A DNA stretch of 64,000 bases from an uncultured Candidatus Saccharibacteria bacterium. GTDB taxonomy: Bacteria > Patescibacteriota > Minisyncoccia > Phycocordibacterales > CAIZLB01. The notes beneath the pieces are model-generated. The model saw nothing but the letters and a program-made list of their open reading frames with translations, was not told the DNA's origin and did no database searches. The position numbers were made by a program, and so were the translations under genes. Positions 1 through 64,000 of the stretch are shown here, one piece after another; the first letter of the stretch is position 1; each line of letters starts with the position of its first letter. The DNA is taken from assembly GCA_964450605.1 (NCBI GenBank), contig CAYVEK010000001.1, positions 143,933 to 207,932 on the forward strand. Direction: 5' to 3'.

Positions 1-113
1 TTTAAAAAACAAGTCCTCACTAGGGAAGACGTTTAGTAGTATAGCAAGGAGTTTATAAAAAAACAATATATCCAAAGTGACAAAGTGGAAGTTCTACTGT
101 ATACTTATAAACC

Positions 114-1583
114 ATGTCAAACAACTGGGGAGAGTCGGTTTTAAAATTCGACGAAGTCACATATTCTCATATAAAAAATAAACCTATTCTTGAAGAGACG
201 TCTTTTTCTATACGAAAAGGTGCCAAAATAACCCTCATGGGTCAAAACGGTGCTGGTAAAACAACTATCTTTAAACTCATTACAGGTGAGCTTGAGCCAG
301 AGGAAGGGGAGATTCATCTTAATAAAAATATGAGTATTGCCATTGCTCGACAAGTTATTCCACGAGAGCAGATGGAGATAACTGTTCGAGAATTTTTCCA
401 GAAATGTTTTAAAGAAAAAGTCTATGATATCGATCCTCGTATCGAAGAGGTTTTACAGGTAGTACATTTGAAAGCTGATTTTGAAAAAAAGATAAAACAG
501 TTTTCAGGAGGACAACAGGCACGTCTTCTTCTTGCTAGTGCGCTTATCCAAAATCCAGACATACTTTTACTCGATGAGCCGACAAACAATCTTGATAAGG
601 CAGGTATTGAGCATTTAACTAAGTTTTTGAAAGAGTATAGTAAAACAGTTTTAGTTATTTCTCACGATGCTGATTTTTTGAATAGTTTTACTGAGGGTGT
701 TATCTATTTAAATGTACACTCACGAAAAGTTGAGCAATATACCGGTACATATAATGATGTGGTGCGAGAGATTTCTGCACGTATTGAAAAAGAGCGACGA
801 GCTAATGCGCAAGCTGAGAAGAAAATTCAAGAGAAAAAAGATAAAGCCAACTTCTTTGCTCAAAAAGGAGGTGGTATGCGTCTTGTTGCAAAACGTATGC
901 GAGAGCAAGCTGAAGAAGAGGAAGAGGGTATGGTTGATGTTCGAAAAGAAGATAAGACTATACGAGCATTTACTATACCTGTACAACCAGATCTCTCAGG
1001 TGTTTTGTTTACGCTAACTGAGGTACAGATCATGGATATTCATAAAAATGACGGCACGCTTAAAACAAAAAAAGTTAATGTCGAATTGCGAAAAGGTGAA
1101 CATCTTCTCCTCAAAGGTCCAAACGGTATCGGCAAAACGACATTACTCGAATCTCTTGCTACTGGTCATGCAAAAGGTGAATCAATAGCATCTGGAGTAA
1201 AGATTGGATACTATCGACAAGATTTTTCTACACTCGATTTTGATAAAACTCCATTTCAAGAACTCGAATCAGTGATGAAAGATAAAGATGAACATAAACT
1301 ACGACAAACAGCTGCACAATTTTTAATAACAGGTGATCTTGTGTATACACCGATTGGTCGTTTGTCAGAAGGGCAGAAAGGTTTAGTTGCATTTGCAAAA
1401 CTTGTACTAACAGAGCCAGGTCTTCTCATCTTCGACGAGCCAACAAACCACATCAACTTCCGACACCTTCCAGTTATTGCTGAAGCTTTGAAAAAATTTG
1501 AAGGTGCGATGATAGTAGTAAGTCACATGCAGGAGTTTGTAGAGCAGATTGGTATCACAAATGTGCTTGATTTGGGGAAGTAG
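114..1583 (+). CDS. ABC-F family ATPase (tandem ABC domains, no transmembrane domain; EttA/Uup-like translation-associated ABC protein)
   Basis: Two Walker A motifs (GQNGAGKTT, GPNGIGKTT), two ABC signature motifs (LSGGQQARL, LSEGQKGLV), two Walker B motifs (LLLDEPTNNLD, LIFDEPTNHI); charged linker between domains. Confidence 0.85.
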   Translation: MSNNWGESVLKFDEVTYSHIKNKPILEETSFSIRKGAKITLMGQNGAGKTTIFKLITGELEPEEGEIHLNKNMSIAIARQVIPREQMEITVREFFQKCFKEKVYDIDPRIEEVLQVVHLKADFEKKIKQFSGGQQARLLLASALIQNPDILLLDEPTNNLDKAGIEHLTKFLKEYSKTVLVISHDADFLNSFTEGVIYLNVHSRKVEQYTGTYNDVVREISARIEKERRANAQAEKKIQEKKDKANFFAQKGGGMRLVAKRMREQAEEEEEGMVDVRKEDKTIRAFTIPVQPDLSGVLFTLTEVQIMDIHKNDGTLKTKKVNVELRKGEHLLLKGPNGIGKTTLLESLATGHAKGESIASGVKIGYYRQDFSTLDFDKTPFQELESVMKDKDEHKLRQTAAQFLITGDLVYTPIGRLSEGQKGLVAFAKLVLTEPGLLIFDEPTNHINFRHLPVIAEALKKFEGAMIVVSHMQEFVEQIGITNVLDLGK

Positions 1584-1679
1584 AAGTTGACAGAGCTGAT
1601 ATAATAGAGATATGTAGTGAGGTAACTTGCTACACTAAATGGGCTTTTGCCTCGCCCTGGAGAAATCTAGGGAGAATAA

Positions 1680-2087
1680 TTACAAAAAATCAGCAAAGAT
1701 AAAAGTGCTGATTTTTTGTTTTATGCTTAAAAACAGTTTTGCTTCTAAGTGATGTATTTTATTGATAAGTCTCCGGCTATCAAAATTTTTTATTTGTGAA
1801 ATATGAATTAAACAATCCTTATTTTTTATTTTTCCAATATAAAGTTTGTATTTATTTATATTTTCAACCTTAGAACTAAGAGGTACACATAAAAAAGAGT
1901 TTCTACCATATTTTTTAATTATAAGTACAGGCCTCTCAAAATTTTTACCTTTCCCATCTATTTCATATCCAATGTTAACACCCATGTGTACCCACCAAAT
2001 ATCCCCCTCATCAAAGTAGGGAATATGATCTAGTTTGTTGTTGACTGATTCTTTTACAGAATGCCACTCTTTAAAGTTTTTAAACAT
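1680..2087 (-). CDS. PemK/MazF-like endoribonuclease toxin-domain protein (orphan; no obvious antitoxin partner)
   Basis: Core resembles MazF/PemK: GDIWWV...G.E.DGKGKNFERPVLII...VPLSSK...ISQIKNFDSRRL. An 8-bp perfect inverted repeat gtgtagta-N5-tactacac abuts the start codon. Confidence 0.5.
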   Translation of the reverse strand: MFKNFKEWHSVKESVNNKLDHIPYFDEGDIWWVHMGVNIGYEIDGKGKNFERPVLIIKKYGRNSFLCVPLSSKVENINKYKLYIGKIKNKDCLIHISQIKNFDSRRLINKIHHLEAKLFLSIKQKISTFIFADFL

Positions 2088-2172
2088 GTGTAGTACAGAT
2101 TACTACACAATAAATCAAGAAAATCAGAAGAAAAGATAAAGCTTTTGTAGTTTTTGTGGGCGATGGATGGTA

Positions 2173-2200
2173 TTGACTTTTTTTTAAATATATGTATAAT
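2173..2200 (+). promoter_or_regulatory. sigma70-like promoter (TTGACT-16nt-TATAAT) reading into the GC-rich island gene
   Basis: ttgact at 2173-2178 and tataat at 2195-2200, in an AT-rich context upstream of the GC-rich ORF. Confidence 0.5.
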
Positions 2201-2244
2201 ATATAGTCGAAACCGCACTTTGAAATTCTTCTGTCTCAGCGGGT

Positions 2245-2290
2245 GCTGTGACAGATTTCGGGTGTGGGATTCGAACCAACCAAACTCGCA
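2245..2290 (-). other. tRNA 3'-end-like fragment (T-arm GGTTCGAATCC plus acceptor 3' strand), no complete tRNA; possible att-site remnant
   Basis: The minus-strand reading ...ggttggttcgaatcccacacccgaaa... has a canonical T-loop TTCGAAT and flanking stem, but no matching 5' acceptor/D/anticodon arms. Confidence 0.4.
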
Positions 2291-2302
2291 ACTACCCACC
2301 AT

Positions 2303-3466
2303 ATGAAGGCAAAAGCCCTTCTCAATACCATTGTGGCGGCCATCCTGGCCGTCTTCGCCCTCTGCATCACCACCCCTGCTTCGGCTACGGAGCCGGTGAA
2401 CAAGTTCACCCTGACCCGGCCTGGTGCTGGCGTCAGTACAGACGTGTTTCTTAGCTTCCTTCCACGGGAAAACCCTTCGAACCCTGCTCTGCAGGGCGAG
2501 ACCTGGGTTACAGCTCGGGATGGCTGGGTCAACATCCTTCGGACCGGCGGTTCTTCCGTCGGTTCTGGGTACACCCTCGCAGCCAAGCGTTCATCACCAG
2601 ACTACAACTGGTTGATCACGTCAAGTTTCCCATCATGGGGCGGGGAACTGGACAGTACGACTCAGTTCGGAAACCGTCATCACTTCGGATTGCGTATTCA
2701 CGCGATTCGCCCCGGGGTGACATTCCGGATGCAGGACGTGACCACAGAGGTCCGGTCCTACATCTATGGTTCATCCGGTTGGGCCGCTGACGGAGTGGTG
2801 AATATCTCCACAAACCTGTCGGTCCTGAACGCTTTCAGGCTCCGGCTTGAAGCAGGGACGGATGGGGTCAATGGGACCAATGATGATCCGGTCGCGACGG
2901 TACAGAGCTCGTCACTCCCATCAACATCGTGCCTCTTCGGAGGTCTCGGTGTTGCCATGGGGGCCTACGGCTCCGGTGATAACTACCAGAAACTGCGCAA
3001 TGTATACAACTATTGCGCAGCAAATCATCTGGTGTTTAAAATTAATGTAAATATCCCGTACACCGAAAACGGCCAACCATTTACCTCGTCCGCATCAGCG
3101 GTCTTCGCTCCGGCGACACAGCAGTGGTCAGACCAGTTGCCGGAAGGTACTGTGATGCCACCACTCAGTCTCTCCATCTCCGAATCAGAACTTCTGTTCG
3201 GTGACAGTGAGAAGGGGCTGTTTCCGGCCACAAACAGTCTGTACGTCGTGGAGAAATCTACTGAACAGCGGTCGTGGACACCGGTCGTTCCAGCAAACTT
3301 CGGCACAGGCCTCCTGACCCCATTCGCTGTCGGGGATTATCTCGCCGGCGCTCCTCGGTATTTCTACAGGGTTCGCCAGCTGATCCCAGCCACCCAGCAA
3401 ACCCTCCGCGGACCGCGGAACAACGTCCCCACCGGACCGCCGATCGGCGACTCTGTGGCACCCTGA
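2303..3466 (+). CDS. Secreted hypothetical protein encoded in a ~58% GC island (likely horizontally acquired)
   Basis: Long ORF with N-terminal signal peptide MKAKALLNTIVAAILAVFALCITTPASA. GC content and codon usage (GC3-rich) differ sharply from flanking genes. No recognisable domain. Confidence 0.6.
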   Translation: MKAKALLNTIVAAILAVFALCITTPASATEPVNKFTLTRPGAGVSTDVFLSFLPRENPSNPALQGETWVTARDGWVNILRTGGSSVGSGYTLAAKRSSPDYNWLITSSFPSWGGELDSTTQFGNRHHFGLRIHAIRPGVTFRMQDVTTEVRSYIYGSSGWAADGVVNISTNLSVLNAFRLRLEAGTDGVNGTNDDPVATVQSSSLPSTSCLFGGLGVAMGAYGSGDNYQKLRNVYNYCAANHLVFKINVNIPYTENGQPFTSSASAVFAPATQQWSDQLPEGTVMPPLSLSISESELLFGDSEKGLFPATNSLYVVEKSTEQRSWTPVVPANFGTGLLTPFAVGDYLAGAPRYFYRVRQLIPATQQTLRGPRNNVPTGPPIGDSVAP

Positions 3467-3642
3467 GATAGGGTGAAAAACCATCTCTCCAAACCTCCTG
3501 TCGGGGTTGTGCCCAGTGCACACCCTGACATGGAGGTTTTAACTTTGCATGGTATTATAATTATATATAGATATACATAAAAGGTATTGACAATATATTT
3601 CTATATGATATAATAGAAAGGTAAACAAAATATACAAAAAAT

Positions 3643-4395
3643 ATGAAAAAAATCATACCATTATTTTTAATAGCATTAATGACAGTATCAGCTTCTGTTT
3701 CTGCTACAACTGAAGCTCCTACTCAGGATGCTACAGCTGTTGTTGCTGAGACATCAGCTCCTGTTCAGGACTCAACGGAGGTTACAACTCCCACAACTCC
3801 TACTCAGGATTCAACAACTGTGTCTGAGCAGACAACACCTACACAGGATTCTACTGATGTAAGTACACCGGATACAAATAACAACGGTGCTCCTACTCAG
3901 GATTCAACTGATGTTTCAACTCCTGATACAACAACTACAACTCCTCCAACAACAACCACAACAACAACTCAAACACCCGTTGGACCAACAGGTGGATCAG
4001 GAGATGGTAGTGGATTCTCAAGTGGAGGTGGAAGTATTACATCAGGTACACCTATCAGTAGTACAGCTACATCTACAGTAGTAGACGGTATCAACATGTC
4101 ATGTGGAGATCTATTCAAAACATACATGAAGAAAGGTAAAGTTAATAATAAAGCTGAGGTTATACGACTACAGGCTTTCTTAAACAAAAACCTAAAACTA
4201 AAACTAAAAGTTGACGGAGTATTTGGATCACAGACTGAGGCTGCTGTAAAGAAATTCCAGCTAAAGTACAAAGATTCTACTCTTACACCTTGGGGACTAA
4301 AACTTCCTACAGGATACGTATTCAAGACTACACAGCGACAACTTAACTTGCTTGTATGTCCTGCAAACGACATCCCAATGCCTATCTTGAAATAA
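3643..4395 (+). CDS. Secreted Thr/Pro-rich repeat protein with C-terminal peptidoglycan-binding (PG_binding_1-like) domain
   Basis: Signal peptide; repeated TPTQDST(D/T)VS(T/E) units; Thr-rich linker TTTTPPTTTTTTTQ; C-terminal DGVFGSQTEAAVKKFQ motif typical of peptidoglycan-binding domains. Confidence 0.65.
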   Translation: MKKIIPLFLIALMTVSASVSATTEAPTQDATAVVAETSAPVQDSTEVTTPTTPTQDSTTVSEQTTPTQDSTDVSTPDTNNNGAPTQDSTDVSTPDTTTTTPPTTTTTTTQTPVGPTGGSGDGSGFSSGGGSITSGTPISSTATSTVVDGINMSCGDLFKTYMKKGKVNNKAEVIRLQAFLNKNLKLKLKVDGVFGSQTEAAVKKFQLKYKDSTLTPWGLKLPTGYVFKTTQRQLNLLVCPANDIPMPILK

Positions 4396-4417
4396 TCTTT
4401 TCTTGATTTGGACAAAA

Positions 4418-4449
4418 AACCGCTTTATACAACATAAAGCGGTTTTTTT
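4418..4449 (+). terminator. Rho-independent terminator
   Basis: Hairpin ccgctttat-acaac-ataaagcgg followed by a T7 run. Confidence 0.7.
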
Positions 4450-4481
4450 GTATTTTAGGCTGTGATATAATTGATACACAT

Positions 4482-6965
4482 ATGGCCAAAGCAAAACATC
4501 CAGAAAACAATGCCGGAGAAGGCGCACAAGAGCTTCCAGTACATCAGTCTGTCATCCCTAGAAATATTATCGAAGAGATGCAGGAGTCGTATATCGACTA
4601 TGCCATGTCTGTTATTACAGACCGTGCTCTTCCCGACGTTCGAGATGGTTTAAAACCTGTACAGCGACGTATTTTGTATTCTATGCAAAAACTTGGTCTT
4701 AATCCATCTGCTAAGTATCAGAAAAGTGCCAAAGTAACTGGAGATACTATGGGTAACTATCACCCACACGGTAACATGGCCATCTATGACACTATGGTAA
4801 ACATGGTGCAGGACTTTAACATGCGGTATCCGCTTGTATGGGGTCAAGGTAACTTCGGTAACATTGATGGGTATCCCGCTGCGGCTGAACGATATACTGA
4901 GGTGCGTATGCAAAAGATCACTCCATATATCCTTGCTGATCTTGAAAAGAATACAGTCGACATGCGACCAAACTATGATGGTACACGAAAAGAGCCAAGT
5001 GTGATGCCGACTATTATTCCAAACATGCTTTTGAATGGTACTTTAGGTATTGCGGTAGGTATGGCAACAAACATTCCTCCTCACAACTTGGGAGAGATTG
5101 TCGATGCTACAACTCATCTTATAGATAATCCAGAAGCATCAACTTCTGATCTACTGCAGTTTGTAAAAGGTCCTGATTTTCCAACAGGAGGTATTGTATT
5201 TAATGAAAAAGATATTGAGATCGCCGAGACTCACGGTAAAGGAGGTGTGGTTGTTCGAGGTGAAGCTGAGATTGTTGAAGAAAAAGCGGGACAATCAAAG
5301 ATTATTATCAGCTCTATACCATATCGAGTAAATAAAGCTTCTCTTATAGAGAGTATTGCTGATCTTGTTCGCGAGAAAAAAGTTGAAGGTATCAAAGATA
5401 TTCGTGATGAATCCACAAATGACATACGTGTTGTTATAGAGCTCAAGAACGGAGCATATCCTCAAAATATACTTAACTATTTGTATAAACATACACAGCT
5501 TGAGTCTAAATTCCACTACAACGTTGTTGCACTTGTTGATGGAGTACCACAGACACTTTCTTTGAAAGCTTCTCTTGATCACTTTATTGATCATAGAAAG
5601 ATTGTTATACGACGAAGAACTGAGTTTGATCTAGCAAAAGCAAAGGATCGAGAACATATCTTGCTCGGATTGAAAAAAGCTCTTGATCATATTGATGAGA
5701 TTATTGCCCTCATTAAAAAGAGTAAAGATACTCCAACTGCTCATGCAAACTTGATGAAGGAGTTTAAGTTTTCAGACAGACAGGCAACGGCTATCTTGGA
5801 AATGAAACTGCAGAAGCTTGCTGGTCTAGAGCGAAAGAAGATCGAAGATGAACTTAAAGCTGTACAAGCTTTGATCGAAGATCTTGAAGATATTCTTAAA
5901 AATGCAAAACGAGTTATAAAGATTATCAAAGAAGAGCTTTCTGCTGTTAAAGAAAAATTTGGAGATGCACGGCGTACTCGTGTTGTAAAACATGGTGTAC
6001 AGAACTTTTCACTTGAAGATATTATTCCAGATGAAGAAAGTGTTCTCGTACTTACTGCCGGAGGATATATCAAACGAACAAATCCAGATGAGTATCGAAA
6101 GCAAAAACGAGGTGGTGTAGGGGTTGTTGATGTTGATGTAAAAGAAGAAGACTTTATCACACATCTTGTGTCTGCTTCTATGCATAGTGATCTGCTGTTC
6201 TTTACTGATAAAGGAAAAGCGTATCAGATCAAGATGTATGATATTCCAGAAGGAAAGCGAGCTACACGCGGAAAATCTATCATGAACTTCTTGTCACTTT
6301 CTGAAGATGAGAAAGTAACTTCTATTCTTCCGATGCCAAAAGAAGTTAAGAGTTCAAATCTATCTCTGATGCTTATTACAAAGCTTGGAGTAGGAAAGAG
6401 AGTCGCGCTCGATAGTTTCAAAGATGTACGACGAAGCGGTATTATTGCCATCACACTTGATGCTGGAGATCAATTGATATCTGCCTCATTTGTAGAAGAA
6501 AAAGATTCTGTAATACTGGTTGCAAGTGATGCGCAGTCTATACGATTTGCTGTGGATGAGATACGAGAGATGGGGCGATCTGCCGGAGGTGTCCGAGCAA
6601 TGAAACTTGATAAAGGTGAGACTATAGTTGGAGCGATACCTGTGAAAGCGTCATCAAAAGATGCAGCTGAACTTCTTACTGTTTCTGCAAATGGATATGG
6701 AAAGAAAACTCCACTTGATGAGTATAAAGTACAAGGACGAGGTGGATCAGGTATTAAAACATTTAAAGTTACAGATAAGACAGGATCTTTGATGGCGGCA
6801 CAAGTTGTAACTGATGATATTGAAGAGATAGTGGCGATATCAAAGAAGAGTCAGGTTATTCGATGTGAACTTAAAGAGATACCAAGTCTTGGACGAGATA
6901 CACAAGGTGTACGCATTATGAAGCTTCGAGAAGGAGATTCTCTTGCATCAGTTATTGGAGTCTAG
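4482..6965 (+). CDS. gyrA: DNA gyrase subunit A (type IIA topoisomerase A subunit)
   Basis: QRRILYSM, YHPHGN...IYDTMV active-site region, GyrA-box-like QKRGGVG, C-terminal beta-pinwheel repeats; 827 aa. Confidence 0.85.
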   Translation: MAKAKHPENNAGEGAQELPVHQSVIPRNIIEEMQESYIDYAMSVITDRALPDVRDGLKPVQRRILYSMQKLGLNPSAKYQKSAKVTGDTMGNYHPHGNMAIYDTMVNMVQDFNMRYPLVWGQGNFGNIDGYPAAAERYTEVRMQKITPYILADLEKNTVDMRPNYDGTRKEPSVMPTIIPNMLLNGTLGIAVGMATNIPPHNLGEIVDATTHLIDNPEASTSDLLQFVKGPDFPTGGIVFNEKDIEIAETHGKGGVVVRGEAEIVEEKAGQSKIIISSIPYRVNKASLIESIADLVREKKVEGIKDIRDESTNDIRVVIELKNGAYPQNILNYLYKHTQLESKFHYNVVALVDGVPQTLSLKASLDHFIDHRKIVIRRRTEFDLAKAKDREHILLGLKKALDHIDEIIALIKKSKDTPTAHANLMKEFKFSDRQATAILEMKLQKLAGLERKKIEDELKAVQALIEDLEDILKNAKRVIKIIKEELSAVKEKFGDARRTRVVKHGVQNFSLEDIIPDEESVLVLTAGGYIKRTNPDEYRKQKRGGVGVVDVDVKEEDFITHLVSASMHSDLLFFTDKGKAYQIKMYDIPEGKRATRGKSIMNFLSLSEDEKVTSILPMPKEVKSSNLSLMLITKLGVGKRVALDSFKDVRRSGIIAITLDAGDQLISASFVEEKDSVILVASDAQSIRFAVDEIREMGRSAGGVRAMKLDKGETIVGAIPVKASSKDAAELLTVSANGYGKKTPLDEYKVQGRGGSGIKTFKVTDKTGSLMAAQVVTDDIEEIVAISKKSQVIRCELKEIPSLGRDTQGVRIMKLREGDSLASVIGV

Positions 6966-6998
6966 ATATTTACAAAGGAAACGCGTATACTTATATAC

Positions 6999-8315
6999 AT
7001 GAGTATTGTAAAAGAACTTCACCTATTTCAGATTATTACACTTGGTATATTTTTAGTTGTCGGACTTGCTGGTGTTGCCTTTTTTGCAACCAACAAATCT
7101 GCAGGAACTAAAACAGGATATGAGCCAGTTATATGGGGAACTATTCCAAAATCAGTCATCGATGAATCAATGACGTATTTTCGTGAACAGGGTACAAATC
7201 CTCGTTTCTCATATGTAGAGTATTCAGAAGAGGGTTTTGAACAAACACTTTTAGTGGCTATTGCAAACGGCACAGGTCCAGATGCAATTATATTTCCAAG
7301 TAATATGTTCTATACTCAAGCAAGTCGTCTAGCTACTATACCAAATGAGTCTGTGTCTGCTAAAAATTTTGCCGAAACATACATAGACGCAGGTCAGACA
7401 TTTGCAGTGCAGGGCGGTATAAAAGGTTTTCCTTTGGTTACTGATCCTATGGTTATGTATTGGAATCGAGACATATTTTCATCTGTTGGTTTACTAAACC
7501 CTCCTAAGACATGGGCAGAAGTTGGACAGATGACCTCAAAGATAGTTCGTAAAACAGATAACGGTGTTATCACTCGTGCATTTGTTGCACTTGGTGAATA
7601 TAATAACGTGGATTACGCGAAGCGTATATTATTTACTTTGATGTCACAGGTAGGTGTAAAGCTTACATATTATAGTCCACAATTTGGAGGATATACATCT
7701 GGGCTTATAAATAGTGCTGATGGTGGGGAAGAAAAATCTCGTTCTGTTCTTACGTATTACACTGAGTTTGCTAATCCAGTTAAAGCTTCTTACACTTGGA
7801 ATAGATCTCTTATAAATTCACGAGAAGCATTTCTATCAGGTGATTTGGCGGTATACTTTGGTCCTGGTAGTGAGCTCGAGTATATACGGAGTCGTAATCC
7901 AAATCTAAACTTTAGAGTTGCTCCTATGCCTCAAGAAAATCAAAGTGCAAAATCCGTACACGGTAAAACATATGCGGTTGGAGCGTTGGTGACATCAAAA
8001 GATGTAAACTCAACTATAACAGAGCTTGCAACTTTCTTTACTCCAACACAGACAATAACAGCACTTTCAACTGCTTTAGATATGGCTCCGGCTCGTAGAG
8101 ATGTACTTGCTACATCTAAAGAGGGTCAATCAGACATAAATGTTGGTGCTATTTATGAATCAGCCGTGTATGCCAAGGACTGGGTAGATCCAAATCCAAC
8201 TTCTACCTCAGCCATATTTAAAACAATGATAGAATCCGTTACCTCAGGGCAACAGACATTGTACGAATCATTACAAGACGCTTCAAACCGACTTTCTGCT
8301 TTATTTCAACAATAA
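6999..8315 (+). CDS. Membrane-anchored extracellular protein (N-terminal TM helix; function unknown, possibly solute-binding-like) preceding the pilin array
   Basis: N-terminal hydrophobic helix LFQIITLGIFLVVGLAGVAFF, then a large soluble domain; no confident motif. Confidence 0.3.
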   Translation: MSIVKELHLFQIITLGIFLVVGLAGVAFFATNKSAGTKTGYEPVIWGTIPKSVIDESMTYFREQGTNPRFSYVEYSEEGFEQTLLVAIANGTGPDAIIFPSNMFYTQASRLATIPNESVSAKNFAETYIDAGQTFAVQGGIKGFPLVTDPMVMYWNRDIFSSVGLLNPPKTWAEVGQMTSKIVRKTDNGVITRAFVALGEYNNVDYAKRILFTLMSQVGVKLTYYSPQFGGYTSGLINSADGGEEKSRSVLTYYTEFANPVKASYTWNRSLINSREAFLSGDLAVYFGPGSELEYIRSRNPNLNFRVAPMPQENQSAKSVHGKTYAVGALVTSKDVNSTITELATFFTPTQTITALSTALDMAPARRDVLATSKEGQSDINVGAIYESAVYAKDWVDPNPTSTSAIFKTMIESVTSGQQTLYESLQDASNRLSALFQQ

Positions 8316-8333
8316 TATTAAATAATCAAACAT

Positions 8334-8678
8334 ATGCAACAGCAATCATTTTTTAAAGGTTTACAATCTTGCTTTGGAGACGCTGATGGAGGGTGTGGGT
8401 GGCAAGAAATCTCTGCTTTAGTTGAAAACTTGTTACAAACACTGTTTATCATAGGTTTGTTTGCAGCGGGTTGTATGGTTGCATATGCTGGTTGGCTTTT
8501 GATTAGAAAAGGTAGTGACGCATCAGCACGAACTCGTGCACGAAAAATATTTCAAAATATTGTTTTAGGACTAATACTACTATTCTCAGCATACTACATC
8601 GTAGATCTTGTATTAACTAAAGTTGGTGTTACTGATGAGTTCCGACAGGGATTTATTGAACCAGGAAAAACAGAGTAA
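8334..8678 (+). CDS. TrbC/VirB2-like (T4SS-type) pilin paralog 1
   Basis: Small protein with a two-helix hydrophobic hairpin (LFIIGLFAAGCMVAYAGWLL ... IVLGLILLFSAYYIVDLVL) separated by a short basic loop, as in TrbC/VirB2 pilins. Confidence 0.55.
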   Translation: MQQQSFFKGLQSCFGDADGGCGWQEISALVENLLQTLFIIGLFAAGCMVAYAGWLLIRKGSDASARTRARKIFQNIVLGLILLFSAYYIVDLVLTKVGVTDEFRQGFIEPGKTE

Positions 8679-8716
8679 TCTGGTACAAAGTCATATAAAA
8701 GGGTATAATTTAAAAC

Positions 8717-9304
8717 ATGAAAAAATATATTTTTTATGTTTTAAGTTGTTTTGTACTACTCTTCGTATGTACAGTGCAAGTTCGCGCAGACTTTGATCTT
8801 TTTGATCAACCTCTTCCTAACGATACTACAGGAGGTCTTTTAGATGTTGATACTAGCTTGGGTAATACTTCTGCAAACACTAATACAAATACAGAAACTC
8901 CTGTACAAACTACCTCTGAGAATACTTCTGGCACTCCTGTACAAACTACCTCTGAGAATACTTCTGGAGACAAGCCTGTACAAGATACTTCAAAGAATAG
9001 TTTGAAAAAGAACCCTAAATACCTCATCACCAACCCTCTTGGAAAGACAACAAGTTTACAAGATGTGATTCTAAACGTTGTTAAAGTTGTTCAAATATTA
9101 CTCATGATGGCTGCTGTTGTGTACATCATATGGGCCGGTTTCTTATTTGTGACTGCAAAAGGTGACACTGCAAAAGTTGTAAAAGCTCGAAATTCGCTTC
9201 TGTGGGCAATGGTCGGAGTGGCTCTCGTACTTGGTGCTCAGGTGATAGTAACGACTATTAAAAACTCAGTTAACAGTGTTTTTTATGACACAACTAAAAA
9301 ATAA
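8717..9304 (+). CDS. TrbC/VirB2-like pilin paralog 2 with Thr/Ser-rich repeat N-terminal region
   Basis: Signal peptide; tandem TSENTSG(T/D)(K)PVQ(T/D)TS repeats; C-terminal hairpin VVQILLMMAAVVYIIWAGFLFV ... LLWAMVGVALVLGAQVIV. Confidence 0.55.
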   Translation: MKKYIFYVLSCFVLLFVCTVQVRADFDLFDQPLPNDTTGGLLDVDTSLGNTSANTNTNTETPVQTTSENTSGTPVQTTSENTSGDKPVQDTSKNSLKKNPKYLITNPLGKTTSLQDVILNVVKVVQILLMMAAVVYIIWAGFLFVTAKGDTAKVVKARNSLLWAMVGVALVLGAQVIVTTIKNSVNSVFYDTTKK

Positions 9305-9308
9305 TCGT

Positions 9309-9830
9309 ATGAAAAAATATATTTTACTTCTATCTATGTACCTTTCGTTGTCTGCTGTTTTTGTAGTATCTGCTGCAAATGTCTCTTTACCTAACATACC
9401 AGTAACACAAACGGATCAATTTGGTGATACAACAACTACAAATGCCGGAGGTATAATAAATACCTCTGCTGATAATGCTGTTTCAGGAACAAACATCCAA
9501 TACACTACACCAGGTGTACAATATCCAACTGTTAATACGCCTACAAACACCTCAAAATTATCAATAAGTGGTCTAGTGGCTTGGTTTGTTGAGCTTATAA
9601 ACTATATTATAAAGTTTATTTTAACACTGGCCCTCATTGCATTTTTGTGGGGAATATTCAGACTTGTGTTTGTGGATGCGACAAATGAAGCTGAAAGAGC
9701 TAAGGCTAAAAAATTCATTCTTTGGGGAATAGTTGCATTGTTTGTAATGACTTCTGTGTGGGGGCTGGTTAACGTGCTACACTCTTCAGTATTTGGCGGT
9801 AGTACCTTGATTATTCCACAATTAAAGTAG
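9309..9830 (+). CDS. TrbC/VirB2-like pilin paralog 3
   Basis: Signal peptide MKKYILLLSMYLSLSAVFVVSA; C-terminal FILTLALIAFLWGIFRLVF ... FILWGIVALFVMTSVWGLVNVL. Start chosen at the internal Met (9309) rather than the overlapping 9276. Confidence 0.55.
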   Translation: MKKYILLLSMYLSLSAVFVVSAANVSLPNIPVTQTDQFGDTTTTNAGGIINTSADNAVSGTNIQYTTPGVQYPTVNTPTNTSKLSISGLVAWFVELINYIIKFILTLALIAFLWGIFRLVFVDATNEAERAKAKKFILWGIVALFVMTSVWGLVNVLHSSVFGGSTLIIPQLK

Positions 9831-9888
9831 TATAATAAAGTTATAGGTTATATTAATAAATAATTTTTAAAAATTTCTTACATATTTT

Positions 9889-10290
9889 ATGAAATCTAAA
9901 TTTTCTATACTAGCAATCGCATTAACACCGTTTCTTGCAAATGCACAGCTAGGATCAGAGGGATTTGCCTCAACAGTAGATGGATTTTTGGCCTACTTAC
10001 TATATATTGCAGGTCGAGCTCTTCCTCTTCTTATTCTTGCCGCTCTACTATTCTTCTTGTGGGGAATATTTAAAATATTCTTTTGGGACAGAGGACACGA
10101 TGATCCTAAAAACAAAACTTTTATCCTTTGGGGAGTTGTTGCATTGTTCGTGATGGTATCTGTATGGGGACTTGTAAACGTTCTACGAGATACACTACGA
10201 CTTGATAACTCACGAGTTCCATCTGCTCCAGCTATTCCATTTCCGGCAGCGCCTGCCACAAACTCAGGTGGCTTAGCTCCAGCAAGATAA
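9889..10290 (+). CDS. TrbC/VirB2-like pilin paralog 4
   Basis: Signal peptide; LLILAALLFFLWGIFKIFF ... FILWGVVALFVMVSVWGLVNVL, near-identical C-terminal motif to paralog 3. Confidence 0.55.
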   Translation: MKSKFSILAIALTPFLANAQLGSEGFASTVDGFLAYLLYIAGRALPLLILAALLFFLWGIFKIFFWDRGHDDPKNKTFILWGVVALFVMVSVWGLVNVLRDTLRLDNSRVPSAPAIPFPAAPATNSGGLAPAR

Positions 10291-10303
10291 TACATTTTTA
10301 CGT

Positions 10304-10337
10304 AAAAAGCCTCGAGTGTACTCGAGGCTTTTTATTT
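10304..10337. terminator. Bidirectional rho-independent terminator
   Basis: Perfect hairpin agcctcgag-tgta-ctcgaggct, flanked by an A-run upstream and a T-run downstream. Confidence 0.75.
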
Positions 10338-10351
10338 TGTATACTTAATAC

Positions 10352-10648
10352 ATGCAAGAAGTATATAAACTTATCAGTAAGATAAATGAATACGTATTAA
10401 ATCCTATCATTCTTATCGTATTTGCCATCGCACTCCTTTTCTTTATGTTTGGAATTTTTGAATATTTATGGAAATCACACAAAGATCCGGCGGCTATACA
10501 GGCAGGGGCAAAGCATATAGGTTGGGGTATAGTCGGTATGCTTATTATGATATCTGTATTTGGAATTATACAGGTCATAATAAACACAATACCTGTGGAT
10601 TCAAATGCTAAAGATGCAGTAAAAAAGGTTATACCTATCAATAACTAA
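10352..10648 (+). CDS. TrbC/VirB2-like pilin paralog 5 (short form)
   Basis: 98 aa; two hydrophobic helices IILIVFAIALLFFMFGIF and IGWGIVGMLIMISVFGIIQVI separated by a charged loop. Confidence 0.5.
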   Translation: MQEVYKLISKINEYVLNPIILIVFAIALLFFMFGIFEYLWKSHKDPAAIQAGAKHIGWGIVGMLIMISVFGIIQVIINTIPVDSNAKDAVKKVIPINN

Positions 10649-10665
10649 TCTATATAAAAAGAAAG

Positions 10666-10694
10666 CCCGCAGCGCGCATGTGACGCGCTGCGGG
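10666..10694 (-). terminator. GC-rich hairpin terminator for the minus-strand GC-island operon
   Basis: cccgcagcgcg-catgtga-cgcgctgcggg hairpin; on the minus strand it is followed by CTTTCTTTTT. Confidence 0.55.
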
Positions 10695-10702
10695 GTGGAC
10701 AG

Positions 10703-11302
10703 TTATCGGTTTGGTGTAAACCGGAAAATTGCCCGAATCTTTGAAGTAGGCTCAACGGGACGTAATCCTAGTTCGAGCGTTTCCCCAAAGATAGCTTTTT
10801 GAGTTTCTCGGGATATTTTGTCCCGATTGACCCCGTCAGGGCGGATCAGCCACGATCCGCCTTTGCTATCCCACAGTAGTTGCTTGTTCGAGCGCCCTGT
10901 GGGTGACGCGGAGTCTCTGACTGTGAGGAGGAGGATTGCTCCGTCTCCATATACAGTCAGACCCCATACTTTATCCCATGTCGAGGTTTTTGGAGCCCCG
11001 ACTGGGCTTGGTTTCCACAACTCCTCTCCAGAGGAGGTGGACTCTTTTTCTACCCAAGCAGGAACTGTATCCGACTTGGTCGTGGTGCCAGAGGCTGAAG
11101 GCTCTGGGCTTGTGGTCGTGATGGGGTCACGAGGGTTGGGCAGGGCGCCCGCTTCTCGCATACCCTCAGAAGTTTCTCGACGAATGTCTTCGCCGATAGC
11201 TCCTACAACCGTCTCCGCTGCTCCTGTGTAGGGATTGGCGGTTGGTGATGTCAATTTGGTTACTAGTATCACCACTACTAGTAAGCCTATGATGTACTTC
11301 AT
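10703..11302 (-). CDS. Secreted hypothetical protein in a GC-rich island
   Basis: Signal peptide MKYIIGLLVVVILVTKLTSP; Pro/Thr/Ser-rich, no known motif; ~57% GC versus the AT-rich surroundings; 4-bp overlap with the upstream gene (operon). Confidence 0.55.
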   Translation of the reverse strand: MKYIIGLLVVVILVTKLTSPTANPYTGAAETVVGAIGEDIRRETSEGMREAGALPNPRDPITTTSPEPSASGTTTKSDTVPAWVEKESTSSGEELWKPSPVGAPKTSTWDKVWGLTVYGDGAILLLTVRDSASPTGRSNKQLLWDSKGGSWLIRPDGVNRDKISRETQKAIFGETLELGLRPVEPTSKIRAIFRFTPNR

Positions 11303-12543
11303 ATTCTTGTCACAACGACTGGAGGATTGCCACCTCCGCGGTTGTTTCGTTTTTTGCTGTTTTTACCACTGCCACCACTTTGGCGGATATCCAACCCTTT
11401 AAGAGCCCCCTCCTCGACCTGTATAAATCTCAGAAGTTGTTCGTCGCTCATTGTTGGGAATATCCGTCTCGCCTCATCCATCTTCGGCCCCTTGTTGCGG
11501 ATGTTCAAGGTCTCCCTCTGATCATCCAGTGCCTGCTTCTTGAGGGCAAGCATAGCCTCTTCTATCGACGGCGGGTTTTCAACCTTCGTGATTGTGATCG
11601 ACGAAAGCTGATAGCCGCTATCTATGAATCGTTGCTGGATTGTTCCGGTATTCAAGGCCTGGTCTGAAACCCCTTTAAGATTGCCGCGTATTTGAGACAC
11701 GGTAGTCCAGAAGGCGTCGCTGAGGACGACTGTTAGTGCTCCAAGCGCATAGAGGCGCATTTGGTCTGTTGACAGCGGATTAGTTTTTGATTTTTTTGGA
11801 TCGAAACAAACCACCACAACGGTACCAGTTATATGCGCCGGGAACTCACTTCCGTTGGACCCGCACTGTACTACAGCATCAGTTTTGCCAGCCTCTCTTT
11901 CAAGGGGATAGGTTAACTTCTTGCCGTCGACATTTTCCCAGGACATGCCTAAGAAACTCGGAAGCAGTTGGTTTATAGAACCTCCAACTGCTTTATTCAG
12001 AATTGAAAGTCGGCGTCCCAAGAAGGAACCGACCCCGATCGTGTCGATAGGAACGATCTTTTTGTTGAGTATGCACTCCTTGAAGAAGGAGCGAAAAACC
12101 CAGAAAAAGATTATTCCTGCAGTCAGCATCACTGAGAAGAAATAGTACAGTCCTCCTGGAAGGAGAAACAGTACAATCTTCTTTGACAGCCATAAACTGC
12201 TGTTGATGAGTGCTATGTGAAGGCCGGCCGATGCGAGCAGACATCCAATGTTGCTGTGTTGCCCCTTCTTTCTCAGTATTCCGAAGCCTGCACCGATGAG
12301 AATGGTCGCTATAATCCAGGACCATCTCCACATTTCGTCTAGAGCAGCCTGTTCAGGCGATACTCTCGTGCCCAGGTTCTCCGACCTGGGGAATGCTTTT
12401 GAGCCAGAGCTCTGCTGTAATCCTGCAATGGCGTCTCCGAAGAACCACCATACACAGAATATAAGCAGAGCAATGCTCAAGAACCAAAAGACCAAGTTGC
12501 GGATTGCTTTTCCGCGACGACTGGTCGGTCTTAATATGCTCAT
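11299..12543 (-). CDS. Membrane protein with N-terminal TM helices and a C-terminal SPFH/band-7-like region, in a GC-rich island
   Basis: Multiple hydrophobic helices in the first ~160 aa; C-terminal segment resembling stomatin/prohibitin (...ITKVENPPSIEEAMLALKKQALDDQRE...); high GC. Confidence 0.5.
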   Translation of the reverse strand: MSILRPTSRRGKAIRNLVFWFLSIALLIFCVWWFFGDAIAGLQQSSGSKAFPRSENLGTRVSPEQAALDEMWRWSWIIATILIGAGFGILRKKGQHSNIGCLLASAGLHIALINSSLWLSKKIVLFLLPGGLYYFFSVMLTAGIIFFWVFRSFFKECILNKKIVPIDTIGVGSFLGRRLSILNKAVGGSINQLLPSFLGMSWENVDGKKLTYPLEREAGKTDAVVQCGSNGSEFPAHITGTVVVVCFDPKKSKTNPLSTDQMRLYALGALTVVLSDAFWTTVSQIRGNLKGVSDQALNTGTIQQRFIDSGYQLSSITITKVENPPSIEEAMLALKKQALDDQRETLNIRNKGPKMDEARRIFPTMSDEQLLRFIQVEEGALKGLDIRQSGGSGKNSKKRNNRGGGNPPVVVTRI

Positions 12544-12579
12544 GTCAATGTTTGGCCGTTACTTTACGACCACGTATAT

Positions 12580-12608
12580 ATATTATCACATATTACCAGA
12601 AAAATCAA
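12580..12608 (-). promoter_or_regulatory. sigma70-like promoter (TTGATT-17nt-TAATAT) driving the GC-rich operon
   Basis: On the minus strand: ttgatt tttctggtaatatgtga taatat, in an AT-rich host-like context just upstream of the 12543 start. Confidence 0.45.
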
Positions 12609-12621
12609 GTGCTTCGTATAT

Positions 12622-12650
12622 ATAAAAACCTTATAAAATAAGGGTTTTTT
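12622..12650 (-). terminator. Terminator closing the minus-strand tRNA operon
   Basis: Hairpin aaccttat-aaaa-taagggtt; on the minus strand it is followed by a T-run (A-run on the plus strand). Confidence 0.55.
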
Positions 12651-12696
12651 GAGATACAATGCAAGCAAAAAACGCACCCAGTTTTGCTAGACACGT

Positions 12697-12760
12697 TTTT
12701 GTTTGTGGGCAAGGAGGGACTAGGTCCTTACAGGACCAGTATACCTTTGCCATATTCTCA
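12697..12760 (-). pseudogene. Pseudo-tRNA / duplicated 3' end of tRNA-Leu (25-nt exact repeat of the tRNA-Leu 3' end plus flank; T-arm missing)
   Basis: ttttgtttgtgggcaaggagggact at 12697-12721 is identical to 12878-12902 (last 16 nt of tRNA-Leu plus 9 nt of flank). Continues as an acceptor-like 5' strand and one hairpin but lacks a T-arm. Confidence 0.6.
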
Positions 12761-12886
12761 TATGCTCCGCATATTCGAATACAAGGCAAAGCTTTTCTCG
12801 TCCCTCACGGACATGCAACTATGCATGTCCTCTTGCCCAAACGAAAACAAGCATCCTCGCTTTCGCTCGGACACTTGTTTTGTTTG

Positions 12887-12969
12887 TGGGCAAGGAGGGA
12901 CTCGAACCCTCAACCCTTGCGGGACTAGTTCCTAAGACTAGCGCGTATACCAATTCCGCCACTTGCCCA
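12887..12969 (-). tRNA. tRNA-Leu (anticodon UAG), type II with long variable arm
   Basis: Manual fold: acceptor GGGCAAG/CTTGCCC, anticodon stem ctagt/actag with loop cTTAGga, variable hairpin tcccgcaaggg, T-arm gagggTTCGAGTccctc. Confidence 0.85.
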
Positions 12970-12987
12970 TATTCTGCTATTGCAGGT

Positions 12988-13060
12988 CCGTCTAGTAGGA
13001 TTCGAACCTACGACCAATTGCTTAAGAGGCAACTGCTCTACCAACTGAGCTATAGACGGG
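12988..13060 (-). tRNA. tRNA-Lys (anticodon CUU)
   Basis: Manual fold: acceptor ccgtcta/tagacgg, D-arm gctcagttggtagagc, anticodon loop ctCTTaa, T-arm gtaggTTCGAATcctac. Confidence 0.85.
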
Positions 13061-13080
13061 AAATGTTTGTTTTACTCTGT

Positions 13081-13153
13081 GTGGACCCGAGGGGATTCGA
13101 ACTCCTGACCTCCTCAGTGCAAATGAGGCGCTCTACCAACTAAGCTACGGGCC
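13081..13153 (-). tRNA. tRNA-Ala (anticodon UGC)
   Basis: Manual fold: acceptor gggcccg/cgggtcc with the G3:U70 Ala identity pair, anticodon loop ttTGCac, T-arm aggagTTCGAATcccct. Confidence 0.85.
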
Positions 13154-13260
13154 CTTCGTCTTCAATACTACTATATTATTTTTAAAAATACAATACTATA
13201 TGTATCTTTATCTTTTCTTCGGTAAAACTTTATCATAGTGCTGATAGACTTTATTCAACT

Positions 13261-13620
13261 ATGTCTATATACAATAATCGTGGCTTTATTGCGTTGTTTT
13301 TCGTTATAACTATGTCGCTGACTTTTTATGCTTGGATAAATATATCCTCAAGTACCTTATTTGCCTATATAGGCAACAGACGTGCATTTGAACAAGAGAG
13401 GTCTGGTATTGCCAATAATATTCTTTGTATAGATGCTTTTATTGAGCATGGTGTGGTAGATGTAGGTGTGTTTTCAAGAGAGTTGTTTTTTAAAGATATG
13501 AATACGTGTAATGTGACTATTTCAGATACGGAACACTTTTTTATCATGAATAAAAAAGTGGTATTCAGTGTAGAAAAAGAGCACGGTTTTGTAGCGCGTG
13601 TTGTTACCAGATTTCTTTAA
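13261..13620 (+). CDS. Hypothetical small membrane protein (possible minor pseudopilin)
   Basis: N-terminal hydrophobic helix GFIALFFVITMSLTFYAWI; no other motif. Confidence 0.3.
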   Translation: MSIYNNRGFIALFFVITMSLTFYAWINISSSTLFAYIGNRRAFEQERSGIANNILCIDAFIEHGVVDVGVFSRELFFKDMNTCNVTISDTEHFFIMNKKVVFSVEKEHGFVARVVTRFL

Positions 13621-13661
13621 CTTTTCTTCAAATATTCTTGAACCTGTTTGTGTGATTATGT

Positions 13662-14156
13662 TTGTATTATCAGTTTAAATACATCAATAATATGCGACAA
13701 AAAATAAATACAAAAAAAGGTTTTACATTAATAGAGATACTGGTTGTGATAGGTATTATAGGAATACTGGCAACAGTTGTTTTGGTTGCTGTGAATCCTG
13801 CCAGACAGTTTAAACAAGCTCGAGACTCTCAACGTCTGGCAAATGTAAACACTATCCTAAATGCACTCGGACAAAACATATCCGATCATCAAGGTGTTAT
13901 TCATTGTGGTAGTGGTGACCCCGGCATATCAAATACTCCTCTGCTTATGACAACTGGTAGTGATGGGGTAGACATAGCAGATTGCTTGGTTCCAGAATAT
14001 CTTCCAAAGCTACCGTATGATCCATACCCAGAAAGAGGTCATTATGTGTCTGAAGATGATTACAATACTGGTTACAGCATAAGCACAGATCCACTAGGAA
14101 GACTCACTGTTTCCGCTACAGGTGAAATACAGCCAAATATTGCCGTATCAAGATAG
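13662..14156 (+). CDS. Type IV pilin / pseudopilin-like protein with prepilin-type N-terminal signal
   Basis: KKGFTLIEILVVIGIIGILA: class III (prepilin peptidase) signal with G-F-T-L-I-E. Confidence 0.75.
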   Translation: MYYQFKYINNMRQKINTKKGFTLIEILVVIGIIGILATVVLVAVNPARQFKQARDSQRLANVNTILNALGQNISDHQGVIHCGSGDPGISNTPLLMTTGSDGVDIADCLVPEYLPKLPYDPYPERGHYVSEDDYNTGYSISTDPLGRLTVSATGEIQPNIAVSR

Positions 14157-14379
14157 TAAGGTTTTTGGTTTGATTTATTCTCCAGATGTGATATAGTTCT
14201 CATATTATGAAATTAGTATCATCACTCAAGAGAAAAGATCTTCGACAAGGGGAGATTATCGTACGACGAGGAAAACATCTCTATCGAATCAATAAAAAGA
14301 ATCGAAAACGAAACGCAAAACAAGGGTAAAACCCTTGTTTTTGTTTGGTGTATATGGTTTAGGTTGCTATCATGTATAT

Positions 14380-15870
14380 ATGAAAAACAAAGCTTTGTAT
14401 GTGATAGTTGTAGCAATATGTTTTATTGGGATTATACTTGGAGTTAGTTATTTTGCTCAAAGACAGTCAAAAACTGTTATTTTACAAGACAAAAAACAGG
14501 ACATTTCGACCTCAAAAAACGATCAAAAAGACAGCATGGCGCAGACGCTAGTATCTCTTAGATTTGCAGGTGATATATTACCAGCTCGTGCTGTAGAGCT
14601 AACTATGCGTAAAAACGGGTATATGTACCCATTTGAAAAGATTCGTCAGGAGCTTGCTGATGCTGATATAACATTCGCAAACTTAGAATCACCACTTATA
14701 GGTACCAAAACAACCGGAAGGACTACACCTGGCGGAACAACTGTTTTTCGAGGAGATGTTGATTTTGCAACAACTCTAAAAGAGGTGGGTATAGATGTGG
14801 TTTCCTTGGCAAACAATCATATGAAAGATCAGGGTCAAAAGGGTATAGAGAGTACACTTACAACTCTAGATCAGATAGGTCTAAAACACGCCGGAGCAGG
14901 TCTTAACAGTGCTCAGGCTGAACAACTTGCAGTTATCGAAGTAGATAAAGGCATGGAGGGGGTTATCAAGGTAGGTTTTTTAGCTTTCAACGATGCTGAC
15001 GTTGTGCCTGAAAGCTATCACGCTACTGAAAAACAATCTGGTACAAATATTATGGATGTGGATAAACTTAAAAGATTGGTGGCTGAAAATAGGCCAAAAG
15101 TAGATGTGCTTATAGTGTCCATGCATTCAGGTACAGAGTATGCCAAAAGACCAAATTCAAAACAAATCACTTTTGCCCAAACTGCAATAGATGCCGGTGC
15201 CGATATAGTTATGGGTCACCACCCACACGTTCTCCAGCCGATACAACAGTACAAAGGAAAATACATTTTTTATAGTCTAGGTAACTTTGTATTCGATCAA
15301 CCGTGGCCAGACACGAAACAGAGCCTGATAGCACAGATTGATGTATTTCTGAAAAAAGACTCATCTGGAAAGTGGTCTATACAAGGTCAAAAACCAACTG
15401 TGATACCTCTAGCTATTTACCAGTTTCAACCACAAAAACTAGTATCAGGTACTCCTGAGTATCAAGCTGTTTTGAATCGTTTAGATTTTCCTTACAAGAT
15501 ATTTAAAATAGGAGGTCAAGTACTGCAAGTGGGTATTGCCAGCTCCTCAGAGTCTCGTGAAAAAGGCTTGTCAGGGACGAGTATTTTACCTAAAGGACAA
15601 GGTCTATTGTTTACATTTGATAGGCCAGATAGGTACGGCATATGGATGAAGGATATGAAATACCCTATAGATATATATTGGTTCGATAAGGATTTCAGGC
15701 TTATAGATCAAGCTCTTTCTGTAAAACCAGAAACATACCCAAATGTCTTTTACCCAAAAGCAGATGCGTACTATGTCCTTGAAACAAATGTCCAAGAACT
15801 AATAGATATGTCCTTGACAAAAGACTTGACGGGGGAGTTGACGGATATCGTGTCTTATGATAAAAAGTAG
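14380..15870 (+). CDS. CapA-family (PGA_cap metallophosphatase-like) protein fused to a C-terminal DUF192 domain
   Basis: N-terminal TM; SLRFAGDILPAR, GHHPHVLQP metallophosphatase-like motifs typical of CapA; C-terminal LLFTFDRPDRYGIWMKDMKYPIDIYWFD resembles DUF192. Confidence 0.6.
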   Translation: MKNKALYVIVVAICFIGIILGVSYFAQRQSKTVILQDKKQDISTSKNDQKDSMAQTLVSLRFAGDILPARAVELTMRKNGYMYPFEKIRQELADADITFANLESPLIGTKTTGRTTPGGTTVFRGDVDFATTLKEVGIDVVSLANNHMKDQGQKGIESTLTTLDQIGLKHAGAGLNSAQAEQLAVIEVDKGMEGVIKVGFLAFNDADVVPESYHATEKQSGTNIMDVDKLKRLVAENRPKVDVLIVSMHSGTEYAKRPNSKQITFAQTAIDAGADIVMGHHPHVLQPIQQYKGKYIFYSLGNFVFDQPWPDTKQSLIAQIDVFLKKDSSGKWSIQGQKPTVIPLAIYQFQPQKLVSGTPEYQAVLNRLDFPYKIFKIGGQVLQVGIASSSESREKGLSGTSILPKGQGLLFTFDRPDRYGIWMKDMKYPIDIYWFDKDFRLIDQALSVKPETYPNVFYPKADAYYVLETNVQELIDMSLTKDLTGELTDIVSYDKK

Positions 15871-15876
15871 AAACCT

Positions 15877-16932
15877 ATGGCAAATTCAACACCAGTATTT
15901 AGCTTCAAAGTTAAGGCAGTTACTAAAAAATTATTGAGTGCGATACCTGAGCGTTCTCGAATTATTATTTCGAAGCGATTTGGAATCGACAAAGATAAAG
16001 ATACAGAAAAAATGACCCTCGAAGCTATCGGTGAGATGTATGACATCACTCGTGAGCGAGTTCGACAGATCGAGGCAAATTCTTTGGCTGCAATACGAAA
16101 ATCAAATGCGTATAAAGAAGAAGTGAAAGTGTTCGCTGAGCTAGCTACATATGTAAAAAGTATCGGTGGTCTTGTTGCTGAACATGACTTACTAGAACAC
16201 TTGTCAAAAGATCCTTCTACACAAAACCATTATCATTTTCTGTTGATACTTGGTGACCAGTTTAAAAAAGAGAAGGAAAGTGAAGAATTCCATCATCGAT
16301 GGCATGTTGATTCTGAGCTGTCAAAGAAGATTCATGATGCTCTTAAGAAGTTATATACAAATCTCTCAGATGAGGCTCTTATTCCAGAAACAGAGATTAT
16401 TAAGGCTTTTATGGATAACCTAAAAGATGTATCTGAGGAACTTAAAAATGAAGAGGTTGCAAAACGATGGCTTCGAATATCAAAACATATCGATAAAAAC
16501 CCTCTTGGTGAGTGGGGTAAAAGCCGATCTACCAATGTTCGAGTTAAAGGTATTCGAGACTATGCGTATCTAGCCATGCGAAAGCACGGATCCCCAGTAC
16601 ACTTCAAAGAGATTGCTAAATTGATCCAAAAAGTCTTTGGAAAACGAGCTCATGAAGCTACTACTCACAACGAGCTTATAAAAGATGAGAGATTTGTTCT
16701 TGTAGGACGAGGTCTTTACGCCTTGGCAGAGTGGGGGTATGTGAGCGGAGTGGTTCGAGATGTTATTAAAAAAGTCTTGGCTAAACACGGTCCTATGACC
16801 CGGGAAGACATATTTAATAAGGTTATGAAAGAGAGATATGTTAAAGAAAACACTATCTTGGTCAACCTCCAGAACAACAAATATTTCAAAAAAGATTCAG
16901 ATGGCAAGTATCATGTTGTTGCTGAAAAATAA
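15877..16932 (+). CDS. Sigma-70 region-4 (HTH) domain protein with a long unknown C-terminal region
   Basis: RFGIDKDKDTEKMTLEAIGEMYDITRERVRQIEANSLAAIRK matches sigma-70 region 4.2 HTH; no regions 2/3 found. Confidence 0.5.
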   Translation: MANSTPVFSFKVKAVTKKLLSAIPERSRIIISKRFGIDKDKDTEKMTLEAIGEMYDITRERVRQIEANSLAAIRKSNAYKEEVKVFAELATYVKSIGGLVAEHDLLEHLSKDPSTQNHYHFLLILGDQFKKEKESEEFHHRWHVDSELSKKIHDALKKLYTNLSDEALIPETEIIKAFMDNLKDVSEELKNEEVAKRWLRISKHIDKNPLGEWGKSRSTNVRVKGIRDYAYLAMRKHGSPVHFKEIAKLIQKVFGKRAHEATTHNELIKDERFVLVGRGLYALAEWGYVSGVVRDVIKKVLAKHGPMTREDIFNKVMKERYVKENTILVNLQNNKYFKKDSDGKYHVVAEK

Positions 16933-17062
16933 AGTTGCGTATAATTACACTTTGTGATACTATAAAACAATGCGTGCTTATACCCTGCTTAATTTTACTT
17001 TGAGCATAGTATTTGTACTCGAAAATTAGTTTTATAATTTTAATTATTTATCATTTAAATTC

Positions 17063-17440
17063 ATGCGTATATTAGGTATAAACCTTAAGGATGACCAGCG
17101 GATCGAGATGGCTTTAACAGCAGTGTATGGTATCGGACGTTCACGTGCACATACTATTCTCGATAACGCCGACGTAGAGCACGGTGTTAAGGCAGGCGAT
17201 TTAACAGCAGATCAAGAGAACAAGATTCGACTTGAAGTTGAGAAGTTTAAATTAGAAGCCGATCTAAAACGAGAAGTTGCTACAAACATAAAGCGACTTA
17301 AAGATATCAAGTGTTATCGAGGTACTCGACATACTCGAAAACTACCTGTACGAGGTCAAAGAACAAAGACTAACGCCCGAACATTGAAGGGTGTTAAGAA
17401 GACTATGGGTTCAGGAAAGAAGAAAGACACTAAGAAATAA
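17063..17440 (+). CDS. rpsM: 30S ribosomal protein S13
   Basis: MRILGINL...IALTAVYGIG...KCYRGTRH signature; operon context. Confidence 0.9.
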   Translation: MRILGINLKDDQRIEMALTAVYGIGRSRAHTILDNADVEHGVKAGDLTADQENKIRLEVEKFKLEADLKREVATNIKRLKDIKCYRGTRHTRKLPVRGQRTKTNARTLKGVKKTMGSGKKKDTKK

Positions 17441-17470
17441 AATTTATACAAGCTAATTTAATCTAATTTC

Positions 17471-17878
17471 ATGGCAAAAAAAACAACAACAGCAGAGTCA
17501 TCAGCTCCAAAGAAGTCTACACAAAAACGAAAGTTGACTTATGGTCTTTTGCACATCCAGTCTACTTACAACAACACAAAAGTTGTTCTAACTGACGAAA
17601 AAGGAAACTCAGTAGCTCTTTCATCTGCAGGAGCTCTTGGTTTTAAAGGTGCTAAAAAAGGTACTCCTTTTGCGGCTGCAAAGATTGGTGAGGTTCTGGC
17701 AGATAAAGCTATCGCAATGGGTATAAAAGAGGTAGGCGTGGTGATTAAAGGAACTGGATCAGGACGAGAGTCTGTGGTCCGTTCTTTTATTTCAAAAGGA
17801 ATCAATGTTGACTCTATAAAAGATAGAACACCTGTTCCTCATAACGGTCCTAAGCCTAAGAAGCCTAGACGAATATAA
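17471..17878 (+). CDS. rpsK: 30S ribosomal protein S11
   Basis: HIQSTYNNT.V..TD..GN...SAG..GFKGAKK.TPFAA signature. Confidence 0.9.
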   Translation: MAKKTTTAESSAPKKSTQKRKLTYGLLHIQSTYNNTKVVLTDEKGNSVALSSAGALGFKGAKKGTPFAAAKIGEVLADKAIAMGIKEVGVVIKGTGSGRESVVRSFISKGINVDSIKDRTPVPHNGPKPKKPRRI

Positions 17879-17915
17879 TATTTATTAATTACAATCTTCA
17901 ATTCTTATATAATTT

Positions 17916-18524
17916 ATGAAAATAGGTCCAAAATATAAAATCGCACGAAGACTAGGGGCACCAGTGTTTGAAAAAACTCAAACACAAAAGTTTCGAGTAA
18001 AATCTGAAGCGAAAACTAAAAGTAAGAAAGGTGGTAAAACACGAAGTTCTTACGGTCTACAGTTGATCGAGAAGCAGAAGGCTCGATTTACATACGGTAT
18101 AACTGCAAAACAGTTCGGTAACTACATTAAAGAAGTTATTGACTCAAAAACAACTCATGGTCCAGAAGAGTTATACAAAAAACTAGAAACACGATTAGAT
18201 AATGTTGTATATCGACTAGGCCTTGCCAATACACGACGGTTTGCTCGTCAGCTTGTATCACACGGACACATCACAGTAAATGGTGTCAAAAACACTGTTC
18301 CATCGACTCGAGTATATGAAGGTAATGTTATAAGTGTTCGAGAGGGAAGTAAAAACACTAAAGCTTTTGCAACTGTGGCAGAACGAGCTAAAAACGCAAC
18401 TGTTCAGGATTGGCTTTCATTTGATGCAGATAAACTTTCTGGAAAAGTAAACAAACTTCCAACACTTGCAGGTCAAGACGTTCTGTTCGATCTAGGTCAG
18501 GTTCTAGAATTTGCAAAGAGATAG
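17916..18524 (+). CDS. rpsD: 30S ribosomal protein S4
   Basis: PKYKIARRLG..VFEK..; S4 RNA-binding domain RLDNVVYRLGLANTRRFARQLVSHGHI. Confidence 0.9.
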   Translation: MKIGPKYKIARRLGAPVFEKTQTQKFRVKSEAKTKSKKGGKTRSSYGLQLIEKQKARFTYGITAKQFGNYIKEVIDSKTTHGPEELYKKLETRLDNVVYRLGLANTRRFARQLVSHGHITVNGVKNTVPSTRVYEGNVISVREGSKNTKAFATVAERAKNATVQDWLSFDADKLSGKVNKLPTLAGQDVLFDLGQVLEFAKR

Positions 18525-18575
18525 TCTAGTCCACTATATCTTAATAATTAATAAAAAATATTTAATAAAACTCAT

Positions 18576-19562
18576 ATGATACATACATCAATAGTGTTGC
18601 CATCAAAACCAAAAGTCCTAAAGGAGAAAGGAAATGCTGGTAGTTATGAAGTTGAGGGTCTATACCCAGGATACGGACATACACTAGGAAACTCATTGCG
18701 AAGAATTATTCTTTCATCTCTTCCTGGAACAGCGGTTACTGCTATAAAAATAGCTGGAGTTCCTCATGAGTTCTCAACTATACAAGGTATCAAAGAAGAT
18801 GTGATTCAGATCATCTTGAATCTTAAAAAGATTCGATTCTCTGTTACGGGCGAGGATGATGTTGTTATAACTCTAAAATCAAAAGGTATCGGTGAAGTTA
18901 AAGCTTCTGATATCGATGTTGCTGGACAGGTAGAAGTTTTGACTCCAGATGCTCATATTGCAACTCTAACAGAAAAAGACGCTGTTCTTGATATGGAGAT
19001 CACTCTATCAAAAGGTATCGGCTATGTTCCAAAAGAAATGCTACAGAAAGATCGAGTAGCGGTTGGAACTATTACTCTAGATGCTGCATTTTCTCCAGTA
19101 GTGCATGCAAGTTATGATGTTGAGCAGATGCGAGTTGGTGATCGAACAGACTTTAACAAGCTTATTGTTAATGTTCAGACAGATGGTTCTATGACTCCAA
19201 AAGAAGCTTTTGAAAAATCTGTAGAGATCATGATTCATCAGCTTAAAGCTATCATCAACTTTGTTGACCCAGTAGAAGAAGTTCGACCTGTTCGAGAAAC
19301 TTCATCTGTGGTTGATTCAAAAAATGATGCAGAGGAATCTGTTGATAAAGAGGCTCTTGATGATGTTCTAAAAACACGAATAGAATCACTCGATGTTGGT
19401 CAGCGAACTATCAACGCTTTGATTGAGGCAAATATCCGAACAGTAGGAGGTCTTATCCGAAAGAAAGAGCAGGACATCCTAGACATCGACGGTATCGGTC
19501 AAAAAGGTCTTGATGAGCTTAAAGATATCCTTACAGGATTCGGTCTTTCTCTAAAGGAATAG
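18576..19562 (+). CDS. rpoA: DNA-directed RNA polymerase subunit alpha
   Basis: N-terminal dimerisation domain GYGHTLGNSLRRILLSSLPG; C-terminal alpha-CTD HhH (IDGIGQKGLDELKDIL). Confidence 0.9.
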   Translation: MIHTSIVLPSKPKVLKEKGNAGSYEVEGLYPGYGHTLGNSLRRIILSSLPGTAVTAIKIAGVPHEFSTIQGIKEDVIQIILNLKKIRFSVTGEDDVVITLKSKGIGEVKASDIDVAGQVEVLTPDAHIATLTEKDAVLDMEITLSKGIGYVPKEMLQKDRVAVGTITLDAAFSPVVHASYDVEQMRVGDRTDFNKLIVNVQTDGSMTPKEAFEKSVEIMIHQLKAIINFVDPVEEVRPVRETSSVVDSKNDAEESVDKEALDDVLKTRIESLDVGQRTINALIEANIRTVGGLIRKKEQDILDIDGIGQKGLDELKDILTGFGLSLKE

Positions 19563-19613
19563 GCTTAAAATACCCTTGATTTATTAGAAAAAATACGTTA
19601 TATTTGAAAAACT

Positions 19614-19964
19614 ATGAGACATCATAATGCAAACAGAAAATTCAACCGAGGAAGAAATCAGAGAAAAGCTTTGATTCGGTCTCTTGTGCGTGAGTTATTC
19701 CTACAAGGAAAGATTGAAACAACTGAGGCTAAAGCCAAAGAAGTTCGACCATACGCAGAGGATTATATTACAAAAGCAAAAGTTAATTCTGTTGCTGCAC
19801 GACGTGATGTTCTTCGACGAATGGCAAACAACTCTATAGTTGACAAACTATTTGCTGAGATTGCTCCAAAGTACACTGAGCGACCAGGTGGATATACACG
19901 TATCATTAAAACAGGTCTACGAAAAACAGACGGTGCTTCTATGGCCATCATAGAACTTGTATAA
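19614..19964 (+). CDS. rplQ: 50S ribosomal protein L17
   Basis: MRHHNANRKFNRGRNQRKALIRSLV signature. Confidence 0.9.
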   Translation: MRHHNANRKFNRGRNQRKALIRSLVRELFLQGKIETTEAKAKEVRPYAEDYITKAKVNSVAARRDVLRRMANNSIVDKLFAEIAPKYTERPGGYTRIIKTGLRKTDGASMAIIELV

Positions 19965-19984
19965 TATATTTTTAATAGACGCAT

Positions 19985-20329
19985 ATGAAATACACAATAG
20001 ACGCAACAAATAAAAAAATCGGTCGAGTAGCACAAGAAGCTGCAACATATCTTATGGGTAAAAACTCAGTTGAGTTTGCTCGTAACGTTGTTCCAAACGT
20101 AAAAGTTTTGGTTTCAAATGCAGGTCTTCTTGATATTTCTGAAAAGAAAAAAGGAGATAAATACTATCTAACATACTCAGGTTATCCAGGAGGACAGAAA
20201 AAAGAATTTCTAGGTGATCTTGTTGATCGAAAAGGTGCCAAAGAAGCTGTTATCCGAGCTGTTTCTCGAATGTTGCCAAAAAACAAGCTTCGAGATCGAA
20301 TGCTTTTGAATTTAGAAGTTACAAATTAA
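19985..20329 (+). CDS. rplM: 50S ribosomal protein L13
   Basis: Size and L13-like sequence; S9 immediately downstream. Confidence 0.8.
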   Translation: MKYTIDATNKKIGRVAQEAATYLMGKNSVEFARNVVPNVKVLVSNAGLLDISEKKKGDKYYLTYSGYPGGQKKEFLGDLVDRKGAKEAVIRAVSRMLPKNKLRDRMLLNLEVTN

Positions 20330-20350
20330 TAATTTATATATACTTATACA

Positions 20351-20755
20351 ATGGCTACAAAATCAGATACATACTTTGAAGCAGTAGGACGACGAAAAAC
20401 TTCAGTTGCGCGAGTTCGAGTTACTCCAGCGTCTAAAACAACCCTAACAGTAAATGGTGTTGACTATAAAGAATATTTCAAAACACCTGAATTACAAGGC
20501 ACAGCGATTGAGTCTCTTGTTAAAACACTTCCTGAAAAAACTTTTGCCATCACAGCTATGACAAATGGTGGGGGTATCAACGGACAAGCAGAATCTATAC
20601 GACTTGGTATTGCACGAGCTCTAGAACAGTTTGATACAGAGCTTCGGGCCCCTCTAAAAAAAGAAGGATTTCTTACTCGAGATGGACGAGCAAAAGAGCG
20701 ACGAAAATTCGGTTTGAAGAAAGCTCGAAAAGCGGGACAGTGGTCAAAACGATAA
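20351..20755 (+). CDS. rpsI: 30S ribosomal protein S9
   Basis: GRRKTSVARVRV ... C-terminal RRKFGLKKARKAGQWSKR. Confidence 0.9.
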   Translation: MATKSDTYFEAVGRRKTSVARVRVTPASKTTLTVNGVDYKEYFKTPELQGTAIESLVKTLPEKTFAITAMTNGGGINGQAESIRLGIARALEQFDTELRAPLKKEGFLTRDGRAKERRKFGLKKARKAGQWSKR

Positions 20756-20852
20756 AACTTTTTTCACTTCAGGTTCTGGTCCTCGTCGCGGGCAGCCGCT
20801 CCTGCGGAGGAACCTTGCGTTCAAAAAGTTTTATAATCGAAACATAAGAAAA

Positions 20853-20878
20853 AAACATCCGAAAGGGTGTTTTTTCTT
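20853..20878 (+). terminator. Rho-independent terminator after the ribosomal operon
   Basis: acatcc-GAAA-gggtgt hairpin followed by TTTTT. Confidence 0.7.
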
Positions 20879-20939
20879 TACACCATAAAATTTGATTTTA
20901 GAGCATTGAAAAACATCAAAAAACCTCTATAATACAAGC

Positions 20940-21536
20940 ATGAAAGACGAAGATCTTAACAAAAAAGATGTCGATATGACTCTTGATAATGATGATGTGA
21001 CTATTGACAACACTGTTGACATCGACGATGTTGTTGATGAAGAAGAAATAGAAAATCCAAAAGCGGCTCTCAAAAAACTTCGAGCTGAACTCAAACAGGT
21101 TAAGCAGGAAAAGATGGAGCTTCTCACGGGGTGGCAAAAAGATAAGGCAGAGTTTCTGAACGCTCGAAAGCGTGATCAGGAAACTCAGGCTGACGTGATA
21201 CGTTTTGCAAATCAAAACTTGATTCTGGACATGCTTCCAACACTCGATGGGTATGAGCAGGCTAAAGCACAGAGTACCTGGACGGCAGTAGATGAGGCTT
21301 GGAGACAGGGTGTAGAGTCACTTATGGCAAAGATATATGCTTCACTACAAAAAGTCGGTGTAGAGGCATATGGAGCTCCTGGAGACGCTTTTGACCCAAA
21401 TATACACCAAGCTATCGGTAATGACGCTACAGAGGATAAAGCTAAAGATCATACAGTGTCAGTTGTTCTACAGAGAGGATATAAGTTACATGACAAGGTG
21501 ATACGTCCGGCACTTGTACGAGTATATCAAGCCTAG
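20940..21536 (+). CDS. grpE: Nucleotide exchange factor GrpE
   Basis: GrpE-like coiled-coil and C-terminal region; immediately upstream of dnaK. Confidence 0.8.
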   Translation: MKDEDLNKKDVDMTLDNDDVTIDNTVDIDDVVDEEEIENPKAALKKLRAELKQVKQEKMELLTGWQKDKAEFLNARKRDQETQADVIRFANQNLILDMLPTLDGYEQAKAQSTWTAVDEAWRQGVESLMAKIYASLQKVGVEAYGAPGDAFDPNIHQAIGNDATEDKAKDHTVSVVLQRGYKLHDKVIRPALVRVYQA

Positions 21537-21610
21537 ACTTGACAACCCTTATATAATGAAATTATAGATTATTAAATCAAATTTAAACTTTTAAATAAAA
21601 TACACATTTT

Positions 21611-23512
21611 ATGGCAAAAATTATCGGAATCGACCTTGGAACAACAAACTCAGCTGTAGCTGTTATGGAAGCAGGTGAGCCTAAGATCCTAGAAAACGCT
21701 GAAGGTGCTCGAACAACACCGTCTATCGTTGCTATATCTAAAACCAACGAGCGACTTGTCGGACTACTCGCAAAACGACAAGGTGTTACAAATCCAAAGA
21801 ATACTGTGTTTGGAGTAAAGCGATTTATCGGTCATGCTTTTGATGAGACTTCAGTTCAACGAGATAAAGCGATAGTTCCATATGAGGTTTCTAAAACTTC
21901 AACAGGAGGTGTTGCGATTAAGATTGCAGACAAAGATTATACTCCAGAAGAGGTTTCTGCGATGATTCTAACAAAACTTAAAAATGATGCAGAAGCTCGA
22001 CTTGGTGAAAAGATAACGGAAGCAGTTATCACTGTTCCTGCATACTTTAACGATGCACAGCGACAGGCTACAAAAGATGCTGGTAAGATCGCGGGTCTTG
22101 ATGTAAAACGTATTATCAACGAGCCAACAGCAGCTGCGCTTGCCTACGGATTCAATAAAAAGAAAGATGAAAAAGTTGCTGTATTCGACTTTGGAGGAGG
22201 AACATTTGATATCTCTATTCTTGAAGTTGGAGCGGAAGTTGTTGAAGTAAAATCAACAGACGGAGACTCAAACTTGGGAGGAAAAGATATTGATCAGAAA
22301 ATTATAAATTGGATTGCTGACGAATTTAAAAAAGAAACAACTATCGATGTTCGAAAAGATGCACTTGCACTTCAGCGACTTGATGAGGCAGCTGAGAAAG
22401 CAAAGATAGAGCTTTCATCTGCACTTGAAACTGAGATCAATATTCCATTTATCACAGTTGATGCATCTATGAACCCACAGCACTTAGTTCTTAAGATGAC
22501 TCGGGCAAAACTAGAAGAGCTTGCTGATGAGTTTATAACTCGAGCTATACAGATCACAAAACGAGCTATAGAAGCTTCACCATTTAAGATCGGTGATATT
22601 CACGAAGTTATTCTTGTTGGAGGACAGACTCGTATGCCAAAGATCAAAGAAGCTGTAAAAGAACTCTTTGGTAAAGAACCAAATCAATCTATCAACCCAG
22701 ATGAAGTAGTTGCTCTTGGTGCCGCGGTTCAAGGAGGTATATTGAGTGGAGATGCAAATGTGAAAGATATTCTTCTTCTTGATGTTATTCCTCTATCAGT
22801 AGGTATTGAAACTATGGGTGGTGTTGCTACACATCTTGTAGAGCGAAATACAACTATCCCTGTTTCTCGATCTCAAGTGTTCTCAACTGCAGCTGATAAT
22901 CAAACAACAACAGAGATACATATCATACAAGGAGAACGAGCCATGGCTGCTGATAACAAATCTCTGGGACGATTTATTCTCGAAGGTATACCACCAGCAC
23001 CACGAGGTGTACCACAGATTGAAGTTACATTTGATATCGATGCAAACGGTATCCTAAACGTAAAAGCAAAAGACAAAGCAACGGGAAAAGAACAGTCTAT
23101 ACGTATCGAGGCAAGCTCTGGTCTCTCAAAAGATGACATTGAGCGTATGAAAAAGGATGCAGAAGTTCACGATGCTGAAGATAAGAAAAAGAAAGAGCTT
23201 ATCGAAGTTAGAAACCAAGCTGATCAAGCTATCTATACAGCAGAAAAAACTCTTCGAGAAAATAAAGAAAAGCTTCCAGCCGAGCTGGTATCTGCTGTAG
23301 AAGAAAAAGTAAATACACTTCGAGGAAGCAAAGATAAAGATGATATGAATACTATCAAGACAGACACAGAGGCTCTATCTATGGAACTTGCAAAAGTATA
23401 TGATGCAGTTCAGAAAGCTGGGGGTTCTGCTGATCAAGGAGCTGGTCCTGCGCCAGAAGGAGGAGAGAATCCTGGAGCAGAGGGAAATGTGCGGGATGCG
23501 GAGGTTAAATAA
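21611..23512 (+). CDS. dnaK: Chaperone DnaK (Hsp70)
   Basis: [18 protein letters not shown], substrate-binding domain and C-terminal lid motifs. Confidence 0.95.
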
Positions 23513-23686
23513 ATATCTCTCACTGCGAACTGCGGTTTCGGAGCTTCGCTCCTGCAAATGCAGTTCTCCGCTCTAGATATTATAAAAAAATACTATCACG
23601 ATAAAGTGGTAGTGTTTTTTGTATTCACAAAATATCTGTCAAGCCTTTTTCTTCGTACAAATATTTTTTTATGTTACCATGTGTTT

Positions 23687-24358
23687 ATGAAAAAAATAAT
23701 TATTTTTTTAGCACTTATTATACTGTTGGTGCTTTCTATTTGGTATACAACATATACACCTAAAATTATATCTAATAATCAAACATCTACTTCAACTCTC
23801 GCCATTGAACAAAAAAATGATATAGACGAATATATTTTGGCTACATCTACTATTCAAGGAATACATTACAGTATAAAAATACCTAAAGGATTTACCAAAA
23901 AGATAGATGAAGGTAAAGATTCTTGGGTCGGAAAAACTATTACTAGCGAAGCGGATCCTGCCTCAATCTCGGTATATGTATTGAATAATATCAAAAGTAG
24001 AGACGATTTAATCAAAAAAGAGAAAAACATTCATTCATATAAAGGTGAGGCTGGTTACGGAAATTACTCAGAAATGTCTCAAGGTAATTGGAGCGTTGAT
24101 GCGTCAGAATATGCAAAATATATGGAGAGAGAATTTGGATTTTTGCTTATAGCAAATTCTGAGAATTTTTCAGAAGTAATGCTTCCTGTAAAAATATTTT
24201 TTGCATACGTGCAGATAGATGACTTTCCTGGAAAGGTTTTTGTTTTTGCGTATTCGCCGGACGGAACAAGGACTGAAAATAAGCCATCTATGATTCTTGG
24301 TGAAAAAGCCATCTTTTATGATATTATTGAAAATTCAAATTTGTATACTGATAAATAA
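23687..24358 (+). CDS. Membrane-anchored hypothetical protein
   Basis: N-terminal TM MKKIIIFLALIILLVLSIWY; start chosen at the internal Met. Confidence 0.4.
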   Translation: MKKIIIFLALIILLVLSIWYTTYTPKIISNNQTSTSTLAIEQKNDIDEYILATSTIQGIHYSIKIPKGFTKKIDEGKDSWVGKTITSEADPASISVYVLNNIKSRDDLIKKEKNIHSYKGEAGYGNYSEMSQGNWSVDASEYAKYMEREFGFLLIANSENFSEVMLPVKIFFAYVQIDDFPGKVFVFAYSPDGTRTENKPSMILGEKAIFYDIIENSNLYTDK

Positions 24359-24401
24359 AAAACCCGCCGAAGGCCTCCGGAGAGACACAACGACGGGCGG
24401 A

Positions 24402-24611
24402 TTATTTCTTTAGACAGGACCACCAGAAGCAGATGCCTACCGTGGTCCAGAAACTTGCATCGCCAAGGGTTGGCAGACCCCAGGCAAAATGGCACTTGAA
24501 CGGGATGTAAAGCCCGGTCATGTATGCCACTAGTGCAAATATTAAGACAAAGATGAAATCCTTTATTTGAGCAACCCGTGAAAACGGGTTGCTCGGATCG
24601 TTCTTGTCCAT
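24402..24611 (-). CDS. Small hydrophobic protein (69 aa) in a GC-rich patch; uncertain
   Basis: Two predicted TM helices; the GC-rich patch is flanked by hairpins. Could be non-coding. Confidence 0.25.
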   Translation of the reverse strand: MDKNDPSNPFSRVAQIKDFIFVLIFALVAYMTGLYIPFKCHFAWGLPTLGDASFWTTVGICFWWSCLKK

Positions 24612-24792
24612 AAACTCGGCCCCAGCGAAGGGGCGGTTAATGGTTTAAGGTTCAACGTCACGTTGAGAGGTGTGACGTTTGGCTCGATGTATATTATACA
24701 CCTTATAGACAAAAAAGTCAAGGTGTGGTCAAGTGTTGAAAATATGCGCACATAACAAAAACTCAAATAAAATCATGCTATTATATTCAAGT

Positions 24793-26691
24793 ATGTGTGG
24801 CATCGCAGGCTTTATAAATTACAAAAAAACAAAAGAAACAGAGCAACTACTTGATCTTGCTCTAAAAAGTATTACCCATAGAGGTCCTGATGACCAAGGT
24901 GTTTTTATACAGCCTGATTTTGTATTTGGGATGAGGCGTTTGTCTATTATAGACATAGCGCACGGTAAACAGCCTATAACAAATGAAGATGACACCATAA
25001 CCGTTGTGTTTAATGGTGAGATATATAATCATCTCGAACTTCGAGCAAAGCTTATAGACAAAGGTCATGTATTTAAAACAAATTCAGATACAGAATGTTT
25101 AGTTCATGGATACGAAGAATGGGGAAAAGAATTGCCCAAAAAACTGCGAGGTATGTTTGCATTTTGTATACATGATGCGAAACAAAAAAAACTATTTATA
25201 GCCAGAGATCAGTTTGGTATAAAACCTTTGTATTATCACATGCAAGACGGACAAGTGCATGGTTTTGCATCTGAGATAAAATCTTTGCTTGTTGATACAA
25301 GCATCTCTCGAGAGATAAATCTGTCTGAGGTTCATGCATATGCTACACTTCAATACGCTCCACGAACAAACACCTTTTTTAAACACATATACAAATTAAA
25401 TCCTGGACACTCACTAACTGTCGATCTGCATACAGAAGAGCATAGTATAGAAAAATACTGGCAGTTTACGTTTGATGATAATCGAATCAAAGATGAAAAT
25501 TATGAAGGTCGAAAAGCACAGATACGAGAAGTTATGGAAGATTCTGTGGCTCATCACATGATAGCTGATGTTCCTGTGGCATCATTTCTTTCAAGTGGAG
25601 TAGATAGTTCTATCATAGCTAGTTTGGCCAAGAAAAATAATTCAAATCTAAAAACATATACTATTGGATTTGGTGAGGATAGATCAGAGACAGCGGATGC
25701 GGCAGAGCATGCAAAGTTTCTAGGTACTGATCATAAAGAAATACAAGTTTCTTTTGATGATTATTTTAATGCTTTGAAAAAATGTGCTTGGCATTTTGAT
25801 GAACCTGTTGCTGATCCTTCTGCTATATCACTCTATCTCATGGCGCGAGAAGTTGCTCGCGATGTAAAAGTTGTCCTATCGGGTGAAGGGGCAGACGAGT
25901 TGTTTGGTGGATACGGTATATATCTTGAACCAAGAAATACGTATATACGACTCGTGCGCTCAGTACCAAAACCTATACGTGATTATGTGTTTAAACCTAT
26001 ATCTGTCTGTGTAGATTTCGTTGCAGATCATATTCCATTTATAAAAAAGATTCCAGGTGTTAGCTTTCTACATCGCTCTCTTATACCGGCACAACATCGA
26101 TATCTCGGTAATGCTTCTATATTTACAGAACGAGAAAAGAAAAGATTATTTAAAAATTATAAATCAGTCAATATGGTTGGAGCACTCGAGCTTGCTGATC
26201 AGGATGTATCCAAGATGTCTGAATCAGAATATATGCAGTATGTAGACATACACAACTGGCTTCGAGGAGATATACTTGCCAAAGCAGACAAGATGACCAT
26301 GGCGCATTCACTAGAGCTTCGAGTGCCGTTTCTCGATGTCGAAGTTGCACGTGTTGCCAGTGGTATTCATGATTCATGGAAGTACATAGAAGGGCGAACA
26401 AAGTATATACTGCGAGATGCATTCAAAGATGTTATGCCTCATAGTACAAACGTACGGCCAAAGCTCGGTTTTCCAACACCGTGGCACACATGGCTACAAC
26501 GTGACGCTGTTATGGTTAAAAAAACCATATTGGATTCAAAGTTTATACAGGATATTTGCAACACTCGAGAGATAGAAAAGTTGTTTACCACAAAAGCTTT
26601 GAAAGATAAATTTGTTGGAAGAAGAATATTTGTTCTCCTCATGCTTGCTTTATGGTATGATGTATATATCGAACATCCAACATATGCATAA
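24793..26691 (+). CDS. asnB: Asparagine synthetase (glutamine-hydrolysing), class II amidotransferase
   Basis: N-terminal MCGIAG (Cys2 nucleophile); PP-loop SGGVDSS (FLSSGVDSSIIASLA). Confidence 0.85.
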   Translation: MCGIAGFINYKKTKETEQLLDLALKSITHRGPDDQGVFIQPDFVFGMRRLSIIDIAHGKQPITNEDDTITVVFNGEIYNHLELRAKLIDKGHVFKTNSDTECLVHGYEEWGKELPKKLRGMFAFCIHDAKQKKLFIARDQFGIKPLYYHMQDGQVHGFASEIKSLLVDTSISREINLSEVHAYATLQYAPRTNTFFKHIYKLNPGHSLTVDLHTEEHSIEKYWQFTFDDNRIKDENYEGRKAQIREVMEDSVAHHMIADVPVASFLSSGVDSSIIASLAKKNNSNLKTYTIGFGEDRSETADAAEHAKFLGTDHKEIQVSFDDYFNALKKCAWHFDEPVADPSAISLYLMAREVARDVKVVLSGEGADELFGGYGIYLEPRNTYIRLVRSVPKPIRDYVFKPISVCVDFVADHIPFIKKIPGVSFLHRSLIPAQHRYLGNASIFTEREKKRLFKNYKSVNMVGALELADQDVSKMSESEYMQYVDIHNWLRGDILAKADKMTMAHSLELRVPFLDVEVARVASGIHDSWKYIEGRTKYILRDAFKDVMPHSTNVRPKLGFPTPWHTWLQRDAVMVKKTILDSKFIQDICNTREIEKLFTTKALKDKFVGRRIFVLLMLALWYDVYIEHPTYA

Positions 26692-26911
26692 ACAAAGATC
26701 TACACATCAAAAAGGATTTTTAGAACTTATTGTGATTGTTCTTGTCGCACTCATTTTGCTTCGGTTTTTAAATATTGATATACAAGCTGTTCTTGCTAAA
26801 GAGTGGGTCCAAGATTTTATTCGATATGTAAAAGATGTACTAGTTCTTGTGTGGCAGGACATGATATCTATTTTTAAAAGTGTGAAAGGAGCTTAGGGGG
26901 AGAGGTATATA

Positions 26912-27206
26912 TAAAAAAAGGTCCCCGGCACCGGACTTCGGTGCGGGGGAATTTCCTTGTGGGGAGAAGGGCTAGCAGTCCCAACCTCTGGGATCTATCC
27001 ACAAAGTCGCCTCTATGGCTGAGGCAACTTTGGCTGCTGTTATGGAAGCAGATACGTCTCCTTGACGTATTAGATCTTTTCCACATAACAGCTTGTAGTG
27101 TTTTTTCCTCCTTCGCCACTTTTTTTCTCTTAGAGTCATGGTGGTGGTTCTGGTCGTTTCGAGAGAAGAGCAGCGGTAAAACGGGATTGTCGTAACGTGC
27201 TTTCTG
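26912..27206 (-). ncRNA. Candidate structured ncRNA (~295 nt, GC-rich, own promoter and terminator); class not identified
   Basis: On the minus strand: TTGCTT-17nt-TATAAT with an extended TG. The 3' end has a hairpin ccccgcacc-gaagtcc-ggtgccggggacc followed by T7. ~55% GC in an AT-rich intergenic context. The 122-aa ORF on this strand starts upstream of the promoter and looks non-protein-like. Confidence 0.4.
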
Positions 27207-27279
27207 TTTAAACATTATACAGCAAAAGGGCGGGGAAAGCAAGTCCCAGCCCTTAAAACCTTGTGTTATAGGACTAAAA

Positions 27280-28020
27280 TTAGTTTTTGTCTATATATTG
27301 TGTGAAGGCATCCACCGGCAAACCTCCTGTTATACGAGTGTGTCCACCTATCATAAATGAAGGGGTTGCTCGTATTCCAAGCTCTACAGCAGCTGCTTTA
27401 TCGGCATCTATCTGTCCTGCATACTGTGGTTTCTTTCCCTCAGCCACAAGCATGTCATAGTTTAGACCTAGATCAGCTGTTAGTTTTTTAAAGAAACCAA
27501 CTCGCTCTGTTTTTCCAAGTGCTGACCATGTTGGCTGTGTTGCAAATACTTGAGTGTGAAGTTTTTCATATGCTTCTTTTGATACACTTTGTGCAGCAAG
27601 AACCATGCGCCCAACTTCTATAGATCCTTCTCCGTGAACAGGGTATATACGTCGTGTGATAGTCAAACGATCTCCATAGGTGGCTAGAAGTTGCTGAGTG
27701 ATCACTTCGCCGTTTGTAGCACATGCTGGACACTCATAATCCATAAACTCAGTTATCTCTATAGGTGTTGAAGAAGCGGTTCGAGGAGCTGTTCCTTTTC
27801 CTGTTCCAACTATTTTTGGATTACCTGCTGGTGCAACTTTATCTTTTGTAAAAGTCAGTCCGCTTTGAATGTATTTTGCATACTGTCCTTCGCCGCCATT
27901 TGAAGCGACATTTGATTTGAAGGCCATAAGTCCTCCAACTATAATAAGCGCTGTAACAGCAAGTATACCAAGTGTTACTTTTGTTTCTGTGCTTACCGCA
28001 CTGCTATTTGTATATGTCAT
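27280..28020 (-). CDS. DsbA-like thiol:disulfide oxidoreductase (membrane-anchored thioredoxin fold)
   Basis: N-terminal TM; CPAC active site in EFMDYECPACA. Confidence 0.75.
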   Translation of the reverse strand: MTYTNSSAVSTETKVTLGILAVTALIIVGGLMAFKSNVASNGGEGQYAKYIQSGLTFTKDKVAPAGNPKIVGTGKGTAPRTASSTPIEITEFMDYECPACATNGEVITQQLLATYGDRLTITRRIYPVHGEGSIEVGRMVLAAQSVSKEAYEKLHTQVFATQPTWSALGKTERVGFFKKLTADLGLNYDMLVAEGKKPQYAGQIDADKAAAVELGIRATPSFMIGGHTRITGGLPVDAFTQYIDKN

Positions 28021-28027
28021 ATGGGTA

Positions 28028-28501
28028 CTATTGTACCATTTTTACAGGAAGAGAAACCTTGCGTAACCACCGACGATATATGATACTGAGGACGATTATT
28101 ACACTAAAAGCTATAAATGACATCATAGGTATGGTTAGAAAACCGAAGTATTCAACATATTTTGATGTACAAGATACTCCATAACTGCATGATTCTGGAT
28201 TTTTAATAAAACCTATATATAGAAGGTTGTGATAGAGAGCTATGAGCCAGCCAAGAAAAGCTAGAGGTGTTACAAAGTGATAGACTTTCTGATCTCCTCT
28301 GAAGAATCCAATAAGTAATATCGGAACAAGAGAATACATACAGATACGTTGATACCAGCATAGTACGCATGGTGTATATCCTTTAACATCACTAAAATAT
28401 AAACTTCCAACAGTTGCTACGACTGCTTGTATAAGTGCTAGGTGTAGCGCATTTTTCTGAATCCAATTCCATGTAGTTTTCATATTTTTATAGTAACACA
28501 T
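28028..28501 (-). CDS. Disulfide bond formation protein B (DsbB/BdbC family)
   Basis: Four TM helices; CVLCWYQRICMY matches the BdbC-type LCxLCWYQR motif; second Cys pair CSYGVSC. Confidence 0.75.
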   Translation of the reverse strand: MCYYKNMKTTWNWIQKNALHLALIQAVVATVGSLYFSDVKGYTPCVLCWYQRICMYSLVPILLIGFFRGDQKVYHFVTPLAFLGWLIALYHNLLYIGFIKNPESCSYGVSCTSKYVEYFGFLTIPMMSFIAFSVIIVLSIIYRRWLRKVSLPVKMVQ

Positions 28502-28535
28502 TGTTTTATTTTGTATAAGGTGTATATTTTATTGT

Positions 28536-28877
28536 ATGAGAACAAGTCGGTATAAAGACGATATAGTAAAAGTGTTTAAAACCGCACATGTTTTGTCTAT
28601 TGCTGATATCTGCAAAAAGATTCCGCAGGCTGATTTTTCAACTATATATAGAAATGTCGAATCCTTGACTAAAGAGGGTATTTTAAAAAAAATAGTGGTA
28701 ACAGAAGATCTCACTGTGTATGAACTTGTTGATGTCAAACATAGTCACGATCATTTTATATGCAATGAATGCGGGGAAGTAGAAGAGGTGCACGTTTCGC
28801 ATAACTTGTTAAAAGGAAAAAAGGGTAAGATTGAAGAGGTGGTACTTCGAGGAACGTGTGGTGATTGTTGTTTATAA
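28536..28877 (+). CDS. Fur-family transcriptional regulator (Fur/Zur/PerR)
   Basis: Winged-helix N-terminal region; HSHDHFICNECG ... CGDCC metal-binding motifs. Confidence 0.8.
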   Translation: MRTSRYKDDIVKVFKTAHVLSIADICKKIPQADFSTIYRNVESLTKEGILKKIVVTEDLTVYELVDVKHSHDHFICNECGEVEEVHVSHNLLKGKKGKIEEVVLRGTCGDCCL

Positions 28878-28987
28878 AAAGCCTTATTTTATAAGGTTTT
28901 TTTCGGTATATGTGGATAACTTTTAATGTGGATAAGTCATATTATGCAAATTACTTGCATAATAGTTTTTCATAGTGTATATTGTGT

Positions 28988-29256
28988 ATGAGGTTGGATG
29001 TTCCGCCTCAATTTCATATGCCCAGATTCACGTTTGCAACCGCGATGCGGCTGCCACTGTTTGTGCGTTCCGGCAAAACTGTACGAAGGCCGAGCTTGGC
29101 CCCCTGCAGCTGTGTCGGTGAATGCACGTGCAGTTCCGGAGGCTGATCTGTAAAGGTCTGCTTCCCGGGATAACTTCTCCCGTTAAAGTCCTTAGCGACG
29201 AGGTTCGCCCACTTAGTTTGCCGTCTTGTATGGTACGCTTTGTGGGTTTTATTTTT
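28988..29256 (+). ncRNA. Candidate structured ncRNA or leader (~270 nt, GC-rich) upstream of parB; class not identified
   Basis: TTGCAT-17nt-TATATT promoter at 28955-28983. ~58% GC body in AT-rich surroundings. 3' hairpin cccac...gtggg followed by TTTTATTTTT. The overlapping 63-aa ORF looks non-protein-like. Confidence 0.35.
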
Positions 29257-29361
29257 GTCTTTTTGTGTAAAATATTAAAGTCATGTTCACGCTCACGGAG
29301 AAATATGTTCTGATGATAAAAGTCATATGCATCATCACAGCTAAAGTGATATTATATACGC

Positions 29362-30357
29362 ATGTCAGCAACGTATTATAGTGATGCTATCTTTTGGATA
29401 GATACAGAAAAAATAAATCCAAATCCATATCAGCCTCGAAAAGAATTTGATCAAGCTGCTCTGCAAGATCTTTCTGAGTCTATACGTATGTATGGACTTC
29501 TTCAGCCTATAACAGTAACTCGAAAAGAACAGATGACCGAAGACGGCGGTCTTGTGGTAACGTACGAGCTCGTATCTGGAGAGCGACGATTGCGAGCTTC
29601 AAAACTTGCAGGACTTGTACAGGTTCCCGCCATCATACGTGCCAAAGAAGAAGATGCTCGAACAAAACTAGAACTTGCTATTATCGAAAACATACAACGA
29701 GAAGATCTAAATGTTATCGATCGAGCTCGAGCTTTTCAGCAGCTATCACAAGAGTTTGGTTTCAAGCATGCGCAGATCGCTGAGAAGATGGGAAAAAGTC
29801 GAGAGTATGTAACAAACAGTATGCGTCTTTTGAACTTGCCAGCTCATATGCTTGATGCGTTAAGTGCTCGACGTATCGTAGAAGGTCATACTCGACCACT
29901 ACTCATGCTCGTGGAAAGACCTGAAGAGCAGGAGGCTTTGTTCCAAGATATATTGCTTCGAAAGTTGAATGTACGAGAAGCAGAGATGATTGCTCGAAAG
30001 ATAGCTAAAGAGCGTGCACGAAAGAAAGAAAAAGATTTAAATCCTGAAATCATCGAATATGAGCACAAGTTTAATGAGATGTTGGGTACACGAGTTCATA
30101 TCGAAACAAAAGAGCAGGGTGGAAAGATTGTGATTGATTACTATGATCTTGTGGATCTAAAAAAACTACTTGAAAAACTTAGTTCCGAAGGTGTTCCGGG
30201 TATGGTCGACTCTACTGTTGGTGCAAATGTGTTAGTAAATGAAGATGGGCAGGAGTTGGTTGTTGATGATACATCAAGTGTGGTCGTAACTGATTCTGAT
30301 CTAGCAAATGATAGCGAGGATCCTGATATGTATAGTGTGATGAAGTTTACTGTCTAA
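29362..30357 (+). CDS. parB: Chromosome partitioning protein ParB/Spo0J with extended acidic C-terminus
   Basis: ParB box LVSGERRLRAS; HTH; KEYVTNSMRLLNLP. Confidence 0.85.
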   Translation: MSATYYSDAIFWIDTEKINPNPYQPRKEFDQAALQDLSESIRMYGLLQPITVTRKEQMTEDGGLVVTYELVSGERRLRASKLAGLVQVPAIIRAKEEDARTKLELAIIENIQREDLNVIDRARAFQQLSQEFGFKHAQIAEKMGKSREYVTNSMRLLNLPAHMLDALSARRIVEGHTRPLLMLVERPEEQEALFQDILLRKLNVREAEMIARKIAKERARKKEKDLNPEIIEYEHKFNEMLGTRVHIETKEQGGKIVIDYYDLVDLKKLLEKLSSEGVPGMVDSTVGANVLVNEDGQELVVDDTSSVVVTDSDLANDSEDPDMYSVMKFTV

Positions 30358-30371
30358 AAATATAAAACACT

Positions 30372-31292
30372 ATGAATCCTGATCAACGAGATTTACACCA
30401 TAATCCTGAAAATGAAGAGTGGTATGAACATGAGGAGGATTTAGCATGTTTTATAGAATTGTGGAATAGTTATACAGGATTATATAAAAGAATACATGCT
30501 CTAAATAATGGATCTTCTTTAAAATTTTATCAAACAAAACGTGAAATAGAGGATCTTCAAAGCAACTTGGATGATACTGCTGAAAAAATGGTTGAAGAAT
30601 TTTCAGATTTTTTTAATTTTACAGGTTTTGGCCTTGAAAAAAAAGATAATTCAGACGAACTTTGTCTAGTTATTGATAGTGCCTCAGGTTTTAAACAGTG
30701 GGTTTCTAAAATAAAAGAAAGAAGAAGTTTGAGGGTAGGTTTTTCTAATGAAGTTATTGATTTGGTAGATACGATATTGGATAATTTCAATAGACCTAAT
30801 GAAAAGAAAAGTGAAGATTTTTATGTTTTATATTCTGTAATTGATGATCTTATTGATCTAACCAAGTGTATCGAACAAAAAAGCTCTGTTGGATTTCATG
30901 AAAACCAACTGCAAGAGCTTGAAGATATACGTCGTGCCTCTGAACATAAATACACTTCTGAATATATGCAGATGGTAAGAATAGGATTGCTTGACGTGTA
31001 CGTAGAGGAACAAAATAATTTTCCTTGGGCAAAAGATTCTCCTAGTGATTTTCAGGATAAGGCGGAAGCCCTGAAAGAAGGTATTGATTCTTTATATTTT
31101 CAAATACTAACTGGAGATTCAGAAGATTTTGAAGCAATGATCTTTTTCAAAGATGTATTGTTAAGACTTTCAGAAAAGTTAAAAGTTTTGCTGAAGGTGC
31201 CGGACAGTACAAAACATAGTGATGTAAGGTATCTGCTCTACTCAGATCTTGGTATGCTGGTTGATAAAATCATCGGACAGCTCAGTGTGTAA
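30372..31292 (+). CDS. Hypothetical protein
   Basis: Long ORF with native-like codon usage; no motif recognised. Confidence 0.4.
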   Translation: MNPDQRDLHHNPENEEWYEHEEDLACFIELWNSYTGLYKRIHALNNGSSLKFYQTKREIEDLQSNLDDTAEKMVEEFSDFFNFTGFGLEKKDNSDELCLVIDSASGFKQWVSKIKERRSLRVGFSNEVIDLVDTILDNFNRPNEKKSEDFYVLYSVIDDLIDLTKCIEQKSSVGFHENQLQELEDIRRASEHKYTSEYMQMVRIGLLDVYVEEQNNFPWAKDSPSDFQDKAEALKEGIDSLYFQILTGDSEDFEAMIFFKDVLLRLSEKLKVLLKVPDSTKHSDVRYLLYSDLGMLVDKIIGQLSV

Positions 31293-31356
31293 TAAAAACA
31301 AAAACCCTACACCTGCCCTAAAGCTGGTTCGGGTTCGTTGGGTGGGAGAGAAGATT

Positions 31357-31863
31357 TCATCGTAAGGTAATCAGGTGAAAACCTTCAACTCTATGGAAGT
31401 TTGCGACATTGCACATGTCTTCCAGAGACTCACAGTATTGTTTACAATCCGCCTCGAAGATTGCATACCTACGGATCTCTTTTTGCTTAGAGGCCTTGAT
31501 AGGGACGAAATATTCAAAACGGACCGTGCTGTTGCGATGACTTATCGTTCTCACGACTTTTTCGTAAAGCAGATCTCTATTCTGAATATATCCATCTCTG
31601 GTATAGAGTCCCGGCCGTACCAGGATGAAGGCGTCTCCGTCCTTGATATACAGTTCATTTTCACCGACAGATATCATAGGAGCAAAGCTCAGTGAAATGA
31701 GGCTGAGCAGAATGATTGCCGAGAAGGCTGGAACAAACCCGGAAACTTTTTGCTTTATAAAAGCCGCGAGGTACACCAACGTGATAACTACCCCGATGAT
31801 TATAAAAAAGATAAGGGTTCCGTTAAAATAATCCGGCCAACGGTAGTACTCAAGAGTGTTCAT
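31357..31863 (-). CDS. Hypothetical membrane protein
   Basis: Two N-terminal TM helices; no motif recognised. Confidence 0.35.
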   Translation of the reverse strand: MNTLEYYRWPDYFNGTLIFFIIIGVVITLVYLAAFIKQKVSGFVPAFSAIILLSLISLSFAPMISVGENELYIKDGDAFILVRPGLYTRDGYIQNRDLLYEKVVRTISHRNSTVRFEYFVPIKASKQKEIRRYAIFEADCKQYCESLEDMCNVANFHRVEGFHLITLR

Positions 31864-31961
31864 GGTAGTTGAGAGGTTTGATGGTTAGGTTTCAAAAAAC
31901 ATCCAACAAGACTGTCTTGCTAGATGTTTTTATCTTCTACCTCTTTTGTCACCCTGTCAAC

Positions 31962-34160
31962 TTATGCTTTCTTTTTTGCAAATCCACGCTTCTTCTTTTC
32001 TTGACTCAAGATGTCAAGGGCTCTGTCAAGAGTCACTGTGTATACGTCGTCAGTTTTGAGAGATCTAAAGTCGCCGTCGCATCCTATGTATGGACCAAAA
32101 CGTCCTTTGTTGGCAATAACTTCTTTGCCGTTTTTTGGATTTACACCGAGTACTCGTGGAAGTGATAGATAGGTAAGAGCTTGTTCAACTGTTACATTAC
32201 TTGGATCAACTTCTTTTGGAATACTGGCCATGCGAGGTTTTTTTAATTCTTTTGTTTTTTCTCCAAGCTGAACATATGGACCAAATCGTCCTGTCTTAAC
32301 AAAGATAGGAAGTTTACTTTCAGGATCAGTACCGATAGGCTCATCAGCTTTTATAAGAACTCCATCTATAGTTAGTGCACCATTACATTCTGGAAAACGA
32401 GAACATGACAAGAACTTTCCACCACGTGATAGTTTTATAACCATAGAGCTTCCACAGATAGGGCAAGTAAATGTATCTGATACGCCGAGGTTTGTTATCT
32501 TGGCATCAGTTCCTCGTTTTTTTAGTTCTTTTGTAAATGGTCCATAAAAATCAGACAAAACTTTTTCATACGTAGCATCTCCATTTGATATATGGTCGAG
32601 TTTATCTTCCATCTCTGATGTAAATGAATCACTGATATATTCACCAAAGTTTTCTTCAAGAAATGTACTCACAACATCACCAACGTCAGTTGGTTTTAGT
32701 GTTCGACCAATCTTTTCAACATACTCACGCTCCTCGAGTGTGTTCATGATACTTGCAAAAGTTGATGGTCGACCGATACCTCGTTTCTCAAGTTCTTTGA
32801 TAAGGCCTGCTTCTGTATATCTACTTGGTGGTTCTGTAAATTTTTCTGTATTTGTAATATCAAAAAATGAAAGTTTTTGTCCTATCTGTAGTGCCGGAAC
32901 TTCAACTTCTTCACCTCGTGATGCAGGATCAGCGATAAGCCATCCATCAAACATGATGCGTGATCCATTGATAGAGAAGTCGGGGAATTTGTATTTATCT
33001 GCATCAGTGATAGTTGCAGATATTTTTGTACGAAGAGTTTTTGCATCACACATCTGAGAAGCAACTGTTCGTGCATGTATCAGTTCATACAAACGTTTTT
33101 CATCATCAGTGTTTCCAGCATGAGCTCTCGTGATGGTAGTTGGTCGTATTGCTTCGTGAGCCTCTTGAGCATTTTTAACTTTTGATTGATATGTTCGAAC
33201 ATCAACATATTGTTTTCCATATGTTTTTTCTACATAACCTGCGATAGAGGCGACAGCTTGTTTGCTGAGAGTGATACTGTCAGTTCGCATGTATGTTATG
33301 TGACCTTGTTCATATAGTTTTTGTGCTGCTCTCATCGTACGAGAAGGAGAGAAGCCGAGTCGTGTACTGGCTGTTTGTTGCAGGGTTGATGTGATAAACG
33401 GAGCCTTTGGACTTCGTTTTACTTCACTGCTCTGTATGTCTTTTATATACCACGCATCTTTATGATCTTGTGCTGTTTTCTCTATATATAGAGCTCGAGC
33501 TTTGTCTGCTATCTCTTCGTTGCAACCATATGTGAGAGCGTCTTTTTTGGCTTGTGTGTGACTAAGTAGTGCTTCAAGTACATAATATGCAGTTGGTACA
33601 AATGCACGGATCTCACGCTCTCGTTCCATGATGATACGAAGTGCAGGTGACTGTACTCGTCCAGCTGAAAGACCATATCGAACTTTTTTCCAGATAAGTC
33701 CTGACAGATCATATCCTACAAGTCTATCGAGTACTCGCCGTGCTTCTTGTGCCTTGCGTAGATTTTGATCTATGGTTCGTGGATGAGCTATGGCATCAAG
33801 TACTGCTTCTTTTGTAATCTCGTAATAAGTAACACGTTTTGGATGTTTTAGTTTGAGTGTCTCTGCGAGGTGCCATGCGATAGCTTCTCCTTCTCGGTCA
33901 GGGTCGCAAGCCAGAAACACATCATCAACATGATGTACAGCATGTTGTAACTCTTTGATAACTTTTTCTTTTCCTGGAGATATTTCGTAATGAGGAACAA
34001 AACCTTTTTCTATATCAATAGCTTTTTTGTTGCTTTTTGGTAAGTCTCGTATGTGTCCAACAGAAGACATGACTATATACTCATCACCAAGATATTTGGC
34101 AATAGTTTTTGCTTTTGATGGTGACTCTACGATCACGAGGTGCTTACTATTTTTACTCAT
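31962..34160 (-). CDS. topA: DNA topoisomerase I
   Basis: TOPRIM LVIVESPSKAKTI; type IA core; C-terminal Zn-ribbon CPICGSSM...CSRFPEC. Confidence 0.9.
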   Translation of the reverse strand: MSKNSKHLVIVESPSKAKTIAKYLGDEYIVMSSVGHIRDLPKSNKKAIDIEKGFVPHYEISPGKEKVIKELQHAVHHVDDVFLACDPDREGEAIAWHLAETLKLKHPKRVTYYEITKEAVLDAIAHPRTIDQNLRKAQEARRVLDRLVGYDLSGLIWKKVRYGLSAGRVQSPALRIIMEREREIRAFVPTAYYVLEALLSHTQAKKDALTYGCNEEIADKARALYIEKTAQDHKDAWYIKDIQSSEVKRSPKAPFITSTLQQTASTRLGFSPSRTMRAAQKLYEQGHITYMRTDSITLSKQAVASIAGYVEKTYGKQYVDVRTYQSKVKNAQEAHEAIRPTTITRAHAGNTDDEKRLYELIHARTVASQMCDAKTLRTKISATITDADKYKFPDFSINGSRIMFDGWLIADPASRGEEVEVPALQIGQKLSFFDITNTEKFTEPPSRYTEAGLIKELEKRGIGRPSTFASIMNTLEEREYVEKIGRTLKPTDVGDVVSTFLEENFGEYISDSFTSEMEDKLDHISNGDATYEKVLSDFYGPFTKELKKRGTDAKITNLGVSDTFTCPICGSSMVIKLSRGGKFLSCSRFPECNGALTIDGVLIKADEPIGTDPESKLPIFVKTGRFGPYVQLGEKTKELKKPRMASIPKEVDPSNVTVEQALTYLSLPRVLGVNPKNGKEVIANKGRFGPYIGCDGDFRSLKTDDVYTVTLDRALDILSQEKKKRGFAKKKA

Positions 34161-34217
34161 AGTTACTAATTCATACCACGAAAAACTACTTCATGGCAAA
34201 TATGGTAAAAAATATGC

Positions 34218-35150
34218 TCAAAATCTGGCGTATAGTTTTCCATTACTCCAACGTATCAAATCATGAAGTTCGAGTAGGGAAGTTAGTATAGAAACTTCTG
34301 ATACAGATAAGTTGAGTGCTCCAACTATGTATTCTTTGGTTACGCCATCTGTGTGCGAAGATATGCAGTTAAAAACCTGACGTTCTTCTGGTGTTATGTT
34401 ATCCAACACCGTTCTATGTGACTCTGTTTGAGTAGATGTTTTGTTATCTCGCACGGTGAGAATGTCTACACTATATGCAAGAGATATCTGCTTGAGTTTG
34501 TCATAGAGTGTTTGTGGTTCTATATATACTTCAGCACCTTTTGATATGAGTGTATGAGTTCCTGTGCTTGTATTTGAAAATATAGATCCAGGCACTGCTA
34601 TAACCTCACGACCATAATCAGTTGCGAGATGTCCGGTTATAAGTGTACCAGACTTTTTTTCTGCCTCTATAACTATAGTTAGATGTGACATGCCGGCCAT
34701 GAGTCTGTTGCGTATGGGAAAAGTCCATATATCAGCTCGAGCATCCGGTTCAAACTCACTCAATACAAGACCTCCATGTTCGAGAATCTCATACTTTAGA
34801 TCGAGATGTGCTCTCGGATAAAAAGACTCGTCATCTATACCTGATCCGGGGACAGCGATGGTTGGTATGCCAAGTCTTATAGACTCGCTGTGCACTATAC
34901 CATCAACTCCATAGGCTATACCTGACACAGTGATGATGTTAAATGGTCGAAGTGTCTCAAGTATGTGTTTGACAACATCTTGACCATAAGGGCTCGGCTT
35001 TCGTGGACCTACGATACATACATATATAGTATCTGTTCGAGCAAAGAGGCTGATGTTTCCTTGCATATATAGTTCTTTAGGTGGGTCGGGGATGTGAGTT
35101 AAAAGGCCATATATATCTGTTATGTGTTGTATGGGGTATTCTTTATTCAT
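34218..35150 (-). CDS. dprA: DNA processing protein DprA (Smf)
   Basis: Rossmann-like GIAYGVDGIVH...VPGSGID motif; C-terminal winged helix. Confidence 0.8.
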   Translation of the reverse strand: MNKEYPIQHITDIYGLLTHIPDPPKELYMQGNISLFARTDTIYVCIVGPRKPSPYGQDVVKHILETLRPFNIITVSGIAYGVDGIVHSESIRLGIPTIAVPGSGIDDESFYPRAHLDLKYEILEHGGLVLSEFEPDARADIWTFPIRNRLMAGMSHLTIVIEAEKKSGTLITGHLATDYGREVIAVPGSIFSNTSTGTHTLISKGAEVYIEPQTLYDKLKQISLAYSVDILTVRDNKTSTQTESHRTVLDNITPEERQVFNCISSHTDGVTKEYIVGALNLSVSEVSILTSLLELHDLIRWSNGKLYARF

Positions 35151-35221
35151 ATAGAAAAATCATAGCTTTTCTGCTATCATGTTCTTATAAAGAAAACTTA
35201 AAGTTTTATAGAATAAAATAT

Positions 35222-36496
35222 ATGCTCGACATCAAGTTTATCCGGGAACACAAAGATATCATTAAAGACGCTTCAAATAAGAAGAAAATTCCTTTTGATG
35301 TAGACAAACTATTGTCGGTTGATGATGAAAGACGAGCTCTTCTTACATCTATAGAGACAAAAAAGGCTGAACAAAATAAGATGGGGCTTTTTATTGCTAA
35401 CCCACAACACCTCGGCTCTGCATATCAGAAAACAGAGGTTCTTGAGAAAATGAAGACTCTGAAAGATGAGATAAAACAAGAAGAAGAAAAGCTGGAAAGT
35501 ATTATGAAAGAATGGCAGGAACTTATGCTTGGTGTTCCAAATGTTCCTGATATGTCTGTTCCAGTGGGTGAGAGCGAGGATGATAATGTTGAGCTACGAA
35601 CATGGGGTGAGATACCAAAGTTTGATTTTCCTGTTAAAGACCAGATTGCTTTATGTAAAGATCTTGATTTGGCTGATTTTGAGCGAGGTACAAAGATAGC
35701 TGGTTTTCGAGGATACATTCTTAAAAATGCAGGTGCACAGCTCGAGTTTGCATTGTGGCAATACACGATGAATTTTTTGATTAACAAAGGATATAGTCCC
35801 ATGATCGTTCCATCACTGGTGCGACGAGAGACTTTGCTTGGTACTGGATATATTCCACAAGGAGAAGATGATCTATATAAAACACAAGACGGAGATTATC
35901 TTGCTGGAACAGGAGAAGTTGCAACCATGAGTTACTATTCTGGAGAAGTTCTTGATCAAACAGAACTTCCTAAAAAGATCATTGCATTTTCTCCATGTTT
36001 TAGACGAGAAGCAGGAAGTCATAGTAAAGATACAAAAGGTCTGATCCGAGTACATGAATTTTTCAAACTTGAACAGGTGATACTGTGTGAAGCAAGTCAT
36101 AACGCCTCTGTTGATTTTCACGAGGAGCTTTTGAAAAATACAGAAGAAATCATGCAAGCCCTTGAGATCCCATATCGAGTACTTCTTATGTGTACAGCTG
36201 ATATAGGTCTTGGTCATGTTAAAAAATACGACATAGAAGCTTGGGTTCCAAGTCAAAACACATATCGAGAAACACATTCTGCATCATATTTCCATGATTT
36301 CCAGACACGACGACTAAACATCCGATACAAAGATGCTGAAGGAAAGATGCGATTTGCACACTCACTTAACAACACTGCTATAGCGACTCCGCGAATTCTG
36401 GTATCTATTCTTGAAAATAATCAGCAAGCTGATGGAAGTATAAAAGTTCCTAAAGTCTTAGTACCTTACATGAATGGCATCGAAGTTATCAAATAA
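35222..36496 (+). CDS. serS: Serine--tRNA ligase
   Basis: MLDIKFIRE N-terminal coiled-coil arm; class II motifs (FRRE, GLGHVKKYD...). Confidence 0.85.
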   Translation: MLDIKFIREHKDIIKDASNKKKIPFDVDKLLSVDDERRALLTSIETKKAEQNKMGLFIANPQHLGSAYQKTEVLEKMKTLKDEIKQEEEKLESIMKEWQELMLGVPNVPDMSVPVGESEDDNVELRTWGEIPKFDFPVKDQIALCKDLDLADFERGTKIAGFRGYILKNAGAQLEFALWQYTMNFLINKGYSPMIVPSLVRRETLLGTGYIPQGEDDLYKTQDGDYLAGTGEVATMSYYSGEVLDQTELPKKIIAFSPCFRREAGSHSKDTKGLIRVHEFFKLEQVILCEASHNASVDFHEELLKNTEEIMQALEIPYRVLLMCTADIGLGHVKKYDIEAWVPSQNTYRETHSASYFHDFQTRRLNIRYKDAEGKMRFAHSLNNTAIATPRILVSILENNQQADGSIKVPKVLVPYMNGIEVIK

Positions 36497-37241
36497 AAGA
36501 ATAATATCTTCTACACGACAAAAGCAAACACGAAGAAAAGTTTTGTGGTCTATTTTAAGTGTATTGCTTGTATGTGGAGTTTTGTATTTGATATATGGAA
36601 AAGTATTGAACATACAAGAAGTATATGTGAAGGGTGCAAGTCATACTAAAGTCGAAGATGTTAAAGCGATAGTTCTTGATGAAGTTTCAAAACGTCGCTG
36701 GCTTATATTTCCACAAAGAAATAGATTATTTTTTCCAAGCAATAAAACTGAAATACGAATACAAACCGAAGTACCAAGTGTAGAAGAGGTTGATGTTGAT
36801 GTGGCGCTTTTGGGAAATGTCGATGTGCTTATCAAAGATCGTCGGCCGTCGGGTATATGGTGTAATAAATCAGTTGAAGGAGACTGTTTCTTCTTTGACG
36901 ATCTTGGAGTTCTCTTTAAACCAAGTTTCGCATTTACCGGTTCAGTCTATACGCGGTGGAGTAAAGAAGGAGTTAATCTTGCACTGGGACAGACTGTTCC
37001 GTGTTTACCTGGATGTACTGATACTTCATATGTACAGTTTTTGGCTGAACACAAAATAACAGACGGGGAAGTAAAAGAAGACAGTAATCAGTTGCAGAGT
37101 TTGGATGGGTATATTATAAAAGCCTCACTCGATCCAAAGGTGGTGATGAAGCATGTGATGATGGTTGAAGAGAAGAAAGTTGATCTTAAAACATTGGAGT
37201 ATATAGATGCGAGGTTGGAGAATAAGATTTTTTATAAATAA
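36474..37241 (+). CDS. Membrane-anchored protein, possibly FtsQ/DivIB-like (POTRA)
   Basis: N-terminal TM (LWSILSVLLVCGVLYLIY) followed by a POTRA-like region IQEVYVKGASHTKVEDVKAIV; weak. Confidence 0.35.
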   Translation: MASKLSNKRIISSTRQKQTRRKVLWSILSVLLVCGVLYLIYGKVLNIQEVYVKGASHTKVEDVKAIVLDEVSKRRWLIFPQRNRLFFPSNKTEIRIQTEVPSVEEVDVDVALLGNVDVLIKDRRPSGIWCNKSVEGDCFFFDDLGVLFKPSFAFTGSVYTRWSKEGVNLALGQTVPCLPGCTDTSYVQFLAEHKITDGEVKEDSNQLQSLDGYIIKASLDPKVVMKHVMMVEEKKVDLKTLEYIDARLENKIFYK

Positions 37242-37247
37242 AAAAAT

Positions 37248-37276
37248 ACGCCCCGGTCCGTGAAGGACCGGGGCTC
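37248..37276 (-). terminator. GC-rich hairpin terminator (serves the minus-strand GC-island gene; possibly bidirectional)
   Basis: gccccggtcc-gtgaa-ggaccggggc flanked by an A-run (a T-run on the minus strand). Confidence 0.65.
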
Positions 37277-37295
37277 GTGTAAAGTGCGGAGGCGG

Positions 37296-37919
37296 TTAGC
37301 GGAGGCTGATTCCGTAAGTGTCGAGAACCTCGAGATAAGCTTCCAAGGCGTAATATTGTCCACCTATGGCTGTCCATTGTGAAGTAAAACGAGTCAATGA
37401 CGGCGGATTGTCTGCCAAGGCACCAATGTTTGGGTACTCCGACCATTCGGAGAGGGTGCCCGGAAGCTTTATTTCCCTGAGCACTTCCTTCTCTTTTGGT
37501 CCCAATGGGTATGCCGTGCCCAAAGTGAGACCCATCCGTGAGAGAATATCTGAAAGCAGGTTGATGCCTTTTCGGCCGAAGTTGCGGTGTCTCAGTAAGC
37601 GGTGTTGAGGCCTCCGCACCAGTGTTCCCAGTGTCGCAGATCTGCATTCTTCACAGAGATTCAGCAGAGACCCCAACAGGCGAGTTGCCCTTTGAGCCTG
37701 TATCTGTTCCTCGAGGAATTCCTTGAGAGGGCGAGAGAGTATCTCATCGAAATCGGTTTCGCCGATCTCGATTCTGCAAGGCGATTTACTGCGGAAATTC
37801 GCCGTAACGACAAGCTCGAAACCTTCGGGGGCGGAAATTCCTTCTTGCTGAAACCAGGTCATCGCGTGAGCGGCGAAGGCGGATTGCTGTTCAGGGGTGA
37901 GTGAGAGGGTGGGTGTCAT
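37296..37919 (-). CDS. Hypothetical protein in a GC-rich island
   Basis: ~57% GC ORF between the terminator and tRNA-Glu; HhH-like segment LLNLCEECRSATLGTLV; no confident domain. Confidence 0.45.
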   Translation of the reverse strand: MTPTLSLTPEQQSAFAAHAMTWFQQEGISAPEGFELVVTANFRSKSPCRIEIGETDFDEILSRPLKEFLEEQIQAQRATRLLGSLLNLCEECRSATLGTLVRRPQHRLLRHRNFGRKGINLLSDILSRMGLTLGTAYPLGPKEKEVLREIKLPGTLSEWSEYPNIGALADNPPSLTRFTSQWTAIGGQYYALEAYLEVLDTYGISLR

Positions 37920-38036
37920 GGGGAGGTGGTGTTGTTAAAGTTCATGGTTTATTTATATAATTAAATTAAATTAATGTCAAATTCCACTAAAACTGGTTGA
38001 TTTCAGTTGTTTTTTTGTGTTATAGTGCGGATACAT

Positions 38037-38108
38037 GGCCCTATCGTCTAACGGTTAGGACATCGGCTTCTCAAGCCGGTAATCGGGGTTCGATTCCCCG
38101 TAGGGTCA
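38037..38108 (+). tRNA. tRNA-Glu (anticodon CUC)
   Basis: Manual fold: acceptor ggcccta/tagggtc, anticodon stem tcggc/gccgg with loop ttCTCaa, T-arm cggggTTCGATTccccg. Confidence 0.8.
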
Positions 38109-38136
38109 CCTTCAACAGCTAGCACGAGTAGCATAC

Positions 38137-38165
38137 AAAAATAGCCCCTAGAAGGGCTATTTTTG
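38137..38165 (+). terminator. Rho-independent terminator after tRNA-Glu
   Basis: atagccc-ctagaa-gggctat followed by TTTT. Confidence 0.65.
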
Positions 38166-38172
38166 TCATCTG

Positions 38173-39708
38173 GTGCAAATTAGTCACAATAAGGTATCCT
38201 TATACCATATGTCTATAACCAAGACCGATTTTCTTACATGCTTAGATTGTCCCCAAAATGCATGGTTAAAAATACACCGACCAGATGTGTACAAGAAATA
38301 TCCACTCTCTTCTTTTGAATTAAATATAATAGATACGGGTAATTTGATCGATACTCTGGCTCGAGACTTGTTTCCTGGTGGTATAACAATCCAATCTCGT
38401 GACGACTTCGAACTCACAAAGAAATTAATAGCGGAGAGAACACCTGTGATTTATCAGCCTGTCTTTATTACAAATAAATTTACAGCTGTCTCAGATATTC
38501 TAGTGTGGAATTCTAAAACCAATCTGTATGATCTGTACGAGGTAAAGTCTTCTACTACTTCTGAAGAGAACGGAGGGCGGAAAACAGATGAATACATTGT
38601 GGATATGGCATTTCAAAAAAATGTATTAGATGAGCTTGGTATAAAAATTGGAACATTTAATCTTATTCGAATTAATAAAGAATATGTAAGATTTGGCAAT
38701 ATAGATGTAAGCAGACTTTTCTTAACTGAAAATTTAACAGATCAAGTTGAACAAGCATTGGAGGATGTTAAATTAAAGATGGAGGGTGCTTATGAATTTC
38801 TATCTAAAGAGGTTGAGCCAAAGGGACACTGTGAATGTATTTTTAAGAGTAAAAATTCTCATTGTACTACCTCTAAATACTCAAATCATGATATGCCCGA
38901 ATACTCGGTTCATTCAATATCTCGTATACACAAGAAAAAGCTAATTGATTTAGTTGAACAAGGTATCTTGAACATACATGATGTACCTAAAGATTTTGAG
39001 TTGTCAGAAAATCAAAGACGCCAAGTAGACACTGCTCAATCGGGTAAGGAATTTATTGATCAAAACGGAATATCACAATTTCTTCAAACAATGGAATATC
39101 CGCTAGCTTTTCTTGATTATGAGACTTATCCTTCAGCTATACCGAAATTTGACGGGTATAGTCCATATCAGCAAATTCCATTTCAGTTTTCACTTCATGT
39201 AATTGAATCTATTGGTGGAGATGTTATTCATCATGAATTTTTACACTTAAATGATAAGTGTCCAGATGAATATTTTGCTGATGCACTTGAGAAGTATTTA
39301 CCAAAAAATGGAAGCGTTGTTGTTTGGAATCAGAAATTTGAGAAAGGTATCAATGAACAGATTGGTAAGCATCTGCCAAATCGCGTGGATTTTATGGATT
39401 CAATAAATAGCAGAGTTGTCGACTTAATGATTCCTTTTTTTGGAAAAACAACAATGTACGATCACCCTCAATTTAAAGGTAGTGCCTCAATCAAGTACGT
39501 ATTACCTGCGTTAGTTCCCGAATTATCATATAATGATATGCATATTCAAGAAGGAGGTACAGCGTCAGATACATGGAACAAAATAGTCTCAAGTGAGTAT
39601 TCTGAAAGTGAAAAATTGATTAAAGAACAAGCTCTAAGAGATTACTGCAGACTTGATACTTTGGCGATGGTTGAGATTTGGAAGGTATTAACTAAATCTA
39701 TCCAGTAA
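38173..39708 (+). CDS. Cas4/RecB-like PD-(D/E)XK nuclease (4-Cys cluster) fused to a C-terminal DnaQ-like DEDD 3'-5' exonuclease domain (DUF2779-like architecture)
   Basis: N-terminal CLDC ... D-x-YEVK (PD-D/ExK) ... CECIFKSKNSHC Cys cluster; C-terminal FLDYETY (Exo I), VVWNQKFE (Exo II), YCRLDTLAM (Exo III-like). Confidence 0.5.
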   Translation: MQISHNKVSLYHMSITKTDFLTCLDCPQNAWLKIHRPDVYKKYPLSSFELNIIDTGNLIDTLARDLFPGGITIQSRDDFELTKKLIAERTPVIYQPVFITNKFTAVSDILVWNSKTNLYDLYEVKSSTTSEENGGRKTDEYIVDMAFQKNVLDELGIKIGTFNLIRINKEYVRFGNIDVSRLFLTENLTDQVEQALEDVKLKMEGAYEFLSKEVEPKGHCECIFKSKNSHCTTSKYSNHDMPEYSVHSISRIHKKKLIDLVEQGILNIHDVPKDFELSENQRRQVDTAQSGKEFIDQNGISQFLQTMEYPLAFLDYETYPSAIPKFDGYSPYQQIPFQFSLHVIESIGGDVIHHEFLHLNDKCPDEYFADALEKYLPKNGSVVVWNQKFEKGINEQIGKHLPNRVDFMDSINSRVVDLMIPFFGKTTMYDHPQFKGSASIKYVLPALVPELSYNDMHIQEGGTASDTWNKIVSSEYSESEKLIKEQALRDYCRLDTLAMVEIWKVLTKSIQ

Positions 39709-42700
39709 TACGCTGTACATGCTGTACGATGTCATTAAGCACATCCTGTTTGTGCATATACCAATGCTGTGACCATATTCGATAGATCTTCCAACCTCGT
39801 GTTTCTAAGATATCCTGCCTCATTCTATCTCTAATTCTGGCTGACTTTGAAGAGTGGTATACCGCTCCATCACATTCTATTCCCAAAACATAGTCAGTAT
39901 TATTTTTAGGATTTACAATTGCAAGATCAATTTTGAAGCCTGAAACCCCAACCTGTCTTTTCACGACATAACCAATATCGGTAAGAGCTTTCTCTACACA
40001 CGCTTCAAAATCACTGTCATGTTCAGCATTTGAAGTATCACCTGCAATTAGATTACCCTCCAATACTTGCGAACCTTTTTCTGCATATTCAAGATATTTT
40101 TGGAGCAGTACAGCTCCTCTGGTACTAGTAGACGGACTCATATCACTAAACCTCATTGAAGTTACGCAAATCAACTTATCTTTTGCACGAGTGACTGCTA
40201 CATTCAAACGCCTATAACCAGCGGCTGAGGTGAGCGGTCCAAATCTATTGAAAACCTTTCCAGTCTTATCTGGTCCATAACAAACAGATAAAATAATTAC
40301 ATCTCTTTCGTCTCCTTGAACAGATTCTAGGTTTTTAATAAAAAAACTGTCTTTCTTTTCACTTGTCTCATCAAGATACTCAGTTAAATGAGGATACTCT
40401 TTTGAAAGTTTTTCTTCGAGAGCTGTACGTATCGCTTCTTCCTGGGATTTACTGAATGCAATAACACCCATGGTCTTATTAGGATTATTTTGCACATGTT
40501 CAATACATAATTTCGCTACTTCTTCAGCTTCTATTATGTTTGTCCTTGTTCCTGCGTGACGCTCTTTCTCACCATTTTCTTTATGAGTTATGATGCTTCC
40601 ATCGTAAACACCATTAACAAACTTAAATTCCACCCCTCTACTATTTTGCGGATTTGGAAATGTAATAAGACGATTCTGATAAATGTGGTAGTTAGAAAAA
40701 GCGATAAGATCTTCAGATGAGCTACGATAGTGGTATTTAAGATAAGCTTCAGATCCATTAAGTAAGCTAATAGATTTTTGAAGGATACTCTCAAATCCCG
40801 TCTCTTCGTTTACATCCTCATCTTCATCTTCGTCTCCATCGAGTGATACACCGAAAAATGACGTGGGTGGTAGCTGATGTTCATCACCAATCACCACAGC
40901 CTGTTTTGCTCTGGCTATGGCACCTAGTGCATTTTCAATTTTCATCTGTGAAGCTTCATCGAAAATTACCACATCGAAATTAACCGCTCCGTATTCTAGA
41001 TATGAGCTTAAAGCAAGAGGACTTACCATCCAGCATGGCTTCATAAGTTGAATATGTGAAGCGTACCGCTGAACCAGTGTTCTAATCGGTAAGTGCCTCA
41101 TTTTCTTATTAGCCTCATGTCTAAGCTTCTTGTCTGCCTCACAAGGTATCTGAGACATTTGCAGGAAAGGTAATTGCTGATGGAGAACTCTTAATCGATT
41201 TATCTCCATTGAATCTTTTTCTAGCTCTTTGAATTCCTTAATTATTTTCTCGTATTTGTCCTTCGTAAAATCTCTTAATTCATGATTTGATTCAGAATAA
41301 TTTTCTATCCATTTATTGAAAAACGCCCAAGAATATACGCACGCGAGATCCACACCCTTCGGTATAGAGAGCTTCGCAATTTCTGACATGAACCATTCCA
41401 TACCTATTTCTTCAAGAGCATGCTTCTTCTTTTTATATTCAACCCACCGCTCAAGTCCTGAAGAATCTCCAATCATCTGGTTTATCTCGGTCAACATAAT
41501 CTTATATGATTCCGAAAGTATATTTTCTCTAGTAGCCTCATTCTCAAAAAGACCAGTGAGCTTTTCTACCACAATACTCAAAGCTAGGTATGCCTCGTTG
41601 GAATCATTTATATTCTTTTGAAAGTCGAGTAGTAACGAAGTCAGCTTTGCAGATGATTTGTCAGAAAATTCTGGCACAAGATACGCCAAAAACTCATTAA
41701 CAGATTCTATATAAGAAATAAACGAATTTAATGTTTCGTCTTCCATTAATAAGTCAAAAGCAGACGATTCAACATAGTCATTTATCTTAGATTTCTTTAC
41801 AGCATTAATTATTTGATTTAAGCGATTAAGTACCTCAACTTCATCATTGAGAGAAGCTACATCTTTTGGCGAATACTCTTGAGATGAAATAAATGGCGTA
41901 ACTGCTGTAAAAGATTTTTTTATTTCAGAAACTTCTTCTTCGGTCTGATCAATCAAATTAATCAACTTAGCGAGTGGATACTCCAAAATATTGCATGAGG
42001 TAATATCTCCTAGCAGATCCCAGTTAGAGGTTATTTGTTCTATTTTTTGAGTCTTTTGGATAAGAATTGAATGTATCTTACTGTCAGAGATATATTTCTG
42101 TAGTACAGGTTCAATATACTCGATGTTATTTTTCTCAAAATATTCAATTAGACTCTCCAATCCTTTGTTTATTTTTTCATACGATAAGTGCCTTACGCTC
42201 TGATCTAGAGAGAATGTATCAATTATCTTTTTCCATTCCTCATCATATTTCGTTTGGGTCTTGGATCTAAAAGCAAGGCTAAAGATAATATCCTTTATTT
42301 CTGAATATTTCTCTGGTTTTCTTAAGATACACCATGATCCGACTTCTTTTCGGTCTGCCTTATAGGCACTTGAGAAGTATCTAAAAATATTTTTGTACTT
42401 TTCAAGAAAAATTCCTTCCAGAGCAATGATTTTTGCTGATTCAATTTCACTAAAATTAATACCGTATTTTTCTATAATATCTTGTGACTTTTGTATCTGG
42501 GAATAAAGAACTTCTAAATTCTTAACCGTGTTTCGAAGCTCGTAAATTTGAGATCGAGGTGCTTTTATTATAGGAGAGAGATAGGAATCAATCTGAAAGA
42601 GCAATTGTTTTGATTGAAAATCTTTAACAGAAAAATCCAGTACCTCTGCGGGTATCGTTTTGTCTATCTCCAGTTTAAGAGCAGACAGTGTACTTATGAT

Positions 42701-44662
42701 CGAAGCGCTTCTAGTTGAAAGAATTTCACTAATCTCAGCATCTTGCTTAATGATGTTAATATCTAGTTCCTTTAATTTCTTCCAGTCCTCTGGAAATACA
42801 TATTTGTCACCCTGAGCTAGTTCAGCTTTGTAGGATGACTTCATTTCGACGATCTCTTTGATTGAAGCTTTAACGAAGTTTAAATAATCAGAATCAAGTG
42901 ATTTTACCTTAGGGTAAGAATTATTAATTATATAATGACCATTTCCTCTTGAAAGTGATTCGATGGCTTCCTTTATTGCCTTTAGATTTTTAAAACTCGA
43001 TACATCAACTATTTTATCTAGTGCTAATAAACATTCTTTAGTTTCTTTCAAGGCTTCAATAACTCTTTGAGAAAAATCAACACTATAGTGTTTTCTGGCA
43101 ACACTCCTCCATATACTTTCTTCGGAAAATAGTCCGATCAAGTCATTTGTTTCTCTGATCAAAAACTCAGCTTGTTGATAATCTTCCAGTGTAAACTCTA
43201 GAGGACTTTTACCTTTCCAAGGCAACACAACTTCTTTTGATTTATCATTAACTTTTGCTAGTTCACCAAAAATCCAATAGATATTTTTATTTAATGGAGC
43301 GACTGATGTTGTAATCAAGGTACCATAAGATTTCAAAGAATCAATTTTCTTTTGTCTTAACTTTAATTTAGTTTCCAAATCAGCATCCTTATTCTTCTTC
43401 AACACAGAAACAACACTATCTCTTGAATCTAGGATATCTGAAGAAAAACTTTTCTTGTCATTCGTATAGTTAAAGAGTGGTAGACATAAATCTCCGACAC
43501 TTGCCCCCAAGCGTTTTCCGTCAATATCATAAGACAGTCTCTTGTAGACGACATCGAGTGCAACCTGTTTTTCACAAACAAATAACACCTTCTTCTTTCG
43601 AGCGAGCAGGTTTGATATAACATTCGCAATAGTCTGACTTTTTCCTGTTCCTGGCGGACCATGAATGACCATATGATCACCCGATACAATCTTCCTTATA
43701 GCTTGAATCTGACTTCCGTCAGCGTCTAAAATGGTGAAGTCTTCTTCCTTATTTAAAAAATCATCTGGGTTGAATTCTCCCTCATCAATTGTTACAAGAT
43801 CTGAATTATCTTGATGAAAAGAATCTCCACCACAAACACTATTGATAAAATCATGCTTTAGTATCTCATCTTGGTTCTTGTTGAGATCTTCATAGATTTG
43901 CTGTCCATGAAATGAAAACTGTCCGAGATAAATCTTTTCCGTAAAATCTACAGCGATTCCTTTTTCTTTAAAAATTTCTTTGATTTCTGAGAGAATTTTC
44001 CGCACTTCCGTGAAGGGCATTGCTAGAATTTCTTCTGCTGTTTCAGGTATATTTGGTAGGCGTAACTCAAAATTTTCTTTTATAAAGAGCAGAAGTACAG
44101 GATTTATTTGAGCCGGGTGCTGATTTGTGTCGATAGATAAAATTGTTGCCTTGTAGGGATCTTTCTCATTCTCCAAGGAAACAGGAACAAGCAATAGTGG
44201 AGCAATGTAATCTTGTTGTTTTACAGCATCTGTAGATCCACGCCCTACAGTTTTCTCCTTCCAGCAAACTTCTCCAAAAGCCATAAAAAGTGTGTGCAAT
44301 CCATGTTCGTCAAAGCTTTTCTTAGATTGTAATCTCATTCTCTCAAGAATAGAGATAAGTTTCTTGCCTTGAGGAGATGTTTTTGTGTCATATTCAGGAT
44401 CTCTGGCTTTCTTATCAGATTCTTCCGTTTCTGAAAAAAGATCATCTTGCTCTTCCTCTTTCAAAATTTTCTTGTGGTCAAAAATCGCATTCAACTCATC
44501 AAGACTTCCAAAATATGATGAACATTCTTCTAGGGAAATATTGAACTCAATCTTTGAAGCTTTCAGAGGATATTTCAAAAGACGATTTCTACGAGAAAAA
44601 TCAATAGCGGCTTGTTTATACCGCTTAAAGACTTCTAGAGTTTTTGCAGTTATTTTTGGCAT
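39698..44662 (-). CDS. Giant DUF4011 / SF1 (Upf1-like) helicase / C-terminal DUF559 (Vsr-like PD-(D/E)XK) nuclease protein; candidate defence helicase-nuclease
   Basis: N-terminal IDFSRRNRLLKYP (DUF4011 hallmark); Walker A IHGPPGTGKSQT; DEAS-like VIFDEASQM; SF1 motifs GDEHQLPPT, GDERDVIILS, VAVTRAK; C-terminal GIECDGAVYH...RDRMRQDILETRGWKIYRIW resembling the DUF559/Vsr endonuclease fold. Confidence 0.7.
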   Translation of the reverse strand: MPKITAKTLEVFKRYKQAAIDFSRRNRLLKYPLKASKIEFNISLEECSSYFGSLDELNAIFDHKKILKEEEQDDLFSETEESDKKARDPEYDTKTSPQGKKLISILERMRLQSKKSFDEHGLHTLFMAFGEVCWKEKTVGRGSTDAVKQQDYIAPLLLVPVSLENEKDPYKATILSIDTNQHPAQINPVLLLFIKENFELRLPNIPETAEEILAMPFTEVRKILSEIKEIFKEKGIAVDFTEKIYLGQFSFHGQQIYEDLNKNQDEILKHDFINSVCGGDSFHQDNSDLVTIDEGEFNPDDFLNKEEDFTILDADGSQIQAIRKIVSGDHMVIHGPPGTGKSQTIANVISNLLARKKKVLFVCEKQVALDVVYKRLSYDIDGKRLGASVGDLCLPLFNYTNDKKSFSSDILDSRDSVVSVLKKNKDADLETKLKLRQKKIDSLKSYGTLITTSVAPLNKNIYWIFGELAKVNDKSKEVVLPWKGKSPLEFTLEDYQQAEFLIRETNDLIGLFSEESIWRSVARKHYSVDFSQRVIEALKETKECLLALDKIVDVSSFKNLKAIKEAIESLSRGNGHYIINNSYPKVKSLDSDYLNFVKASIKEIVEMKSSYKAELAQGDKYVFPEDWKKLKELDINIIKQDAEISEILSTRSASIISTLSALKLEIDKTIPAEVLDFSVKDFQSKQLLFQIDSYLSPIIKAPRSQIYELRNTVKNLEVLYSQIQKSQDIIEKYGINFSEIESAKIIALEGIFLEKYKNIFRYFSSAYKADRKEVGSWCILRKPEKYSEIKDIIFSLAFRSKTQTKYDEEWKKIIDTFSLDQSVRHLSYEKINKGLESLIEYFEKNNIEYIEPVLQKYISDSKIHSILIQKTQKIEQITSNWDLLGDITSCNILEYPLAKLINLIDQTEEEVSEIKKSFTAVTPFISSQEYSPKDVASLNDEVEVLNRLNQIINAVKKSKINDYVESSAFDLLMEDETLNSFISYIESVNEFLAYLVPEFSDKSSAKLTSLLLDFQKNINDSNEAYLALSIVVEKLTGLFENEATRENILSESYKIMLTEINQMIGDSSGLERWVEYKKKKHALEEIGMEWFMSEIAKLSIPKGVDLACVYSWAFFNKWIENYSESNHELRDFTKDKYEKIIKEFKELEKDSMEINRLRVLHQQLPFLQMSQIPCEADKKLRHEANKKMRHLPIRTLVQRYASHIQLMKPCWMVSPLALSSYLEYGAVNFDVVIFDEASQMKIENALGAIARAKQAVVIGDEHQLPPTSFFGVSLDGDEDEDEDVNEETGFESILQKSISLLNGSEAYLKYHYRSSSEDLIAFSNYHIYQNRLITFPNPQNSRGVEFKFVNGVYDGSIITHKENGEKERHAGTRTNIIEAEEVAKLCIEHVQNNPNKTMGVIAFSKSQEEAIRTALEEKLSKEYPHLTEYLDETSEKKDSFFIKNLESVQGDERDVIILSVCYGPDKTGKVFNRFGPLTSAAGYRRLNVAVTRAKDKLICVTSMRFSDMSPSTSTRGAVLLQKYLEYAEKGSQVLEGNLIAGDTSNAEHDSDFEACVEKALTDIGYVVKRQVGVSGFKIDLAIVNPKNNTDYVLGIECDGAVYHSSKSARIRDRMRQDILETRGWKIYRIWSQHWYMHKQDVLNDIVQHVQRITG

Positions 44663-44730
44663 GAATTTACTTTACTTTATCAAATTTTGCCAATAAATAG
44701 TAGTTTAGTGTGTATTAGCGTCAATTTAGA

Positions 44731-46047
44731 TTAGATATAGATCTTCTTGTTTTTCAATCGTATGTTTGTATTCAAGCACCTCATAAATTCTCGCTTCTCA
44801 TCCATTGTCCCTTCGATTAGGATGAACTTGGCATAGTTCCGAATATCAATATCTTTCACCACCACAGTTGTCTTGGCACCAAGTAACATCTGCTCAAACT
44901 TCTTGAATCTTTGCACTTCAGCCGTGATCTTTTCTCTCATAGGCACTGTCTGTATCTCTAAATCGTCCATGAGGTCTTGTAGTTGGACAACAAGGTCTTC
45001 TTCATTGATGAATCCACATGGACAGTCTTGATCTCTCGTTCTTGTACATTTGTAGTATACATATCGGTTCATGTTACCGTTCTTCTGGTGCTTGAACTTT
45101 TCATCTGCCGTAATACCTGATCCACATAGTCCGCAAGTCATAATCTTGGTGAAGGCAAACTCCTTTTGTTGTGATCTTGGCTCGAGTATCTGACTTTTAA
45201 TCTTCTCCTGAACAAGATCAAACAATTCTTTCGTAATTATTGCTTTATGTGATCCGTTATACCAATTACCTGATTCTTTTGGAAACTCAAACCTGCCGTA
45301 GTAAAAGTGATTTTGGAATATTCTATAGAGATTTCCTAGACTTAGGTGGATATTATTCTCAGTCTTAAAGTTTATATCGTGCTTGAGCCATTGATATACC
45401 TTTCGTCCACTCCAACCATCGTAACCAATTTTCTCGAACATCTGCTTGATAATCGGTGCTCGTTCAGGATCTATGATGGATTCGCATTTTTGATCTATTC
45501 TTTTGTACTTTGTGTATCCAGTTGGTGGTTTACATGGCCACAAACCCATTTCAACTCTTGCCCGTAACCCTCGCTTCACGTTAATACTCTTATTGTCGTT
45601 CTCAAGTTTTGCTTGAGAACACAAGATCATCAGTAAGAATTTCTCATTAGGCGAATTAGAAAAAGTTTGTCCGTAGGTTTGTATATGAATTAACTTTCTT
45701 TGATCCATAAGATCAACAACGGCTCCGAGGTCTCCAGCGTTTCTTGAAAGTCTATCGGGTGCCCATGTGAGTATTCCGTTATATACACCTTTCGAAACCT
45801 CATTAAGTAGTTCTTTGAACACTGGTCGTTGTCCAGATTCTTTTGCAGAGTGAGATTCTCGTTTTATATCCACCACATTCAGTTTCAACCTTTCCGCAAT
45901 CGCTGTCATTTCTTTGATCTGAGAATCGATGGACAGGGCTTGCTGTTCATCTGATTCGGTTGATTTTCGGGCATATAGGCAATACTTAATCCTAGTTTCT
46001 GTTATTGATATATTGCTATGAATTTTGCCGATTACATTCGATTCCAT
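44731..46047 (-). CDS. Large serine recombinase (integrase)
   Basis: Catalytic YARKSTESDEQ...SIDSQ and DRLSRN motifs; recombinase domain; Zn-ribbon CGLCGS...C; 438 aa. Confidence 0.8.
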   Translation of the reverse strand: MESNVIGKIHSNISITETRIKYCLYARKSTESDEQQALSIDSQIKEMTAIAERLKLNVVDIKRESHSAKESGQRPVFKELLNEVSKGVYNGILTWAPDRLSRNAGDLGAVVDLMDQRKLIHIQTYGQTFSNSPNEKFLLMILCSQAKLENDNKSINVKRGLRARVEMGLWPCKPPTGYTKYKRIDQKCESIIDPERAPIIKQMFEKIGYDGWSGRKVYQWLKHDINFKTENNIHLSLGNLYRIFQNHFYYGRFEFPKESGNWYNGSHKAIITKELFDLVQEKIKSQILEPRSQQKEFAFTKIMTCGLCGSGITADEKFKHQKNGNMNRYVYYKCTRTRDQDCPCGFINEEDLVVQLQDLMDDLEIQTVPMREKITAEVQRFKKFEQMLLGAKTTVVVKDIDIRNYAKFILIEGTMDEKREFMRCLNTNIRLKNKKIYI

Positions 46048-46405
46048 ATATTAATTAATGACAGACCAGTCAGGGGTGCATAGCTATGCAAAATAGCCGA
46101 AACGTAGCATGGTCGTTTTGGCTATTAGCAAGGCTATATTTTGGCGTTATTATTAATCTAGAATAATAGATATGAAAATGCTATTATTCATTTACAACTA
46201 AATAAGGCGACCTAACCCTATGGAATAAACCCTATAGGTATGGTCATAAAGTCGATCAAGTGTAAAGAACCCGTCATGGGGTTTTGCTTGATCGCCGTAC
46301 TGGGAAACTGGTACGAAGGACTTCGGTCCTTACCCGTGGCGGGCTTTTTGTATACAACAAAATTCTCGCTAGGTTACAAATAATTTAAGCCGATCAAGCA
46401 AAATT

Positions 46406-47194
46406 ATGGCACTACTATCATTTATACAAAACATACTCACAAAACGTGAGGGTATTAAGCAATATCAGACTAATATCGTTGAATACCTTAAAGACGGAAA
46501 ACTGAGTCAGACAGAGAAAGATGATCTGAATAAAATAAAGCTCGAGTACGGTATCACAGATAAGGATCTACAAAATATTCATAAAATTCAGGCATCGGCA
46601 GTTTTTAATAATATTTCTTCAGATCAGCGCATAACAGAGGATGAAAAAGAATCTTTAAGTTTAATTCTGGATCACTTTGGTTTGTCTGTGAAAGACTTTG
46701 ATTTCAATCAAAAGAATTTTAATAAGTATTATGCGATGGCACTTATTGATAAAGGAATGCTTCCGACCGTTGATCCAGAGAACTTCAAAGTACCTGTCAT
46801 AATGAAAAGTGGAGAAATAATTCACTTTGGCAGTGAGGCGAACTTAGTTAAGGTAAAGAAAGTAATGGAAAAGATGTTCTATGGAGGTCTTTCTGGATCG
46901 ATAAAGATTATGAAAGGTATGCGGTATAGATGGGGTACTATAAAACCGACAATTGCACACAAAGAAGTTTCAGCTATTGAGGATTCAGGCGTACTTTACA
47001 TTACCAATCAAAGAATTGGTTTTATTGGGTCGCGTAAGCAATTTTCGGTTCTGTATAATAAGATATCAGGCTTTGAATTACGGGCTGATGGATTGTATAT
47101 ATTCAAAGATGGGAAAGAATTACCATATATTGTGACGCTTCAAGATTACGAGGTTCCGCTCTCAATAATTTCGTCGTTATTAAACGATAATTGA
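46406..47194 (+). CDS. Hypothetical protein (TerB-like N-terminus plus bacterial PH-like C-terminus)
   Basis: DGKLSQTEKDDLNKI (TerB-like); C-terminal YITNQRIGFIGSRKQFSVLYNKISGFEL resembling bPH_2; weak. Confidence 0.3.
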   Translation: MALLSFIQNILTKREGIKQYQTNIVEYLKDGKLSQTEKDDLNKIKLEYGITDKDLQNIHKIQASAVFNNISSDQRITEDEKESLSLILDHFGLSVKDFDFNQKNFNKYYAMALIDKGMLPTVDPENFKVPVIMKSGEIIHFGSEANLVKVKKVMEKMFYGGLSGSIKIMKGMRYRWGTIKPTIAHKEVSAIEDSGVLYITNQRIGFIGSRKQFSVLYNKISGFELRADGLYIFKDGKELPYIVTLQDYEVPLSIISSLLNDN

Positions 47195-47196
47195 CT

Positions 47197-48705
47197 TTAG
47201 AATATTTTATCTCTCAAACCGTAAGTGATAGGTCTGCATTCTTCATTTTGACTCAGCTCATTTCTAGGAAAAGGACTAGGTCTATCGTGGTTTAGTTTGG
47301 AGATGTAATTTATGGCAAGACTAAGTGCGTCTACGAGGTCATCATGAGACTCTGTTCCAAAACCAATGAGTTGAGTGATTAATTCTTCGTTGCCGTATTC
47401 AGAGAATAGTACTTTCCCAGACTGAATATATTGCGAAGCGAGCATGAGTCTTGTGGACTTGTCTAAACCACCTAAAGATACGCTTTCTGCAATAACACCT
47501 TCTGATTGCAACATCTGTGTCAGCCCTGATTGTGTACCTACACCCTCAACCAAAACCGTACATTTGGGATACTTGATCATGTTGATGTAAGTAGTTTTTA
47601 TCTTTTTGACTGTGTCGGGGAATATGAGTTTTTGATTTATTGGATTCGGCATGATACATATTTTTAAATCACTACCAAAACCAAATACCTGTGTCACTAC
47701 AATGCTTGTATAGTCTGATCTCGCATTTTGTGATACCGCCAAATCAACACTGATATATGTGGACTTATATGGATATTTCCTTTTTATATCTTCTAAGTTT
47801 TTATATCTTTTAATCCACTCGGGTTTTATGATCTGATCATCAGGGGGTAAGATGCGTAGTAGGTATTCCCGTTGCCAAGCAATCTCGTCTCCTACATGTT
47901 TTTTGTATACTTCTACATCATCTTTAGTCTTAAATTTCCCAGGCCAAAGGCATACACCGTCTTTTGTAATTAGCGGATATTCCTTAAATACACCCTCCAT
48001 TTCACCATTAGATATTTTTCTTTTTACTCGCATGAGTAGTGAATCGTCATGCAGGAGGTTTCCTAAGCATACGAATCTAGTATTTTCGTCACCAAGAGGT
48101 CTAATCTCACTCATAAACCATTGGTATGTTTTATCTCTACTTTCCTTGGTTTTACATGATTGGATATCTTCGATGTCATCACAAATAATCAGACTCGGTC
48201 GATGTTCAAGGTGTCTTGACCCTCTAATGCTTTGTTCAGAAGATATAGCAGTAATTCGTGCATTAAGCTTTGTAAACGTAAGCGAAAGAGCACCCCACTC
48301 ATCACTTTCTTCCTTAAATGGACCGAGATCGTTTTTTAATAAGCTATTTGTTTCTAGCTCGATTTTAATGTTTGCTAGGTGTTGTCGGGCCTGTATGCGT
48401 GTTTGTGAGACTATGAGAATATACTTTTCTTTTCTATATCCAAGAATTGACCATATTGGATAGGATGTAGTTAGAATTGTAGATTTAGCTGATCCTCTAA
48501 ATGCTATGAGATACATATTCTCAATACTGTCATTCTGTGTTAGTTCGAATATCTCTTTTTGGAAGTCTGCAGTTTCACTTTTGATGTAATGAGGAAAATA
48601 GAAATGGAAAAAAAGAATGTGACTTCGAGATGTAATTCCTATACGCACCTTAGGGTCTTTTGCCATAAGGGCGAAATCGTCATTATTAATCATTGCTTTC
48701 TTCAA
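47197..48705 (-). CDS. Phage terminase large subunit-like protein
   Basis: N-terminal ATPase with FRGSAKST Walker-A-like motif; C-terminal RNaseH-like nuclease with SHDDLVDALS; ~500 aa. Confidence 0.6.
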   Translation of the reverse strand: MKKAMINNDDFALMAKDPKVRIGITSRSHILFFHFYFPHYIKSETADFQKEIFELTQNDSIENMYLIAFRGSAKSTILTTSYPIWSILGYRKEKYILIVSQTRIQARQHLANIKIELETNSLLKNDLGPFKEESDEWGALSLTFTKLNARITAISSEQSIRGSRHLEHRPSLIICDDIEDIQSCKTKESRDKTYQWFMSEIRPLGDENTRFVCLGNLLHDDSLLMRVKRKISNGEMEGVFKEYPLITKDGVCLWPGKFKTKDDVEVYKKHVGDEIAWQREYLLRILPPDDQIIKPEWIKRYKNLEDIKRKYPYKSTYISVDLAVSQNARSDYTSIVVTQVFGFGSDLKICIMPNPINQKLIFPDTVKKIKTTYINMIKYPKCTVLVEGVGTQSGLTQMLQSEGVIAESVSLGGLDKSTRLMLASQYIQSGKVLFSEYGNEELITQLIGFGTESHDDLVDALSLAINYISKLNHDRPSPFPRNELSQNEECRPITYGLRDKIF

Positions 48706-49084
48706 TTTTATCTGTGAATAATTTTGATGAGTTTAAAACTCTTTCGATTGCTTCTGCTTGTTCAGGGGTAAGTTCCTGACCCTGATGTTTGGTAGTCAGC
48801 TCAATCCTGTTTCTATACTTTGGACTTCTGCTAGAAAGCCAAAACCTAAGTGCAGGGAAGCTTTTTTCTTTTATGAGATTTAATAGTTGTGTTTCACTCA
48901 TGTCACTTATGAATTCCTCTCCCTCAATCATTGCCGAATGCATTTGAGCCTCAAATTCTTTATCCTCGTGTTTCCAGCGATAGATTGTGTTTCGAGATAA
49001 ATTTGATTGCTCACAAGCTACTTGAACTATTGGCACTTTCTTGAGACTTTCAAGAAATTTAGTTTTGTTTCTATTTTTCTTCAT
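48686..49084 (-). CDS. Small HTH protein, terminase small subunit-like
   Basis: HTH VACEQSNLSRNTIYRWK; overlaps the terminase large subunit start (operon). Confidence 0.4.
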   Translation of the reverse strand: MKKNRNKTKFLESLKKVPIVQVACEQSNLSRNTIYRWKHEDKEFEAQMHSAMIEGEEFISDMSETQLLNLIKEKSFPALRFWLSSRSPKYRNRIELTTKHQGQELTPEQAEAIERVLNSSKLFTDKIEESND

Positions 49085-50342
49085 GGTGAATAACTTGAGG
49101 ATTAATTCCGGTTAGTCTGATAAAACGTTTGATAATAAGGTCACAAAATACAGGCTCTTTTTCACAACCAAAGACTTTTCGACCTAACTGTTCACCTGCC
49201 AAGAGAGTACTACCAGATCCTAAGAAACTATCTAAAATAATGTCATTAGGCTTAGTACAGCGTTTGATAGCTTTTTCATGTAAACTTACAGGTTTGCTTG
49301 TTGCATGTTCCATGTCCTTGCCACTCAGTCTCTTTGTGAGCCATAGATCTATTTGATCATGTAGGTTGTTTCCTGTGGTCATGTCTCTGTTTACAACCTC
49401 GTTATTGGTATTTATGTTGTGAGTTAAATATGGTTTATTTCTCACTCCGTAGACGCAAGGTTCATAACATTTGTTGAATGCAACTCCTGGGGTAGGGTTC
49501 TGGGAGTTCTTTATCCATAGGCAAACACGCTTGTTCTCTATACCGAGTTTTCTATAGAGTTCCTGAATAACTCCTATATATACTTGATCACACCAGTAAA
49601 ATACATGAATATCTTCATGAGAGACTGCAAGTGCGGCTTCCATACTCTTACACAGAAAATCTTTATACTCATCAAATCCTCGACTATCACACACAGCGCC
49701 TCCATAAGATCTTTTACCTCCAATACCTCCATTGTAATCGATGTTGATGTTGTAGACTGGGTCAGAATAGATCATTGATACTCTTTCATTACCGCAGAGT
49801 TTCTGGACAACCTTAGGGTCAGTTGAATCTCCACAGATAATCCTGTGCTTTCCTAAAATTATAATATCTCCAGTTTTTGTTTTAGGTTCTTTGATTTTTT
49901 CTAGCTCTTTAGTAACATCAAATTCATCGTCTTTAGCCTCTAATTCTTTATCCCAAAATTCTGATAGCTCTATTGATTCAAAACCTGATTCCAGAAGCAT
50001 TCCGACATCAAAGGATTTGAGTTTGTCGGTGTCCCAAGTTCCACCCAATTTATTGCTTGATATTAGGTATTGTTCATATTCTTGATCAGTTAGTCTTCTG
50101 TTCGGTACTCGTACATCTATCATTTCTTCGCCTCGGTTTAATGCGAGCAACACCTTTAGTCTCTGATGTCCTGCAACAATTTTCCCGTCTGTGTCTACAA
50201 CAGGTATTTCAACGAGATTAAACTTTTTAAAACTCTTCGTTAGGTCAGCGAGTTGTTTCTGGTTGATTTTTCTTGGATTTTTGTCGTACGGTAAAAGTTC
50301 TGATACTTTTCTTTTTTCATTGTGCCATTCTAATTTTTCCAT
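49071..50342 (-). CDS. ParB-like nuclease domain fused to DNA methyltransferase (N6-adenine/N4-cytosine, beta-class)
   Basis: ParB N-domain PYDKNPRKI...AGHQRLKVL; catalytic SDPVYN (DPPY); AdoMet motif I ILDSFLGSGST. The ORF could extend to 50426 (alternative start). Confidence 0.7.
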   Translation of the reverse strand: MEKLEWHNEKRKVSELLPYDKNPRKINQKQLADLTKSFKKFNLVEIPVVDTDGKIVAGHQRLKVLLALNRGEEMIDVRVPNRRLTDQEYEQYLISSNKLGGTWDTDKLKSFDVGMLLESGFESIELSEFWDKELEAKDDEFDVTKELEKIKEPKTKTGDIIILGKHRIICGDSTDPKVVQKLCGNERVSMIYSDPVYNINIDYNGGIGGKRSYGGAVCDSRGFDEYKDFLCKSMEAALAVSHEDIHVFYWCDQVYIGVIQELYRKLGIENKRVCLWIKNSQNPTPGVAFNKCYEPCVYGVRNKPYLTHNINTNNEVVNRDMTTGNNLHDQIDLWLTKRLSGKDMEHATSKPVSLHEKAIKRCTKPNDIILDSFLGSGSTLLAGEQLGRKVFGCEKEPVFCDLIIKRFIRLTGINPQVIHHEEK

Positions 50343-50689
50343 ATATTTTTTATGATTATTGTTTATATATAGAGAACACAAAACACCATACGAGATGTAT
50401 GGTGTTTGCTTGTACACGCAATACATCGAGATGATAAATAACCAGTCTTGTTTTATGAGACTAGTAACTTATGACCTAGATTTATTGCAGGTTGTGTTTA
50501 TAAATCAATCTTCACTTTCATTGGATGTTGTCCTTATGAATGTGAAGACATTGATCGAAAATCTGTTCTTTTTGTTTCGGATATTGTCCATTCGACAAAA
50601 AGGGTGGCAAAGATTGATCTGAGGAATTGTGTAGTTGTAGAGTTCTCCTGTTGGTATTGTAGGTTGCCAGCATATTTAAAGTCAAGCAC

Positions 50690-50720
50690 ATAAATGCTCT
50701 CATGGTGTAAAAATATATGA
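50690..50720. promoter_or_regulatory. Perfect 10-bp inverted repeat (operator-like) in the divergent intergenic region
   Basis: aatgtgacac-gtcg-gtgtcacatt; followed by direct repeats tgtcactttt x2. Confidence 0.4.
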
Positions 50721-50817
50721 AATGTGACACGTCGGTGTCACATTATGTGTGTTTTTATGTCACTTTTGTCACTTTTTAACTCTGGATATAGGGTTATTAG
50801 GCTGTTATACTTACTCT

Positions 50818-51225
50818 ATGAAAACTATTACCATCTGCGGATCAATGAAATTAAAGGAAAAGATGTATGAAATAGAAGGACAGCTCAGAGACCTAGGCTT
50901 TGGAGTTTTACTACCAAATATAACTAAAACTAAAAATTATGAAAATATGACTGAAATAGAACAGTACGCATTTAAAAACAGAATGATTGTTGACCATTTC
51001 AACAAGATCAAAGAAGGTGATGCTGTCTTAATTCTCAATGATCGACTCAAAGACATAGACAATTATATCGGTGCAAATTCATTTCTTGAAATAGGTTTTG
51101 CATTCTCTTTTGGTAAGAAAATATTTATACTTAACAATCTGCCACAACAACCCAATACGGTTGAGATTGGTGGTATGATGCCCATATGTTTAAATGGTGA
51201 TTTAAATAAAATTAACATCAATTAG
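50818..51225 (+). CDS. Nucleoside 2-deoxyribosyltransferase-like (flavodoxin-like fold) protein
   Basis: MKTITICGSM...GDAVLILN...FLEIGFAFSFGKKIFIL pattern typical of the NDT-like / DUF4406 family; moderate. Confidence 0.4.
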   Translation: MKTITICGSMKLKEKMYEIEGQLRDLGFGVLLPNITKTKNYENMTEIEQYAFKNRMIVDHFNKIKEGDAVLILNDRLKDIDNYIGANSFLEIGFAFSFGKKIFILNNLPQQPNTVEIGGMMPICLNGDLNKININ

Positions 51226-51229
51226 TCAT

Positions 51230-51661
51230 ATGGAGATCAAGAAAACCGGAACATCGAGCGATGGCAAACAAATGCATTATTCTGTAGGTATAATAGTGGA
51301 ATGCAATGGAAAACATCTACTCTTAGATAGAATTAACCCTCCTTTTGGCTTTGCATGCCCAGCAGGTCACATTGATGAAGATGAGGATCCGAAAGAAGCA
51401 TGTCTTCGTGAGCTCAGGGAGGAAACTGGTATTGTCCTAAATGATATTGAATTTATTTGCGAAGAAGAAATCCCTTGGAACTATTGTAAATCAGCTGAGG
51501 TACATTATTGGTATTTGTATAAAGCAAAAGTGGAGTCTGAAAATGTTGTTTTGGAAAAAGATGGCGCCAGAAGTATCGGGTGGTATTCTCCTGAAGAAAT
51601 AAAAGCGCTTAATTTAGAAAAAGTGTGGGAATACTGGTTCAAAAAACTTAAATTATTTTAA
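51230..51661 (+). CDS. NUDIX hydrolase
   Basis: Nudix box G-HIDEDEDPKEACLRELREETGI (GX5EX7REUXEEXGU). Confidence 0.8.
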   Translation: MEIKKTGTSSDGKQMHYSVGIIVECNGKHLLLDRINPPFGFACPAGHIDEDEDPKEACLRELREETGIVLNDIEFICEEEIPWNYCKSAEVHYWYLYKAKVESENVVLEKDGARSIGWYSPEEIKALNLEKVWEYWFKKLKLF

Positions 51662-51669
51662 TTAGTGGC

Positions 51670-52137
51670 ATGAATAAATTAATAATACATAAAATTCAAT
51701 CGAATTCAGAAAAAGATTCTGATTATTCTGAATACTTGTCTAGTATAAAAAAGACGTTCAAGGAAATACCTTGGATTAACAAGATCGAAGGACTTTATTC
51801 TGAAATCTATTTTCTGTACTTAGATTCAAAATTTGTAGCCGGTGTAACTTTGTTTGAAAAGTGCCCTGAAGATATTAAGATTACAGAAAAAGCAGATAAC
51901 TTGTTTGGTAACTTTGTATTTGCATCTTGTTTGTACGTAAAACCAGAATACAGGAATAAAGGTTACGGATATAAACTACTTAAAAAGGCTATATTAGACA
52001 CTGTGTCTAGAGGTGCTAAATTTATAGGTATTGTTGATAATACTAATCAAAAACTTATTGATTCCTATAAGAAAAACTTTTTAGTAAAGATTGTTGCTAT
52101 AAATTCTAAGATATCTTTTATTGAATTTATAAAATAG
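51670..52137 (+). CDS. GNAT family N-acetyltransferase
   Basis: Motif A LYVKPEYRNKGYGYKLLKKAI. Confidence 0.65.
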   Translation: MNKLIIHKIQSNSEKDSDYSEYLSSIKKTFKEIPWINKIEGLYSEIYFLYLDSKFVAGVTLFEKCPEDIKITEKADNLFGNFVFASCLYVKPEYRNKGYGYKLLKKAILDTVSRGAKFIGIVDNTNQKLIDSYKKNFLVKIVAINSKISFIEFIK

Positions 52138-52271
52138 TAAGAGGACTACGCACGAGAAGGGTCGTTGTGCTATCATAAAAACATTAAAAATAACCTTACC
52201 CAGCAACGAACCAAAAGGTTCTATCTGCTGAAGGCTCACACATATCGTGAGCGGAGCGAACAATTAACAGC

Positions 52272-52353
52272 GTGACCCTAAGCGATGTGTCTGCACACAT
52301 CGCGTCAGGGAATCGAAAAGCTTTTCTATGTTTTGAGAATCCCTTGGATTCGA
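52272..52353 (+). repeat. Structured direct repeat, copy 1 (conserved scaffold A-V-B-C)
   Basis: gtgaccctaagcg / 16-nt variable palindromic segment atgtgtctgcacacat / cgcgtcagggaat / cgaaaagcttttctatgttttgagaatcccttggattcga. Blocks A and C are near-identical to 55967-56095. Confidence 0.7.
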
Positions 52354-52681
52354 CAAAACAAGAAAAGATGTACAGGTCCTGTAAGGATCGATTCCTGTGT
52401 AGGGTTACCAAATTAGATTTCTCAGTAATATTTTCTTGATGTAGCTTATAAAGTAAGTATGATTCATAGGTTCCAAACTTTTCCTCGTCAAAATTAGTTT
52501 TGATAGAAAAACTTGATTTTGTACCGTTTCTGTCCGATTTGTCCGGTTTTGACCCCGATTTTTGTGCAATTTGTGCATTTTCAACCTTTAAGATGAGGAT
52601 GCAGTGGTATAGTTCACTAACCTTAAAATTAGATATTTTGTCTACGTCGTCAGAGAGGGTCTTTTGTGATAATCTTATACC

Positions 52682-54610
52682 ATGAATATAAGCGAAGTCC
52701 ATATCAAAAACTATCGATCAGTAAAGGACGAAAAGATATACTTTAGCCCAAAGTGTCGAATTTTGGTTGGTATCAATGAGTCAGGAAAGACAAATATTTT
52801 GAATGCTCTGGCTTTAATTGACCAATCAAGAAAAACAACTATCGCAGATAAACGGGAGCCTCTTAGAGGCGAGGATGAAATTGATGAGTCTTTTGTGAGA
52901 TTCTTTTTCACTCTTGATGAGGAAGAAAAGAAGAAAGTCGTTGAAGATATGAAGTCATCAGTTCTTTCAAAATCGATTGAAGAGCCGGTGATTAATTTGC
53001 TTGGAAAAGACTATTCTTTTGAAAGTTTTTTACTTCATAAAAGATATTTCTATGAAGTGAACATTCTCAAAACATCAAAACAGCCAATGCATTTTCTTAT
53101 CAATTCCGATAAACCAAAGGTTTCTAATAAATGGAAGAAGATTAGCGAATCTTGCCCTGAAGATTTGATGGTTGATGTCGATGGGATGAAGGTTGCGGTA
53201 AAGAGCTATAAATTTGTTCATGCTAGTGATTACCCTGAAATCCCATCTGAACATTTGGCAGAGATCGGTCATGAAGAATTAAATAAGTTTGTAGGTGGGA
53301 AGGTTACAACGCATATGGGTACCAATCTACATAAGGTTATTTACTGGGATTATGAAGAATCGAAGATTCTACCATCAAGAGTTCCTCTTCAGGATTTTAC
53401 TAATGATCCGGAAATTTGTATTCCTCTTAAACGTATGTTTGAACTTAAGGGTATTGAAGATATAAAAGGTGCAATTGAGAACGCACAAAAGGCCGGGGGT
53501 AAATCTTTAGATAACCTACTCGGAAGAATAGCCGATCAGACTTCAAAGTATTTCCATGATACCTGGAAAGAATATGACAATATAAATTTTTCTCTGAAAA
53601 CTAACGGTGCCGATATAGAAACATCGATCCAGGATAAATCGAATAGTTTTGATTTTACACAAAGAAGTGACGGTTTCAAAAGATTTGCTACTTTCTTGCT
53701 CATTGTTTCCGCAAGAGCAGAGACGGATGCATTAAAAAACAACCTTATCTTGATCGATGAACCGGAGATAGGTCTTCACCCAAAAGGAGCAAGGTATTTA
53801 CGAGATGAACTTATCAAGATCTCTAAAGAGAATTATGTTGTATTCTCTACACATTCAATATTTATGATTGATAATAAACTCATAGATAGACACTTGTTGG
53901 TTAAGAAAGAAGATGAAGTTACCTCAACTAAAAATGCTGATCCTTCAAATCTTCTGGAGGAAGAGGTGTTGTATCAAGCGTTGGGGCATTCTATTTATTC
54001 TCACTTACATGAGAAAAATATTGTTTTTGAAGGTTGGCACGACAAACAATTGTTTAATTTAGCAATTGATTATTCAAGAGCGCCTGCGGGGTATGCTGGC
54101 CTTAAACAACTCTTTGAAGGTGTCGGTTTAACCTACGCACAAGGAGTTAGTGATATTAAGTACATAACTCCGCTTTTTGCTTCAGGTAATCGAAAATGCT
54201 TAATACTTACTGACAACGATGATCCTGCGAAGAATGCACAGAAGGATTTCAAAAATACTCACGGTTTTGGTAACTGGAAGCGATATCCTGAGGTCGAATC
54301 AACACTCACAGCTTTTACGGGTGAAGATTTTATAAAACACACCGCTTTTGTTCCAATACTTGAAAAAATAAAATCAGACAACGGATACGCTGTTGATGTA
54401 CCGGATCTCTCTACTGCAAGTGCGGGCGGTAAAGGTAAGGTGTATGTTATAAAGCAATGGTTTATTGCAAATGGGGTGACTGGAGATGACTTAAGGGCAG
54501 CGATGAAGAATTTTAAAGATACACTTTTTACAACAATTTTGCATTCCGACATTGAAGCAGACTATTTTACATACCTTCAACAGGTCGGTGGTTTGATTGC
54601 GGGTATGTAA
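52682..54610 (+). CDS. OLD-family (overcoming lysogenization defect) ATPase-TOPRIM nuclease
   Basis: N-terminal ABC-type ATPase GINESGKTNILNAL (Walker A), LILIDEPEIGLHP (Walker B / D-loop), STHS (H-loop); C-terminal TOPRIM with IVFEGWHD (catalytic Glu) and LILTDNDD (DxD). Confidence 0.75.
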   Translation: MNISEVHIKNYRSVKDEKIYFSPKCRILVGINESGKTNILNALALIDQSRKTTIADKREPLRGEDEIDESFVRFFFTLDEEEKKKVVEDMKSSVLSKSIEEPVINLLGKDYSFESFLLHKRYFYEVNILKTSKQPMHFLINSDKPKVSNKWKKISESCPEDLMVDVDGMKVAVKSYKFVHASDYPEIPSEHLAEIGHEELNKFVGGKVTTHMGTNLHKVIYWDYEESKILPSRVPLQDFTNDPEICIPLKRMFELKGIEDIKGAIENAQKAGGKSLDNLLGRIADQTSKYFHDTWKEYDNINFSLKTNGADIETSIQDKSNSFDFTQRSDGFKRFATFLLIVSARAETDALKNNLILIDEPEIGLHPKGARYLRDELIKISKENYVVFSTHSIFMIDNKLIDRHLLVKKEDEVTSTKNADPSNLLEEEVLYQALGHSIYSHLHEKNIVFEGWHDKQLFNLAIDYSRAPAGYAGLKQLFEGVGLTYAQGVSDIKYITPLFASGNRKCLILTDNDDPAKNAQKDFKNTHGFGNWKRYPEVESTLTAFTGEDFIKHTAFVPILEKIKSDNGYAVDVPDLSTASAGGKGKVYVIKQWFIANGVTGDDLRAAMKNFKDTLFTTILHSDIEADYFTYLQQVGGLIAGM

Positions 54611-54633
54611 CTGTTCATTATTTATATAAACCT

Positions 54634-54930
54634 ATGCAAGAAATCTTTATTCATGTCTGTGGTGTGGTTTTAGGAGCCATTGTTCTCAGATTGCTTGGTT
54701 TACATAAAAAAGTTGTTGTTCACACCAACCACGTTCAAGTTAGTATAATTTGGAAAGTATTAAAAAGTCTAGGAAAGTTTTGTTTTTTCTATGGCTTATT
54801 TGTTTTTCACATAAATTTGCTGGTGACAGGGGTTGAATCACCAAATGTCGGCATTGGTGTAACCATTTTGACCTTAGGTTTCTTTGCGTGGGTGATCGGC
54901 TCCATTACTTTTTTTATTAAAGGAAACTAA
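54634..54930 (+). CDS. Small integral membrane protein (3 predicted TM helices), co-operonic with the OLD nuclease
   Basis: Hydrophobic helices VCGVVLGAIVLRLLGL, FCFFYGLFVFHINLLVTGV, IGVTILTLGFFAWVIGSITFFI; 23-bp gap from the OLD gene. Confidence 0.5.
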   Translation: MQEIFIHVCGVVLGAIVLRLLGLHKKVVVHTNHVQVSIIWKVLKSLGKFCFFYGLFVFHINLLVTGVESPNVGIGVTILTLGFFAWVIGSITFFIKGN

Positions 54931-54932
54931 GG

Positions 54933-55781
54933 ATGAATCAGATTGAAGAATCTATTTTTTCAATTCAAATAGGCTTATTAAACAGGGCTCAGAATCTACT
55001 TGAAGATAGGATAAGTCAATTAGAGGTTTTTGAAAGATCGAAAGAGTTCACTTCAAATGACGCTTCTGAGAAAGCCGCGTGCGTTGGAGTTTTCAAGATT
55101 AGATCTGCCAAGTTTTTTAGAGATACTCTTTCATATTTAATATCTGAATCAGCAAGAACCGAGCCAAAGGTACATTTTTTTATGTTGCCAAATATAAGAG
55201 CACTAACGAATGTACATGCTAACTTTTTACATCTTCTAGAGTCCGGTAATGAAGATAAACAGGCGTTGATTTGTATTGCATACCAGCTACTTACAATGAA
55301 AGATCTACAAAACGACGTTGAATACGCAAAAGTATTGGATATGAATAAAAATTTCCTTGCAACCCAATCGGTTGTCTTTCCAGCCTCACCTGCAGACTTT
55401 AGTTACAAATGGATGCAAAAGCAGAAGCTGACCTTGGGTAGAATGGATCAATTACTTGAGTCTGATGTGGTTAAAAAATATTCTTCAAATGTTGTAGCTG
55501 TTTTTATGCCGAAAGAACAGTATCGCATATATTCTACTCTTTCAGAATTTTTACATGGAAATCCATATTATTATGATGACAATCCTCACAACGAGAGATT
55601 TTGGATTGTTGCGTTTTCAATATCCATTACTGCTTTCCTGATTGAAATTATTGATACTTATTTTTTAAATAAGATAAACCCTAGAGACTTCAGGGTGTGG
55701 CTACTTGATGTAAAAAGACAGCGGGGTGATTTTTCAAATCTTTGGAAGTCGAAAGCGCATACAGGTAAGATTTCGACTTAA
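54933..55781 (+). CDS. Hypothetical protein with C-terminal TM helix, third gene of the OLD operon
   Basis: 2-bp gap from the upstream gene; TM helix FWIVAFSISITAFLIEIIDTYFL near the C-terminus; no known motif. Confidence 0.45.
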   Translation: MNQIEESIFSIQIGLLNRAQNLLEDRISQLEVFERSKEFTSNDASEKAACVGVFKIRSAKFFRDTLSYLISESARTEPKVHFFMLPNIRALTNVHANFLHLLESGNEDKQALICIAYQLLTMKDLQNDVEYAKVLDMNKNFLATQSVVFPASPADFSYKWMQKQKLTLGRMDQLLESDVVKKYSSNVVAVFMPKEQYRIYSTLSEFLHGNPYYYDDNPHNERFWIVAFSISITAFLIEIIDTYFLNKINPRDFRVWLLDVKRQRGDFSNLWKSKAHTGKIST

Positions 55782-55928
55782 TAGTGAGTTCTGATATAAA
55801 GTGGTAGTTTATTTATTTTAGACAAAGCCTTTTGAGACTTCTACCTGTAAAGATAAAGCAAGCATTCTCCACTGGCTAAGCTTATAAACTAAAGAGTTCC
55901 AATTCTGTTCCACTTGGGTCACAGTCAC

Positions 55929-55963
55929 AAAAAAGAGCTCCGGCGTCAGCTGGAGCTTTTTTG
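55929..55963 (+). terminator. Rho-independent terminator (bidirectional-like)
   Basis: aaaaaa-gagctcc-ggcgtcagc-tggagctt-tttt. Confidence 0.6.
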
Positions 55964-55966
55964 TCT

Positions 55967-56095
55967 GTGACCCTAAGCGGGCAAACAGCTTTACTCGCGT
56001 CTGGGTGAACCTTCGAAGAAGGTGTAGGGCCAGAGCACGACAGTGCGAGGTATGCCGAAAAGCTTTTCTATGTTTTGAGAATCTTTTGGATTCGA
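55967..56095 (+). repeat. Structured direct repeat, copy 2 (same scaffold with a different 16-nt variable segment and a 46-nt insertion)
   Basis: gtgaccctaagcg / ggcaaacagctttact / cgcgtctgggtgaa / 46-nt insert / cgaaaagcttttctatgttttgagaatcttttggattcga. Confidence 0.7.
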
Positions 56096-56231
56096 GATAT
56101 TTTTTCCAAGCCAAATTCAAATATTAAAAATGAAGTCATGTGGCAGTATAATCCATGGGGGAGAGTCGACGGTATCAAAGGTCCTGTAGATTTGAATGTG
56201 TTAAAATAAAAACATCAGTATTAATATACCT

Positions 56232-57032
56232 ATGCAATCCCTCGAAACCATAATCCAAAAACTTGAACAAAAACCTGAAGTCGACGCTGTATTTTTAACT
56301 GGTTCTATAGGTAACAACACCTCTACTGCTGATAGTGATATAGACCTGATTATTATTCTTAAAGACAATACCCAAGGCATCGAATCAATCTTTACATGGA
56401 TCGATGGGGTATTTGCCGATATCTACTTTTTTGATCTGGAAAACATTAAAAGCATTATTGAAAGTAATACTCTCTCAAGTGAATCAGGCCATATGTCAGA
56501 TAAAATGAATCATCTACTCTATGTCTGGCTTAAAAAAGGAGAGATTCGATTTGATAAATCAGGCGAACTGACAAAGCTGAAATCAATGGAAAAAGAATTG
56601 GTTCCTGTGTCCGAGCAAAAGAAATGGAATTCATGGGTGAATACCAATTATAATTTCGAAGCAAATACCAGATATTTTAATGCAAAAGATTCAAAATACC
56701 ACGAAGCTTTGGAGATGAGGCTACTTTACTCCGTTATACAGGTTATATGCACATATTTTGATTTTATTGGAGAACAGTGGAGAGGTGAAAAGCTAGCGAT
56801 AACATATCTCAAAGAACACGACCTTGATTTCTATGAGATGTTTATTCGATATACAAAGGCTACAAATCTCGGAGAGAGGTTTACAGAATACAGTGTGATG
56901 GTTCATAGGGTGTTTGAACTAAATCCAAAATATCCGCTATGGAAAAAAGATGAGATTATACCGAAGTCGCAAAGGGGTGGGTTTGAAATTGATAATAACT
57001 TGTTAAACATTTGGAATGGGCTAATCTCTTAG
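56232..57032 (+). CDS. Nucleotidyltransferase-domain protein (ANT(6)/Lnu-like architecture: minimal NTase plus helical C-terminal domain)
   Basis: LTGSIGNNTSTADSDIDLIIIL = G-S-x(n)-D-x-D motif of the Pol-beta-type NTase fold at the N-terminus; ~180-aa C-terminal extension. Confidence 0.6.
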   Translation: MQSLETIIQKLEQKPEVDAVFLTGSIGNNTSTADSDIDLIIILKDNTQGIESIFTWIDGVFADIYFFDLENIKSIIESNTLSSESGHMSDKMNHLLYVWLKKGEIRFDKSGELTKLKSMEKELVPVSEQKKWNSWVNTNYNFEANTRYFNAKDSKYHEALEMRLLYSVIQVICTYFDFIGEQWRGEKLAITYLKEHDLDFYEMFIRYTKATNLGERFTEYSVMVHRVFELNPKYPLWKKDEIIPKSQRGGFEIDNNLLNIWNGLIS

Positions 57033-57035
57033 TAT

Positions 57036-57779
57036 ATGACCAAAGAAAAACTCATTCAAAACTGCCAAAAGCTACTCGAAGCATATAAAAACGGTGATCT
57101 CGGTCAAACCATCATGCCGGAAGATAGTAGTCCTAAATTTAAAAAGGGTGATGAGGAATTAAGGTACACTTACTTTAGTTTACCTATGGCATTAAACTAC
57201 CAACGAGATAGTTATACACTCTGGAAGTCTGCACTAAAAACATTTGAAGACAGAGAAACATCTTTTGTATTCGATGTTCGCAAAGTAGCAAAGTCTTCTG
57301 AGGGAGTTGTGAGAAAAGCGCTTACAAAACACAAACTTGCTTTACAACCAAATAAACATATACAAACATGGATTACGATCGCACGAACGATTTCAGAAAA
57401 TTGGGGAAGTTTTACAAAGACGTTTAAGGCAACAAATGGGGACTTTCTCTTACTTAAGGACATGGTCACTGTGAAATATAAGAAAGGGTTTCCATACCTG
57501 TCTGGACCAAAGATATTTAACTACTGGTCGTTCATTATGAGTACATACGGAAATGTAAAGCTATCAAATCGATCATATATAGATATTGCACCCGATACAC
57601 ATATTACCCAGTGTTCTGTAAAACTCGGAGTGATTACTCAAAGAGAATCAGATACTCTTACAAAAGAAGAAATATCTAAAAGGTGGCGAGACTTGTTAGA
57701 TGGTACTGACATAGATCCTATAGATATGCATCCGCCTTTATGGTTTTGGAGTAGGAATGGGTTTGTGTATAAATTGTAA
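57036..57779 (+). CDS. Hypothetical protein immediately downstream (4-bp gap) of the NTase; weak HhH-GPD/AGOG-like GPKI motif
   Basis: Tight coupling to the upstream gene; FPYLSGPKIFNYW faintly resembles glycosylase HhH segments; not confident. Confidence 0.3.
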   Translation: MTKEKLIQNCQKLLEAYKNGDLGQTIMPEDSSPKFKKGDEELRYTYFSLPMALNYQRDSYTLWKSALKTFEDRETSFVFDVRKVAKSSEGVVRKALTKHKLALQPNKHIQTWITIARTISENWGSFTKTFKATNGDFLLLKDMVTVKYKKGFPYLSGPKIFNYWSFIMSTYGNVKLSNRSYIDIAPDTHITQCSVKLGVITQRESDTLTKEEISKRWRDLLDGTDIDPIDMHPPLWFWSRNGFVYKL

Positions 57780-57832
57780 ATCAACACAATGTGTTTCTTT
57801 ATAAGCAGACATAGTTTGATATAATAGGTTAT

Positions 57833-58489
57833 ATGAAATTACTACTCACCTCAGCAGGAATAACCAATAAATCCTTAGCGAAAGCCTTATTGGAACTCAT
57901 AGATAAACCGTTCGAAGAAACGTCTCTCGCTTTTATTCCAACTGCCTCAAATGTAGAAAAAGGTGACAAAAGCTGGCTAATCGATAACTTAGTTCAATTA
58001 CAAAAGCTAAACTTCAAACAGATTGATATTGTTGATATTTCTGCTGTTCCTGAAAACATTTGGAGACCGAGATTGGAAGAGGCGAATGTTCTCTTTTTTG
58101 AGGGTGGTAATACATATCACCTCATGGAGTGGGTGAACAAATCAGGTCTTACAAATCTGTTACCTGAACTATTAAAAACTCGCGTGTATGTGGGTGTAAG
58201 TGCTGGAAGTATGGTTACAAATCCTGATTTAGCACTCAAACTGTCACAAGTAGTTTACGGAGAAGATTTGGATAAAACGGAAGACATGGAGGGTTTGAAG
58301 TATGTTAATTTTTATTTTCTACCACATCTCAACTCAGAATACTTTGTGAATCTAAGAAAAAAGAATATTGAAGAAGCTATTGTAGGGATGACTGCTAAAA
58401 TTTATGCCATGGATGATGTATCTGGTCTGAAGTTTGTTGATGGAAAAGTTGAGGTTGTTACCGAAGGTGAATATCTTGAATACAATTAG
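57833..58489 (+). CDS. Peptidase S51 family (dipeptidase E / cyanophycinase-like)
   Basis: FFEGGNTYHLM and VGVSAGSMV (Ser nucleophile) motifs. Confidence 0.7.
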   Translation: MKLLLTSAGITNKSLAKALLELIDKPFEETSLAFIPTASNVEKGDKSWLIDNLVQLQKLNFKQIDIVDISAVPENIWRPRLEEANVLFFEGGNTYHLMEWVNKSGLTNLLPELLKTRVYVGVSAGSMVTNPDLALKLSQVVYGEDLDKTEDMEGLKYVNFYFLPHLNSEYFVNLRKKNIEEAIVGMTAKIYAMDDVSGLKFVDGKVEVVTEGEYLEYN

Positions 58490-58746
58490 TGCAGATAATA
58501 TGCAAAGCTTTGTTATATTTTGATCTAACCCCTTTACAAAACCCAAATATATTTTATAATACACCCCTGTAATAAACACCGTTTTCAATCGTTACTATAA
58601 ACATGATTATCAACATTATCAGCCACAACTCAATATCAAATGGTTCGCCGTTATAAATACTTAATTATCACCCCTTAAGTATCTATAACGTCGTGTCATC
58701 GTAGACCGACGTTTTTTTTAGCTCTCTACAACCCAATTAAACTCCC

Positions 58747-60492
58747 ATGAAAACAAAAGACGGTAACCCTGTATTGTATCTGTACAAGAAAATGTGGCAG
58801 TACTCAGAGGGTAACAGAAAGAATGTTATTCTCTATGTTTTCCTTTTTGTCATTGTCGGCACTCTGGATATTTTAGTGGAACCCATGATATGGTCCTACA
58901 TACTGAATTGCATTCAAAAGGGTGAAATAACCCCAGAAAATGTCTACAACGTCGTAGGATTACTTTGCGTCATTTTGGTGAATGTGATCTTATTTTGGGG
59001 CATTCATGGCCCCGCCCGAATACTTGAGCGGAATAACGCATTTAGAGTAAAGACGAATTATCGCGAGTTTCTCACAAAAGGAACTCTCGACCTTCCTCTT
59101 CTGTGGCACAAAACACACCACTCGGGCAAAACAGTTGATCAGATGAGTAAGGGAACACAGGCACTGTTTTCCTTTTCTGAGAACTCATTTGAAATCATTT
59201 ACAGCATTCTCGAACTTATTGTCGGATGTAGTGTGCTTGCATACTATTTTCCGTGGTCACTTGCACTGACCTTGAGCATGCTCGCCGTATCGGTCTGGAT
59301 TATCAGTCGTTTTGACAAGACTCTGAACACGAACAACAAGATCCTGACACGTAAAGAAAACGATATTTCTCAGATTGTCGTAGACGTGAGCGGTAACATG
59401 ACTACCGTTATTACATTGCGCATTGCGAAACTGGTTTGTAAATCTATCATGGATAAAACCAAAGAGCCTTTTGCACTGTTTTCACGCAACAACAAGGTCA
59501 ATGAAGTGAAATGGTTCGTCACCGCTGTACTGTGCAACCTTATGACCATCACAGTTCTCGTAGGATACATACTAAGTCATGTAGAAACGGGTATTCTTTT
59601 TGGAAGTATTTATTTGCTCCAGAATTATTTACGGAATATCAGCAAGCTTTTTAGTCGATTTGCCGGCATTTATAACAGGACTATGCTTCAACAAATCCAG
59701 GTTATGAATGCTGAAGAGTTAGCCGAAGAGTTTGCTGAAAATCCTCTCGTTAATCATGTCTTACCTGAAATGTGGAGCGTGCTATCAATCAATGATCTTT
59801 CTTTCTCTTACACGGAAGGAGAGCCTTTGCGACTAAAAGGCGTTTCTGTTTCGATCAGGCACGGACAGAAAATCGCCGTCGTCGGCACAACAGGAAGTGG
59901 AAAAAGCACGTTTGTAAACGTGATGAGAGATCTTCAACAACCACAGTTGTTACGGCTTGAGGTTGATGGACAATGTATCGAGGATGGATTCGCTGGCATA
60001 GCTCAAGGTATTGCGCTGATACCGCAAAAACCTGAAATCTTTGCCAATACGATTCTTTATAACATTACACTCGGGGTTTGGTACCCGGATGAATTAATCC
60101 AAGAAGCTCTCGTCATATCTTGTTTTGACGAAACGGTGAAAGGTCTTGCAGATGGATTGGAAACACGTCTCGGTGAGGATGGTATGACGCTCAGTGGCGG
60201 ACAACAGCAAAGACTGGCACTAGCAAGAGGTCTACTTGCGTGCATCGGAAAAGATATTATTCTGGCCGATGAACCTACAAGTAGTCTCGATGCACAGACT
60301 GCTCGAAGAGTCTTCAGTGGGTTGATTACCAGATTTGAAGATAAGACGGTCATATGCATTGTTCATGATCTGCACATGCTTGAACTATTCGATACAGTGT
60401 TTGTCTTCGACGAAGGTAAACTTGTTGGAGTTGGTTCATGCGCCGAACTCTTGGAAACATGTCCAGCATTCCAAGCACTCTACGGAGTTTAA
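58747..60492 (+). CDS. ABC transporter fused permease/ATP-binding protein (exporter type)
   Basis: N-terminal 6-TM domain; Walker A GTTGSGKST; signature LSGGQQQRLALARGL; Walker B ILADEPTSSLD. Confidence 0.8.
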   Translation: MKTKDGNPVLYLYKKMWQYSEGNRKNVILYVFLFVIVGTLDILVEPMIWSYILNCIQKGEITPENVYNVVGLLCVILVNVILFWGIHGPARILERNNAFRVKTNYREFLTKGTLDLPLLWHKTHHSGKTVDQMSKGTQALFSFSENSFEIIYSILELIVGCSVLAYYFPWSLALTLSMLAVSVWIISRFDKTLNTNNKILTRKENDISQIVVDVSGNMTTVITLRIAKLVCKSIMDKTKEPFALFSRNNKVNEVKWFVTAVLCNLMTITVLVGYILSHVETGILFGSIYLLQNYLRNISKLFSRFAGIYNRTMLQQIQVMNAEELAEEFAENPLVNHVLPEMWSVLSINDLSFSYTEGEPLRLKGVSVSIRHGQKIAVVGTTGSGKSTFVNVMRDLQQPQLLRLEVDGQCIEDGFAGIAQGIALIPQKPEIFANTILYNITLGVWYPDELIQEALVISCFDETVKGLADGLETRLGEDGMTLSGGQQQRLALARGLLACIGKDIILADEPTSSLDAQTARRVFSGLITRFEDKTVICIVHDLHMLELFDTVFVFDEGKLVGVGSCAELLETCPAFQALYGV

Positions 60493-60506
60493 GCGTCATA
60501 AGTCTG

Positions 60507-60548
60507 GATACGCGCCCCTGCACTTCTGCAAAGAAGTGTGGGGTTTTT
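60507..60548 (+). terminator. Rho-independent terminator
   Basis: cccctgcacttc-tgcaaa-gaagtgtgggg followed by TTTTTATTTT. Confidence 0.6.
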
Positions 60549-60623
60549 ATTTTGTAAATATGTAAAACAAAAAACCACCATCTCGCGACAGTGGTTTCTG
60601 TGCTGAAATGGTGGAGGTAGATA

Positions 60624-60998
60624 TCAGGTTTGTAACCTGAACGAAAGGTTTTGGATTCCGGGGACCATCCACACGTCCGTTTCTATTTGTTCAGATTTGC
60701 TATCCGGCATGCGCGGAACAACGATACACCACGTTGCATAGTTTTCATCAGACCCAGCGCCTCCGTAAACTTCGACTGTGCCATTTTCTTGAGGGATGAC
60801 GGCACAGACTGATAGGTGAATGCTGACTTTGCATGTAGGGTTTCCATCCTTCAGTTTGACACTGTGCAGTGTACCATTTTCATCCCTGAGAGGTGCGGCT
60901 GTTCTGAGTTCCTGAAGACTTGTGGTATCAAATCTGCACCGAAAATGTCTCCATCTGAGGGATTTTGGTTTACAGCTTGGTTTGTTGGGAGTGCTCAT
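60624..60998 (-). CDS. Hypothetical small protein (moderately GC-rich); uncertain
   Basis: ORF trimmed to the internal Met MSTPNKPS; no motif. Confidence 0.25.
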   Translation of the reverse strand: MSTPNKPSCKPKSLRWRHFRCRFDTTSLQELRTAAPLRDENGTLHSVKLKDGNPTCKVSIHLSVCAVIPQENGTVEVYGGAGSDENYATWCIVVPRMPDSKSEQIETDVWMVPGIQNLSFRLQT

Positions 60999-61122
60999 GG
61001 TATGGTTGGTGGGTTTGGTAAGGTTCAACTGTCCTATACAAAGTAGCACCTTTGGTAAAATAATCAAGCGAATACAAGAAGCTTTCGATATACTTAAAAA
61101 AAGTTGTGCTATCATATTACCC

Positions 61123-61809
61123 ATGGAACCAACAACAAATACACCCACTAAAAATTCACCAGTTATACTACTATTAATCATAATTATACTTCTATTAGCT
61201 ACAGCATTTACTTATCTCTTTTACACTTCAAATAAAGATAAGACTGTACCCGAGCCAAAGCTAGTTAATCAAACTATAGAAAACAATCAGATTAATTCAA
61301 TAACGTCTGACAAACAAGCAAAATATAAAACGATTTCTCTCAATTCTGTAAACGCACCACTAGCATATACATTTGAAATACCTGCAGATTATGTTGCATA
61401 TATCGAAGAGGGGCACGAGGGTGGATATGGGGCAAGAATCAAAGTTTTAAAAGAATTAAGTCCTGGTATATTTAAAAATGCAGGAGTTAGTTTTTGGATT
61501 ACCGCCGAATCAGAACGTAATGCAAAGGGTAAGGGTGGGATTGCTGGTGTAGAGGCTGTATATAAAAATAATGCATTAAATTCAAAGTATATAACTTTAG
61601 CTGGAAATAAGGCAGTACAAAGTAAAGGTGAGATGGATGAAAAACATCTCTTTACAATAGGTTTTGTTGAAAATAGTCGGATGCCACAGTATCCATACTT
61701 CATCGAGGTGTACTATGCTCCTGAATTTATACAAGGAAATATGTTGTCTGAAGATGAATACCAGAGAATATTACAAACTTTGAAAGTGGTGGAGAATAAG
61801 AGTTATTAG
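61123..61809 (+). CDS. Membrane-anchored hypothetical protein
   Basis: N-terminal TM VILLLIIIILLLATAFTYLFY; start at the internal Met to avoid overlap with the upstream region. Confidence 0.4.
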   Translation: MEPTTNTPTKNSPVILLLIIIILLLATAFTYLFYTSNKDKTVPEPKLVNQTIENNQINSITSDKQAKYKTISLNSVNAPLAYTFEIPADYVAYIEEGHEGGYGARIKVLKELSPGIFKNAGVSFWITAESERNAKGKGGIAGVEAVYKNNALNSKYITLAGNKAVQSKGEMDEKHLFTIGFVENSRMPQYPYFIEVYYAPEFIQGNMLSEDEYQRILQTLKVVENKSY

Positions 61810-61817
61810 TTTCAAAT

Positions 61818-62054
61818 ATGAAAACCCTCACAACCCTCATCATCACATCACTTCTCATTTTACCTGGAAGTATGCTCCAGGCAAAAAGTGACAGTTATGT
61901 AAATTCAAAAGGTAAAACTGTACACACTCCAGTTTTTTCAGAAACTATACCCAGAGGAGCGACCGCTCGATGCAAAGATGGAACCTATAGTTTTAGTCAA
62001 AGCCGAAGGGGGACCTGCTCAGGTCATAAAGGTGTGGCGAGTTGGCTTCGGTAG
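61818..62054 (+). CDS. DUF3761-like small secreted protein
   Basis: Signal peptide; C-terminal CKDGTYSFSQSRRGTCSGHKGVASWL matches the DUF3761 Cys pattern. Confidence 0.6.
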   Translation: MKTLTTLIITSLLILPGSMLQAKSDSYVNSKGKTVHTPVFSETIPRGATARCKDGTYSFSQSRRGTCSGHKGVASWLR

Positions 62055-62080
62055 GTTACAATAATGTCTCATATAACTAC

Positions 62081-62791
62081 ATGAAACTCATAATACTATC
62101 CGCTGGAAAAGGTACTCGATTCTTACCGTTAACCAAAACCATACCTAAAGCCCTCATACCAATAAAAGGAAAAGCTCTTATAGATTGGGTTTTACTACCG
62201 TATACAGATTTAGTACAGGAAATTATTTTTGTAATAAACGAAGATACTGGACATAAACTTAAAGAGTATATGGGTATTAATTATCATCAATATGATATTA
62301 AATACGTTGTACAATCAAAACATGATGCTACAGGAACCATGTCCGCTCTCGAAAAAACTAGAGATCTACTTACCGATACTGAATTGTTTTGTGTATGTAA
62401 TTGTGATGACTTGCTAGATCGACAGGGTATTATACAGGCTTTTAATGCAGGCAAAGTAAGCATAGGTCTAACACGTACAACAATGCCGGCAAATTATTTG
62501 CAAATAGAAATTGCTAATCGAGAAATGACAGGATTTTCTCGTAGTCCCCAAGATAGTAAAGATAAAATTGAAGGATTATATTCAAATGGTTTCTATGTGC
62601 TCAGTAGTAAAGTTTTTGAATTTAACAAAGTGTCTGCAGGAAAGGGTGAGTTCGGTCTACCACAGACTTTATTTGCGAATCTAAAAGATTTTCCTCTCAA
62701 GGTCAGCATGTTTGATCATTGGCAACCTGTAAATTGTCCAGAAGATGTGCCAAAAGCTGAAGAGTTTATTGAAAAGTTTTTGATGGTATAA
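62081..62791 (+). CDS. Sugar-phosphate nucleotidyltransferase (NTP_transferase family)
   Basis: MKLIILSAGKGTRFLPLTKTIPKALIPI (G-x-G-T-R motif). Confidence 0.7.
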   Translation: MKLIILSAGKGTRFLPLTKTIPKALIPIKGKALIDWVLLPYTDLVQEIIFVINEDTGHKLKEYMGINYHQYDIKYVVQSKHDATGTMSALEKTRDLLTDTELFCVCNCDDLLDRQGIIQAFNAGKVSIGLTRTTMPANYLQIEIANREMTGFSRSPQDSKDKIEGLYSNGFYVLSSKVFEFNKVSAGKGEFGLPQTLFANLKDFPLKVSMFDHWQPVNCPEDVPKAEEFIEKFLMV

Positions 62792-62800
62792 TGGTTTCTA

Positions 62801-63205
62801 ATGCAATCCTACAACTGGTACTCACAACTTATCAAACCAACTTGGGCGCCACCATCATGGCTATTTGGTCCTGTTTGGACTATTTTGTATACCATCATCG
62901 CTATCACATTCGGTACTGTGTTTTACAAAGCCGTCAACAAAGAAATACCGTGGGTTGTTACTATTCCATTTATCCTAAACCTTATTTTTAACTTCGCTTT
63001 TACTCCGTTACAATTTGGTTTGAAAAATAACTTGCTCGCAGCTATAGATATACTACTTGTTCTTGGAACACTTATCTGGGCACTTGTACTTATCTGGCAC
63101 AAAGTTCCAACGCTCCGCTTTGTGGTCTATGCAAATATCCCATATCTGTTGTGGGTGAGTTTTGCAACTTGTCTACAGTTAACGGTGACGTATTTGAATA
63201 GGTAA
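62801..63205 (+). CDS. TspO/MBR family tryptophan-rich membrane protein
   Basis: LIKPTWAPPSWLFGPVWTILYTIIAI typical TspO N-terminal motif; 5 TM. Confidence 0.7.
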   Translation: MQSYNWYSQLIKPTWAPPSWLFGPVWTILYTIIAITFGTVFYKAVNKEIPWVVTIPFILNLIFNFAFTPLQFGLKNNLLAAIDILLVLGTLIWALVLIWHKVPTLRFVVYANIPYLLWVSFATCLQLTVTYLNR

Positions 63206-63223
63206 ACATGCTATACTAACCCC

Positions 63224-63919
63224 ATGAACATCATATTCCTCGACACAGAAACAACTGGCATAACTGACGGTCGACTTATACAACTAGCCTACAAAGAGAG
63301 AGGGCAAGATGCTATGTTTGTTGAATACTATAAACCGCCAGTACCTATAGAATACGAAGCTATGGGTATACATCATATCACTCAAAAACAGGTTGATGAT
63401 AAACCCGCATTTAAAGACACAGAAACATATAAAACTCTACCAAAACTTTTATCAGAAGGTATTTTAGTTGCTCACAATGCTAAGTTTGATATTGGAATAT
63501 TGAAAACTGAAGGTATAGAAACAGGACGACATATTTGTACATATAAAGTTGCATATCGTTTGTATGATTATCCAAATCACAAATTACAAACTTTGCGATA
63601 TCGGTGGGGAATAGAGTTAGATGAAGCACGAGCTCATGATGCAGAGGGCGATGTACTTGTTCTTGAAAAAGCATTTGAACATATGTTGGCTGATTATTGT
63701 CAGAGGGAGAAAGTGACAGAAGAAAAAGCTATAGAATATTTTATACAAGTTTCAAAAGAGCCTGTGCTTTTGAAAAGTTTGAGTCTTGGAAAATATAAAG
63801 GTATGACATTTGAAGAGGTAAAAGTTAAAGACATAGAGTATCTTTTTTGGATGAGGGATAAGATGGATAATAAAACAGAGGATCTTATTTTTACGTTGGA
63901 GTATCATTTGGGGGAGTAA
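63224..63919 (+). CDS. DEDD-family 3'-5' exonuclease (DnaQ-like)
   Basis: Exo I IFLDTETTG; Exo II VAHNAKFDIGIL; Exo III HDAEGDVLVL. Confidence 0.75.
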   Translation: MNIIFLDTETTGITDGRLIQLAYKERGQDAMFVEYYKPPVPIEYEAMGIHHITQKQVDDKPAFKDTETYKTLPKLLSEGILVAHNAKFDIGILKTEGIETGRHICTYKVAYRLYDYPNHKLQTLRYRWGIELDEARAHDAEGDVLVLEKAFEHMLADYCQREKVTEEKAIEYFIQVSKEPVLLKSLSLGKYKGMTFEEVKVKDIEYLFWMRDKMDNKTEDLIFTLEYHLGE

Positions 63920-64000
63920 AGAAAATCCCCTCGACCTGTACGGGCAGGTCTTGGGGTTTTTGCGTTGGGGGGGGGGTGGTTACTCCGTAGTGGGTGGCTC

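Follow-up and report, generated by a model that had tools for sequence, protein, structure and literature searches.

An ordered array of five VirB2/TrbC-like pilin genes lies directly downstream of a solute-binding protein gene in Paceibacteria

The window, by which we mean the whole 64-kb stretch of DNA that was analyzed, contains five tandem small genes on one strand at positions 8334–10648, and the coordinates given for them in an earlier note on this DNA were exact. The genes, referred to here as P1 to P5, follow gyrA and a gene for a solute-binding protein (SBP). The features of the locus are:

4482–6965, plus strand: gyrA, identified as GyrA by homology to loci whose products have the Pfam domains DNA_topoisoIV and DNA_gyraseA_C
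6999–8315, plus strand: SBP gene, encoding a MalE-like, family 1, carbohydrate-type protein of 438 aa without cysteine
8334–8678, plus strand: P1, class-1 pilin-like protein, 114 aa (PF18895 25.3, PF04956 18.8, NF045849 18.8 bits)
8717–9304, plus strand: P2, class-2 pilin-like protein, 195 aa (PF18895 40.0, PF04956 19.9, NF045849 23.4 bits)
8897–8967, plus strand: perfect tandem repeat (36-bp × 2) in the P2 linker (Tandem Repeats Finder score 142, 100% matches)
9309–9830, plus strand: P3, class-3/4 pilin-like protein, 173 aa (PF18895 30.2 bits)
9889–10290, plus strand: P4, class-3/4 pilin-like protein, 133 aa (PF18895 23.5 bits)
10302–10335, plus strand: intrinsic-terminator-like hairpin 3' of P4, 15 pairs followed by a T run
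10352–10648, plus strand: P5, class-5 pilin-like protein, 98 aa, the terminal gene of the array (PF18895 21.8, NF045849 27.7 bits)
10666–10694, no strand assigned: GC-rich hairpin (12 pairs, 10 of them G-C) between P5 and a convergent minus-strand ORF at 10703–11302

The five products differ mainly in what precedes a shared C-terminal hairpin. P1 has no signal peptide and starts with an acidic N-terminal tail that carries a Cys pair (C13, C21) right before helix 1. P5 also has no signal peptide, and only a short amphipathic tail precedes its hairpin. The other three proteins have signal peptides, followed in P2 by an S/T/N-rich linker of ~80 aa with the tandem repeat and a conserved YLITNPLGKTTSL motif, in P3 by a T/N-rich linker of ~60 aa (an alternative ATG at 9285 would extend P3 to 181 aa), and in P4 by a short N-terminal region (~8 aa), with a Pro-rich C-terminal tail after the hairpin. 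All five had been described as having N-terminal extracellular parts; this description holds for P2 and P3, where these regions are long, but not for P4, with its ~8 residues, or for P1 and P5, which have no signal peptide.

Alignment and hydropathy indicated that P1–P5 do have in common a hydrophobic hairpin in which a short basic loop connects two helices, the arrangement of ~70 residues found in PF18895 proteins. An AlphaFold2 model of P3 placed the hairpin at residues 86–162, with helices at 86–122 and 127–162 (pLDDT ~87–90). The W-G motif said to mark it was clear in P3, P4 and P5 and only loose in P1 and P2. Each protein is predicted to be a small membrane protein with two helices, the basic loop in the cytoplasm and both ends outside the cell. 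The resemblance of the hairpins is beyond chance, because a profile built from homologues matched just P1–P5 among the ORFs of the 64-kb window and because the hairpins are under strong purifying selection (see below).

P2 and P3 belong to the VirB2/TrbC-like “T4SS_pilin” family (PF18895) of the Patescibacteria, here in the class Paceibacteria, and P1, P4 and P5 very probably do so too. The HMM check that the earlier note had called for identified PF18895 as the best Pfam match of all five proteins, with the gathering score of 26.6 bits exceeded by P2 (40.0) and P3 (30.2) and not reached by P1, P4 and P5 (25.3, 23.5 and 21.8 bits, respectively). Orthologues at the P1, P4 and P5 positions in relatives have “weak” or no precomputed PF18895 matches. 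The NCBIfam model NF045849 (“Mbov_0395 family pilin-like conjugal transfer protein”) matched all five proteins with E values of 1e-3 to 1.6e-6, at scores (18.8–27.7 bits) of which none reached its curated cut-off of 40 bits. None of the five reached the gathering score of PF04956 (TrbC/VirB2; 27.9 bits), P1 and P2 scoring 18.8 and 19.9 bits and P3–P5 having no match.

Almost all the homologues of P1–P5 were PF18895 proteins of Parcubacteria and Taylorbacteria, and homologues and syntenic loci came from Parcubacteria and Paceibacteria assemblies. The sole homologue of P2 in a plasmid database was an NF045849-type protein on a Pontibacillus megaplasmid (47 bits against the class-2 profile), whose gene is 4 kb upstream of that for a “VirB4-like conjugal transfer ATPase, CD1110 family”. 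A sequence profile run against PDB chains gave no match to VirB2, TraA or TrbC, and a fold search returned nothing specific for the hairpin proteins.

The five genes represent four conserved orthologous classes (P1; P2; P3/P4; P5) that have a fixed order across the Paceibacteria and are not interchangeable. The order 1-2-(3/4)n-5 was kept in 44 of 62 species loci, with class 5 last in 59 and class 1 first in 49. Loop and helix motifs were conserved in >100 species, and the classes were marked by features of their own: at least two Cys in class 1 (105/111 members) and a missing signal peptide in class 5 (129/132 members). Only the P3/P4 class varied in copy number between species, from two to five. 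In four relatives with GyrA 80–95% identical, the same five positions were occupied by genes of similar sizes, and P4 orthologues were at the equal position in loci L001, L004, L006 and L009.

P3 and P4 had been described as almost identical in the hairpin region; their identity over the hairpin is only 41%, with near-identity (20/22 residues) in helix 2 only, and their DNA is 78% identical over 73 nt without a long identical tract. The remaining pairs had 18–29% identity over the hairpin, and no tracts of paralogue-to-paralogue DNA identity long enough to point to gene conversion were found. The orthologous classes keep their order, with equal positions and similar sizes in relatives, and the diversifying, recombining set of paralogues that had been envisaged is not supported. 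Natural single polypeptides bearing two to eight hairpins exist, which implies that the paralogues work jointly and not as alternatives. In addition, one in-frame SBP-P1 fusion was found. A 646-aa ORF in locus L089, considered as a second SBP-pilin fusion, was rejected as an alternative-frame artefact of a GC-rich genome.

Between close strains, the N-terminal hypervariability that had been proposed was observed, in the P2 and P3 linkers only, as indels and unalignable stretches, and the hairpins beside these linkers differed by just 0–2 amino-acid changes. Relative to strain L095, the P2 hairpin had 2 nonsynonymous and 26 synonymous changes and the P2 linker was unalignable; relative to two strains, the P3 hairpin had 0 nonsynonymous and 8–16 synonymous changes and the P3 linker had indels of 9 and 27 nt. 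The hairpins are under strong purifying selection (pN/pS 0.00–0.02 between strains). Linker pN/pS was 0.29–0.86, and values below 1 fit relaxed constraint as well as positive selection. Along the array, synonymous divergence was uneven (pS from 0.04 to 0.37), a pattern suggestive of mosaic recombination between strains. The tandem repeat noticed earlier in P2 is real, with 2.0 copies of a 36-bp unit at 100% identity encoding the 12-aa unit TPVQTTSENTSG; it is flanked by two degenerate copies and is missing from strain L095. Three short-read contigs break within this repeat.

The 438-aa protein encoded immediately upstream of P1 is membrane-anchored, as had been stated, by an N-terminal helix (residues 3–31). 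It scored above the gathering scores of SBP_bac_8 (PF13416, 77.7 bits) and SBP_bac_1 (PF01547, 48.4 bits), and its AlphaFold2 model (pLDDT 91.6) consisted of the TM helix at 3–31 and a two-lobe MalE-like SBP fold, for which Foldseek identified maltose-binding protein and sugar SBPs (E ~1e-21, TM up to 0.69). In every genome locus (77/77) and every metagenome locus (32/32), the gene immediately 5' of the pilin array encoded an orthologue of this SBP; the distance from the end of the SBP gene to the first pilin gene ranged from −85 to +86 nt, often as an overlap of 4 nt. As for cognate permease and ATPase genes, no BPD_transp-type permease was found in the 64-kb window, and no ABC permease or ATPase was among the conserved neighbors in 80 species loci, which were gyrA, a methyltransferase, pilin genes and housekeeping genes. 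The linkage of the array to an SBP gene appears to be undescribed; pilin arrays themselves have already been published for the phylum.

Upstream of the SBP gene, gyrA was present in 69 of the 80 species loci. In the window it is preceded by a terminator-like hairpin at 4414–4448, and a terminator scan found none between gyrA, the SBP gene and P1–P3. Judged from these signals in the DNA, gyrA probably heads the transcription unit to which the module belongs. A promoter scan gave sites no more numerous than in shuffled sequence, with one 10/12 match before P4.

The canonical setting of a VirB2/TrbC gene, in a T4SS operon beside virB3 and virB4, was encountered neither in the window nor in ~170 related loci. 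No T4SS components were found in the 64-kb window, and no VirB4-like ATPase was encoded within 10 kb of the array in the ~170 loci (2.1 Mb in all). The earlier note had tied its reading both to pilin models and to T4SS or pilus machinery; the models match, yet the window is without T4SS machinery. Among ten array-bearing Paceibacteria genomes, VirB4 was scored as positive in seven and negative in three, the negatives being drafts (PMC12102498, Table S1).

On balance, and with modest confidence, we favor the explanation that P1–P5 form a heteromeric pilin-like surface or channel structure that is co-expressed with an orphan SBP and probably serves a T4SS encoded elsewhere. The five genes would be co-transcribed with that of the orphan, membrane-anchored MalE-like SBP and, in many relatives, translationally coupled to it. 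The subunits would be inserted by Sec/YidC, with P2–P4 cleaved by signal peptidase. As single polypeptides with two to eight hairpins exist, we infer that the subunits assemble together, as a single heteromeric pilin-like filament or a conduit spanning the envelope. The S/T/N-rich N-terminal linkers of P2 and P3, which evolve fast, may decorate the outer face of this structure. A VirB4-type T4SS, encoded far from the array in most Paceibacteria, would drive the assembly, and the SBP may act at the same structure as a carbohydrate-recognizing receptor, or adhesin, for material of host origin. To our knowledge, filaments have not been observed on any member of the Paceibacteria.

A conceivable though unlikely alternative is that the SBP and the pilin-like proteins make up a self-contained membrane apparatus with no need of a T4SS, for example an SBP-fed uptake channel or sensor built as a membrane-embedded ring of two-helix subunits. 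The strict coupling to the SBP (77/77 and 32/32 loci) set beside zero coupling to VirB4 in ~170 loci is consistent with this, as are the three VirB4-negative genomes of the ten listed, the SBP-P1 fusion, and the SBP having no ABC permease or ATPase gene nearby, either in the window or among the conserved neighbors. In addition, proteins with up to eight fused hairpins, and hence 16 TM helices, resemble integral membrane proteins more closely than pilins that can be extracted. However, in VirB2-type pili both termini of the pilin are on the outside, so fused hairpins are compatible with a filament. Further, the family is homologous to pilin-like proteins inside T4SS clusters (Pontibacillus; Southlakia), seven of the ten genomes are VirB4-positive and the three negatives are draft assemblies, and the module encodes no energizing component. 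We also consider it doubtful that the module represents a distinct, self-contained and Paceibacteria-wide surface apparatus in which physical coupling of a carbohydrate-binding protein to a heteromeric VirB2-like filament or channel would serve to recognize or take up host-derived material, either independently of a VirB4 T4SS or loosely with one. If that speculation is correct, the SBP-pilin apparatus could turn out to be the device, so far missing, with which these epibionts acquire nutrients or contact their hosts.

It is improbable that the paralogues are interchangeable alternatives, serving as surface pilins or adhesins and diversifying through recombination and changes in repeat number, with variation in antigens or host range as the result. 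Such a role has been proposed for virB2 paralogues in Bartonella and Anaplasma, and the same idea has been voiced in a published survey (PMC12102498). The unalignable, indel-bearing P2 and P3 linkers of strains with identical hairpins would fit such a role, as would the perfect repeat in P2, the two to five copies of the P3/P4 class in different species and the mosaic recombination between strains that the patchy pS suggests. Against it, every position in the array is occupied by an orthologous class with invariant features of its own, in an order kept over large evolutionary distances; the linker pN/pS is below 1; the paralogues are without long identical DNA tracts; and the fusion proteins imply joint rather than alternate action. 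That P1–P5 are unrelated small hydrophobic membrane proteins whose pilin-profile matches are compositional artefacts is very unlikely: three of the five Pfam scores are under the gathering threshold and the fold and PDB-sequence searches were without specific result, but three independent profile sets concur for all or several paralogues, the family profile matches 42,597 cluster representatives (8,800 at E ≤ 1e-10), the conserved motifs extend over >100 species, and a homologue is found in a Firmicute T4SS cluster.

The preferred reading, of a heteromeric pilin-like structure, can be compared with several known systems. A survey of the Patescibacteria reported 441 VirB2-like pilin arrays of 2–11 genes, with a mean identity of 25% and a maximum of 54% (Quinonero-Coronel et al. 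2025, PMC12102498). The five adjacent genes here constitute an array as that survey defined it (two or more pilin genes, tandem or one gene apart, in Patescibacteria) and resemble its arrays in being chromosomal, tandem PF18895/PF04956-type genes of low identity (18–41% over the hairpin). In contrast to those arrays, the present one is never near virB4, is always 3' of an SBP gene and has a fixed class order, and three of its five members are weak Pfam matches (21.8–25.3 bits). The survey was centered on virB4 neighborhoods and says nothing of an SBP or gyrA in its text.

Southlakia epibionticum ML1 has six divergent, structurally similar VirB2-like pilin genes in an array that is essential by Tn-seq (Wang et al. 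2023, PMC10633639; review PMC12857230), and these pilins have been suggested as the subunits of a pilus on a Gram-positive-type T4SS (PMC10633639; PMC12857230). Both cases involve several sequence-divergent VirB2-like pilin genes in a monoderm Patescibacterium; however, the Southlakia array is inside a T4SS cluster (SEML1_0006–0019), whereas the array described here is apart from T4SS genes and forms a probable operon with an SBP gene. The Mbov_0395 and ICE_MMCAP2_0565 proteins (NF045849) of Mycoplasma ICEs and Firmicute T4SS clusters have the same two-helix hairpin of ~80 residues, but they are encoded by single genes within conjugation clusters and not by a five-gene array behind an SBP gene.

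Duplicated virB2 copies in Bartonella and Anaplasma phagocytophilum have been interpreted as alternative versions that allow antigenic variation (as cited in PMC12102498). The likeness to these is in the tandem amplification and divergence of a T4SS major pilin gene; unlike those of the two diderm pathogens of eukaryotic cells, the copies here are ancient, ordered and non-redundant classes. Two SBPs, PrgZ of pCF10, which binds pheromone, and ChvE of Agrobacterium, which senses sugar through VirA, act in T4SS regulation. By analogy only, they resemble the present SBP in being SBP-fold proteins tied to type IV secretion or conjugation and not to an adjacent ABC permease; they differ in belonging to other SBP families, in their signaling role and in that neither is known to be encoded in an operon with pilin genes.

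The Patescibacteria are ultrasmall bacteria that account for much of bacterial diversity and depend on host cells, and the Paceibacteria are their largest class. In the one species tested, Southlakia, the T4SS and pilin array were essential (PMC10633639). Although the array is an instance of a published phenomenon, and the surprise is moderate, the present analysis adds for the Paceibacteria that the pilin set is ordered, conserved, invariably coupled to an SBP and never to a secretion ATPase. The ordered classes argue against viewing such arrays simply as antigenic-variation cassettes. They also provide defined subunits for structural modeling and localization, and the soluble SBP could be used for ligand screening.

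Downstream of the array, the minus-strand ORFs at 10703–11302 and 11299–12543 were rejected as parts of the module, as close relatives keep them at only 16–33% identity. They had no family matches in Pfam or NCBIfam profiles and could not be recognized as the SPFH protein that 41 other loci encode downstream. The hairpin at 10666–10694, which separates them from P5, scores as a terminator on the minus strand.

Five consecutive plus-strand ORFs (P1 to P5) were present at 8334-10648, and alignment and hydropathy indicated that the C-terminal part of each comprised two hydrophobic helices with a short Lys/Arg-rich loop between them. The tandem array with a common two-helix hairpin that had been proposed in an earlier note was confirmed, with corrections. 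The features of the array were as follows.

Features of the pilin-like array (position, strand where assigned, description)
8334-8678, +, P1, ORF of 114 aa
8717-9304, +, P2, ORF of 195 aa
8897-8967, +, tandem repeat in P2, perfect 36-bp unit x 2 with two degenerate copies flanking
9309-9830, +, P3, ORF of 173 aa
9889-10290, +, P4, ORF of 133 aa
10302-10335, strong terminator-like hairpin 3' of P4
10352-10648, +, P5, ORF of 98 aa
10666-10694, GC-rich hairpin 3' of P5

An ATG upstream, at 9285, is an alternative start for P3, giving the 181-aa product of the NCBI call. The gaps between genes from gyrA through P3 were 34, 18, 38 and about 4 nt, and no terminator was found on scanning them. N-terminal signal peptides were present in P2, P3 and P4 and absent from P1 and P5. 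In an AlphaFold2 model of P3 (47 sequences), residues 2-20 formed the signal-peptide helix, residues 21-85 were disordered and the hairpin followed (helices 86-122 and 127-162, pLDDT about 87-90). Hairpin identity between paralogues was 18-29%, the exception being P3 and P4 at 41%. These two, previously described as almost identical in this region, had 20 of 22 residues in common in helix 2, where their DNA was just 78% identical and lacked a long identical tract. The TSENTSG repeat noted earlier in P2 corresponds to the perfect 36-bp duplication.

Pfam searches gave PF18895 (T4SS_pilin) as the top match of P1 to P5 (25.3, 40.0, 30.2, 23.5 and 21.8 bits, respectively), above the gathering score of 26.6 bits for P2 and P3, which upheld the earlier pilin assignment. 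PF04956 (TrbC/VirB2) was a weak second match for P1 and P2, and all five matched NCBIfam NF045849 ("Mbov_0395 family pilin-like conjugal transfer protein") at 18.8-27.7 bits, none reaching its cut-off of 40. The sole P2 relative in the plasmid database was an NF045849-family protein of a Pontibacillus megaplasmid; it scored 47 bits against our class-2 profile, and its gene precedes by 4 kb those for a "VirB4-like conjugal transfer ATPase, CD1110 family" and for a large peptidoglycan endopeptidase. A family profile searched against 1.84 billion proteins retrieved 42,597 cluster representatives at E<=1e-3. Together, these sequence matches make membership of P1 to P5 in the T4SS_pilin family well supported. 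These matches do not establish equivalence to canonical diderm VirB2. Neither fold nor PDB-sequence comparison was informative, a helical hairpin being too generic.

The window is chromosomal; among its genes are gyrA, several for ribosomal proteins, rpoA, dnaK, topA, serS, dprA and parB. Homologues and syntenic loci were found in assemblies of Parcubacteria, Taylorbacteria, Kaiserbacteria and Nomurabacteria, and 10 of these genomes appear in Table S1 of PMC12102498, all in the class Paceibacteria. A tandem VirB2-like pilin array in Patescibacteria is, as such, an already known kind, because such arrays have been published. The T4SS locus of Southlakia epibionticum has an essential series of predicted pilin genes (PMC10633639), six according to a review (PMC12857230), and a survey counted 441 arrays, each of 2-11 genes, across 383 assemblies and reported a mean within-array identity of 25% (PMC12102498).

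Relatives whose GyrA was 80-95% identical matched the window gene for gene, the products being similar in size at all five positions.

Sizes (aa) of P1/P2/P3/P4/P5 in the window and four related loci
Window: 114/195/173/133/98
L001: 122/195/164/134/100
L004: 117/159/161/127/97
L006: 105/133/178/128/97
L009: 119/118/178/127/98

Five class profiles, named after these positions, were applied to every pilin-like ORF. In the 62 species loci where 4 kb or more of sequence followed the solute-binding protein (SBP) gene that precedes P1, arrays had 4-8 genes (exactly five in 33 loci), the order 1-2-(3/4)n-5 was kept in 44, and class 5 was the final gene in 59. Copies of the P3/P4 class numbered two in 32 loci, three in 23, four in six and five in one. 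No signal peptide was present in 129 of the 132 class 5 proteins; in class 1 a signal peptide was usual and had been lost in the window's lineage. At least two cysteines were present in 105 of 111 class 1 members, two of them forming a pair immediately ahead of helix 1 in those inspected. The array consists of orthologous classes arranged in a set order. Genes for disulfide-forming machinery in a Patescibacterium, a DsbA-like thioredoxin and DsbB, were located at 27280-28501 (-); an extracytoplasmic disulfide in P1 would be compatible with them.

The 438-aa protein encoded directly 5' of P1, previously described as membrane-anchored, indeed had an N-terminal TM anchor in its model (pLDDT 91.6), followed by a MalE-like two-lobe fold. 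It matched SBP_bac_8 (77.7 bits) and SBP_bac_1 (48.4 bits), and its nearest matches were maltose-binding protein and sugar SBPs. An SBP alignment was used to scan a single genome from each species; at least 582 relatives were found, and the best 80 loci were analysed. In all 77 of these with at least about 650 nt downstream, a same-strand pilin-like ORF began within -85 to +86 nt of the SBP stop codon, frequently with a 4-nt ATGA overlap. Conversely, searching metagenome contigs with the pilin motif identified 32 loci whose upstream sequence extended 1.5 kb or more, and in every one an SBP gene ended -7 to +47 nt ahead of the array's first gene. Conserved neighbours of the SBP in the 80 loci were gyrA (69 loci) and other housekeeping genes (S1 protein, Pth, LepB, HisRS, IF-2 and RbfA), with no ABC permease among them. 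In 72 of the 80 (e.g., L082 9423-10010), gyrA and the SBP gene were separated by a gene for a class I SAM methyltransferase of roughly 175 aa, which overlapped the start of the SBP gene. The window's lineage lacks this gene, and 34 nt separate gyrA from the SBP gene there. In L033 (9986-11668, JBPOID010000005.1) a single 560-aa ORF joined the SBP (2-427) to a class-1 hairpin (471-559) that has its Cys pair, and the junction lacked a signal peptide; no second case occurred in about 110 loci, and an assembly error could account for this one. No published link between an SBP and these pilin arrays was found in the literature searched, and the SBP-coupled, VirB4-unlinked, fixed-order architecture across Paceibacteria appears to be undescribed. 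Directly downstream of the array, L084 (15618-16829, -) and 40 other loci had a convergent gene for a membrane protein of roughly 400 aa with an SPFH/Band_7 domain.

We consider it probable, if only by a little, that the array encodes a heteromeric VirB2-like surface structure of four non-redundant subunit classes, co-expressed with an orphan carbohydrate-type SBP and assembled by a T4SS. The structure would be a filament or conduit whose exposed linkers, the low-complexity stretches before the hairpins, evolve fast; the SBP would work at the same structure, and the T4SS would be encoded elsewhere.

All window ORFs of at least 400 aa were scanned, and a non-T4SS function was assigned to each except 2264-3466 and 11299-12543, which had no T4SS matches. 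Related loci, about 170 in number and 2.1 Mb in total, were screened for large ORFs whose Walker A motif lies beyond residue 200; these were ABC proteins, ClpB and a helicase only, and a Firmicute VirB4 query found no match at E<=10. Among the 10 array-bearing Paceibacteria genomes located in Table S1 of PMC12102498, all drafts, seven are scored there as VirB4-positive and three as negative. An SBP-coupled membrane apparatus independent of the T4SS would accord with these negative searches and with the constant SBP linkage; weighed against the pilin family matches and the VirB4-positive genomes, we regard it as unlikely.

Strain comparisons bear on the earlier model of a diversifying, recombining adhesin set, taken here as one whose members are used alternately. 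Between the window and L001 (GyrA 95% identical) the hairpins were 78-83% identical, the P2 linker 33% and the P3 linker 25%. Two near-identical strains from public read assemblies, L094 and L095, were also compared with the window. The P3 hairpin had 0 nonsynonymous and 8-16 synonymous differences and the P2 hairpin 2 and 26, respectively; the linkers had indels of 9 and 27 nt and pN/pS of 0.29-0.86, and the P2 linker of L095 was entirely different, without the TSENTSG repeat. Because pN/pS was below 1, positive selection on the linkers is not shown, and the data accord just as well with relaxed constraint on a linker that is disordered and exposed. Synonymous divergence was uneven along the array (pS 0.04-0.37), a patchiness suggestive of mosaic exchange by recombination among strains. 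In two sequencing runs, three independent short-read contigs broke inside the 36-bp P2 repeat (L177 and L178 at their 3' ends, L003 at its 5' end), as expected where a repeat exceeds the assembler k-mer and no proof of copy-number variation. The claim of diversification is supported only in part, for the P2 and P3 linkers; the positions are ordered orthologous classes with conserved hairpins.

About 90 of the 150 best-scoring family representatives, a ranking that favours multi-copy proteins, had 2-8 consecutive hairpins in one polypeptide (e.g., P0242, P0202, P0167, P0169 and P0179, among them an 820-aa protein with a signal peptide and eight hairpins). Examples inspected were continuous ORFs with linkers of roughly 30-40 aa, and one was a fusion of P3/4-like and P5-like hairpins. 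By the usual fusion logic, such natural fusions suggest that array members work jointly in one assembly, not as alternatives. The alternately used, recombining adhesin set, for all the linker variation and mosaicism, is quite improbable in our estimation. That the pilin matches are a compositional artefact is scarcely credible.

Two GC-rich patches, 10703-12543 (-) and 2264-3466 (+), had GC contents of 0.465 and 0.49, compared with about 0.37 elsewhere. Their ORFs, listed here, had no family matches.

ORFs of the GC-rich patches
10703-11302, -, ORF of 199 aa
11299-12543, -, ORF of 414 aa with several TM helices
2264-3466, +, ORF of 400 aa

The first two have counterparts in close relatives, just 16-33% identical, and abut a tRNA-Leu/Lys/Ala cluster (12886-13154). 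The 414-aa ORF had no detectable common family with the SPFH/Band_7 protein of the 41 loci. At 13662-14156 (+), a position kept in relatives, lies a gene for a type IV (pseudo)pilin whose prepilin N-methylation motif matched N_methyl at 31.9 bits; it belongs to a pilus system other than the VirB2-like array. A MazF/PemK-type toxin gene (47 bits) at 1680-2087 (-) occupied the same place in L004.

Downstream of tRNA-Glu (38037-38110), the region 44731-50426 looks like a remnant of a prophage or integrated element.

Features of the putative element
44731-46047, -, serine recombinase
46209-46331, +, LOOT RNA (Rfam RF03000, 77 bits), adjoining the recombinase
47197-48705, -, large-terminase-like gene, beside the LOOT RNA
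48686-49084, -, small-terminase/HTH gene, beside the LOOT RNA
49071-50426, -, N6/N4 DNA methylase, beside the LOOT RNA

Beside this mobile element are two possible defence genes: 39698-44662 (-), for a protein of 1654 aa that combines DUF4011 and AAA_11/AAA_12 helicase domains with an MTES_1575 restriction-endonuclease-like domain at its C-terminus, and 52682-54610, for an AAA_15/AAA_21 ATPase.

Follow-up and report, generated by a model that had tools for sequence, protein, structure and literature searches.

The second copy of a 25-nt sequence from the 3' end of a tRNA-Leu gene is probably the 3' end of a conserved structured-RNA gene, one of a family descended from tRNA genes. The family, whose members measure ~134 nt, occurs in Patescibacteria and is apparently previously undescribed, having no Rfam entry. 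Judging from the sequences, the acceptor and T stems of each member are likely to be those of one particular tRNA, mostly the one encoded immediately upstream. As the repeat is the 3' end of a conserved structured RNA, we take the duplication not to be the scar of a mobile element.

The duplicated tRNA-Leu 3' end and its surroundings

Two exact copies of TTTTGTTTGTGGGCAAGGAGGGACT are present in the window (the whole stretch of 64,000 nt that was analysed), at 12697-12721 and at 12878-12902, with 0 expected by chance (100 shuffles), and neither a third copy nor a distant att end was found in the window at ≤3 mismatches. The preliminary description of this DNA had reported an exact 25-nt duplication of the tRNA-Leu 3' end, and both copies were confirmed where it had placed them. 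ARAGORN and Rfam, which call the tRNA on the minus strand, bear out its statement that positions 12878-12902 cover the last 16 nt of tRNA-Leu(UAG) plus 9 nt of 3' flank; as the gene lies on this strand, copy A is the tRNA 3' tail, A58 to A73, followed by the trailer. The features of the locus are as follows.

13081..13154, minus strand: tRNA-Ala(UGC), first gene of the tRNA operon (ARAGORN; Rfam tRNA, 68 bits)
12985..13059, minus strand: tRNA-Lys(CUU) (ARAGORN; Rfam, 76 bits)
12886/12887..12968, minus strand: tRNA-Leu(UAG), CCA not encoded (ARAGORN; Rfam, 61.6 bits)
12878..12902, unstranded: repeat copy A, tRNA-Leu 58-73 (16 nt) and 9 nt of A-rich trailer (exact match)
12839..12885, minus strand: H2, a long A-tract/U-tract hairpin, terminator-like, between tRNA-Leu and W1 (fold)
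12705..12838, minus strand: W1 ('Eb'), the 134-nt tRNA-mimic (fold, covariance model, covariation)
12697..12721, unstranded: repeat copy B, made of the W1 P1 3' strand, acceptor 3' strand and A73, and 9 nt of trailer (exact match)
12662..12704, minus strand: T1 hairpin (fold; comparison with L062 and L001)
12624..12650, unstranded: T2, a bidirectional terminator-like hairpin (sequence, fold; conserved in L048, L061 and L062)
10703..12543, minus strand: the 'GC-rich island', two hypervariable ORFs (199 and 414 aa), outside the element (synteny, N-terminal anchor)

That the second copy is derived from tRNA-Leu is supported, and other tRNA-Leu segments are also repeated in order (repeat families D4, D7 and D9; alignment). 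The near-identity said to extend beyond the 25-mer amounts to a few more bases, with one indel, leading into the 5' arms of two paralogous hairpins. An acceptor strand and a hairpin are indeed present at the downstream copy, as had been described, but they are only a sub-part of a 134-nt structure, which is closed where the duplicated CTTGCCC pairs with GGGCAAG at 12832-12838. The stretch of 156 nt that separates the 25-mers consists of the H2 hairpin and the 5' four-fifths of the structured RNA. Hairpins homologous to H2 occupy the equivalent position in L001, L048, L005, L053 and L064. T1 is presumably the original trailer/terminator of the operon, since it directly follows tRNA-Leu in L062 and L001; T2 is followed by the promoter-like sequence of the 414-aa gene itself. 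The arrangement of the window is reproduced at 100% in an independent Logan assembly contig, which may originate from the same sample (L063).

A conserved RNA fold

W1 folds into a perfect 7-bp tRNA-Leu acceptor stem and a 7-bp T-stem-like helix enclosing a three-way junction, with one hairpin replacing both the D and the anticodon arms. Its parts, all on the minus strand, are listed from 5' to 3'.

12832-12838: acceptor 5' strand
12809-12830: hairpin HP1
12800-12806: P1 5' strand
12792-12799: junction GAGAAAAG
12745-12791: P2 with the tandem GA/GA loop
12738-12744: junction GUAUACU
12723-12737: P3 hairpin
12714-12720: P1 3' strand
12707-12713: acceptor 3' strand
12706: discriminator A

The MFE of W1 is -70.7 kcal/mol (z = -7.95), and its covariance-model scores are 152 and 141 bits. 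Seven copies folded singly gave the same architecture each time, and RNAalifold recovered it from a plain MAFFT alignment. A first covariance model, built from the 5 tRNA-Leu-linked copies, found members outside its seed: L053 (85 bits), W2, the window's own second copy, which had been left out of the seed (78 bits), L005 8475-8605 (78 bits), L064 (60 bits) and L055 (47 bits). In the model-fitted alignment, which holds only 10 sequences from few lineages, 95.1% of the pair cells are paired across the 10 members, compared with 72.0 ± 1.4 in shuffles (0/500 reach this value) and only 36-50% in register-slid controls, while double changes affect 34 of the 45 pairs, compared with 19.2 in shuffles. 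None of 500 shuffles matches the alignment on any of the five covariation measures; all 7 acceptor-stem pairs covary, and the tandem GA/GA loop is invariant. The signal strongly favours one strand, the sense scoring 141-152 bits and the antisense 26-30, and ~30 G.U cells would turn into A.C mismatches if the opposite strand were read. The family thus shows compensatory changes beyond both shuffle and register controls, together with strand asymmetry, as is generally asked of a conserved structured RNA.

An old tandem tRNA-Leu duplicate that collapsed by internal deletions, leaving the 25-mer as its last undecayed piece, could also have produced the pieces of tRNA-Leu that follow one another in W1. 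These are AGAATAT from the 5' flank, together with GGCAAAG, which is acceptor-like; GGTATAC from the D-loop; a hairpin like an anticodon arm; and AGTCCC, a sequence that tRNA-Leu has as two repeats, which might have mediated such deletions. Some copies of the family are also visibly degenerate. Such a neutral relic is nevertheless very improbable and is already strongly disfavoured by the covariation: four helices have been kept paired by the 34 compensatory pair changes, with neighbouring proteins at 54-66% identity, and the same core recurs by tRNA-Ala, by tRNA-Ser and as a tRNA-Glu-like copy. In addition, W1 and its counterpart L001-Eb are 88% identical, as opposed to 72-78% for flanking coding DNA.

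Members of the family

Members of the putative tRNA-derived family share five features: an acceptor stem of 7 bp and, after it, a discriminator base, with CCA encoded in some of them; a conserved AG linker; HP1, the one hairpin that replaces both the D and the anticodon arm; the T-stem-like helix P1 stacked directly below the acceptor stem; and a conserved three-way junction in place of the T-loop. The junction runs in the order UCGAAAAG or GAGAAAAG, P2 with a tandem sheared GA/GA loop, GU(A/G)UACUG, P3 with a GUA loop, and (C)GA. Copies linked to tRNA-Leu are W1 and those of four related genomes (L048, L061, L001 and L005), Ala-linked copies occur in three genomes (L053, L005 and L050) and a Ser-linked one in a single genome, L064, where it lies between two tRNA genes, 48 nt ahead of the second, a position that supports co-transcription with the tRNAs. 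The window itself holds two further copies, given here with the tRNA gene that one of them resembles.

38037..38110, plus strand: tRNA-Glu(CUC), whose acceptor stem and T-loop W2 resembles (ARAGORN)
52274..52410, plus strand: W2, tRNA-Glu-like, with the closing stem GACCCUA/UAGGGUU followed by A and CCA (78 and 108 bits)
55967..56095, plus strand: W3, a decayed fragment (sequence comparison with W2)

The tRNA-Glu(CUC) gene lies 14.3 kb upstream of W2. W3 keeps the 5' closing strand GTGACCCTAAGCG and CGAAAAG plus the P2 5' half (95% identical to W2), and its remainder is scrambled or truncated. ACCA is encoded in L048, L001-Eb and W2. Other copies are decayed as well: both copies in L005 lack the 3' closure, that of L061 has acceptor mismatches, and L050 is truncated, as W3 is. 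The distribution of the family is patchy and its copies tend toward the edges of variable or defence gene cargo, a pattern that would also fit a selfish or recombination-related element.

Comparison with described RNA families

Rfam 15 returned no family match to the element, either for the whole window at the gathering threshold or for both copies at E ≤ 10, the latter including the RtT model. The Rfam tRNA model matches the true tRNA-Leu only and not W1, and the sole tmRNA signal is a 16-bit sub-threshold match of tmRNA_permuted that overlaps tRNA-Leu. LOOT was inspected and is unrelated, and the junctions of hammerhead and other small ribozymes, as well as a K-turn at P1, when compared by eye, appear not to fit the conserved junction sequences. 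We found no description of an equivalent RNA in the literature.

It is conceivable, though scarcely credible, that W1 is an unusual functional tRNA or tmRNA-type molecule, be it a tRNA-Leu isoacceptor that contains an intron or lacks arms, or a charged tRNA-like donor of amino acids with a part in translation or aminoacyl transfer. In its acceptor stem and in discriminator A73 it matches tRNA-Leu exactly, some members encode the ACCA end, and the L064 hairpin loop UUGGGAA resembles an anticodon loop. However, ARAGORN calls no tRNA or tmRNA on the strand of the element, also when introns are allowed (-i) and in -m mode, neither the tRNA nor the tmRNA model of Rfam matches it, the D arm is absent, and the HP1 loops measure 3-7 nt and carry no conserved anticodon. 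Moreover, the G3.U70 identity pair of tRNA-Ala is replaced by A3-U70 in the Ala-type copy, and the discriminator of the Ser-type copy is A where that of tRNA-Ser is G.

Presence and absence among relatives

Orthologues of W1 occupy the same position behind tRNA-Leu in L001, L048, L061 and L005, although the neighbouring protein is only 54-66% identical in these genomes. An empty site, which the preliminary description had suggested looking for in related genomes, was found in L062, a near-identical strain that agrees with the window at 97-99% in the flanks: here the T1 hairpin comes straight after tRNA-Leu, the 25-mer is present in a single copy and exactly 181 bp are absent, so that the unit is dispensable in this strain. 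As the unit resides at the same locus in L001, L048, L061 and L005, L062 is best read, by parsimony from these sequences, as having lost an ancestral unit by recombination between the repeats. Searches for further orthologous loci added little, in that PGA_cap-anchored Logan contigs all stop at the tRNA cluster, a metagenome scan with the tRNA-Leu 37-mer of the clade gave 2 contigs only, and an exact look-up of the 98-aa neighbour returned the same contig only.

The duplication had been taken for the signature of site-specific integration or excision, and a tRNA 3'-end direct repeat does flank the insert, the exact 25-mer being there twice. Yet no tyrosine integrase, and no Phage_integrase domain, was found among the scanned ORFs of the window (≥110 aa; Pfam, NCBIfam, PADLOC), or near W1 or its orthologues; no foreign cargo lies between the repeats, and what does lie between them is conserved RNA. 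The yardstick that came with this interpretation, relatives that show the same arrangement with nothing in between, also largely turns against it. Among the scanned ORFs the sole recombinase, of the large serine type, lies 32 kb away at 44731-46047; to our knowledge, large serine recombinases generate no long direct repeats.

The GC-rich island had been placed immediately beyond the repeat. A GC-rich gene pair does lie there, outside the repeats, but rather than an insert that they bound it is a resident locus, syntenic in L048, L061 and L062 and anchored by a conserved N-terminus. On both grounds we reject the idea that these ORFs are imported cargo, and from sequence comparison we consider the pair a fast-evolving resident locus. 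No paralogy was found with the other GC-rich ORF, at 2264-3466, and database searches with the hypervariable 414-aa protein gave only 3 relatives.

A wider version of the mobile-element interpretation is that the family constitutes the tRNA-like attachment region of Patescibacteria mobile elements, a miniature integrative or recombination module at which a recombinase supplied in trans crosses over in the tRNA T-loop or 3' end, W1 being a unit that has lost its cargo; on this view, what folds might be single-stranded DNA, comparable to integron attC sites or the CTX phage attP. We regard such a module as unlikely, though several observations suit it. The 181-bp unit is cleanly present or absent between strains and has a 25-nt direct repeat at its bounds, UCGA stands on both sides of the junction insert, and identity with the tRNA begins inside the T-loop, from C56 to A58. 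Many integrases that target tRNA genes use this T-loop sublocation. An OLD/AriA-like defence cassette lies between W2 and the W3 fragment, and W2 ends the 14-kb stretch behind tRNA-Glu that carries the large serine recombinase, a terminase and a methyltransferase; the L064 copy adjoins two large serine recombinases and ParB, and the Ala-linked copies sit at the edge of a hotspot with unrelated genes in each genome. Patchiness and decayed copies point the same way.

Against a module stands, beside the missing integrase, the fact that cargo genes are always outside the repeats. Two motif scans of 2.9 million viral contigs returned 16 loci with one true member, L064, on a chromosomal-looking segment, and a phage collection gave no family match. 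When candidate phage attP sites were sought with the 3' 18-mer of tRNA-Leu, 11 viral contigs contained it, and seven of these 11 matches lie inside ARAGORN tRNA genes on tRNA-rich contigs (L038, L040, L042 and L044 left out). The 5' strands of the acceptor and P1 covary with their 3' partners, which is expected of a folded transcript and unexplained for hybrid att sites; the T-stem of W2 differs from that of tRNA-Glu on both strands, compensatorily; and the G.U pairs and the sheared tandem GA motif point to RNA.

Discussion

We propose that the structured RNA would be transcribed from the same strand as the tRNAs, when transcription of their operon reads through. It counts against this proposal that expression would depend on such read-through, since a terminator-like hairpin always separates the tRNA from the element and leaves no room for a promoter. 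Since the acceptor/T minihelix looks tRNA-like, tRNA-processing enzymes could release it, RNase P at the 5' end and RNase Z or the CCA-adding enzyme at the 3' end, in which case the tRNA-like scaffold may provide processing and stability and the conserved junction module may be the working part. The tRNA gene and the element share their final 16-21 nt and an A-rich terminator tract and hence form short direct repeats, between which homologous recombination or gene conversion would keep the 3' strands identical and would also expand, contract and reshuffle the units. Recombination of this kind would give rise both to the exact 25-mer of the window and to the precise 181-bp loss in L062.

As to function, two suggestions taken together are tentative and, in our estimate, rather improbable: that the family consists of tRNA-identity-matched mimics whose junction module acts in trans as a decoy or sponge, or that it is a structured recombination handle. 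A decoy might engage factors by which the acceptor ends of tRNAs are recognised, for instance nucleases, processing enzymes or nucleotidyltransferase toxins, with the junction module possibly forming a double T-loop-like platform, while a handle might nucleate variable and defence cassettes where tRNA genes lie in the reduced Patescibacteria genomes.

Exact duplications of tRNA 3' ends are routinely read as att sites, and here comparative evidence speaks for a different origin, in which the repeat is the 3' strand of a tRNA-derived structured RNA. The non-coding RNAs of Patescibacteria are barely explored, and the covariation in this family is very strong. If expressed, the family would offer a concrete way to study how new RNAs are recruited from tRNA genes, and in ultra-small symbiotic bacteria it may be relevant to defence, to recombination or to processing directed by tRNAs. 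With the covariance model, such loci can be annotated and miscalled island boundaries avoided.

The attL/attR sites of tRNA-integrated islands, including CIME-like remnants, resemble the element in their tRNA 3'-end direct repeat starting in the T-loop, in strain-level presence or absence with an exact empty site, and in the variable gene content nearby. Unlike them, the element comes with no integrase among the scanned ORFs and no cargo between the repeats, its structure is conserved and covaries, with the complementary 5' acceptor strand as a part of it, and it keeps an orthologous position in several species.

The tRNA-like domain of tmRNA, the bacterial Y-RNA-like YrlA and the 3' external transcribed spacer sRNA 3'ETS-leuZ are non-decoding RNAs to which tRNA mimicry or co-transcription in a tRNA operon gives processing, stability or protein recognition. 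Covariance models of families of the tmRNA, YrlA and 3'ETS type do not match the present family. tmRNA and YrlA keep a genuine T-loop and carry the extra domain elsewhere, whereas in our family it is the T-loop that the extra domain replaces, and a single hairpin is all that is left of the D and anticodon arms.

The closest analogue is the tyrT/tyrV-rttR repeat RNA of E. coli (rtT RNA, Rfam RtT). Its rttR unit shares the transcript of the tRNA operon, and processing yields the small rtT RNA. At tyrT/tyrV-rttR of E. coli K-12, a 19-nt tRNA-Tyr 3' end occurs exactly six times, including in three 178-bp units. In both systems a unit on the same strand directly 3' of a tRNA gene carries an exact copy of the tRNA's 3' nucleotides, and in rtT, as probably in our family, the number of units can change by recombination between the repeats, with no integrase involved. 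The two share no homology of sequence or structure and, unlike rtT, the family described here, which resides in Patescibacteria, comes in at least three or four tRNA identities and possesses its own 5' acceptor strand, which closes a tRNA-like acceptor/T minihelix, and a conserved three-way junction.

Results

The 25-nt repeat and the tRNA-mimic element

The 25-mer TTTTGTTTGTGGGCAAGGAGGGACT is present in two exact copies in the window, at 12697-12721 and 12878-12902, and read on the minus strand it is AGUCCCUCCUUGCCCA-CAAACAAAA, i.e., positions 58-73 of tRNA-Leu followed by 9 nt of trailer. The exact duplication of the tRNA-Leu 3' end reported in the preliminary description thus holds; a further copy, which it suggested might mark the other att end of a larger element, is not found in the window at up to 3 mismatches (0 expected from shuffles). 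The tRNA genes are clustered:

13081-13154, minus strand, tRNA-Ala(UGC)
12985-13059, minus strand, tRNA-Lys(CUU)
12887-12968, minus strand, tRNA-Leu(UAG)

Alignment shows that between the two 25-mers further segments of tRNA-Leu recur with their order kept (repeat families D4, D7 and D9). GGGCAAG at 12832-12838 is the tRNA-Leu 5' acceptor strand and pairs perfectly with the duplicated CUUGCCC, closing a 134-nt fold that runs from 12838 down to 12705 (W1, the tRNA-mimic element) and has a minimum free energy of -70.7 kcal/mol, as compared to -36.8 +/- 4.3 in shuffles (z = -7.95). From tRNA-Leu onwards the parts are:

H2, 12839-12885: long A-tract/U-tract hairpin separating tRNA-Leu from W1
Acceptor stem: 7 bp, then one unpaired A
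HP1: 9-bp hairpin, then linker GU
P1: 7-bp helix GAGGGAC/GUCCCUC, the T-stem sequence plus 2 bp
Interior of P1: junction GAGAAAAG, P2, junction GUAUACU, short hairpin P3, UA
P2: long hairpin with a symmetric GA/GA internal loop
3' of P1: acceptor 3' strand, discriminator A

Two more hairpins, T1 and T2, lie downstream of W1. As the 414-aa gene beyond them has, by sequence reading, its own promoter-like TTGATT-17-TGTGATAAT 3' of T2, W1 is not its leader. No match to W1 was found in Rfam 15 at its gathering threshold, nor with the cut-off relaxed to E <= 10; tRNA, intron-containing tRNA and tmRNA were rejected, the element being undetected by ARAGORN in each mode.

Covariation and strand

Covariation was measured on 10 members aligned under guidance of the model, a small set from a lineage that is seldom sampled, and because the alignment was fitted to the model the figures are somewhat inflated: standard pairs fill 95.1% of 432 pair cells (72.0 +/- 1.4 in shuffles), double changes occur in 34 of the 45 pairs (19.2 in shuffles) and in 99 cells (29.4 in shuffles), and none of 500 shuffles reached the real alignment on any of five measures. 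Pairing fell to 36-50% when the 3' partners were shifted by 1-3 columns. All seven acceptor pairs covary, as does every pair in the P2 tip and in P3. Free of alignment bias, the same structure is obtained from single-sequence folds and from RNAalifold on a plain MAFFT alignment, and members outside the seed retain the pairs despite unrelated sequences. Invariant nucleotides lie mostly in junctions (AG, CGU, GAAA(A)GCUUU, tandem GA/GA, AAAG, UAC(U)G, GUA loop, (C)GA-UCC). Since the covariance model scores 141-152 bits in sense and 26-30 in antisense, and about 30 G.U cells would read A.C on the opposite strand, the folded strand is the tRNA strand. These data show that strand to carry a conserved, covarying structure of tRNA origin, with the 25-mer copy at 12697-12721 as its 3' strand. 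A neutral, decaying tRNA duplicate is contradicted by the covariation and by the existence of a family, and we consider it very improbable; that the element decodes or is charged as a tRNA-like molecule is hardly credible, given that it has neither a D arm nor an anticodon arm and that identity elements are mismatched in the Ala and Ser types.

A family matched to cognate tRNAs

The covariance model, seeded with five tRNA-Leu-linked copies, recovered strong members outside the seed, in the window and in related-genome and viral-contig loci (L numbers):

W2, window 52274-52410, plus strand, 78 bits
L053, 4425-4558, 85 bits, directly 3' of tRNA-Ala
L005, 8475-8605, 78 bits, 3' of tRNA-Ala
L055, 7247-7413, 47 bits
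L050, partial copy, 3' of tRNA-Ala
L064, 60 bits, added by scanning viral contigs for a motif, with tRNA-Ser(GCU) on one side and a second tRNA-Ser on the other

A second model, R2, gave no additional members in the 63 loci searched, nor in the window with filters off. In every tRNA-adjacent member the closing stems are those of the tRNA immediately upstream. The stems of L064 (GGAGACG...CGAAUCCUCUCGUCUCC) match tRNA-Ser; the 3' end of L053, CCCUCGGGUCCACAG, is the tRNA-Ala end including 3 trailer nucleotides, and its 5' strand has drifted by pairing-preserving transitions only (GGACUUG vs GGGCCCG). W2 is closed by GACCCUA/UAGGGUU, then ACCA, and resembles tRNA-Glu(CUC) at 38037-38110 (GGCCCUA/UAGGGUC), 14.3 kb upstream on the same strand, with CGAUUCC common to both. 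W1 is thereby shown to belong to a multi-copy family in which each member's closing stems correspond to those of one given tRNA, in most cases the neighbour. Some copies are decayed, such as the fragmentary third copy of the window, W3 (~55967-56095, plus strand), and the unit is dispensable, as seen in the near-identical strain L062.

The tRNA-Leu locus in relatives

Relatives were located via the conserved PGA_cap/DUF192 gene (14335-15870) as anchor, and the Ala-Lys-Leu(UAG) cluster is in the same place in L001, L003, L004, L005, L048, L050 and L053. No element follows tRNA-Leu in four anchored loci (L003, L004, L050, L053), where a terminator and then the next gene come after a tRNA that has a different variable arm and encodes CCA. 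The L055 tRNA-Leu also encodes CCA; CCA is not encoded by tRNA-Leu(UAG) in the window clade (window, L001, L005, L048, L062) and is encoded by several mimic copies (L048, the Eb copy of L001, W2). In L048, L061, L005 and L001 the tRNA is identical to that of the window, and a hairpin and a homologous element follow. The clearest copy, L048, has the acceptor stem GGGCGAG/CUUGCCC with a G.U pair, P1 as GAGGGAU/GUCCCUC with one U.G pair, HP1, P2 and P3 of the same shape with different sequences, and a 3' end A-CCA, then a terminator. L001 carries two tandem units, the HP1-less subtype Ea and then Eb (the W1 type), which ends ...UUUUGCCCACCA. Ea (L001 8126-8254 and L055 5349-5481, both minus strand) keeps the same P1, GAGAAAG junction, two hairpins and tRNA-Leu 3' strand; between the two loci its P2 differs by compensatory changes, and Ea scores only 19-23 bits under the first model, R1.

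The empty site predicted for a relative was found in L062, where identity to the window is 99.4% across the tRNA cluster and 96.6% across T1, T2 and the first part of the 414-aa gene. Its single 25-mer aligns to both window copies and tRNA-Leu is directly joined to T1, so that exactly the 181-bp unit (H2, element and one repeat) is missing. The orders are:

Window: tRNA-H2-Eb-T1-T2
L062: tRNA-T1-T2
L001: tRNA-T1-Ea-H2-Eb-T2
L055: tRNA-T1-Ea-terminator

In four genomes that are more distant the unit holds the same place, and H2 and Eb of the window are clear orthologues of those of L001 (88% identity, vs 72-78% for the coding DNA around them). Parsimony therefore favours a loss in L062, through recombination between the 25-nt repeats, over a gain in the window. 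A direct repeat bounding the indel, tRNA identity that starts in the T-loop and UCGA flanking the insert on both sides would also suit a recombination or integrative module; the covariation of 5' with 3' strands speaks against one.

The tRNA-Ala to tRNA-Lys spacer is 13-21 nt in the window (13060-13080) and L001 and reaches 0.8-2.2 kb at its longest (L003, L005, L050 and L053 compared); it is a variable hotspot, since each genome has its own, unrelated inserted genes, and a family element, where present, is directly 3' of tRNA-Ala. In L054 (3100-3160, minus strand) a mini-hairpin, GCAAG...CUUGCCCACCA, comes after another tRNA-Leu, one whose anticodon loop is of the CAG type; the mini-hairpin is a minimal acceptor-like duplicate of the 3' end with CCA encoded. 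Four viral contigs (L038, L040, L042, L044) hold the exact tRNA-Leu 3' 18-mer outside ARAGORN-called tRNA genes. Every PGA_cap-anchored short-read contig from Logan (L056-L060) ends at the tRNA cluster, ~1.3 kb upstream, which suggests that the repeats break assemblies and that public data under-represent the element.

The GC-rich island

The region ~10.7-12.5 kb has ~50% G+C (~37% elsewhere in the window) and encodes two ORFs without a family match (10703-12543, minus strand, 199 aa and 414 aa). In L048, L061 and L062 this position holds a gene pair of equal size and orientation. The 414-aa protein and its equally long L062 counterpart share 93% identity over residues 1-60 and ~30% beyond, the L048 homologue has the N-terminal anchor alone in common, and window and L062 DNA are unalignable over ~10696-12366 except for 11051-11235 (91% identity). 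The island, which the preliminary description noted next to the att-like scar, is a hypervariable resident locus with a syntenic gene pair; its variable segment is not bounded by the 25-mer. A second GC-rich ORF (2264-3466, plus strand, ~51%, 400 aa) matches no family and is not similar to the 414-aa ORF.

Genomic neighbourhood

The window comes from the chromosome of a Patescibacteria (CPR) bacterium and carries gyrA, an S13-S11-S4-rpoA-L17 block, SerRS, TopA, DprA and many T4SS-pilin-like small proteins; its nearest species representatives are MAGs labelled Patescibacteria/Saccharibacteria. A MazF/PemK toxin gene lies at 1680-2087 (minus strand). Directly 3' of tRNA-Glu is a mobile/defence-type stretch (38110-52270):

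DUF2779 protein
1654-aa DUF4011-SF1 helicase-MTES_1575 nuclease
44731-46047, large serine recombinase
47197-48705, terminase large subunit
49071-50426, Type II DNA methyltransferase
NUDIX and GNAT genes

The recombinase adjoins an Rfam LOOT RNA (RF03000, 77 bits; 46209-46331, plus strand), which was rejected as a relative of the family, being four simple, unrelated hairpins. W2, intact, and W3, decayed, bracket a 3.7-kb cassette of an OLD/AriA/GajA-like ATPase (52682-54610) and a 282-aa ORF. On the viral-classified contig L064, the stretch 4576-10370 encodes two large serine recombinases along with ParB, a RelA/SpoT-domain protein, a methyltransferase and a ResIII helicase, and probably represents an element integrated into a host chromosome; it directly adjoins the tRNA-Ser/mimic/tRNA-Ser cluster, with a malic enzyme gene on the other side.

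An integrative module would draw further on such copies at the edges of variable cargo: the OLD/AriA-like cassette between W2 and W3, the 14-kb post-tRNA-Glu stretch with serine recombinase, terminase and methyltransferase that W2 closes, the two recombinases adjoining the L064 copy and the unrelated genes of each Ala-Lys spacer. However, the repeats do not enclose the cargo, scans of the window ORFs of at least 110 aa gave no tyrosine integrase and the serine recombinase as sole recombinase, and the family is rare on viral contigs (a single member among 16 motif hits, in the chromosomal-looking segment of L064) and absent from the phage collection. We regard such a module as unlikely.

Discussion

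The best explanation of the duplication, previously read as an integration scar, is with moderate confidence that it belongs to a tRNA-mimic RNA gene, its downstream copy being the 3' strand of a conserved structured element and no integrase having been found in the scanned ORFs. We propose that the element is transcribed by read-through together with the tRNA operon, as implied in L064, where a second tRNA follows 48 nt after the element. Release may proceed via the acceptor/T minihelix by RNase P and RNase Z or the CCA-adding enzyme; ACCA is encoded by several family members. The conserved junction module would be the acting part. A short direct repeat would arise because tRNA and mimic share their 3' ends, each followed by an A-rich terminator arm; recombination or gene conversion between such repeats could homogenise the 3' strands, and the same recombination could reshuffle or delete units.

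A verified precedent is E. coli tyrT/tyrV-rttR, where the 19-nt tRNA-Tyr 3' end has six exact occurrences and three 178-bp units carry it and yield the processed rtT RNA, repeats without any integrase involved. The kind is already known, i.e., tRNA-derived or tRNA-operon sRNAs, of which rtT is the nearest. No equivalent RNA was found in the literature searched, and the family, its architecture and its cognate-tRNA matching appear to be undescribed so far: as compared to a tRNA, a three-way junction replaces the T-loop and a single arm replaces the D and anticodon arms.

Follow-up and report, generated by a model that had tools for sequence, protein, structure and literature searches.

A probable small-protein gene of hypervariable sequence lies downstream of dsbB-dsbA in Candidatus Saccharibacteria

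Introduction

Two described systems that resemble the locus treated here are ComX and RMF. ComX, from comQXP of Bacillus, is made as a precursor of about 55 aa that has no signal peptide, is polymorphic between strains, and carries a Trp near an acidic C-terminus; B. subtilis ComX ends ...DPITRQWGD, which serves here as a lead, not a test. The RMF protein of E. coli (55 aa) is small, basic and ribosome-associated, and is expressed from a stable, structured, monocistronic mRNA. Saccharibacteria have a host-dependent lifestyle that relies on specific partner recognition; to our knowledge, almost nothing is known for them of polymorphic loci serving recognition, conflict or signalling.

We examined a minus-strand segment (26912-27206) within a 64-kb stretch of Candidatus Saccharibacteria DNA; the whole stretch of 64,000 nucleotides is termed the window. 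A sequence-only reading of the window had proposed that this segment is a lineage-specific structured ncRNA or a decayed foreign remnant. Comparison with orthologous loci (designated L001, L005, etc.) indicates instead that the segment is very probably the mRNA of a translated small-protein gene that is unannotated, conserved in position, and hypervariable in sequence.

Results

Within 26912-27242 on the minus strand the sequence shows the promoter, a hairpin near the 5' end, and a terminator whose hairpin precedes T7 (Table 1); the minus-strand dsbA stop codon lies upstream of the unit at 27280. A hairpin and T run equivalent to the dsbA terminator hairpin of the window are found 3' of dsbA in the relatives. 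The promoter described in the sequence-only reading (TTGCTT-17-TATAAT) is present and is kept in relatives, where 13 orthologous loci have a -35 box of (C)TTGCTT or TTGATT separated from the -10 box by 17-18 nt, and where the -10 region reads TG(C)TGTATAAT, or TGGTATAAT in distant relatives. The extended -10 element described along with it (TGnTATAAT) is not canonical, as TG abuts TATAAT directly (GCTGTATAAT). The promoter was not listed by a consensus scan because TTGCTT fits just 3 of the 6 positions of TTGACA; the minus-strand terminator, which is bulged, was likewise not listed by the scan.

The strong terminator hairpin was described correctly. It has the form CCCCCGCACCG-AAGUC-CGGUGCCGGGG, and its stem covaries among relatives: 94.8% of cells were paired, both sides had changed in 6 of the 12 pairs, and the covariation score was reached by none of 500 shuffles; the AAGUC loop was invariant in 8 sequences. 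The leader is 80-93% identical to that of close relatives whose coding sequence (CDS) cannot be aligned. Leaders were folded singly and within the close clade, as the hairpin interiors vary in length. Within the close clade the leader hairpin has 16 pairs, with compensatory changes in 2, and its architecture (AGGAAG...CUUCC, GAUGGA...UCCAUC) was present in 12 of the 13 leaders examined. An unpaired tract of 20-30 nt, C/A-rich in all alleles, separates the hairpin from the AUG and is the presumed site of SD-independent ribosome landing. The promoter, leader and terminator are kept at the orthologous site in relatives, so these signals are more than chance, and the flagged segment is a genuine, independent transcription unit on the minus strand, with a promoter and a terminator to itself.

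Table 1. Features of the transcription unit and of its convergent neighbour, in window coordinates.
Feature	Position	Strand	Basis or remark
dsbA terminator hairpin (AAGGGCUGGG...CCCCGCCCUUUU)	27224..27254	-	Read from sequence; the -35 box that follows lies within it
-35 box TTGCTT	27237..27242	-	17-nt spacer to the -10 box
-10 box TATAAT, perfect, inside invariant TTGCTGTATAAT	27214..27219	-	Invariant across all close relatives
5' UTR, about 68 nt	27140..27207	-	From promoter position; start predicted about 7 nt past the -10 box
5'-proximal leader hairpin	27164..27205	-	Purine-rich SD-like 5' arm AGAAAGCA and pyrimidine-rich 3' arm UGCUCUUCU
Unstructured C/A-rich tract, no SD	27140..27163	-	Unpaired in folds; directly 5' of the AUG
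Small ORF, 55 aa plus stop: MTLREKKWRRRKKHYKLLCGKDLIRQGDVSASITAAKVASAIEATLWIDPRGWDC	26972..27139	-	pI 10.0; GRAVY -0.55
Two long hairpins inside the CDS	27036-27092 and 26999-27033	-	Source of most of the unusual folding energy
3' UTR with clade-conserved ...CCC.CAAGGAA...	26950..26971	-	Motif shared by the close clade
Intrinsic terminator	26913..26949	-	Hairpin 26923-26949 and T7 26913-26919
Conserved 70-aa membrane-protein gene	26684..26896	+	Convergent neighbour outside the unit; overlaps the asnB end

Relatives were collected by DsbA-anchored searches, which gave about 35 loci from Candidatus Saccharibacteria/Patescibacteria MAGs and metagenomes, with DsbA proteins 54-100% identical to that of the window; a DsbA-profile scan of metagenomes gave 5 loci only. 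About 20 related Saccharibacteria/Patescibacteria contigs have the signals of the unit in the same place, immediately 3' of dsbB-dsbA and within the conserved gene order dsbB-dsbA-[gap]-small membrane gene-asnB. Its placement between asnB and dsbA, as first described, needs correction, since the 70-aa membrane-protein gene also lies between asnB and the terminator. The gap between dsbA and the small membrane gene measures 300-580 nt in all loci except L014, and on the dsbA strand of each such gap a promoter and leader are followed by an ORF of 35-115 codons and then by a terminator; the ORF begins 22-80 nt past the predicted transcript start and ends 30-70 nt ahead of the terminator. The window gene is the positional orthologue of this small ORF (sORF) found right after dsbB-dsbA in many Saccharibacteria/Patescibacteria. 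The L014 gap is about 90 nt and contains the terminator only, without a sORF, which makes the small-protein gene dispensable. The immediate neighbours of the sORF are fur, dsbB, dsbA, the small membrane-protein gene and asnB; housekeeping genes, including rpsD, rpoA, grpE, dnaK, parB, topA, dprA and serS, lie within 15 kb to either side, with dprA 7 kb from the sORF and inside the window, and no candidate partner enzyme was found over that distance. Elsewhere in the window, 28985-29262 is a better ncRNA candidate than the 26912-27206 unit.

The 55-aa ORF, whose product ends DPRGWDC, was missed or mis-framed by gene callers. The proteins of all alleles are hydrophilic (GRAVY -0.36 to -1.29) and mostly basic (pI about 10 in most), and no signal peptide or membrane segment was found in any of them. 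AlphaFold2, run on a 2-sequence alignment, returned one long helix (mean pLDDT 72, pTM 0.31) and was judged uninformative; the 55-residue protein is probably helical or disordered. Two other ORFs were rejected. The 122-aa ORF (26874-27242) begins inside the -35 box and reads through the terminator, and an 84-aa plus-strand ORF has a GTG start; each occupies a frame without similarity between alleles. No SD precedes the AUG of the 55-aa ORF; this is no argument against coding, because an SD is present for only 3 of the 37 long ORFs of the window, and many window genes have a -10-like box 6-10 nt ahead of the ATG and look leaderless.

We examined if the sORF behaves as a coding sequence among 16 independent alleles and two close variants. 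Single ORFs were just marginally longer than expected from dinucleotide shuffles (p 0.005-0.15); when 14 independent alleles were pooled the excess was large (Fisher p = 1.4e-7). The window ORF is 40% identical over 53 aa to that of L020 (MTVEQKDWRRRRKFWRSQGKTLIRQGDLPLTRKGAQLAMKHSSMVDPDSWKE), and shares with the L018 ORF the C-terminus AI-x-x-TL-x-x-DP-x-GW (L018: ...RRAIDSTLEFDPQGWEIA). When CDS segments were compared all-versus-all in six frames, strong matches were obtained in the ORF frame only, with E values, for a very small database, of 6.6e-11 for window-L020, 8e-6 for window-L018, 3e-7 for L005-L027 and 3e-5 for L001-L013; the other five frames gave nothing below 8e-4 in the same small database. 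A tblastn search of all fetched loci found the window-L020 pair at E 1.9e-7. The sequence-only reading had called all ORFs on this strand implausible; that judgement stands for the 122-aa ORF and fails for the 55-aa ORF, for which there is the clear protein homology that the reading itself had named as counting against an RNA. Its similarity to other alleles is specific to one frame, and related allele pairs have dN/dS below 1.

Substitution patterns were assessed for close allele pairs only, as distant pairs are saturated at synonymous sites. Between L027 and L029 the differences at the three codon positions were 19/12/43, mainly at the third, with dN/dS of 0.17; between L005 and L030 they were 6/11/16, with dN/dS of 0.32. 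Selection within an allele class thus appears to be purifying. The C-terminus provided an additional signal that persists across otherwise unalignable alleles: 15 of 16 alleles have Asp or Glu within their final 3 residues (P 9e-7), 8 of 16 end in Asp (P 2e-6), and 8 of 16 have Trp within their final 5 residues (P 4e-5); endings such as GWDC, GGWD, GQWD, GDWD, RWMDD, SWKE and GWEIA are typical. The frame-specific similarity, third-position bias, dN/dS and C-terminal residues argue for an mRNA and not an ncRNA; from this pattern of sequence evolution we infer translation.

The coding part behaves like a cassette that can be exchanged. Between the window and L001, dsbA is 97.2% identical in nucleotide sequence (dS 0.12), the small membrane-protein gene 98%, the promoter and leader 93%, and the 3' UTR and terminator 91%; the two ORFs (55 aa and 75 aa) are unrelated and unalignable, with identity stopping sharply about 22 nt 5' of the AUG and returning about 20 nt past the stop. 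The dsbA genes of L013 and L029 are 99.7% identical, yet these loci carry alleles of different classes (B and C). The DNA of the interior cannot be aligned even for strains within a single species. At the sequence level at least four barely alignable allele classes can be distinguished: class A (window, L018, L020), of 52-57 aa; class B (L001, L013), with RAF..MR and SFLP.K.TP in common; class C (L027, L029, L005, L030), with LDP..LEAA..S..R.GD; and class D (L031, L038, L039), with TW[EQ]..P[FV]..[LI][LI].DA..HER. Several alleles of more distant genomes fall in no class. Similarity between classes is weak, so the common ancestry of all of them is not proven; the short motifs that they share (RAF, SF[LI]P, DPxxW[DE]) mean that the alleles are probably highly diverged homologues and not unrelated genes.

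The classes do not track the dsbA tree, and the same classes recur in different species. For the same genome pairs, dS of the sORF was 2-3.5 times and dN about 10 times that of dsbA. The swap of alleles between conserved flanks is seen directly in these comparisons; that old allele classes have been maintained, and that homologous recombination across the conserved UTRs has carried them from strain to strain and from species to species, is the reading we draw from them, with DNA uptake probably preceding recombination. Neither a second copy of any allele nor one of its flanks, as expected of silent cassettes, was found in the 64-kb window, and the sequences matched no phage, plasmid or viral contig. 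Variation of a diversity-generating retroelement target, or from silent cassettes, was rejected on the lack of repeat copies in the 64-kb window and the differing allele lengths (35-115 aa).

Searches with up to 16 alleles against Pfam, NCBIfam, PHROGs and PADLOC gave chance-level matches only, and PDB sequence profiles gave nothing significant. In a collection of 5.8 billion proteins the 55-aa sequence was absent (no word-sharing candidate), and a class-A two-sequence profile retrieved only the L018 protein itself. A full HMMER search of 1.84 billion representatives returned the L018 protein and one TPR-repeat protein; the latter was judged spurious, as it rests on a generic 'A..AL.LDP' repeat turn. 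Literature searches turned up nothing relevant to the locus. The small basic protein would belong to an undescribed family. A type I toxin mRNA (hok/fst-like) was considered and rejected, the alleles being hydrophilic and no convincing antisense promoter being present. A lasso-peptide or other RiPP precursor acted upon by the adjacent AsnB was also rejected, as no protease or B-protein gene was found; asnB encodes full GATase and Asn_synthase domains with an intact N-terminal Cys (MCGIAG), and is retained in L014, where the sORF is absent.

A polymorphism of this form suggests a role in recognition or conflict. More doubtful is a fuller proposal, which we regard as unlikely: that a balanced polymorphism shared across species makes the locus a determinant of recognition or signalling in Saccharibacteria, with cassettes exchanged by transformation and defining pherotype-like or host-specificity groups of these episymbionts, and with a transcript that may also act as RNA. 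Slightly less probable again is that the ORF product is processed to a polymorphic peptide for signalling or recognition. This would follow the ComX type, with a strain-specific sequence and a processed or modified C-terminal end containing Trp, and the classes would be pherotypes or host-specificity types. Such a precursor would suit the size of class A, the lack of a signal peptide, the strong polymorphism between conspecific strains, the sharing of this polymorphism by several species, and C-termini of the form DP-x-x-W-[DE] or G-x-W-D; however, no allele matched the Pfam ComX family, no gene for an isoprenyl transferase, sensor kinase, C39 exporter or radical-SAM protein was found adjacent or within about 15 kb, and a C-terminal Trp is missing from classes C and D and from the short L023 allele. 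The asnB gene next to the sORF also counts against such a precursor, since its product has the intact N-terminal Cys and the gene is kept in L014.

The folding of the segment bears upon whether the transcript also acts as an RNA. A 304-nt stretch folded with z -4.56 relative to dinucleotide shuffles on the minus strand, and the plus strand folded as well (z -4.77); thus folding energy by itself does not tell the strand. A GC content of about 55% had been reported for the segment, which holds for local peaks (54-57% in 100-150-nt windows) but not for 26912-27206 as a whole, where it is 49%, compared with 38% for the whole window. CDS folding was strong in several alleles (z -4.2 (-4.24) for the window, -5.8 for L001, -3.7 for L020, -3.6 for L005) and weak in others (-0.4 for L018; -0.2 to -0.6 for L006, L007 and L011), with a mean z of -1.8 compared with -0.5 in control CDS segments. 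GC3 is 0.40 in the window CDS versus 0.24 in dsbA, and is 0.37-0.62 across alleles except L031 (0.30). A plain mRNA does not require such self-complementarity and high GC3. These features may represent stabilisation of the mRNA, or they may represent GC-biased gene conversion at a recombination hot spot.

They could also represent a dual-function RNA, that is, a small-protein mRNA that acts in addition as a structured RNA (a protein sponge or a base-pairing regulator), for which the better conservation of the UTRs, leader hairpin and invariant terminator loop than of the CDS, together with the strongly structured CDS of the window, L001, L020 and L005 and the elevated GC3, can be brought forward. 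We give this only a slim chance: the predicted allele folds have no architecture in common beyond the 5' hairpin and terminator, the CDS hairpins of the window are not kept in the homologous alleles L018 and L020, nor do homologous alleles in general retain each other's hairpins, the CDS of L018, L006, L007 and L011 is unstructured, and no Rfam family was matched.

A pure non-coding structured RNA, in which the ORFs are accidents of a GC-rich, stop-poor sequence, is highly improbable. It would account for the folding of the transcript (z -4.56), its own promoter and terminator, the marginal significance of single ORFs, and the presence of opposite-strand ORFs (84 aa in the window, 55 aa in L020, 90 aa in L027, 74 aa in L006); but the interior is conserved in neither sequence nor structure, amino-acid similarity is confined to one frame, third positions are biased with dN/dS of 0.17-0.32, C-terminal residues are kept across unalignable alleles, and the plus strand folds equally. 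An nhmmer search with the gap of the window aligned only the promoter/leader and terminator in relatives, and covariation was found only in the leader hairpin and terminator. The statement of the sequence-only reading that the unit is none of RNase P, tmRNA or SRP RNA was borne out by the Rfam scan that it had suggested: no family, 6S RNA included, was matched at the gathering threshold in the window unit, where E<=10 gave two chance-level matches (scores of 20 and 12 bits where the thresholds are 55 and 40), or in 15 orthologous loci, and ARAGORN found no tRNA or tmRNA. Scarcely credible, finally, is a decaying foreign remnant, or a long 3' region of dsbA with a spacer ORF that has no function, as the atypical GC (49% versus 38% for the window), the absence from L014 and the rapid turnover are set against occupancy of the same site across genomes with DsbA 54% to 100% identical, a conserved promoter of its own preceded by the dsbA terminator, purifying selection within classes, and no similarity to phage, plasmid or viral contigs.

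Discussion

The small-protein gene that we favour would be expressed as follows. A sigma-70-type promoter, embedded in the dsbA terminator, would start transcription near 27207, and the first 45 nt or so would form the hairpin with the purine-rich SD-like 5' arm. By analogy with 5' stabiliser hairpins, this structure probably shields the 5' end from decay, or tunes translation, or both. The unstructured C/A-rich tract would then present the AUG at 27139 for SD-independent initiation, which is apparently normal in this SD-poor genome with its largely leaderless-looking genes. The predicted product is a 55-residue basic, hydrophilic protein, probably helical or disordered, with the DPRGWDC ending; the 3' UTR and intrinsic terminator would close the monocistronic unit.

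As to what such a protein might do, we propose that the conserved acidic C-terminal tip, often G-x-W-D, is a docking motif. A small nucleic-acid-associated, ribosome-associated or adaptor protein that docks via this acidic Trp-containing tip is a tentative suggestion, to which we attach a low probability.

The analysis strikes a tempting ncRNA candidate off the list. It also indicates that in SD-poor Patescibacteria a GC-rich, well-folding intergenic unit lacking an SD can encode a small protein and yet be overlooked or read in the wrong frame by gene callers. The gene is conserved in position and has a near-consensus promoter, yet its alleles are unrelated between flanks that are 97-99.7% identical, a pattern that usually marks recognition, conflict or signalling molecules. 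Should its expression and function be confirmed, strain groups could be typed with this compact locus, which would also open the way to a new small-protein function.

The leader resembles 5' hairpins of the ompA type and the STAB-SD of B. thuringiensis cryIIIA in that the hairpin starts within about 5 nt of the predicted 5' end, in that an SD-like purine tract (AGGAAG/AGAAAG) is found far upstream of the start codon, and in that the leader is conserved and the CDS is not. It differs from them in that the SD-like tract is itself paired in the hairpin, and the organism appears to use SD little.

Proteins of the RMF type are like the sORF product in size, in a pI of about 10, and in being hydrophilic, and in both cases the transcript is started by its own strong promoter, carries a 5' UTR that is long and structured, and ends at a strong terminator. 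There is, however, no homology by NCBIfam or Pfam, and RMF-type proteins are conserved whereas the sORF is hypervariable. With strain-polymorphic cassette loci that determine pherotype, immunity or specificity and are kept up by recombination and balancing selection, the sORF shares unrelated alleles between near-identical flanks and classes that cross species; unlike them, it has no linked cognate toxin, receptor or modification gene.

ComX shares several features with the sORF product: a length of about 55 aa, no signal peptide, extreme polymorphism with conserved flanks, and a Trp near an acidic C-terminus. The sORF differs from it in having no family match and no adjacent ComQ or ComP, in that half of its alleles have no Trp, and in being monocistronic and downstream of dsbA.

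A conserved GC-rich island between fur and parB

As a candidate structured RNA of no known class, a second GC-rich intergenic island, lying between fur (28536–28877) and parB (29362–30357), is more promising than the minus-strand transcription unit flagged by the sequence-only reading. The GC content of the island peaks at 60%, its folding z was -4.39, and no Rfam match was obtained, even at E≤1. Nucleotide-level conservation across relatives was seen for this island but not for the flagged unit; nhmmer located it in relatives (L018, E 3e-37; L005, 7e-34; L030, 6e-28; L013, 4e-10). RNAalifold predicted 49 pairs, with compensatory changes in 13, and an invariant CGGGA/UCCCG hairpin.

Features located within the window
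Feature	Position	Strand	Remark
70-aa single-pass membrane-protein gene	26684–26896	+	overlaps end of asnB
Second GC-rich intergenic island	28985–29262	+	between fur and parB
LOOT RNA (RF03000)	46209–46331	+	77 bits vs gathering score 46
Larger GC-rich island	2264–3466	+	protein-coding
Larger GC-rich island	10703–12543	-	protein-coding
Larger GC-rich island	37296–37919	-	protein-coding

A large serine recombinase gene (44734–46047) lies immediately upstream of the LOOT RNA.

The dsbA–asnB gap

The dsbA terminator hairpin (27224–27254, minus strand) overlaps the promoter of the small ORF in the flagged unit, the -35 box lying within the hairpin loop and 3' arm, so that dsbA termination and small-ORF initiation are physically coupled. 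The small ORF was wholly missing from one relative, L014 (2222–2335), whose DsbA is 59% identical; there, dsbA and the small membrane-protein gene are only about 90 nt apart, and this short stretch holds a bidirectional terminator. In another relative, L006, a run of Ns occurs within the gap (4880–4980), flanked by a duplicated promoter/leader segment; this probably reflects faulty assembly or scaffolding of a hairpin-rich locus. The 70-aa membrane protein (MHKQRSTHQKGFLELIVIVLVALILLRF...) was present in all relatives, at 55–100% identity, and a family search with it returned no match.

Larger islands and translation initiation

The larger GC-rich islands, reaching 67% GC, are protein-coding genes, their products being a 400-aa protein, membrane-anchored proteins of 199 and 414 aa, and a 207-aa protein. 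Pfam scans of three of these (199, 414 and 207 aa) returned nothing; the 400-aa protein has a hydrophobic N-terminal stretch that, judged by eye, looks like a signal peptide. The composition of these genes is atypical, and they were possibly acquired or could be fast-evolving.

Shine-Dalgarno sequences are almost unused by the genome, being present in 3 of the 37 ORFs of at least 200 aa in the window. Many genes carry a TAnAAT-like box 6–10 nt before the start codon, a spacing which suggests that leaderless mRNAs are widespread.
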